Shown in pieces: positions 1 through 22,000 of a stretch of 22,000 bases of DNA (positions within the stretch are counted from its first letter, which is position 1; every line of letters begins with the position of its first letter). Source of the stretch: Bacillota bacterium (lineage in GTDB: Bacteria > Bacillota > Limnochordia > Darwinibacteriales > DTU012). The translations under genes were made by a program, and so were the position numbers. The stretch is taken from positions 1 to 22,000 of the forward strand of contig JAAYLQ010000154.1 of NCBI GenBank assembly GCA_012521805.1, written 5' to 3'. The notes beneath the pieces are model-generated. The model had not been told where the DNA came from. It worked only from the letters and a program-made list of their open reading frames with translations, and did not search any database.

Positions 1-2
1 TG

Positions 3-1691
3 CTGGCTGTGAATGGAGTTCAAACTGCAACCGCCCAGCAGCTGCAAAATGTACCAGTTATCAGAGCAATTGCTATTAGAGGTAATACTAGTATCGACAC
101 TGCTGTGATTGAGCAGGCTATTACCCGTACCAAGGTTAATGACCTTTTTGTCGATCAAAATATTATTGGTGATGCTGAAGCCATTTATAATCTCGGTTAT
201 TTTGTTGATGTAGGAGCGAAATGGGAACTATTAGAGGATGGCGGCATCAAGATTATCTTTGAAGTGGTAGAGAATCCAAGAGTTGAAGATATTGTAATAG
301 AAGGTGCTGGAGATCTCCCAGTTCAGGACTTTATTGACAGCATGCAGTCTCAAAAGGGGGAGATTCTCAACTTTAATCAGCTTCTTGATGACCTGAGGGA
401 ATTCCCAGTGTGGGCCTATGAACAGCATGGTATTGCCCTCAGACCAGTAAATCTTGAAATCTCAGAAACTGGAACTATCAAAGTTGAGACAGCTCTGACA
501 AAGATCGAAGAGATCGTGCTTGAGGGTAACGAGAAGACAAAGGATCATGTAATTCTGCGCGAACTTTCCTTCACTCCTGGTGATATCTTAGATTTTGTGG
601 AAGTTTCCTCAAGTTTGCAGAAAGTATTTATGCTCGGGTATTTTGATGAGATCAGCTATAATGTACTTGAAGGCAAAGATCCAGATTCTGCAATCTTAAC
701 CATTGAAATGAAAGAGCGGAAGACGGGCAGTGCTGATTTTGGTGCCGGATACAGCTCTAAGAACGGTTTATTTGGCTATATCGACATTTCTGATGATAAC
801 TTCCTCGGCAATGGACAGCGTGCTAATCTGTTCTTTGAGATTGGTAGAGGAACCCGCTCTTATAAAGTAGGTTTTCATGAACCTTATCTTTTCAGCGACG
901 GGACCTCTTTTGGAGTAAATATTTATAATGAACATGATGATATTGAGTTGACTTATAAGGAAGAGGATGGTTCTGTATCAGGAACCCAGCATGTTTTCGG
1001 GGGTAATGTTTCTTTGGGACGCCGCCTTGGTGATACATCAAGGGCGAGCTTAACTCTCCGGGCAGACAGCTACACCTTCAGCGGTGACATTGCAGATTAC
1101 GAAGATTCTTTCAGACTGCTTACTATTGGAGCAGGGGTTAGTGACAATACTACTAACCATCCATTCAAACCATCACAAGGTTATAAGAGCAACTTTAATT
1201 TTGAAACAGGGTTTACTTTCGCAGATCAAGTTTCCACCTACTCCAAAATTACACTGCAGCACAGCAGGTATTATGAGCTGTTTGATTTGTTTGATGATAA
1301 TGTAGTGCTTGCCGTTAGAGGTTTAGGTGGTCGGGCGTTGAGCGGAACACTGCCCAATTCTGAGATGTTCAAAATTGGTGGTTCTGAAACTCTCAGAGGG
1401 TATAACTATGGAGATAAAGGTTTGGTTGGGGATAAGATGCTGCTGCTGAACACAGAACTGCGCTTCCCAATCTATGATTTCGTCTCCGGCGTTGTCTTTG
1501 CTGATATAGGTAAGGCATGGGAGCCGAACAAGGAAATCAATCTCCTTGATATGCTTGACAGCAACAGCTTTGGTGTTGGTGTCCGGTTAGATACACCCCT
1601 AGGCTTGCTCCGCCTTGATTACGGTTGGGGACTGAATGAAGAGGCTAAGCGTGAAGGTCAGTTTTATTTCGGTCTTGGCCATACCTTCTAG
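3..1691 (+). CDS. bamA: Outer membrane protein assembly factor BamA/Omp85 family (5'-partial; frame is open to the window edge)
   Basis: The frame continues upstream of the listed GTG at 9. Residues LAVNGVQTATAQQ look like the end of a signal peptide. Three consecutive POTRA-like modules follow (VIRAIAIRGN..., VEDIVIEGAG..., IEEIVLEGNEKTKDHVILREL...). The Omp85 barrel comes next (GYSSKNGLFGYIDISDDNFLGNGQ..., MFKIGGSETLRGY, VRLDTPLGLLRLDYGWGL) and ends in the C-terminal beta-signal FGLGHTF. Confidence 0.9.
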   Translation: MAVNGVQTATAQQLQNVPVIRAIAIRGNTSIDTAVIEQAITRTKVNDLFVDQNIIGDAEAIYNLGYFVDVGAKWELLEDGGIKIIFEVVENPRVEDIVIEGAGDLPVQDFIDSMQSQKGEILNFNQLLDDLREFPVWAYEQHGIALRPVNLEISETGTIKVETALTKIEEIVLEGNEKTKDHVILRELSFTPGDILDFVEVSSSLQKVFMLGYFDEISYNVLEGKDPDSAILTIEMKERKTGSADFGAGYSSKNGLFGYIDISDDNFLGNGQRANLFFEIGRGTRSYKVGFHEPYLFSDGTSFGVNIYNEHDDIELTYKEEDGSVSGTQHVFGGNVSLGRRLGDTSRASLTLRADSYTFSGDIADYEDSFRLLTIGAGVSDNTTNHPFKPSQGYKSNFNFETGFTFADQVSTYSKITLQHSRYYELFDLFDDNVVLAVRGLGGRALSGTLPNSEMFKIGGSETLRGYNYGDKGLVGDKMLLLNTELRFPIYDFVSGVVFADIGKAWEPNKEINLLDMLDSNSFGVGVRLDTPLGLLRLDYGWGLNEEAKREGQFYFGLGHTF

Positions 1692-1703
1692 TCATGCTCT
1701 AAC

Positions 1704-1750
1704 AAAAACCCAGGTTGACATCCTAAAAAGGAGTCTGCCTGGGTTTTTTT
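1704..1750 (+). terminator. Rho-independent terminator after bamA
   Basis: Stem cccaggttgac (1709-1719) pairs with gtctgcctggg (1733-1743) with two mismatches. An A-run precedes it and ttttttt (1744-1750) follows. Confidence 0.8.
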
Positions 1751-1754
1751 GCAT

Positions 1755-1784
1755 TTGCGCCACAAAAGGGTTTGCTGTTATAAT
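1755..1784 (+). promoter_or_regulatory. Sigma-70-type promoter with extended -10 (TGtTATAAT) for the skp operon
   Basis: Candidate -35 ttgcgc at 1755-1760, an 18-bp spacer, then tgt+tataat at 1776-1784. It lies 45 bp upstream of the GTG at 1829 and directly after the bamA terminator. Confidence 0.6.
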
Positions 1785-1828
1785 ATGCTTGTTATAAATA
1801 GTAATTATTATATTTAGGAGGGTCTTTT

Positions 1829-2242
1829 GTGTTGAAACAAAAAGGATACATCGGTGGTCTTGTCACCCTAGTTGCGGTCGCACTATTGGTTGTATTCGTA
1901 TGGGTTAATTCTGTTCAGGGACAAGCTGATGAGCTGATCGGTGTTGTTAACACACAAGCGGTATTCACACAGTATTTAGCTGGTCCTTTATTTGAAGCTC
2001 GCGATCAGCTGCAGGCAGAGTATGATGAGAAAGCTGCCGATATGAATGATGAAGAGGCAGCTAAACTGTTTATGGAATACCAAACTAAACTGGAAGCATT
2101 AGAAATGGAATACAGCAACAATGTAGTGGAAGCGGTAGAAAAAGTAGCTAAAGTCAAAGGTCTTGAAGTAGTTTTAGATGCTTCAGCAGTGCTTCAAGGC
2201 GGTATCGATATTACAGAGGATGTTATAGCAGCTCTTCAGTAA
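1829..2242 (+). CDS. skp: OmpH/Skp-family periplasmic chaperone (copy 1)
   Basis: SD aggagg lies 6 nt upstream of the GTG start. An N-terminal signal/anchor (LVTLVAVALLVVFVWV) is present. The family pattern is an N-terminal strand IGVVNTQAVF, a helical E/K/A-rich arm, and a C-terminal GLEVVLDASAVLQGGIDITEDVIAAL. Confidence 0.75.
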   Translation: MLKQKGYIGGLVTLVAVALLVVFVWVNSVQGQADELIGVVNTQAVFTQYLAGPLFEARDQLQAEYDEKAADMNDEEAAKLFMEYQTKLEALEMEYSNNVVEAVEKVAKVKGLEVVLDASAVLQGGIDITEDVIAALQ

Positions 2243-2259
2243 GTAAAGGAGCTGGTCTA

Positions 2260-2937
2260 GTGGGAAAAAAATGGCTGATTATTGTCCTGCTGGGAATTAT
2301 AAGCGTGAGCGCTGTTCTGGTAAGGAACTATTACTCAGCTTCAGCAGAATATGAGGCTCAACAGCAGAAAGCTGATTATACCAAGCAAGTTTATCAGGAT
2401 TATGCCGCCGAACTGCAGAACCTTGTTCAAGATTATGAACAGCAGCTGGAGCAGTACTATCAGACGCTGATGGTGCAGGCTGAAAGGGACTGGGAAGAGC
2501 AGCTGGCCGCATCAGAGGCAGAGTTTACTGCCAATGTGGAAGCTTATTTGGTAGAGCTGGAAGCAGAATCCGCCGAGCTGGTTGAGAAACTACGCCAGCG
2601 GTATGAAATACCAATCCTCAACGCTGAGCTTAAGCTGGCTATTGTAAGCTTAAGTGAGGTAGAGCGCACGAAGCTGGAAAATCAGCTCAAGGAAATGCGG
2701 GCAGAATATGCAGTGATGCGGGCAGAGTACGAGCAGGAGCTCAATCAAAAACTACAAGCTTATCAACAAGCTGAAGAAGTACGGCAGAAAGAGAAACTCT
2801 CAGCCTTTGAGGAAGCCAACGCAGAAAAACTAAGCAAGATGTATGAACAATACAGGCAGAGGCTGGAGGTTGAGCTGAAGGCGAAACAGCAGAAATTAGA
2901 GAGTGATATGCGTAGAGCAGCAGCAGTCAGGGAATAA
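2260..2937 (+). CDS. Membrane-anchored Q/E-rich coiled-coil protein of unknown function
   Basis: SD aaaggag lies 7 nt upstream of the GTG start. There is a single N-terminal hydrophobic segment (WLIIVLLGIISVSAVLV). About 190 aa of uninterrupted heptad-like E/Q/A/L/K sequence follow. It lacks the N- and C-terminal beta-strand motifs seen in the flanking Skp proteins. Confidence 0.6.
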   Translation: MGKKWLIIVLLGIISVSAVLVRNYYSASAEYEAQQQKADYTKQVYQDYAAELQNLVQDYEQQLEQYYQTLMVQAERDWEEQLAASEAEFTANVEAYLVELEAESAELVEKLRQRYEIPILNAELKLAIVSLSEVERTKLENQLKEMRAEYAVMRAEYEQELNQKLQAYQQAEEVRQKEKLSAFEEANAEKLSKMYEQYRQRLEVELKAKQQKLESDMRRAAAVRE

Positions 2938-2965
2938 TAGTCGTTGATCAAATAAGGCGGTGACT

Positions 2966-3397
2966 ATGATGCAGAAATACATTCCCTGGCTGCTGGCTGC
3001 TCTTTGTGTAACTGCACTCGTGTGGGTTTTGTCCACCAAAACTGTTTCTCCTGACCATATTGGTTTGATCGATATGGGTAAGATCTTAAGTGAGAGTCAG
3101 TATGCGCAGAGATTGAATGAGCAGCTGGCAGAAAAATACGAACAATTAGTAGCACAGCTTCAGAGTGACAGTGAATCGGATACAGTAGATGAGGCAGAAA
3201 AGGCGGAGCGGGATCGAGCAGTATACGCTGAGTATTTGCGGTTTAGACAGGAATTAGAAAGTGAGTTTCAAGCTGCCTTAGACAGAGCAATTGCTGAAGC
3301 AGCTGAGACAGCCAATCTGCAGCTGGTTCTCGATGTGGATTTAGTGAGATATGGTGGAAAAGATATCAGCAGTGAAGTCATAAAACTCCTGCGCTAG
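2966..3397 (+). CDS. skp: OmpH/Skp-family periplasmic chaperone (copy 2)
   Basis: I prefer the ATG at 2966 (SD aaggcgg is 5 nt upstream) over the listed GTG at 2960. Signal peptide (IPWLLAALCVTALVWVL), N-terminal strand IGLIDMGKIL, a helical arm, and C-terminal LQLVLDVDLVRYGGKDISSEVIKLL. Confidence 0.75.
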   Translation: MMQKYIPWLLAALCVTALVWVLSTKTVSPDHIGLIDMGKILSESQYAQRLNEQLAEKYEQLVAQLQSDSESDTVDEAEKAERDRAVYAEYLRFRQELESEFQAALDRAIAEAAETANLQLVLDVDLVRYGGKDISSEVIKLLR

Positions 3398-3407
3398 GAG
3401 AAGTATT

Positions 3408-3443
3408 ATAGATGGGACATTCAGCCGGTTCCATCTATTTTTT
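3408..3443 (+). terminator. Rho-independent terminator after the skp operon
   Basis: Stem atagatgg (3408-3415) pairs with ccatctat (3431-3438), followed by ttttt. Confidence 0.75.
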
Positions 3444-3533
3444 GTTCCAGCTATTACCGCTATGGTAAAGGAGGTAAAAACTTTAAGAAAATAGAATACT
3501 TATCCTAATTAGGAAAAGGGAAGGAATGAGTTT

Positions 3534-4181
3534 ATGCACGCTAAATCTCGGAAATTAATGTTCGTATTAGTTACTGTACTTATGATTGGGCTCGCCAGCT
3601 TTAATGTTTCCGCCCATAATGTGAGCGGCTCAACTGGATTAATCAACATACCAACCGCTGCTGTCAAACCCAGCGGTTCAGTCAGCGCGGCGTACCAATC
3701 ACTGCGCGGCACTGGGAATTTCTCTGTAATCTTAGGCGCCTTCCCCGGTGTTGAAGTAGGTATGGGAGCGCACTTTAAAAACAATGCTCAAACCTTTTCC
3801 GGCAGTGTTAAGGTCCAAATCTTACAGGAGCAGGACTATCCTGCGGTTGCTGTTGGCTTAACTACTGATGGCAGTCAAGCCAGCTTTTATCTCGTGGGAA
3901 GTATGCAGCTCGGTATCCCGGGAGTGAGAGGACATTTCGGCTTTGGCTCCGGACGTTTTCAGAGAGGTTTTGCCGGGATCAGCAGTGTGTTGAATCCTGT
4001 CTCCATTGTTAGCAGTGACCGCAGCTTTACAGTACCGGTGACTACCTTTATCGTGGAGTATGATGGGCGGGGATTAAATACAGGTGTGTCCTTGAAGTTT
4101 AACCAGAAGCTGGATGCAAAGCTGATTTTGTCTGATTTTGAAAGTCTTGGGTTAGGTATTAGTTATTCACATCGTTTCTAG
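3534..4181 (+). CDS. Small outer-membrane beta-barrel protein, YjbH-like N-terminal motif (putative)
   Basis: Signal peptide with an AXA-type site (SFNVSA/HN). Alternating beta-strand-like sequence throughout. C-terminal beta-signal GISYSHRF ends in Phe. The motif STGLINIPTAAVKPSG resembles the GLIxxP[ST]A motif of YjbH/DUF940-type exopolysaccharide OM proteins; this rests on my recall, not a search. Confidence 0.6.
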   Translation: MHAKSRKLMFVLVTVLMIGLASFNVSAHNVSGSTGLINIPTAAVKPSGSVSAAYQSLRGTGNFSVILGAFPGVEVGMGAHFKNNAQTFSGSVKVQILQEQDYPAVAVGLTTDGSQASFYLVGSMQLGIPGVRGHFGFGSGRFQRGFAGISSVLNPVSIVSSDRSFTVPVTTFIVEYDGRGLNTGVSLKFNQKLDAKLILSDFESLGLGISYSHRF

Positions 4182-4219
4182 GATGAGGATTGTATTTCAC
4201 GAGCTATGGAGGGTTTTTA

Positions 4220-4966
4220 GTGAAATCAAAGATCGGTATTGCGATGCTTGTTGTTGGGATGCTGATAGTATTCCAGGGCAGCTGTATCGCTGTTAATCCG
4301 GGTACAGCTATTAGTGGAGCTCTTATGCATGGAATCAGGAATCCGGCGGGATTACAAGGATTGGTCACCCCAGAATTTTCCATGCAGTTGCGAATAGTGT
4401 CTGGGGAATCCCAGCAGTATCAGATCAGCTATGCAGAGCCTGATTATGGAACCGGTGCAGGTCTGCTCCATATTCTCTATCAAGAGTCACTGCGGCAGAT
4501 TACCTATTCTGTGGCAGCTGACTTGTTAGAGACCACTGATGCAGGTGTTGCTCTTCACTACATCAGTGTTCCAGAATCAGGGAACAAGTACATCAGTACT
4601 GATCTAGGATTGCAGCTGAATCTCGATCATCTAAGCTGGCTGCGCTTTGGACTATTAGTTGAGAATTTTTGGCATCTGAAACTTGGTGAAACCGAAACTG
4701 CTCTTCCGACAAATGTGACTATTGGAGCAGCGGTAGATTTAGCCGGATATGGTGTGCTGGCCTTGGATATTAATGATGCTTGGAACATCAACTCAGCTCG
4801 CAAATTGTTGGCTGGAGTGGAACTTTATCCAACCCCAGACTTAGCTTTACGTGCTCGCTGGATTGATAGTTTAGGATTAGGCATCGGGTATACGCACCAG
4901 CAGATGCGCATTGACTATGACTGGGCTGCCGGCGAACATCAACTGTGCTTCCGCTGGCAGTTCTAA
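4220..4966 (+). CDS. Small outer-membrane beta-barrel protein with FadL/PorV-like NPAGL motif (putative)
   Basis: I prefer the GTG at 4220 (SD ggaggg at 4208-4213, 6-nt spacer) over the listed ATG at 4190. Signal peptide IGIAMLVVGMLIVFQGSCIA. An N-terminal GIRNPAGLQGL motif is present. The C-terminus CFRWQF ends in Phe. Confidence 0.6.
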   Translation: MKSKIGIAMLVVGMLIVFQGSCIAVNPGTAISGALMHGIRNPAGLQGLVTPEFSMQLRIVSGESQQYQISYAEPDYGTGAGLLHILYQESLRQITYSVAADLLETTDAGVALHYISVPESGNKYISTDLGLQLNLDHLSWLRFGLLVENFWHLKLGETETALPTNVTIGAAVDLAGYGVLALDINDAWNINSARKLLAGVELYPTPDLALRARWIDSLGLGIGYTHQQMRIDYDWAAGEHQLCFRWQF

Positions 4967-5003
4967 ATCATGCAGAATCTGGTGTAAGGGAAAAGGGGAT
5001 TAG

Positions 5004-6125
5004 ATGATGATTCAAACAAAGCCAAGCCGAGCCTCGGTGTTGCGCGGTTCAACAATCTTGGATCGGTATACCTTGCGCGAATTTTTCTGGCCTTTTATCT
5101 TCTGTGTCATTGGATTTACAGTTATCTTATTGAGCGGAGTGCTGTTTGAATTAATCGATCTGTTTTTAGTTAAGAAGGTTTCAATTAATACAGTAAGCAG
5201 AATGCTGATTTATTATCTGCCGGGTATTGTTGTAATGACACTGCCGGTTGCTGCCCTTTTCTCTACTCTTTTAGGTTTAGGCCGTCTGAATCAGGACAGT
5301 GAAATGATTATTATGTGCAGCAGCGGACTGCCTTATTGGCGGATCATGATACCGGTGGTAATTGCCGGGTTGATTATCAGCGGAGTTACCTATGTTTTGA
5401 ATGAGGAAATCGTACCTTGGACTAATCATGAATTCCAGAAGTTATTCCGAGAGTTATTTTACCAAGAAGATTCACCCCTAATTGAAGAAAACATCTTCTT
5501 TTTAGGGGGGGAAAACCGCTACTTTTACATTAACGAGGTTAATAAACAGAAGCATGAGTTTAAGAATATCTTAGTTTATGAAACCCAATCTAACCAGTTC
5601 CCGCGCCTGATTACGGCTGCAGCTGGAACTTACCGCGATAACCATTGGTATCTGGAGGATGGTCTGATCCAAAACCTCGATGAGGACGGATATGTGAGCT
5701 ATCAAACTCGTTTTGAAACAATGCAGATTATCACTCCTGATTCTTCTGATCTTTATTTTGGCAATCAAAAAACCAGCGATGAAATGAGCCGCAAAGAGTT
5801 AAAGGAGCACATTGAACGATTTCAGCGCAGCGGCTTAAAGGTGCTGTCTTTTGTGGTAGATTATCATTTGAAACTGGCACTGCCAATGGCATCGTTCATA
5901 TTTGTGTTATTTGCAGCTCCCCTTAGCTTATTCAGCAAGAGCAGCAAATCCTTTGGCATTGCGGTCAGTTTAGTGGTGACACTTCTTTATTATGTAGCTA
6001 CTCCTGTCTGCCGTTCTCTGGCGGTTAATGAGGTAATCCCACCCCTGGCTGCTGCTTGGCTGACTAACAGCATCTTTGCAATAGCTGGTATTGTTTTGTT
6101 AATCCGTGCGGACCGGCTGCATTGA
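5004..6125 (+). CDS. LptF/LptG-family LPS export ABC permease (YjgP/YjgQ)
   Basis: Family N-terminus LDRYTLREFFWPFIFCVIGFTVILL. Three TMs are followed by a ~150-aa periplasmic domain (NEEIVPWTNHEF...YRDNHWYLEDG) and then three more TMs. Only one such gene is present in the window. Confidence 0.85.
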   Translation: MMIQTKPSRASVLRGSTILDRYTLREFFWPFIFCVIGFTVILLSGVLFELIDLFLVKKVSINTVSRMLIYYLPGIVVMTLPVAALFSTLLGLGRLNQDSEMIIMCSSGLPYWRIMIPVVIAGLIISGVTYVLNEEIVPWTNHEFQKLFRELFYQEDSPLIEENIFFLGGENRYFYINEVNKQKHEFKNILVYETQSNQFPRLITAAAGTYRDNHWYLEDGLIQNLDEDGYVSYQTRFETMQIITPDSSDLYFGNQKTSDEMSRKELKEHIERFQRSGLKVLSFVVDYHLKLALPMASFIFVLFAAPLSLFSKSSKSFGIAVSLVVTLLYYVATPVCRSLAVNEVIPPLAAAWLTNSIFAIAGIVLLIRADRLH

Positions 6126-6126
6126 A

Positions 6127-8298
6127 ATGAAGGTGGTATACTTGCACAGATTTAGAATTTTTATATTGGTATCCATGCTTGCTGTGCTAGTCAGCTTTGG
6201 AACAGCAGCAGCCGATTCTCAGCTGCCGATTACGATCGAAGGTGCGGATCTAGCACGCTGGGATTATAAACAGCAGCTGCTGTATGCATCCGGCAGCGTG
6301 ATTCTTGCAGTTGATGATCTGTTGTTGAAAGGTGATTCGCTGCTGTGGGATATGGAAAAGCAGGAATTATACCTGGAGGGCAGTGTCAGGCTGGAACAGG
6401 GCGATGCTTATCTTGAAGGTGAAAGCTTAATTTATAACGTGGATCAGGCTCAGGGTAAGTTTGTAAAGCCCCGGACTGAACTGGTTTCGGAAAAAATTGA
6501 AGGCCCGATTTTTGTTTTTAGTGACCATGTTGAAATAGACTCTGACAGCTATCTGATGGATAAAGGTGTCCTGACTACTTGTGATTTAAGCGAACCCCAT
6601 TATCATCTGGCTGTCAATAAACTTGAGATCTATCCCGGTAACAAGATGGTCATTCGCGGAGTACGCTTTTATGAAGGGAAGCTGCCGCTGTTTTATTGGC
6701 CTTATCTGGTTCTTCCTCTCGATGGACGCTATGATGATTTCGATTTTACTCTGCCGGAAATCGGCTATAATGCCAGGGATGGATATTATATCAAGAACCG
6801 TTATAACTACTATTTCAGTTCAAATGCTCATGGAGCTCTGCTTTATGATTACTATACCCGCCAAGGTTTAGGTTTAGGTGTAAATCATAATTACCGCCAT
6901 GAGCTGCTCGGGGAAGGTGAAATGGCATTCTATACTCTGCCTTTTGCCACCAGCAAATACTTGGCAGCTCAGCTTCAGCATAAATTTACTGCAGATAATT
7001 TCAGCTTTGTTACCAAGAACTCTTATGCGAGGCAGTATCAGGGTGCGGCTTTGAAGCAGGACAGCTCTAGTTCAACCAGCTTATCGTATCAAACTGACAA
7101 GATGCGCTTGAATGGCAGTTTCAACTATCGGTTAAACCAAAAGGAAGCTGACAAGACTAGTGCATGGACTGCGTCGGGAGCTTGGCGGCAGCTGCTGAGC
7201 ACTAATTGGGATTTCAATGCCAGCTCAAAAATTATGGCTGCCGATGATACTAAAGTTTACGATTATCTGCTTGAAACAAACTACCGCCTCAACAACCATT
7301 CATTAAACTTAGCAGTGCAGCAGAAGTACAATCCGGATCTGCTGGACGAGAACAAGGTTCCTGCATGGAGCAGTGTTAACCGTCTGCCAGAATTGTCTTG
7401 GCGGTGGCAAAACCCAACAGTAGCTGGTGTTAGTATTCCCGGTAGGATTCAGCTTTCCCTTGGTAAGTTTAGTGAATATCCTTCGGGGGTGACCAGCTGG
7501 AGGCTTGCGCCTTATGCCGAATTGTTGACTCAGAGCTGGCGATCAGATCATGGTACTACTCTGACCTTGAGCGGGAATGTGTCCGGGTATTTTTACGATA
7601 CTGGCCAAAACCAGCAGGCTTTATACGGACGCTTAGGATTGATTCAACAGCTGAGCGAAAATACGCGGATAACTGCAAATTATTATAAGCGTTTTGTATG
7701 GGGAGAGACTCCATTTAAATTTGATCAGCTGAAACAAGAAGACCAGTTGAGCGGAACTTTCAGGTATTCAAAACAGCCGTTCACATTAGTTCTCAGCAGC
7801 GGATATAATTTTCTTACCCAGCGGTTTAACAACTTACTGACTCAGATCAGTTACAGCAGTGCTGCTGAACCAGTGACTGTCAATTTTGTGGCAAATTATG
7901 ATCTAAACAATCATCGATTCGGAGATCTGAGCGGCAGTATTAGTTATCGACCGCAAGCTGATTGGGTATTTAATCTCGGTGCAGTATATAATGTCAGTAA
8001 TCAGGCGCTGAAATGGGTGAATGGAAAAATTGTCTTCGACCTGTCTGAGACAGTAAGACTCAGCTATGATTTAATTTATGAGCCTGAGAAAACTCAGAAG
8101 CTGCAGACTGGCAAGTTGGTACTAACTTTTGATCTGCACTGCCGTGAGTTAAAGTTCAGCTACGATCAGGTTCGGGAAGAGTTTAAAGTTCAGTATTCAA
8201 TCAATGCTTTCCCGAAACTGCCAATTGAGATTAGTTCGAAGGAAGGAATCAGTTTCTTTGAACTCGAAGATCTTAAAGACTTATTTGAGAGTGATTAA
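6127..8298 (+). CDS. lptD: LPS-assembly outer membrane protein LptD (OstA family)
   Basis: I prefer the ATG at 6127, 1 nt after the lptF/G stop, over the listed GTG at 6106, which overlaps it. Signal peptide (ILVSMLAVLVSFGTAAA). An OstA-type N-terminal jellyroll is present (GSVILAVDDLLLKGDSLLWD...LEGSVRLEQGDAYLEGESLIYN). The LptD signature is TTCDLSEPHYHLAVNKLEIYPGNKMVIRGVRFYEGKLPLFYWPYLVLPL. A ~500-aa Y/N/S-rich barrel follows. Confidence 0.85.
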   Translation: MKVVYLHRFRIFILVSMLAVLVSFGTAAADSQLPITIEGADLARWDYKQQLLYASGSVILAVDDLLLKGDSLLWDMEKQELYLEGSVRLEQGDAYLEGESLIYNVDQAQGKFVKPRTELVSEKIEGPIFVFSDHVEIDSDSYLMDKGVLTTCDLSEPHYHLAVNKLEIYPGNKMVIRGVRFYEGKLPLFYWPYLVLPLDGRYDDFDFTLPEIGYNARDGYYIKNRYNYYFSSNAHGALLYDYYTRQGLGLGVNHNYRHELLGEGEMAFYTLPFATSKYLAAQLQHKFTADNFSFVTKNSYARQYQGAALKQDSSSSTSLSYQTDKMRLNGSFNYRLNQKEADKTSAWTASGAWRQLLSTNWDFNASSKIMAADDTKVYDYLLETNYRLNNHSLNLAVQQKYNPDLLDENKVPAWSSVNRLPELSWRWQNPTVAGVSIPGRIQLSLGKFSEYPSGVTSWRLAPYAELLTQSWRSDHGTTLTLSGNVSGYFYDTGQNQQALYGRLGLIQQLSENTRITANYYKRFVWGETPFKFDQLKQEDQLSGTFRYSKQPFTLVLSSGYNFLTQRFNNLLTQISYSSAAEPVTVNFVANYDLNNHRFGDLSGSISYRPQADWVFNLGAVYNVSNQALKWVNGKIVFDLSETVRLSYDLIYEPEKTQKLQTGKLVLTFDLHCRELKFSYDQVREEFKVQYSINAFPKLPIEISSKEGISFFELEDLKDLFESD

Positions 8299-8324
8299 CC
8301 TGTCGGTAGAGGCGAGGTGAAGTT

Positions 8325-8795
8325 ATGGTCGCTGTGCAGCGGCATAAAGCTGCCATTACTGCAATTATCATATTTACTACCATTGTCGGGGTGATGCTTC
8401 TGATTCGACCGGAAAGTGACGGTCATGAGGTTGAAACAGCTGATCCAGGTGTCACATTGGAGAATGTTACGTTAGTAGGTAACAACAAAGGGGTCCGCCA
8501 ATGGGAAGTGACCGCAGAATCTCTGCGACAGGATAATGAATTGATTCATTTAAATCGCCTAGACCAAATGGTTGTTTATGAAGCGGAACAGCCTAAGTAT
8601 TATCTTTCGGCTGAACAGGGAGTTTGGTCGCCAAAACAAAACGAACTGCACTTGAGCAATAATGTGGTGGTTGAAGATCAAGCTGGTTTCTACCTTGCTA
8701 CCGACCAGCTGGTCTGGCATGGCACCAGCGAATCGTTTGAGTTTATGGGGAATACATCCGTGACCATACATCAAGGAGGAAAATCTGATGAATAA
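8325..8795 (+). CDS. lptC: LPS export system protein LptC
   Basis: SD gaggtga. A single N-terminal TM (ITAIIIFTTIVGVMLLI) is followed by an LptC-type beta-jellyroll (LENVTLVGNNKGVRQWEVTAESL...LHLSNNVVVEDQAGFYLATDQLVW). Its end overlaps the lptA start by 8 nt (ATGAATAA). Confidence 0.75.
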   Translation: MVAVQRHKAAITAIIIFTTIVGVMLLIRPESDGHEVETADPGVTLENVTLVGNNKGVRQWEVTAESLRQDNELIHLNRLDQMVVYEAEQPKYYLSAEQGVWSPKQNELHLSNNVVVEDQAGFYLATDQLVWHGTSESFEFMGNTSVTIHQGGKSDE

Positions 8796-9363
8796 AGCTG
8801 CTGTTGTTATCATTTTGATTACAATGCTGGCACTGTTCAGTGCTGGTGCTGCTGCGCAGACAAATTCTACCAATATCGATGTAGATATCATTGGAGTGCC
8901 AGAAGGTGTAAAAGCTGGTGGGTTTAATCTCAAGACAGAGACTTTTACCGCGGATGTTTCTCAAATTGAGGGAGCTTATGTGCGCATTACCTACAATGAT
9001 ATCGTTGTGTTCGGTCAGTTCGTAGAATTTCGCCGTAATGACAATTATTTACTAGTAACTGGTAATGTGCGGGTAGAGCAGGCAGACATGCTCTTAACAG
9101 GGGATCAAGTGGAATACTTCACGGAGCTGGAGAAGATGATCGGCTCTGGCAATCTTAAAGTTACTACTGACGATGCTGTTGTGTGGGCAGACCAGATGAT
9201 TTATTTGCGGACTGAGGATAAAGTTGATTTTCTGCATAATGTTACTGTGGAAGTCAGCGATGCCAAGCTTTATGGGGAACACTTTGTCATGCTGAGAGCA
9301 GAGGAAATGATGGAGTTTATCGGTCCATTTAAAGGCGAATTTAGGCGAAATGAGGCAGAATAG
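8788..9363 (+). CDS. lptA: LptA/OstA-family periplasmic LPS transport protein
   Basis: Signal peptide (VVIILITMLALFSAGAAAQ). OstA_N-type repeats are present: LLVTGNVRVEQADMLLTGDQVEY, GSGNLKVTTDDAVVWADQMIY and FLHNVTVEVSDAKLYGEHF. Confidence 0.75.
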   Translation: MNKAAVVIILITMLALFSAGAAAQTNSTNIDVDIIGVPEGVKAGGFNLKTETFTADVSQIEGAYVRITYNDIVVFGQFVEFRRNDNYLLVTGNVRVEQADMLLTGDQVEYFTELEKMIGSGNLKVTTDDAVVWADQMIYLRTEDKVDFLHNVTVEVSDAKLYGEHFVMLRAEEMMEFIGPFKGEFRRNEAE

Positions 9364-9398
9364 ACATTAGCTCCCAGTAATAGCTACTATTACCGCTT

Positions 9399-9454
9399 AA
9401 AACCCTCCTGCGTGGTGTGCTATAATTAAAACACCAGGTGAGGAGGGGTTTTTT
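9399..9454 (+). terminator. Terminator-like hairpin after lptA; its 3' arm contains the SD of the next gene
   Basis: ccctcct (9403-9409) pairs with aggaggg (9441-9447), and tggtgt (9413-9418) pairs with acacca (9431-9436). A flanking A-run lies at 9399-9402 and a T-run at 9449-9454. The T-run abuts the ATG at 9455. Confidence 0.55.
9418..9426 (+). promoter_or_regulatory. Extended -10 promoter element (TGcTATAAT) located in the loop of the 9399-9454 hairpin
   Basis: tgctataat lies at 9418-9426, 29 bp upstream of the ATG at 9455. There is no good -35 (ttaaaa at 9397-9402). The predicted TSS near 9433 would give a ~20-nt leader carrying only the SD arm. Confidence 0.5.
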
Positions 9455-11602
9455 ATGTTCAAGTTTTTTAGGGACGGATTTTATCGTGATTATATAATAC
9501 TAATTTTGGTTACGATCATTGTCGGAGCCGCAGTCTCCTCAGGAGTAGCCTGGGCAGTGGATTCGTATTTTGGCGATACAATCCAGGATGTAATTGGCGA
9601 TAATGGAGAATATGATTTGATCCTCCATGTTCGCGAAGCTTCAAAAGAAGCTGCACTCCGTGAATTAGAACGAATTGCAGACCAGCAGTTTAAAGGTGCA
9701 GTTATCAATCAGACGATTTCAGTTGCAGGTCAAGCGAATTTTCTGTTTGGTTTTCCTCAAGAAGCAAAGACTGAGGACACCTTCTCCCGCCTGCCGTCGA
9801 TCTTTAACGGCGTGCCTGGTTTGAGCAGTTACACTGTAATTGTTGAGCCAAGTGTACTGGTGCGCGGCGTGCATCCTAGTGTTTCCCAAACACTGCAGCA
9901 GCGCTTCAGTCAGCTTGATGGTGTCGATTTTGCGTTTAAAGATGGAAAGAATATGCTTGTTGTTTTAGAGTCTGCAGAGCATTCCAAAGCAGTAATGAAT
10001 GAAATAAGAGAGATTCTTAAGGAATATCAAGTTTTAGAAGTGCGTTTTCCCATTGGCTTTGAAGTAGATGTGCAGAAAACTGCCCATGCGGTTATGGAGG
10101 TACTGAAAGAGCAAGCCAAGTCAGCAAAACTGTCCAATGTATCTTCAGCGGAGTATGGAGAAGAATTGGATGCTTTGATGAAGACCTTGGTAGAAATGCG
10201 CCATTTTCTATTGAGCTATGCATCAAAGGTAAAGATTACCCTTAATCATAATTCCAATTTGGTGGTAGGAGAACAGATCATTGTTCAAGGTATGAGTGAG
10301 CAGGCACCGATTAAAGGTGAGTCAATTGCTCCAGATCATGTAGTGATCGAAGTTCTCGATGTCCAGGGAAACCAAGCCCAAGGCATGATTGTTTCTGGTT
10401 CCATTGCTGAAGCTGGAGAAGTGTTAGTTCAAGCAGGCTATAAATATCACAGCGATGACCTAGTGGGTGAGCCGGTTGGTGAAGTTCAGTTGGAAAACGA
10501 GCGCTATCGTTTAAACTATGCTATTAGCGAAAGTCTGCGTCTGCTGGAAGAGCTTGATGAGCTGTCAGTTGAAGCGGCAGTAGCAGTTGAGCGTGCAGAC
10601 GCTGTGTTGACTACTTTTCAAGAAGCGTTAATGCAGCTAGAAGTACTGCAGGTACAGATGCGGCAGTTGAATGAAGGTTTAGCAGAGAATGGAGCTCAGT
10701 CCACCAGTGAGCAGCTGATTATCTCGCTATTTTTAAACGGATTGCTGAAAAATATTGCGAAAAGCGGTTCAGAGGGAGCAGCTGAATATGGTTTGGACAG
10801 CTTAGAAAATCTAGACGTAGCTTCGATGCGCTCCAGCTTAGGCAGTATTTCAGAACAGATCAGCAACGTTCAGGAAATTGATGTTCAAGCAATCATCAAC
10901 CAAATTGTTGATATTCGTGACAGTCTTCCAGAGCTTGATGATGAAGAGATCGGTAAGTCAGTGCGATTGGTCGACAATTATATCGGTGGGCAGGTAATTC
11001 CAGGGGAAAGAATTCAGATATTAGTAGAAAACGCTACCATTGATGAGGAAAAAGTTGAGCCGCTGATTCGGGAGCAGTTAGATAACCAGTACCTCAACAC
11101 CTATACTATTTCTGTCGGTACAGTTAATCCTGATACACGCACAGAAGTGTTCCGCATCCTCAAAGAAGTGCGTGCTACAATAGCTGGTATTCTATCGATC
11201 GTTTTTGTCGGTGTGTTCCTCATGCTGGATCATGCTTCAATCTTTAGTACCCTGAAATGGATTAGAGCTAACAAGAAGGCTTCCAAAAACCGATTAGTTC
11301 GTTACTTTAATCCAGTCATGATTTTGGGAGTGATCGTGGGAACCGCGCTGCTGACCGCGACTTACACTTTAAGCAGGGCAGCAATTCCTTATGTTTCCAT
11401 GAGTACAGTCTTGATTATTGGGGCTGTCTTAGGCGGCCTAATCGGGATGTTTTCTGAGAAGTTCAGTCCAGTTCATGCAGATGAAATTATGGCCGGCCTT
11501 TCCTTAGGCTTAAGCAACGTGCAGATTATGCATGAGATTGTAATTCCAGCAAGCAGGCCAGGATTGTTGAACTTACTGAACCGTACAAAGCAAAGGTTTT
11601 AA
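9455..11602 (+). CDS. Atypical ABC-transporter membrane subunit: 1 TM, ~540-aa extracytoplasmic domain, 3 TM, and a C-terminal EAA-like coupling motif (function unknown)
   Basis: Strong SD gaggagggg. N-terminal TM YIILILVTIIVGAAVSSGVAWAV follows a basic cytoplasmic head. Residues ~36-575 are soluble, with alpha/beta modules and a heptad-rich stretch at nt ~10490-10715. C-terminal TMs are IAGILSIVFVGVFLML, VMILGVIVGTALLTATYTL and TVLIIGAVLGGLIGMF, with a K/R-rich loop between the first two. The tail ADEIMAGLSLGLSNVQIMHEIVIPASRPGLL (nt ~11477-11569) resembles the EAA-G-I-LP loop of type I ABC importer permeases, but the protein ends 10 aa later. Confidence 0.65.
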   Translation: MFKFFRDGFYRDYIILILVTIIVGAAVSSGVAWAVDSYFGDTIQDVIGDNGEYDLILHVREASKEAALRELERIADQQFKGAVINQTISVAGQANFLFGFPQEAKTEDTFSRLPSIFNGVPGLSSYTVIVEPSVLVRGVHPSVSQTLQQRFSQLDGVDFAFKDGKNMLVVLESAEHSKAVMNEIREILKEYQVLEVRFPIGFEVDVQKTAHAVMEVLKEQAKSAKLSNVSSAEYGEELDALMKTLVEMRHFLLSYASKVKITLNHNSNLVVGEQIIVQGMSEQAPIKGESIAPDHVVIEVLDVQGNQAQGMIVSGSIAEAGEVLVQAGYKYHSDDLVGEPVGEVQLENERYRLNYAISESLRLLEELDELSVEAAVAVERADAVLTTFQEALMQLEVLQVQMRQLNEGLAENGAQSTSEQLIISLFLNGLLKNIAKSGSEGAAEYGLDSLENLDVASMRSSLGSISEQISNVQEIDVQAIINQIVDIRDSLPELDDEEIGKSVRLVDNYIGGQVIPGERIQILVENATIDEEKVEPLIREQLDNQYLNTYTISVGTVNPDTRTEVFRILKEVRATIAGILSIVFVGVFLMLDHASIFSTLKWIRANKKASKNRLVRYFNPVMILGVIVGTALLTATYTLSRAAIPYVSMSTVLIIGAVLGGLIGMFSEKFSPVHADEIMAGLSLGLSNVQIMHEIVIPASRPGLLNLLNRTKQRF

Positions 11603-11614
11603 GGAGGGATCCAG

Positions 11615-12343
11615 ATGCTGAAAATTAAAGGTTTGAAAAAGCAGTACGGCAAACAGATTGCTATTGATGGTGTAGATTTGGAAGTGAAACGCGGTGAAAC
11701 GATAGTGATTATGGGTCCCAGCGGCTGCGGTAAATCGACAACAATCCGCTGTATCAATCGCTTAACTGAACCAGATGCGGGTGAAATTTTACTTGATGGC
11801 CAATCGGTTTTAAGTCTTAAAGATGAGGAACTGCGCAGATTTCGGAGAACAATTGGATTTGTGTTTCAGCAGTTTAATCTTATTGCTAGATTGACTGTGT
11901 TAGATAATGTCATGTTTCATCTCGTTTTGGCAGGTATCCCGCGGGCGGAGGCAGAAGCTAGAGCTAAGCAGGCATTGGCGAAGGTTGGTTTGACTGGTTC
12001 TGAGAAAAAGTATCCTTCTGCTCTCAGCGGTGGTGAACAGCAGAGGGTGGGTATTGCCCGAGCCCTTGTTTCCAATCCGCAGCTGATGCTTTGGGATGAG
12101 CCTACTGCCTCGCTGGATCCAATTCTAGTTGGTGAAGTGTTAGAAGTGATGGAGGAATTGGTGCAGACAACCAAGACAACATCGATTATTGTAACGCATG
12201 AAGTTGGTTTTGCGCTGAAAGCTGCGGATCGAATTGTCCTGATGGATCGGGGCAGAATCGTAGAATCTGGAGCGCCCCAGGTTATTTTTAACGATCCTCA
12301 GTCTGAAATCGGCAAGAAATACCAGCGGCTGATTGCCTGCTGA
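11615..12343 (+). CDS. ABC transporter ATP-binding protein, GlnQ/HisP (polar amino acid)-like NBD
   Basis: SD aggaggg. Walker A GPSGCGKST followed by IRCINRL, Q-loop FQQFNL, signature LSGGEQQRVGIARAL, Walker B MLWDEPTASLDP, and H-loop IIVTHEVGFA. It starts 12 nt after the preceding membrane protein. Confidence 0.9.
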   Translation: MLKIKGLKKQYGKQIAIDGVDLEVKRGETIVIMGPSGCGKSTTIRCINRLTEPDAGEILLDGQSVLSLKDEELRRFRRTIGFVFQQFNLIARLTVLDNVMFHLVLAGIPRAEAEARAKQALAKVGLTGSEKKYPSALSGGEQQRVGIARALVSNPQLMLWDEPTASLDPILVGEVLEVMEELVQTTKTTSIIVTHEVGFALKAADRIVLMDRGRIVESGAPQVIFNDPQSEIGKKYQRLIAC

Positions 12344-12385
12344 GTTTTGGCAGGAGAAAAGCTTTTAGTGCCGAAATAGTAAAAC

Positions 12386-12410
12386 AAGCCGAGGAAATCT
12401 CGGCTTATTT
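12386..12410 (+). terminator. Probable weak rho-independent terminator after the ABC pair
   Basis: Stem aagccgag (12386-12393), loop gaaat, stem ctcggctt (12399-12406). The T-tract is poor (attt), so read-through into fabZ is plausible. Confidence 0.5.
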
Positions 12411-12444
12411 GCTAAATATTGTTTAATGAGAAGGTGGATCCTCG

Positions 12445-12903
12445 GTGAATATTGATCAAATATTGAAGCAGCTGCCGCATCGTTATCCCTTTTTGATGGT
12501 GGATAAGGTGCTGGAGTTAGAAAGGGGAAAGAGGATAGTGGCGGTTAAAAATATAACTATTAACGAGCCCTTTTTTCAAGGTCACTATCCCCATTTTCCA
12601 GTGATGCCTGGCGTAATGATTATTGAGGCTATGGCCCAGGCAGGGGGATTAGCTGTAGCAGCGGATGCTGATGATGGGAATGATGCTGCGGTTCCGCTGC
12701 TGGCTGCTGTCAATAAGGCGAAATTCAGAAAAATGGTTAGACCCGGAGATCAATTGATAATCGAGGTTGATATTTTAAGGGCCAGCAGCCGCCTTGTCAA
12801 AGCAGCTGCTCAAGCTCGGGTCGACGATGAACTGGCAGCAGAAAGCGAATTGACCTTTGTGCTTACAAAGAGAGGAGCCAATGATAGCAATGGCGCAGAA
12901 TAG
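12445..12903 (+). CDS. fabZ: 3-hydroxyacyl-ACP dehydratase FabZ
   Basis: SD gaaggtgga and a GTG start. Canonical motifs LPHRYPFLMVDKV, NEPFFQGHYPHFPVMPGVMIIEAMAQ and KAKFRKMVRPGDQL are present. Confidence 0.92.
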   Translation: MNIDQILKQLPHRYPFLMVDKVLELERGKRIVAVKNITINEPFFQGHYPHFPVMPGVMIIEAMAQAGGLAVAADADDGNDAAVPLLAAVNKAKFRKMVRPGDQLIIEVDILRASSRLVKAAAQARVDDELAAESELTFVLTKRGANDSNGAE

Positions 12904-14029
12904 AATAATGATCATTGGCGGTGACAACTCTAGTGATCTTTACGGAGCTAGTTTAGCACAGGCTCTTAAGGAGATTATACCGGATCTTGCCCTGCTCGGT
13001 GTTGGTGGAGCACTGATGCAGGATAGTGGAGTTGAGCTGATTTATAATATATCTGAACTAGAGAACTTGGGAGGTTTTGAAGCGCTGCGGGCTTCTCATG
13101 TTGTTAAGCGCCTGATTCAGCGCATCTCAGAGTCAATGGATCAATTTCAGCCAGGGCTGATTGTGCAGATTGGCCTGCCTGTATTCAGCTTGAAATTGAT
13201 TGAACTGGCCAAAACCAAGGAGATTCCTGTAGCGTATTACAATTCGCCTCTAAACTGGGGTACTGAAGAGGTAAAAATCTCACGTTTGGCGGAAGCAGTG
13301 GATCTGGTGATTGGCGTATCGCGTTATGAGACCGAGCTGTGTCAAAACTATGGTATTGCAGTGGAGTTCGCCGGTCATCCGTTGGTTGATATAGCTGATG
13401 CTAAGCCAGGGCGAAAAACTGCTCAGGAGCTGAACCTGACGCCTGGTAAACCAATCTTGGCACTTATACCCGGCCTGCGAGAAACAGAGGTAAACGTATA
13501 TCTTCCCACATTATTTAAAGCTGTTAACCGAATTAATATGGAAGGACGCTCGATTCAAACAGTAGTAACAGTTCCTCAATCTGTTAGTCAAGAGTGCTGT
13601 AATAAACTAATCGAGAAGTGGGATGTCGATACTGTAACCTTTACCGATGATGTGCACTCCGTTCTCAGCTGCGCTGATGCGGCTGTTGTGACTAGTGGTT
13701 CAGCAAGCATAATGGCAGCACTATCTCAAGTTCCGGCGGTAGCGATACATAAGGTAACTGCTGCGACTTATCTTTTTAATAAAATGCTGCTGCGGAAACC
13801 TCCTTTTGCAATGATTAATTTTTTAATGCAGGACTATGTAATTCCTGAGTTAGTGCAGAATGATTTTACAGAAGCAAAAGTCGCTGAGGCAGTAATTACT
13901 CTTCTGGAGGACCAAAATAGTAGATTAGAGTATCTGGAGAAACTACAGCGTCTGCCTGAGGAATTTGGTACCAGTGGGGCTGTGGAGCGAGCTGCTCGAA
14001 TCATTGCAAAAATGTTAAAGACAGGTTAG
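12881..14029 (+). CDS. lpxB: Lipid-A-disaccharide synthase LpxB
   Basis: I prefer the ATG at 12881 (SD agaggag at 12871-12877) over the listed TTG at 12857; the ATG at 12890 is also possible. It overlaps the fabZ 3' end by 23 nt. LpxB-type N-terminus [23 protein letters not shown]...LLGVGGALM, plus GT-B features ([19 protein letters not shown]). Confidence 0.85.
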
Positions 14030-14046
14030 AAGGAGCGGTCAGACCC

Positions 14047-14766
14047 GTGAGTATTGTAGCCACTGACCTAGTAAAGCGCTATGGAAAGCGAACAGTTGTA
14101 AATGAAGTAAGTATAGAAGTAAATCGTGGCGAGATCGTTGGTTTATTAGGCTCTAATGGAGCAGGAAAAACGACTACCTTTGCAATGATTGTAGGATTGG
14201 AACGGGCTGAATCTGGAAAGATTGTTCTAGACAGCAATGATATAACTCGAATGCCTATGTTTCGCCGCGGACAATTAGGAATCGCGTATCTGCCGCAGGA
14301 ACCATCAGTTTTTAGGAAATTAAGTGTGGCCGAAAATATTTTGGCCGTGCTGAAGTTATATAGATTAAGTCATGATGAGTGCAGTCGGAGACTGGAGAGT
14401 CTGCTGAAGGAATTTCGCTTAGAGCACGTTCGAGATCAGAAAGGTTATCAGATTTCTGGGGGCGAGCGCAGACGAACTGAAATTGCCCGGGCTTTAGCTG
14501 GAAATCCTTCTTTTTTACTGCTGGATGAGCCATTTGCTGGGGTAGACCCTATTGCAGTCAGCGAGATTCAGCAGATAATAGCCTCTCTAAAAGCAAAGAA
14601 TCTCGGCATTTTGATCACCGACCACAATGTGCGAGAAACTCTGCGGATTACTGATCGGGCTTACATTATGCACAACGGCAAGATCCTTGTATCAGGGGGA
14701 GCTTCCGATGTAGCAGAAGATAAATTGGCTAGACAGTACTACCTAGGGAGCGGATTTCAGCTATAG
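14047..14766 (+). CDS. lptB: LPS export ABC transporter ATP-binding protein LptB
   Basis: GTG start with SD aaggag. Walker [10 protein letters not shown], LptB-typical [17 protein letters not shown], signature [15 protein letters not shown], Walker [13 protein letters not shown], and H-loop [10 protein letters not shown]. Confidence 0.92.
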
Positions 14767-14809
14767 GATGGTCAGTGGTGTGGAGGGATTTGAAAGGGGT
14801 GAGCTGCAG

Positions 14810-15910
14810 ATGTATGGTTTTACTTTAATTTTTATACTCGCTTTTATAGGCGGTGTAATTGCCTATATTGGCGATAAAATTGGTATGAAAGTAGGTCGTA
14901 AGCGGCTCACTTTATTTGGACTGCGCCCAAAATATACTGGTATTATTATCACTATTTTTACCGGAATTTTTATTTCTGTTGCCTCCATTGTAATTTTAAC
15001 TATTGCGTCAGATGATGTGCGGACAGCACTATTTGAGATGAAAGAGATTCAAGAAACTCTGGCTGCTAATCAGCAGCAGCTGGATCAAAGTATTCAGGCT
15101 ATGAGTCAAATGGAGGCAGACTTACAGACATTAATTATTCAGCGTGATGCGGCAGCGGCGGATTTGGCCGAAGCACAGGAGCTTTATGCGGAGTTAGAGC
15201 AGATGCGTGCTCAGCTCCAGTTAGAGTATGATCAGCTTTTAGCTGAGTACGAGGAGCTGTCGTTAGACTACAGTGAGCTCTACATGTTTGCCAATTGGAT
15301 CCGCCTCGGCAACGTTGCTTTCCGGGCTGAACAGATCATTTATGCTCAAGTTGTGGAAGCAAGCGATAATTTAGAGGAAAATTACAGCCGGCTGTATGAT
15401 GTATTAAAAACAGCTGATCGAATTGCTTATCAATCTGGAGCAAGGGTTGACAGCGATTCTGAATCAGCAATCATCATACCCCAGGATGCAGTGGATTTTG
15501 CAGCCCTCTATATTCAGCAGGAACAGGGATTGTTTGTTGTGCGGGTCCTTTCAGAAACAAACACTGTGGTAGGCCAACCGGTCAAAGCCTATTTAGGGAT
15601 AATCAAAAATGAGCTTATATTTCCGAAAGACACAGTGCTGGAGGAAACAGTAGTCGATCTGGACGCTGAGCCAGACGTGGATAAGGAAATTTTGGAACTG
15701 TTAAACAGGGCAAATGCTGTGGCTGTTCGCGAGGGCATGATTACCTCAATCGGTGGTGGTGCTGTAGAAGTGGACGGCAATGAGTTTATGAATGCTATTG
15801 CCCAAGCGGAAGCCAGTTCAGGTAAGATCAAAATTCAAGCAAAAGCTTTAGAAGATACTTTTGCTGCAGCTGGTCCTGTGAAAATTAAACTGGATATAAT
15901 CCAAGATTAA
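14810..15910 (+). CDS. DUF3084-like membrane protein: 2 TM, coiled coil, and a C-terminal globular domain
   Basis: I prefer the ATG at 14810 (SD aaggggtgag upstream) over the listed ATG at 14768. The N-terminus LIFILAFIGGVIAYIGDKIGMKVGRKRLTLFGLRPKYTGIIITIFTGIF matches my recollection of the DUF3084 signature (GDxxGxKxGKKRLxLFxLRPxxT). A Q/E/L-rich coiled coil (res ~85-165) and a ~200-aa mixed domain follow. Confidence 0.6.
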   Translation: MYGFTLIFILAFIGGVIAYIGDKIGMKVGRKRLTLFGLRPKYTGIIITIFTGIFISVASIVILTIASDDVRTALFEMKEIQETLAANQQQLDQSIQAMSQMEADLQTLIIQRDAAAADLAEAQELYAELEQMRAQLQLEYDQLLAEYEELSLDYSELYMFANWIRLGNVAFRAEQIIYAQVVEASDNLEENYSRLYDVLKTADRIAYQSGARVDSDSESAIIIPQDAVDFAALYIQQEQGLFVVRVLSETNTVVGQPVKAYLGIIKNELIFPKDTVLEETVVDLDAEPDVDKEILELLNRANAVAVREGMITSIGGGAVEVDGNEFMNAIAQAEASSGKIKIQAKALEDTFAAAGPVKIKLDIIQD

Positions 15911-15937
15911 AATAATAAAGTCTTTATAAAACAATAA

Positions 15938-15946
15938 TGCTATAAT
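15938..15946 (+). promoter_or_regulatory. Extended -10 element (TGcTATAAT) 28 bp after the DUF3084-like gene stop
   Basis: tgctataat lies at 15938-15946. The same 9-mer occurs at 9418-9426. There is no convincing -35. Confidence 0.35.
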
Positions 15947-15952
15947 ATTTTT

Positions 15953-16044
15953 TATCTTCAACCATTATCTAACACCTGCCATATCTCAGCAGGGATAAGA
16001 ATAAAATCGAAGTAGTTATAGCGGCAGGCTGTAGCTACTTTTTC
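15953..16044 (+). ncRNA. Candidate ~90-nt small RNA bounded by a TGnTATAAT promoter and an intrinsic terminator (speculative)
   Basis: The -10 at 15941-15946 predicts a TSS near 15953. A 5-bp hairpin is formed by cctgc (15975-15979) and gcagg (15989-15993). A terminator follows at 16010-16044. There is no ORF longer than 3 codons. Confidence 0.25.
16010..16044 (+). terminator. Rho-independent terminator (ends the fabZ-lpxB-lptB operon and/or the candidate sRNA)
   Basis: 12-bp stem aagtagttatag (16010-16021) pairs with ctgtagctactt (16029-16040), including two G-U pairs. The loop is cggcagg and the stem is followed by tttc. Confidence 0.7.
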
Positions 16045-16186
16045 TTACATAAACCACCCTCAAAAAAAATAAATTTTGTAGAAGGAATATACTTGAGAAG
16101 TGTAGAAAGAAAGAAAAAGATGATGTTGTGAAATCGGTCTTTTTCCTTTTTTTCTAACCTCTGTAAAATTGATGGGAAAGGGGGAA

Positions 16187-16214
16187 TTACTGCTTATACA
16201 TAAAGCATTATACT
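16187..16214 (+). promoter_or_regulatory. Possible promoter for the OmpM-like gene (-35 ttactg, 16-bp spacer, -10 tatact)
   Basis: ttactg at 16187-16192 and tatact at 16209-16214. This would give a ~120-nt leader containing the 16241-16292 stem-loop. It is the best of several weak candidates in the spacer. Confidence 0.3.
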
Positions 16215-16342
16215 ATTAACAGAGGTGATAAAAAATCGGCAGTAAAGCAGTACGGAGAGGAAACACAGGGAAACTCGTTTGTACGCTTTACTAAACTGAT
16301 TACCAGAAGTTAGGTAAAATATCAATTAGGAGGTTATTGCTG

Positions 16343-18943
16343 ATGAACTCTAAAAAAGTTTCTGCAGTATTAGCAGCGATATTAGTTCTTGCGCTGTCTG
16401 CATCTGTATTCGCAGCTAATCCTTTTTCAGATGTACCTGCACATCACTGGGCTTACGACTCAATAACTAAGTTAGCTGCTGTAGGCTTAGTCGAAGGCTA
16501 TCCTGATGGTACATTTGGTGGAACAAGAACCATGACTCGTTATGAAGCTGCTATGGTGTTTGCTCGTGCTTTAGCTAGATTGGAAGCATTAGTAGAAAGC
16601 CAAGTTGTTTCCAACACTGCTGGCGTTCAAGAGCGCATCACCGCTGACATTTTAGCTGAGTTAGAATCAGTCACAGATGAGTTGGCTGCTCTGATTGAAG
16701 CTAAACTTGCTGATCTGGACGTTGTGGTTAAGGAAGCAGTTGCAGAAGAACTTACAGCAGCTGGTCTGCAGTCTGCTGATCGTCCGTTTGTAATGAGTGA
16801 GGAAGCTGAGGCTGTGCTCGCTGAATTAGTTGGCGAATTAACCAAAGCTTATTTGGCTGAAGCTAAGGAATTAGCAACAGAGACAATCGTTGAAACTGGT
16901 GTTATCGAAAGAGTTGTAGTTGAAGATGTGGATGAAGCTGTTGTTAAAGCTATCGCAGAGGAAGTATTAGCTTCCAGCTTATGGGCTATTGAAGATGAAA
17001 TCTTCGACAACGCTCAATATGTCGAAATGGTTACCAGCAGAATTAACGACCGTTTAGGCCGTGTAACCAGAGACGTTGATGTGATCGCTGCTTCTTATGT
17101 AAGTAAAGACGAAGTTGAAGATCGCTTTTATGATCTTGAGTCTGCTATTGAAAGCAATGCTGATTACGTCACTATGGTAACCAACCGCATTAATGATCGT
17201 TTAGGTCGGGTAACCAAGGATGTTGATGGCTTAAAAGCTGCTCGTACAGAGGATCTCAACACTGTCAATGGCTTAATTGCTGCACTTCAAGGCGATGTAG
17301 CTGCACTCCAGGAAGCTTTGGATGCAGAAGTATTGGCCCTGACAAACACATTTACTAAAGTTAACGATGAGTTTGCTGACGAGCTGGCTCTTCTCGGCGT
17401 GCGTGTAGATGATTTAGAAAAACTCTATGCTAATCTTGACAGCCGTGTTACTGATGTTGAAGCTTCTGTAGCTGAAGTTGAAGCTTCTGTAGCTGAAGTT
17501 GAGGCTGCTGTAGCTGAATTAGATGCTAAAGTAGATGAAGCAACCAAAGTTAAATTAGCAGGTTCAGTTAAGTATGAAACTGGTAAAACCAAAATTACCA
17601 CTGTGGTTGGTGAAAACACCGTTGAGCTGGACAATGCTCAAGGCATCTTAAACAATTACAGCAAAGACTTAAAGTCTGATACCAATCTTGAAGTAAACTT
17701 GAGTGCTCGTTTAAGCGAGGGCACCACTGTTAACTTAACATTAGGCGGCAAGACAGATCTTCCAGCAACTGTTGATAGCCTGAATAAGTATGTACTTGAA
17801 GTAGTAAGCGATACTCCAGTTAATCGCTTTGCGGTAGGTACAGTTGGTGAAGATGTACCTGCAAGATTTGACACTAATGCTTTAGCTGTTAAACCTGATA
17901 GAGGTGCGGTAGCTGACATCGCTTTAGGTGATCTCAATCTCTATGCTCTTGCAGGCCAAAGAGCAGATGACGGTATGTTAGCATTAGGTGCTAAATACTC
18001 ACTGGTTCCAGCGTTTGGCTTTAAACTGACCGGTGCTGCCTACACTGAGAAAGATTTAAATTATGCTGATGAAACTGCTGTAGCTGCAGGCTTGTTTGGT
18101 ACAGTTTTGGGCGTAGATTATGACGTTAAAGTTGCATTGGATCGCTTCAAAGCTGAAGATGCAGATGAAGGTGACGACGAAAGCAAGAGCCTGACCAATA
18201 ACATGCTCTTCGACGTAAACCTTGGCGCTGATCTCGGCCTGGTAAGCGTTGACGCTGGCTGGACCAGAGCTGGTGCGGATTTTGGTACTGGCAAGCTGAC
18301 TGGTAAAGGTTTCTTTGACAGCAATGCCCAGACCAGACTGCGCCTCGATGCTGGTGCTGATCTGTTTGGTGTTGATCTGCAGGCAGCTACTTATCTTGAA
18401 CAAGATTCCAATGGCGATAACCTGATCAGCGCTGCAATGCTGAATGCTGGTTATGAATTTAATCTCTTCCTGCCAATTAACCTCGCTGGTGCGTATGGCT
18501 GGAAGGCGCCTCAAGATCCAAGTGCAGAAAACGATGTTCACACCCAACTTAAAGTTGGTACTGGTTTAGACCTGTTTGGCGTTGATGTAGATGGAAGCTT
18601 CACCTATGTGAACAACTACATTGATGGTGACTGGCGCAATCCAGGAAATTGGTTGGGTAAAGATCTGAACTTAGTAAATGTTACCCTTGGTTATAATGCT
18701 GATAACTTCGGCGGTGCTAATTTAGATTTAGGCTATAACTTTGAGTTAGCTATTCCAAGAGATGATGCTACTGCTGATGTGTTTGGCAACCAAATGACCC
18801 ATATCTTATCTGCTGGTTACGGTTTTGCAGATGGAATGAAATTAAATATGTCTGCTAAGAGAGTTAACATCAACTCTGCAGAAGAAAATGTTCCTGCAGT
18901 TAATGTTAACGAACTCAAAGCTGGCTTAGAATTCTCATTCTAA
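16343..18943 (+). CDS. OmpM-type OM-peptidoglycan tether/porin: SLH domain, ~320-aa coiled-coil linker, C-terminal beta-barrel
   Basis: I prefer the ATG at 16343 (SD aggagg at 16328-16333, 9-nt spacer). Signal peptide (VLAAILVLALSASVFA/ANP). Canonical SLH domain FSDVPAHHWAYDSITKLAAVGLVEGYPDGTFGGTRTMTRYEAAMVFARAL. An A/E/V/L/D-rich heptad region spans nt ~16590-17550. The G/D/N/Y-rich barrel ends in the beta-signal LKAGLEFSF. Codon usage is strongly biased to GCT/GTT/GGT/GAA, and the gene is flanked by a strong terminator, which suggests high expression. Confidence 0.85.
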   Translation: MNSKKVSAVLAAILVLALSASVFAANPFSDVPAHHWAYDSITKLAAVGLVEGYPDGTFGGTRTMTRYEAAMVFARALARLEALVESQVVSNTAGVQERITADILAELESVTDELAALIEAKLADLDVVVKEAVAEELTAAGLQSADRPFVMSEEAEAVLAELVGELTKAYLAEAKELATETIVETGVIERVVVEDVDEAVVKAIAEEVLASSLWAIEDEIFDNAQYVEMVTSRINDRLGRVTRDVDVIAASYVSKDEVEDRFYDLESAIESNADYVTMVTNRINDRLGRVTKDVDGLKAARTEDLNTVNGLIAALQGDVAALQEALDAEVLALTNTFTKVNDEFADELALLGVRVDDLEKLYANLDSRVTDVEASVAEVEASVAEVEAAVAELDAKVDEATKVKLAGSVKYETGKTKITTVVGENTVELDNAQGILNNYSKDLKSDTNLEVNLSARLSEGTTVNLTLGGKTDLPATVDSLNKYVLEVVSDTPVNRFAVGTVGEDVPARFDTNALAVKPDRGAVADIALGDLNLYALAGQRADDGMLALGAKYSLVPAFGFKLTGAAYTEKDLNYADETAVAAGLFGTVLGVDYDVKVALDRFKAEDADEGDDESKSLTNNMLFDVNLGADLGLVSVDAGWTRAGADFGTGKLTGKGFFDSNAQTRLRLDAGADLFGVDLQAATYLEQDSNGDNLISAAMLNAGYEFNLFLPINLAGAYGWKAPQDPSAENDVHTQLKVGTGLDLFGVDVDGSFTYVNNYIDGDWRNPGNWLGKDLNLVNVTLGYNADNFGGANLDLGYNFELAIPRDDATADVFGNQMTHILSAGYGFADGMKLNMSAKRVNINSAEENVPAVNVNELKAGLEFSF
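17456..17518 (+). repeat. 3 x 21-bp tandem repeat encoding heptads VEASVAE/VEASVAE/VEAAVAE inside the OmpM linker
   Basis: gttgaagcttctgtagctgaa occurs at 17456-17476 and, identically, at 17477-17497. The third copy gttgaggctgctgtagctgaa (17498-17518) has 2 substitutions. Confidence 0.9.
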
Positions 18944-18963
18944 AGCAGAGCTGTCGTTGTATG

Positions 18964-18996
18964 AAAATACCCACACGTTTAGTGTGGGTATTTTTT
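18964..18996 (+). terminator. Strong rho-independent terminator after the OmpM-like gene
   Basis: 13-bp perfect stem aaaatacccacac (18964-18976) pairs with gtgtgggtatttt (18982-18994). The loop is gttta and the T-run extends to 18996. Confidence 0.9.
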
Positions 18997-19046
18997 ACGC
19001 TCAAAAAAATATTCTTTACAGCGAATTGATACAGTAGGGGTGAATT

Positions 19047-19454
19047 ATGGAAGTTAAGAAAGGACCAATTTTAGCAGTTGATCCCGGCAGGGAGAAATGC
19101 GGCGTAGCGATAGTGGATGAAGGCAAAACACTGCTGCAGGAGGTGGTTGCCCGCGCAAGTATAATGGAAAGACTAAGCTCAATTATGCCAGCTTCTGGAC
19201 CAATAGTCGTTGGTGATCGTACTGGAAGCAAAACTTTTATCCAGGAATTAAAAGCTGCGATACCAGCAGCAGCGAATCGAATAGTTACGGTGAATGAACA
19301 TCTCTCCAGTGTTGAAGCCCGGTCACTGTATTGGCAGAATAATCCTCCTCGGGGATGGCGCAGACTTCTTCCCGTCTCACTGCAGACACCACCGGTGCCA
19401 ATAGATGATTATGTGGCAGTAATTTTAGCACACCGCTACTTGGATGGAAAATAG
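19047..19454 (+). CDS. YqgF/RuvX-like RNase H-fold nuclease (divergent)
   Basis: SD aggggtga. The N-terminal ILAVDPGREKCGVAIVDE matches the LGxDxGxxxxGVAxxD pattern. VVGDRTGS, VNEHLSSVEAR and the C-terminal DDYVAVILAHRYL fit the YqgF-family layout. The assignment is to family only. Confidence 0.55.
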   Translation: MEVKKGPILAVDPGREKCGVAIVDEGKTLLQEVVARASIMERLSSIMPASGPIVVGDRTGSKTFIQELKAAIPAAANRIVTVNEHLSSVEARSLYWQNNPPRGWRRLLPVSLQTPPVPIDDYVAVILAHRYLDGK

Positions 19455-19545
19455 CGGCAATCTCACAAATAACTTGAATTAAGAAGGATTTGAGGCAGTT
19501 TTGGCGAAATTTAGATCAAGATAAACAGTGAAAAGGGGGGTTGTT

Positions 19546-20751
19546 GTGAACAGGAAATATGGCATCGTTTTCCTTGTGATAATGATGTTCCTTGTAATGC
19601 TGACAACAACCTGCTCTGCACAAGAACAAGTCACTGCCAAGTGGGTCTATGAGGCTATTAATTATTTGAATGATCGGCCATTTGGAGATTTTTATACCGA
19701 TATCGATCCTGAAAATCGCTATCAAGTTTCATTAGCGATAGCGAATACAATTCAAAGCTTAGATCGCAGTGAGAGTTCACGCATTCAGCGCTTTGGTATA
19801 AGCAGAAGAATCAGTCTCCAGGATATGATTGTTGAGTACAATTTAACCGCTGCAGAGGATTTGCAGCTTTCGAATCAGCAGATCCTAGCTTTAACTGCTT
19901 TGGCTGTTGAATACCACAATGAATTGAATGTACTCGGCTACTGGATTGAAGACTTAAGTCCAAATAATCCGCTTGATATTAATTCGCAGAAAACAGAGGA
20001 TGAACTGCCAGATTCAATGATTGCTTTCAGCGGTAATGTTGTCCTTTCCCAACCTGGGACTGGGCAGACAGCCGCCGCTTTAAATCGGGAACGAGTTTTG
20101 AGCAAATACTTTGGCGATGATGATAAAAACACGCAAATTCTGATCAACAATTTAATTCCGCTTTGGTCTTCTGATTGGTATATTGGGGCTGGGTTGGCGT
20201 TATCAGAGGAGAGAGATGCAGATAATGAGGCCACTGGTTATGCTGGTATTGTAGGCGAATATCTAATAAACAAAGATGTGGTTCTTGAGGGGCAGTATCT
20301 GCACAACTTAGCGCAGCCGCTGGACCCAGGTATTCTCCAGTTAGGGGCCAGGGGTCGATTTGGCAATATGGAGCTGAGGGGATTAGTCCAGACTCAGGAT
20401 AATGAAGAGCTTGGTGCTATGGCCAGCTTAGATCTTATTTATGGAGGACCAAACTCCCTTTCAATTCGAGCAGGATATAACGCAAACTTGAAGACAATTT
20501 CTCAGCTGAGCACCAGCATAGATGTGGACATCCCTATTCCTCAGGGTCGCATTATGCTGGGTGTGTCGCAAGAATGGAATCAGGACCACAACTTCGACGA
20601 GGATGATCCTGATAAGTTGACAGATCAAACCAAGGCATCGATAGAATTTAACTACGATTTTTCTCAGGAGATGTCATTTAAATTAGACTATCGATTGATT
20701 GATTTTAGTGATGTTGATCGGGCGTTCGCGGGATTTTCCATCAGATTCTAG
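19546..20751 (+). CDS. Outer-membrane beta-barrel protein with a degenerate SLH-like N-terminal domain (OmpM paralogue candidate)
   Basis: I prefer the GTG at 19546 (SD aagggggg, 5 nt upstream) over the listed GTG at 19528. Signal peptide IVFLVIMMFLVMLTTTCSA/QE. AKWVYEAINYLNDRPFGDFYTDIDPENRYQVSLAIANTIQSL (nt 19636-19761) aligns by eye to the W-x-Y-x-x-I-x-x-L...R-x-x-x-A pattern of the SLH domain of the 16343 gene. The C-terminal beta-signal FAGFSIRF is present. Confidence 0.6.
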   Translation: MNRKYGIVFLVIMMFLVMLTTTCSAQEQVTAKWVYEAINYLNDRPFGDFYTDIDPENRYQVSLAIANTIQSLDRSESSRIQRFGISRRISLQDMIVEYNLTAAEDLQLSNQQILALTALAVEYHNELNVLGYWIEDLSPNNPLDINSQKTEDELPDSMIAFSGNVVLSQPGTGQTAAALNRERVLSKYFGDDDKNTQILINNLIPLWSSDWYIGAGLALSEERDADNEATGYAGIVGEYLINKDVVLEGQYLHNLAQPLDPGILQLGARGRFGNMELRGLVQTQDNEELGAMASLDLIYGGPNSLSIRAGYNANLKTISQLSTSIDVDIPIPQGRIMLGVSQEWNQDHNFDEDDPDKLTDQTKASIEFNYDFSQEMSFKLDYRLIDFSDVDRAFAGFSIRF

Positions 20752-20765
20752 CAAGGAGGAACACT

Positions 20766-21689
20766 ATGAAACTAAAGCTTGTAAGCTGTCTTTTAATTCT
20801 GGGTATGCTGGTAAGTTCATTTACTGCGGCCGCTCAAACCAGCACATCTCCCTTGTCGGTTCTTAATGAATTAGAAAGGGTGCTGTATGGAGATGCGCGT
20901 AAAGGTGCCTTACTCAGTCGTGTTGAAGATTTAGAGATGGAAATATTTGGTTCGCCCCAATCTGGACCAGTGATGACACGCATTGACCGCATTGATGATT
21001 ACCTATCCGGTGATCTGCATGGAACTGGTCTTAAGCTGCAGTTAAATCTGGTTGAATGGGGTTTTTTAGAACAGCTGGCTACAAGCGAACCGCTGATGAG
21101 CCGACTGGAGAGAATAGAACTAGAGTTTATTGGCGAGCTGCAGCAGGGTGCTATTGCTGATCGTCTCGAACAGCTGATGCTGTATATCTGGGGTACCACC
21201 AAACTGGATATGGTACCTGTAAAGATCCCAGCATCTACTTTAGTTGAGATTCAGCTGTTAACTTCTGTTGATTCGGCCCTCAATAAAGTTGGCGATCAGG
21301 TTAAGTATAAGGTAGCATCTGATGTAATCGTTGATGGTCGAATTGTTATTCCCAAGGGTACTTTGGGAGTGGGCAAAATAACAGAAGTAAGCAGTGCAGG
21401 CAATCTAGGCAAAAATGGTCGGATTGTAATTGACTTTGGAGCAGTTCAGTCGTTTGATGGGCGCAATATCAGACTGGCGATTGCAGAGAAGGCCTTGGAG
21501 CAGAACAGCCGCTTGGAATTGGCTGCCGGTGCAAGTATGGCAGGGGTACTGCTCTTGGGACCGATCGGATTGGTAGGCGGCTACTTTGTTAAAGGCCAGG
21601 ACGTGCAGATCCAGGCTGGCTCTAAATTCTTTGTTGAAACCGAATTGGATTATCAAGTGTTAGGCTTTCGTTTGGTTCCAGTGCGATAA
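20766..21689 (+). CDS. Secreted protein: six ~20-aa helical repeats, a TrbI/VirB10-like beta domain, and a Gly-zipper segment
   Basis: SD aaggagg. Signal peptide LLILGMLVSSFTAAA/QT. Repeats of the form h-x-x-R-h-x-x-h-E-x-x-h-x-G (LNELERVLYG, LLSRVEDLEMEIFG, VMTRIDRIDDYLSG, LMSRLERIELEFIG, IADRLEQLMLYIWG). IPASTLVEIQLLTSVDSALNKVGDQVKYKVASDVIVDGRIVIPKGTLGVGKI...GRIVIDFGAVQSFDGRNIRL and the terminal VQIQAGSKFFVETELD follow the TrbI/VirB10 C-terminal domain pattern. A Gly-zipper segment GASMAGVLLLGPIGLVGG is also present. Confidence 0.55.
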   Translation: MKLKLVSCLLILGMLVSSFTAAAQTSTSPLSVLNELERVLYGDARKGALLSRVEDLEMEIFGSPQSGPVMTRIDRIDDYLSGDLHGTGLKLQLNLVEWGFLEQLATSEPLMSRLERIELEFIGELQQGAIADRLEQLMLYIWGTTKLDMVPVKIPASTLVEIQLLTSVDSALNKVGDQVKYKVASDVIVDGRIVIPKGTLGVGKITEVSSAGNLGKNGRIVIDFGAVQSFDGRNIRLAIAEKALEQNSRLELAAGASMAGVLLLGPIGLVGGYFVKGQDVQIQAGSKFFVETELDYQVLGFRLVPVR

Positions 21690-21715
21690 AATGTACTTAT
21701 CACTATGGGAGCACC

Positions 21716-21747
21716 GAAAAACCGCTGGTGTGGCGGTTTTTCTTTTT
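21716..21747 (+). terminator. Rho-independent terminator
   Basis: Stem gaaaaaccgc (21716-21725) pairs with gcggtttttc (21733-21742). The loop is tggtgtg and the stem is followed by ttttt. Confidence 0.85.
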
Positions 21748-21838
21748 GTAAATCACGATATTTGCAGGAATATGCATAGTTGGAGCCGAAGAAACGTTTA
21801 TGTTCAAGGAAGAATTTTTAGTTTGTGGGGGTTGTCCA

Positions 21839-22000
21839 ATGAACCGTTCAAGAACAGCAAGATCACGAATAGTTCTCATTTTATCTGTTTTGATGTTGTT
21901 CTTTACATGTACCGATGCAGCAGATGCTGTCGTTAATTATCAATTGGGTGTAGGCGATGTATTAGAGATCACAGTTTGGGGACACCCAGAACTAAGAACA
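21839..22000 (+). CDS. Polysaccharide export outer membrane protein, Wza/Poly_export family (3'-partial, runs off the window)
   Basis: This ORF is not in the supplied track because no stop lies within the window. The ATG at 21839 is preceded by tgggggt. It has 54 open codons: MNRSRTARSRIVLILSVLMLFFTCTDAADAVVNYQLGVGDVLEITVWGHPELRT. After the signal peptide comes the Poly_export signature Y-x-L-G-x-G-D-x-L-x-I-x-V-W-x-x-P-E-L. Confidence 0.7.
   Translation, partial: MNRSRTARSRIVLILSVLMLFFTCTDAADAVVNYQLGVGDVLEITVWGHPELRT

Follow-up and report, generated by a model that had tools for sequence, protein, structure and literature searches.

The EAA loop of the type I importers GlnPQ, HisQMP2, Art(QN)2 and TcyLN, and of MetNI, follows three transmembrane (TM) helices, and a loop of this kind lies at the equivalent place in the membrane protein described here, denoted X; the importer ATPases GlnQ, TcyN and ArtP are also the nearest relatives of its ATPase partner. 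In MetNI and Art(QN)2 one permease-type subunit acts as a homodimer together with two ATPases, an arrangement which, by inference, is probably shared by X. Unlike the type I importers, however, X stops after the loop, lacking the final pair of core helices, which span about 70 of the 184 Pfam positions, and adds an N-terminal TM helix and a 540-residue ectodomain; the pair also has no binding protein, scores below all curated cut-offs and resides in an outer-membrane (OM) locus, not a nutrient operon.

The type VII systems (FtsEX, MacB, LolCDE, HrtBA and BceAB) resemble X in a different way, sharing its 1+3 TM arrangement, a big extracytoplasmic domain between TM1 and TM2, and projecting helices. 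They need no transmembrane substrate path and have envelope-related roles, as is proposed for X, and by analogy it is likely that the X system works as these mechanotransmission systems do. In contrast to them, X has no detectable FtsX or MacB_PCD homology, and it couples through a C-terminal EAA loop to an importer-type ATPase instead of using a major coupling helix between TM2 and TM3. Its coiled coil is built in, whereas FtsEX and MacB use a separate partner (EnvC and MacA, respectively). LptB2FGC, an ABC machine at the periplasmic face of the inner membrane that serves OM biogenesis, is encoded in the same locus as X, but X has neither LptF/G homology nor a beta-jellyroll, and its separate ATPase is of a different clade. 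Lastly, Wzc/Wzz and the MmpL4/5 stalk, like X, combine a periplasmic alpha/beta base between TM helices with a long helical hairpin, although TM-scores of at most 0.12 and the absence of sequence similarity make this an analogy of layout only. No description of an X–ATPase system was found in the literature searched.

The pair is encoded on the plus strand of the window, i.e. the whole 22,000-nucleotide stretch of DNA that was analysed, with the following features.

9397..9426, plus strand: promoter-like site TTAAAA-18-TATAAT with a TG extension, matching the consensus at 10/12 positions
9455..11602, plus strand: gene for the 715-residue membrane subunit X, ATG start, ribosome-binding site (RBS) GGTGAGGAGGGG upstream; homologues align over the full length
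9494..9550, plus strand: TM1, residues 14-32, from hydropathy; AF2 helix 2-47
9551..11173, plus strand: periplasmic ectodomain, residues 33-573, from the AF2 model
10499..10984, plus strand: heptad-rich helical/coiled-coil region, residues 349-510, comprising AF2 helix 349-411 and return helices
11174..11449, plus strand: TM2-TM4, residues 574-665, with the K/R-rich loop 598-620, from hydropathy and from PotC and BPD_transp_1 alignments
11459..11578, plus strand: EAA-type coupling loop, residues 669-708, from hhalign; only 7 residues follow before the stop
11603..11614, plus strand: 12-nt spacer between X and ATPase, holding RBS GGAGGG; this junction is the fusion point in Limnochordales
11615..12343, plus strand: gene for the partner ABC ATPase, 242 residues, polar-amino-acid-importer-like, catalytic motifs all intact
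12382..12410, no strand assigned (scored on the minus strand): GC-rich hairpin GCCGAG-GAAATC-CTCGGC with a T-rich tail

The two ORFs are in the same frame, and their positions and 12-nt spacing are exactly those given in a preliminary description of the locus. That description had also assigned the pair its own promoter and terminator, which held only in part. The flanking gaps are real, 91 nt downstream of lptA and 101 nt preceding fabZ, and they contain the promoter-like site and the hairpin, respectively, but both elements are consensus matches inferred from sequence alone. The evidence for a promoter is weak, with 8 such sites observed in the region against 6.8 expected by chance, so that it remains no more than a possibility; the hairpin is a terminator candidate whose function has not been shown. 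The claim that no substrate-binding-protein gene lies nearby held for the window, as neither such a gene nor a member of the binding-protein families was found in any of its ORFs.

Kyte-Doolittle analysis of X reveals four hydrophobic segments (residues 14-32, 574-592, 621-639 and 647-665). The loop at 598-620 contains seven K/R and no D/E, and is therefore placed in the cytoplasm by the positive-inside rule. The resulting layout consists of a cytoplasmic N-terminus, TM1, a periplasmic domain of about 540 residues, TM2-TM4 and a cytoplasmic tail (residues 667-715) carrying the EAA loop. The helices of the AF2 model (mean pLDDT 75.8) are consistent with this layout, and two of them, 2-47 and 561-605, overrun the hydrophobic cores 14-32 and 574-592; the helix of TM1 is thus predicted to extend into the periplasm as a stalk reaching about residue 47. 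With 86 D/E versus 43 K/R the ectodomain is acidic; it has no Cys and is modelled as ferredoxin-like beta-alpha-beta modules (55-230), a beta domain (258-347), a helical region (349-510) and a beta-alpha-beta-beta module (519-558). Weak matches to the NapD-like ferredoxin fold occur at 133-196 in 22 of 53 members, and local Foldseek matches of the model are to tandem ACT/ferredoxin domains. The most conserved ectodomain motifs, GEYGEYDLILHVRE at 48-61 and LPxLxDEEIG...YIGGQVIPGERIQIL at 491-523, both flank the membrane. PDB profile searches with the heptad-rich stretch match coiled coils only; AF2 confidence is low at 408-452, the length of this region differs by lineage, and it is here, not in the TM helices, that homologues of 830-950 residues diverge. 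A Foldseek search of the PDB with the full model gave no significant match, the top hits being Wzc (E 7e-4, prob 0.28) and the coiled-coil-bearing MmpL5, and TM-scores of 0.06-0.12 indicate no real fold match.

Residues 669-708 of X align by hhalign with GlnP 112-151, at 95.6% and E 1.3e-8 against E. coli GlnP/HisQ/HisM/MetI, and A680, G685, P698, R701, P702 and G703 within this loop are invariant, as is D592 in TM2. The alignment spans the 40-column loop only; for the TM helices, homology depends on HMM evidence, which is weaker. Among C-terminal fragments 19 of 26 match BPD_transp_1 (PF00528), as do 28 of the 53 full-length proteins (best E 3.9e-5); window X has no match to it at E<=0.01, and the best printed whole-protein score, 21.2 bits (P0108), is below the gathering cut-off of 26.4 bits. 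All PDB sequence matches of the C-terminal profile at E<1 are type I permeases (PotC 0.0019, MetI 0.012, 4yms_D 0.048 and PotB 0.26), with the PotC alignment covering its residues 68-184 across the TM helices. Structural searches were uninformative, those with the confident C-terminal model (pLDDT 86.7) returning matches that were all at E>4, although 5/11 were type I permeases. The module formed by TM2-TM4 and the loop is thus homologous to part of a type I importer permease, in which the helices correspond to core TM1-TM3, on the weaker of these lines of evidence, and the loop to the coupling loop.

The BPD_transp_1 matches reach no further than position 112-114 of the 184 in the model (one homologue, P0118, covers 13-114), which shows that the last two permease helices are missing. 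X stops 17 residues past P698, compared to 68 further residues past the loop in E. coli GlnP, and all homologues end 10-20 residues past the loop or, in fused forms, continue directly into the ATPase. Because this C-terminal ending is the same in every homologue, X is not a broken copy; further support comes from the absence of any small TM ORF between X and ATPase and from a dN/dS of 0.08 between orthologues. The C-terminal domain of X is therefore a type I permease cut after its coupling loop, family-wide.

The partner ATPase matches ABC_tran at 5.5e-40 and scores higher against TcyN (256.8 bits) and GlnQ (251.5) than against FtsE (186.2) and LolD (180.4), and its best PDB matches are polar-amino-acid ATPases (4u00, ArtP). 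This placement rests on family scores, as no tree was built. The protein falls well below the curated equivalog cut-offs (406 for TcyN and 379 for GlnQ), so it resembles the polar-amino-acid importer clade most, yet is the orthologue of no named importer ATPase. Wherever the flanking sequence is long enough to tell, X is immediately followed by an ATPase gene, and the two are fused as one polypeptide in Limnochordales (P0240, P0225, P0220, P0250 and P0223), including the cultured Carboxydochorda subterranea. Adjacency and fusion together indicate that X and the ATPase are physical partners, and the fusion implies 1:1 stoichiometry.

Most structural claims of the preliminary description held against these results. 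Those of one N-terminal TM helix, an ectodomain of about 540 residues, three further TM helices and a cytoplasmic tail, of a K/R-rich TM2-TM3 loop (598-620), and of beta-alpha-beta modules with a heptad-rich stretch were all borne out, the last by the AF2 model and by the coiled-coil-only profile matches. The ATPase is GlnQ/HisP-like motif by motif, as had been said, with all quoted motifs at their expected positions. The EAA loop reported in the tail was confirmed far above chance with one correction, namely that the E position is M679 in window X; Limnochordales relatives have the canonical EAARAFG.

The X family comprises 242 clusters among 1.84 billion representative proteins. The source listing covers only 80 of 191 genome hits and 150 of the clusters, and all named sources are Limnochordia or Sporomusaceae-type Negativicutes, the latter being Sporomusa, Pelosinus, Dendrosporobacter, Thermosinus and Methylomusa; within that listing no named member from Veillonellaceae, Selenomonadaceae or Halanaerobiales was seen. 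On this partial listing, X does not appear to be a universal OM component of diderm Firmicutes.

Considering genomic context, 72 of 79 loci place X within the BamA/Skp/LptFG/LptD-like/LptC/LptA ... FabZ/LpxB/LptB/DUF3084 locus, the conserved outer-membrane locus of diderm Firmicutes described by Antunes et al. (2016). In Limnochordia X is flanked by lptFG, lptD-like, lptC and lptA upstream and lptB downstream; the window has a complete Lpt set. Linkage to Bam, Skp, Lpt and Lpx genes is also conserved in L066, L080, L084 and L085. The gene order in Sporomusa ovata is LpxD, an outer-membrane protein (OMP), LpxL-like, X, ATPase, LpxC and FabZ, with lpxC the next gene in Sporomusaceae and in L085, and even the most divergent X members hold the same locus position. 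This adjacency does not identify a substrate, because the OM locus gathers genes for all envelope functions into one supercluster.

On balance, we favour, by a modest margin, the view that the pair is a homodimeric X2–ATPase2 ABC mechanotransducer, and not a solute transporter, which serves LPS/OM biogenesis. As in MetNI or Art(QN)2, the ATPase dimer would receive the EAA loops in its grooves, and its ATP-driven closing and opening would rock the three-helix bundles. The TM1 and TM2 stalks would pass this motion to the alpha/beta domain next to the membrane, which is strongly conserved, and to its coiled-coil arm. The machine probably performs its work in the periplasm, on an as yet unidentified target, for LPS/OM assembly; it might, for instance, extract or hand over a lipid or LPS species near the Lpt bridge, or power a partner that spans the periplasm. 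With both post-loop helices of type I permeases lost and no binding protein present, a translocation pore is unlikely. These points on docking, dimerisation and the lack of a pore are all inferred from homology, without experiment or a model of the complex. By analogy, the function would be akin to that of FtsEX, MacB and LolCDE, carried out on a transmembrane domain of different ancestry.

The preliminary reading of a chimeric or remodelled ABC architecture is supported by these data and strengthened by the permease-type C-terminal domain, and its suggestion of an envelope role is supported by the 72/79 loci. It had named three findings that would refute it, none of which was made. No orthologue carries two extra C-terminal TM helices, and simple truncation of the window copy is not supported; orthologues in monoderm Firmicutes without OM linkage did not appear in the partial source listing, whose named sources are all diderm; and the ectodomain is not a tandem of class-II solute-binding domains. 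This last candidate was rejected, as SBP_bac_3 matched none of 53 members even at E<=10 and the model is ferredoxin-like plus beta plus coiled coil. A bolder reading, which remains possible, is that the pair represents an unrecognised ABC class, in which ‘half’ a type I permease domain has been turned into a mechanotransducer, as an ancient, dedicated LPS/OM component of diderm Firmicutes. If so, it may perform a task that no known machine carries out there, such as extraction of lipid, LPS or lipoproteins or the powering of a periplasm-spanning bridge.

Among the alternatives, the machine could be the missing lipoprotein extractor, pulling OM-destined lipoproteins from the inner membrane. Negativicutes have no LolA or LolB (PMC5007114), and in Acetonema longum, which ‘entirely lacks’ Lol, SonB is nonetheless a putative outer-membrane lipoprotein (PMC13018214); the LolCDE-like mechanotransmission layout and the OM-locus position also fit. 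Against this, no similarity to LolC, LolE or LolA was found, the neighbours are LPS genes (lptC/lptA, lpxC/fabZ/lpxB) and not lipoprotein-maturation genes, and no homologue from named Veillonellaceae or Selenomonadaceae was found in the partial listing, though both are without Lol. Terrabacterial Bam and Lpt machines are, moreover, reported to be without outer-membrane lipoproteins (bioRxiv 10.1101/2021.05.31.446380). The earlier premise that diderm Firmicutes lack Lol is true for Negativicutes but false for Halanaerobiales (PMC5007114), and the Lol-surrogate hypothesis built on it remains an untested idea, which we consider unlikely.

It is similarly improbable that X is a highly divergent FtsX/MacB/LolC-like protein, whose C-terminal ‘minor coupling helix’ converged on an EAA-like sequence through pairing with a polar-amino-acid-importer-type ATPase. 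The N-in 1+3 topology, in which a large domain separates TM1 from TM2, the cytoplasmic TM2-TM3 loop with a short helix, and the C-terminal cytoplasmic helix would all suit such a protein. There are weak Foldseek matches to FtsX (8tzk_C, E 0.1) and HrtB (7w7c_B, E 6), and the beta-alpha-beta modules beside both stalks recall the Porter domain, in order of secondary structure only. However, window X has no FtsX (PF02687) or MacB_PCD (PF12704) match at E<=0.01, neither family is among the 25 most matched by the 53 members scanned at E<=10, and neither was matched by ten further homologues at E<=0.1. The sequence evidence favours BPD_transp_1 and type I permeases, and the ATPase scores 257 bits with TcyN versus 186 with FtsE and 180 with LolD; the likeness to type VII proteins drawn in the preliminary description is topological only.

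A role as a periplasm-spanning scaffold or regulator, and not a lipid motor, is also doubtful. X would then be either a Wzz/Wzc/KpsE-type copolymerase-like element for LPS or glycan export or a sensor linking the state of the envelope to lipid A synthesis. In favour are the top, albeit weak, Foldseek matches to Wzc and MmpL5, the Wzc-like layout of a TM-flanked alpha/beta base, helical hairpin and cytoplasmic P-loop domain, the variation in coiled-coil length among lineages, and the adjoining lpxC in Sporomusaceae and L085. The TM-scores argue against it, no Wzz or GNVR Pfam match was reported, and the catalytic motifs of the ATPase and the coupling loop are fully conserved, which favours work cycles over a static scaffold.

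A solute importer, whether GlnP-like with a substrate-binding ectodomain or a partner for a conventional permease and binding protein whose genes lie elsewhere, is very unlikely, since the importer-like ATPase (nearest those for cystine, glutamine and arginine), the EAA-type loop and a JGI annotation are outweighed by the loss in all members of both helices after the loop, the lack of a binding-protein domain or gene in the window ORFs and 53 members, the stoichiometry implied by the fusion, the OM locus and the failure to reach any curated importer cut-off.

Two further observations concern individual family members. One JGI record labels a homologue of X ‘ABC-type amino acid transport system permease subunit’. 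Counting against the favoured reading, a second copy is present outside the OM locus in Pelosinus and Dendrosporobacter.

The membrane subunit X and its partner ATPase are encoded by two ORFs in the same frame, separated by a 12-nt spacer carrying GGAGGG (TAA plus 12 nt, 11600-11617).

Gene pair (coordinates, strand, product)
9455-11602, +, X, 715 aa
11615-12343, +, ATPase, 242 aa

Hydropathy analysis of X gave four hydrophobic segments (14-32, 574-592, 621-639 and 647-665), and the loop at residues 598-620 contains seven K/R and no acidic residues, so that the positive-inside rule places the N-terminus, the tail (667-715) and the loop itself in the cytoplasm, with residues 33-573 outside. The ectodomain is acidic (86 D/E vs 43 K/R) and has no cysteine. 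The ATPase has its Walker A, Q-loop, signature, Walker B/D-loop and H-switch all at the expected places and matches ABC_tran with an E value of 5.5e-40. The preliminary description, made from sequence alone, had reported the two ORFs, this topology and the ATPase motifs, all of which held when ORFs, hydropathy and motif positions were checked; the promoter and terminator it also proposed are consensus matches only, of a kind found at chance frequency. The top family scores for the ATPase are those of the cystine/glutamine importer ATPases TcyN (257 bits) and GlnQ (252 bits), with FtsE (186) and LolD (180 bits) well below, and no curated family cut-off was reached in the family model scan. Its closest solved structures are likewise polar-amino-acid ATPases (4u00, ArtP). 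X itself could be placed in neither a Pfam nor an NCBIfam family, and no sequence relative was retrieved from the PDB.

The identity of the membrane domain emerged from its C-terminal end. In an alignment of the C-terminal 156 residues from 26 members of the family, 19 of the 26 fragments matched BPD_transp_1, the Pfam domain of type I importer permeases (best E 3.9e-5), and a profile of this alignment retrieved only type I importer permeases from the PDB at E<1, namely PotC (0.0019), MetI (0.012), the Art(QN)2 permease (0.048) and PotB (0.26), the PotC alignment spanning the TM helices plus the loop. Comparison by hhalign with E. coli GlnP, HisM, HisQ and MetI aligned residues 669-708 of X with 112-151 of GlnP over 40 columns (95.6% probability, E 1.3e-8); this loop homology shows that the tail of X is a genuine EAA coupling loop. 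Full-length homologues match positions 13-114, 43-114 or 45-112 of the 184 in BPD_transp_1 and then end, whereas E. coli GlnP continues beyond the corresponding point for 68 residues, which form two TMs. Going by these matches, TM2-TM4 and the tail of X are equivalent to core TM1-TM3 plus coupling loop in an importer permease, whose last two helices X lacks. Modelled separately by AF2, the C-terminal domain gave a confident structure (pLDDT 86.7, pTM 0.75); in Foldseek it gave nothing significant, its 11 weak matches comprising five type I permeases, one type VII protein (HrtB) and others.

X is not a damaged permease. Among 1.84 billion representative proteins the family forms 242 clusters, 126 of them close, and in all homologues the protein ends 10-20 residues past the loop; members of 830-950 aa are set apart by the helical centre of their ectodomain, with the TMs unchanged. 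Two X orthologues gave a dN/dS of 0.08, synonymous sites being saturated against the window copy. In five homologues (P0240, P0225, P0220, P0250 and P0223) the ATPase is joined to the X tail by a 30-60-residue linker. Such fused forms, single polypeptides of 930-1000 aa, belong to the Limnochordales, including the cultured diderm Carboxydochorda subterranea (WP_324716177.1; PMC11456536) as well as MAGs. A truncated or pseudogene X was rejected on the identical end in every homologue, the dN/dS value and the fused forms. The idea that a small ORF nearby supplies the missing helices of a split permease was also rejected, as there is no small TM ORF between X and the ATPase, nor was one present where the gap between the two genes is about 350 nt.

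The AF2 model of full-length X (mean pLDDT 75.8) divides the ectodomain as follows.

Segments of the X ectodomain in the AF2 model (residues, description)
to 47, helical extension of TM1
55-230, beta-alpha-beta modules
235-255, helix
258-347, beta domain
349-411, 63-residue helix, then return helices (408-452, low confidence)
519-558, beta-alpha-beta-beta module
from 561, helix continuing into TM2

Foldseek found nothing significant for this full model, the top matches being Wzc and MmpL5 at a TM-score of no more than 0.12, and local matches were to tandem ACT/ferredoxin domains. Weak but recurrent matches to NapD-like proteins, of ferredoxin fold, were seen at residues 133-196 in 22 of 53 members. 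The helical part resembles coiled coils only, and a whole-family profile searched against the PDB returned, over the ectodomain, only coiled-coil noise. No scan reported an SBP, FtsX, MacB_PCD or MCE family. The two best-conserved ectodomain motifs border the membrane: GEYGEYDLILHVRE directly follows TM1, and LPxLxDEEIG...YIGGQVIPGERIQIL directly precedes the last module.

The window as a whole is a diderm Firmicute locus for outer-membrane biogenesis. Its genes run from BamA through two Skp/OmpH proteins, a YjbH-like OMP, a single LptF/G, an LptD-like protein of 730 aa and LptC to LptA, and these are followed by X, the ATPase, FabZ, LpxB, LptB, DUF3084, an SLH-porin and a RuvX-like protein; no SBP is encoded among the window ORFs. 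A genome scan, with one genome per species, recovered 191 relatives, and 79 loci were retained from it. The hosts are Limnochordia or 'Bacillota' MAGs and cultured Negativicutes of Sporomusaceae type (Sporomusa ovata, S. rhizae, S. aerivorans, S. malonica, Pelosinus and Dendrosporobacter), to which a second protein search added Methylomusa, Thermosinus and Anaerospora, nearly all of its relatives being named 'hypothetical protein'. In the part of the relatives that was inspected, no named host came from the Veillonellaceae, Selenomonadaceae or Halanaerobiales, which does not show that the family is absent from them. By tblastn with the window proteins, the ATPase lies directly 3' of X wherever flank exists, and OM genes are present at 72 of the 79 loci; of the other seven, three are contigs no longer than 4.2 kb and four are second copies carried by Pelosinus and Dendrosporobacter. 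Limnochordia have the order lptFG, lptD-like, lptC, lptA, X, ATPase, fabZ, lpxB, lptB, and S. ovata has lpxD, OMP, lpxL-like, X, ATPase, lpxC, fabZ. The most divergent members keep this place: the fused form at locus L080, L084 (lptC/A-like, X, ATPase, a gene without assignment, lptB, DUF3084, SLH protein) and L085 (X, ATPase, lpxC, lpxA).

The architecture, loop homology, intact ATPase, fusion and locus are thus established, and what follows is inferred from them. By analogy with MetNI, MalFGK2 and Art(QN)2, a pair of X subunits would engage an ATPase dimer through their EAA loops, the three-helix bundles would move as ATP is bound and hydrolysed, and the projecting TM1 and TM2 helices would pass this movement on to the coiled-coil arm and to the conserved domain next to the membrane. 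With no binding protein, and without the two helices that come after the coupling loop in type I permeases, a solute path is unlikely; the pair therefore most likely works like FtsEX, MacB and LolCDE, yet without being a member of that family. The neighbouring genes suggest a role in LPS/OM assembly, with the target unidentified. We lean, by a modest margin, towards this general model of a mechanotransducer in LPS/OM assembly, and the cautious reading of the preliminary description, an ABC architecture outside described families with a possible envelope role, is supported.

Three rivals are unlikely. Divergent type VII origin of X would account for the shared topology and the HrtB match; membership of YhgE/Pip, MCE, FtsX, MacB_PCD or LolC was rejected, none being reported by Pfam or NCBIfam scans, and the C-terminal profile points to type I permeases. 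A Lol surrogate would suit the Negativicutes, which are without LolA/LolB, the Halanaerobiales having a Lol cluster (PMC5007114); no similarity to LolC, LolE or LolA was seen. A scaffold or regulator would fit the lpxC gene that follows the pair in S. ovata and at L085, but the intact ATPase motifs count against it. An importer, to which the ATPase scores would point, is very unlikely; its SBD-fused version was rejected, with no SBP domain in the X scans and an ectodomain model unlike one.

To return to the mechanotransducer, TMD fold is the basis of ABC system classes, and OM biogenesis of diderm Firmicutes has known gaps. A survey of the diderm Firmicutes OM locus named COG0816, DUF3084 and COG0750 as unknown conserved genes (PMC5007114), and the X-ATPase pair is absent from the priority unknowns of published surveys of the conserved locus. 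Subsequent papers dealing with Acetonema longum, OmpM, Mla and OM tethering do not describe it, our full-text literature search found no description of it, and none was found of a type I-derived truncated TMD as mechanotransducer. X and its ATPase make up an ABC machine of conserved, undescribed TMD architecture in a strongly suggestive context, of unproven function and with a family that spans only part of the diderm Firmicutes. A TMD with only the three N-terminal type I helices and coupling loop in a type VII topology would represent a second evolutionary route to mechanotransmission, and its C-terminal module a natural minimal coupling module, a surprise for ABC specialists. Fixed in the OM locus of Limnochordia and Sporomusaceae, this ATP-powered periplasmic machine is a concrete candidate for one of the missing activities, and given this locus an envelope function can be tested directly, with Sporomusa ovata, Pelosinus and Carboxydochorda subterranea at hand as cultured hosts.

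Several neighbours deserve mention in their own right. The second X-ATPase pairs of Pelosinus and Dendrosporobacter (L071 9956-13103, L077 2783-5931, also L073 and L079) lie outside the OM locus. Next downstream of them is a conserved gene of 294 aa that is rich in Cys and radical-SAM-like only in its motif (CxxxCxxC); their remaining context is unrelated and uninformative. In the window, DUF3084 (14768-15910) and the RuvX-like COG0816 gene (19047-19454), which accompany the locus across loci, belong to a set of three 'new OM-related proteins' flagged in Negativicutes and Halanaerobiales (Antunes et al. 2016), and so occur in this Limnochordia locus as well. The 730-aa ORF in the LptD position (6106-8298), whose start overlaps the lptFG end, belongs to no Pfam family, its sole match being of LptA type and below threshold (residues 75-116); it is likely to be a very divergent LptD. 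For the sole LptF/G gene (5004-6125) the LptF and LptG scores are nearly the same, implying that the permease is a homodimer; at L084 (5230-8502) the LptF/G domain sits inside a 1090-aa protein with a long C-terminal extension. The SLH-domain porin-like protein (16337-18943) has 868 aa and a long coiled-coil-like middle (weak coiled-coil family matches), and its L084 counterpart 1312 aa. The LpxB ORF as called mechanically (TTG at 12857) overlaps the fabZ end by 47 nt (12857-12903) and its Pfam match starts at residue 17, so the true start is likely further downstream. Four window ORFs (2260-2937, 4190-4966, 19528-20751 and 20766-21689) have no significant family, one showing a weak sub-threshold TrbI-like match, and keep their position across Limnochordia OM loci. 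At 16091-18516 of L080, the Limnochordales locus with the fused form, two LpxB-family genes stand side by side (376 and 432 aa), accompanied by an LpxI gene.
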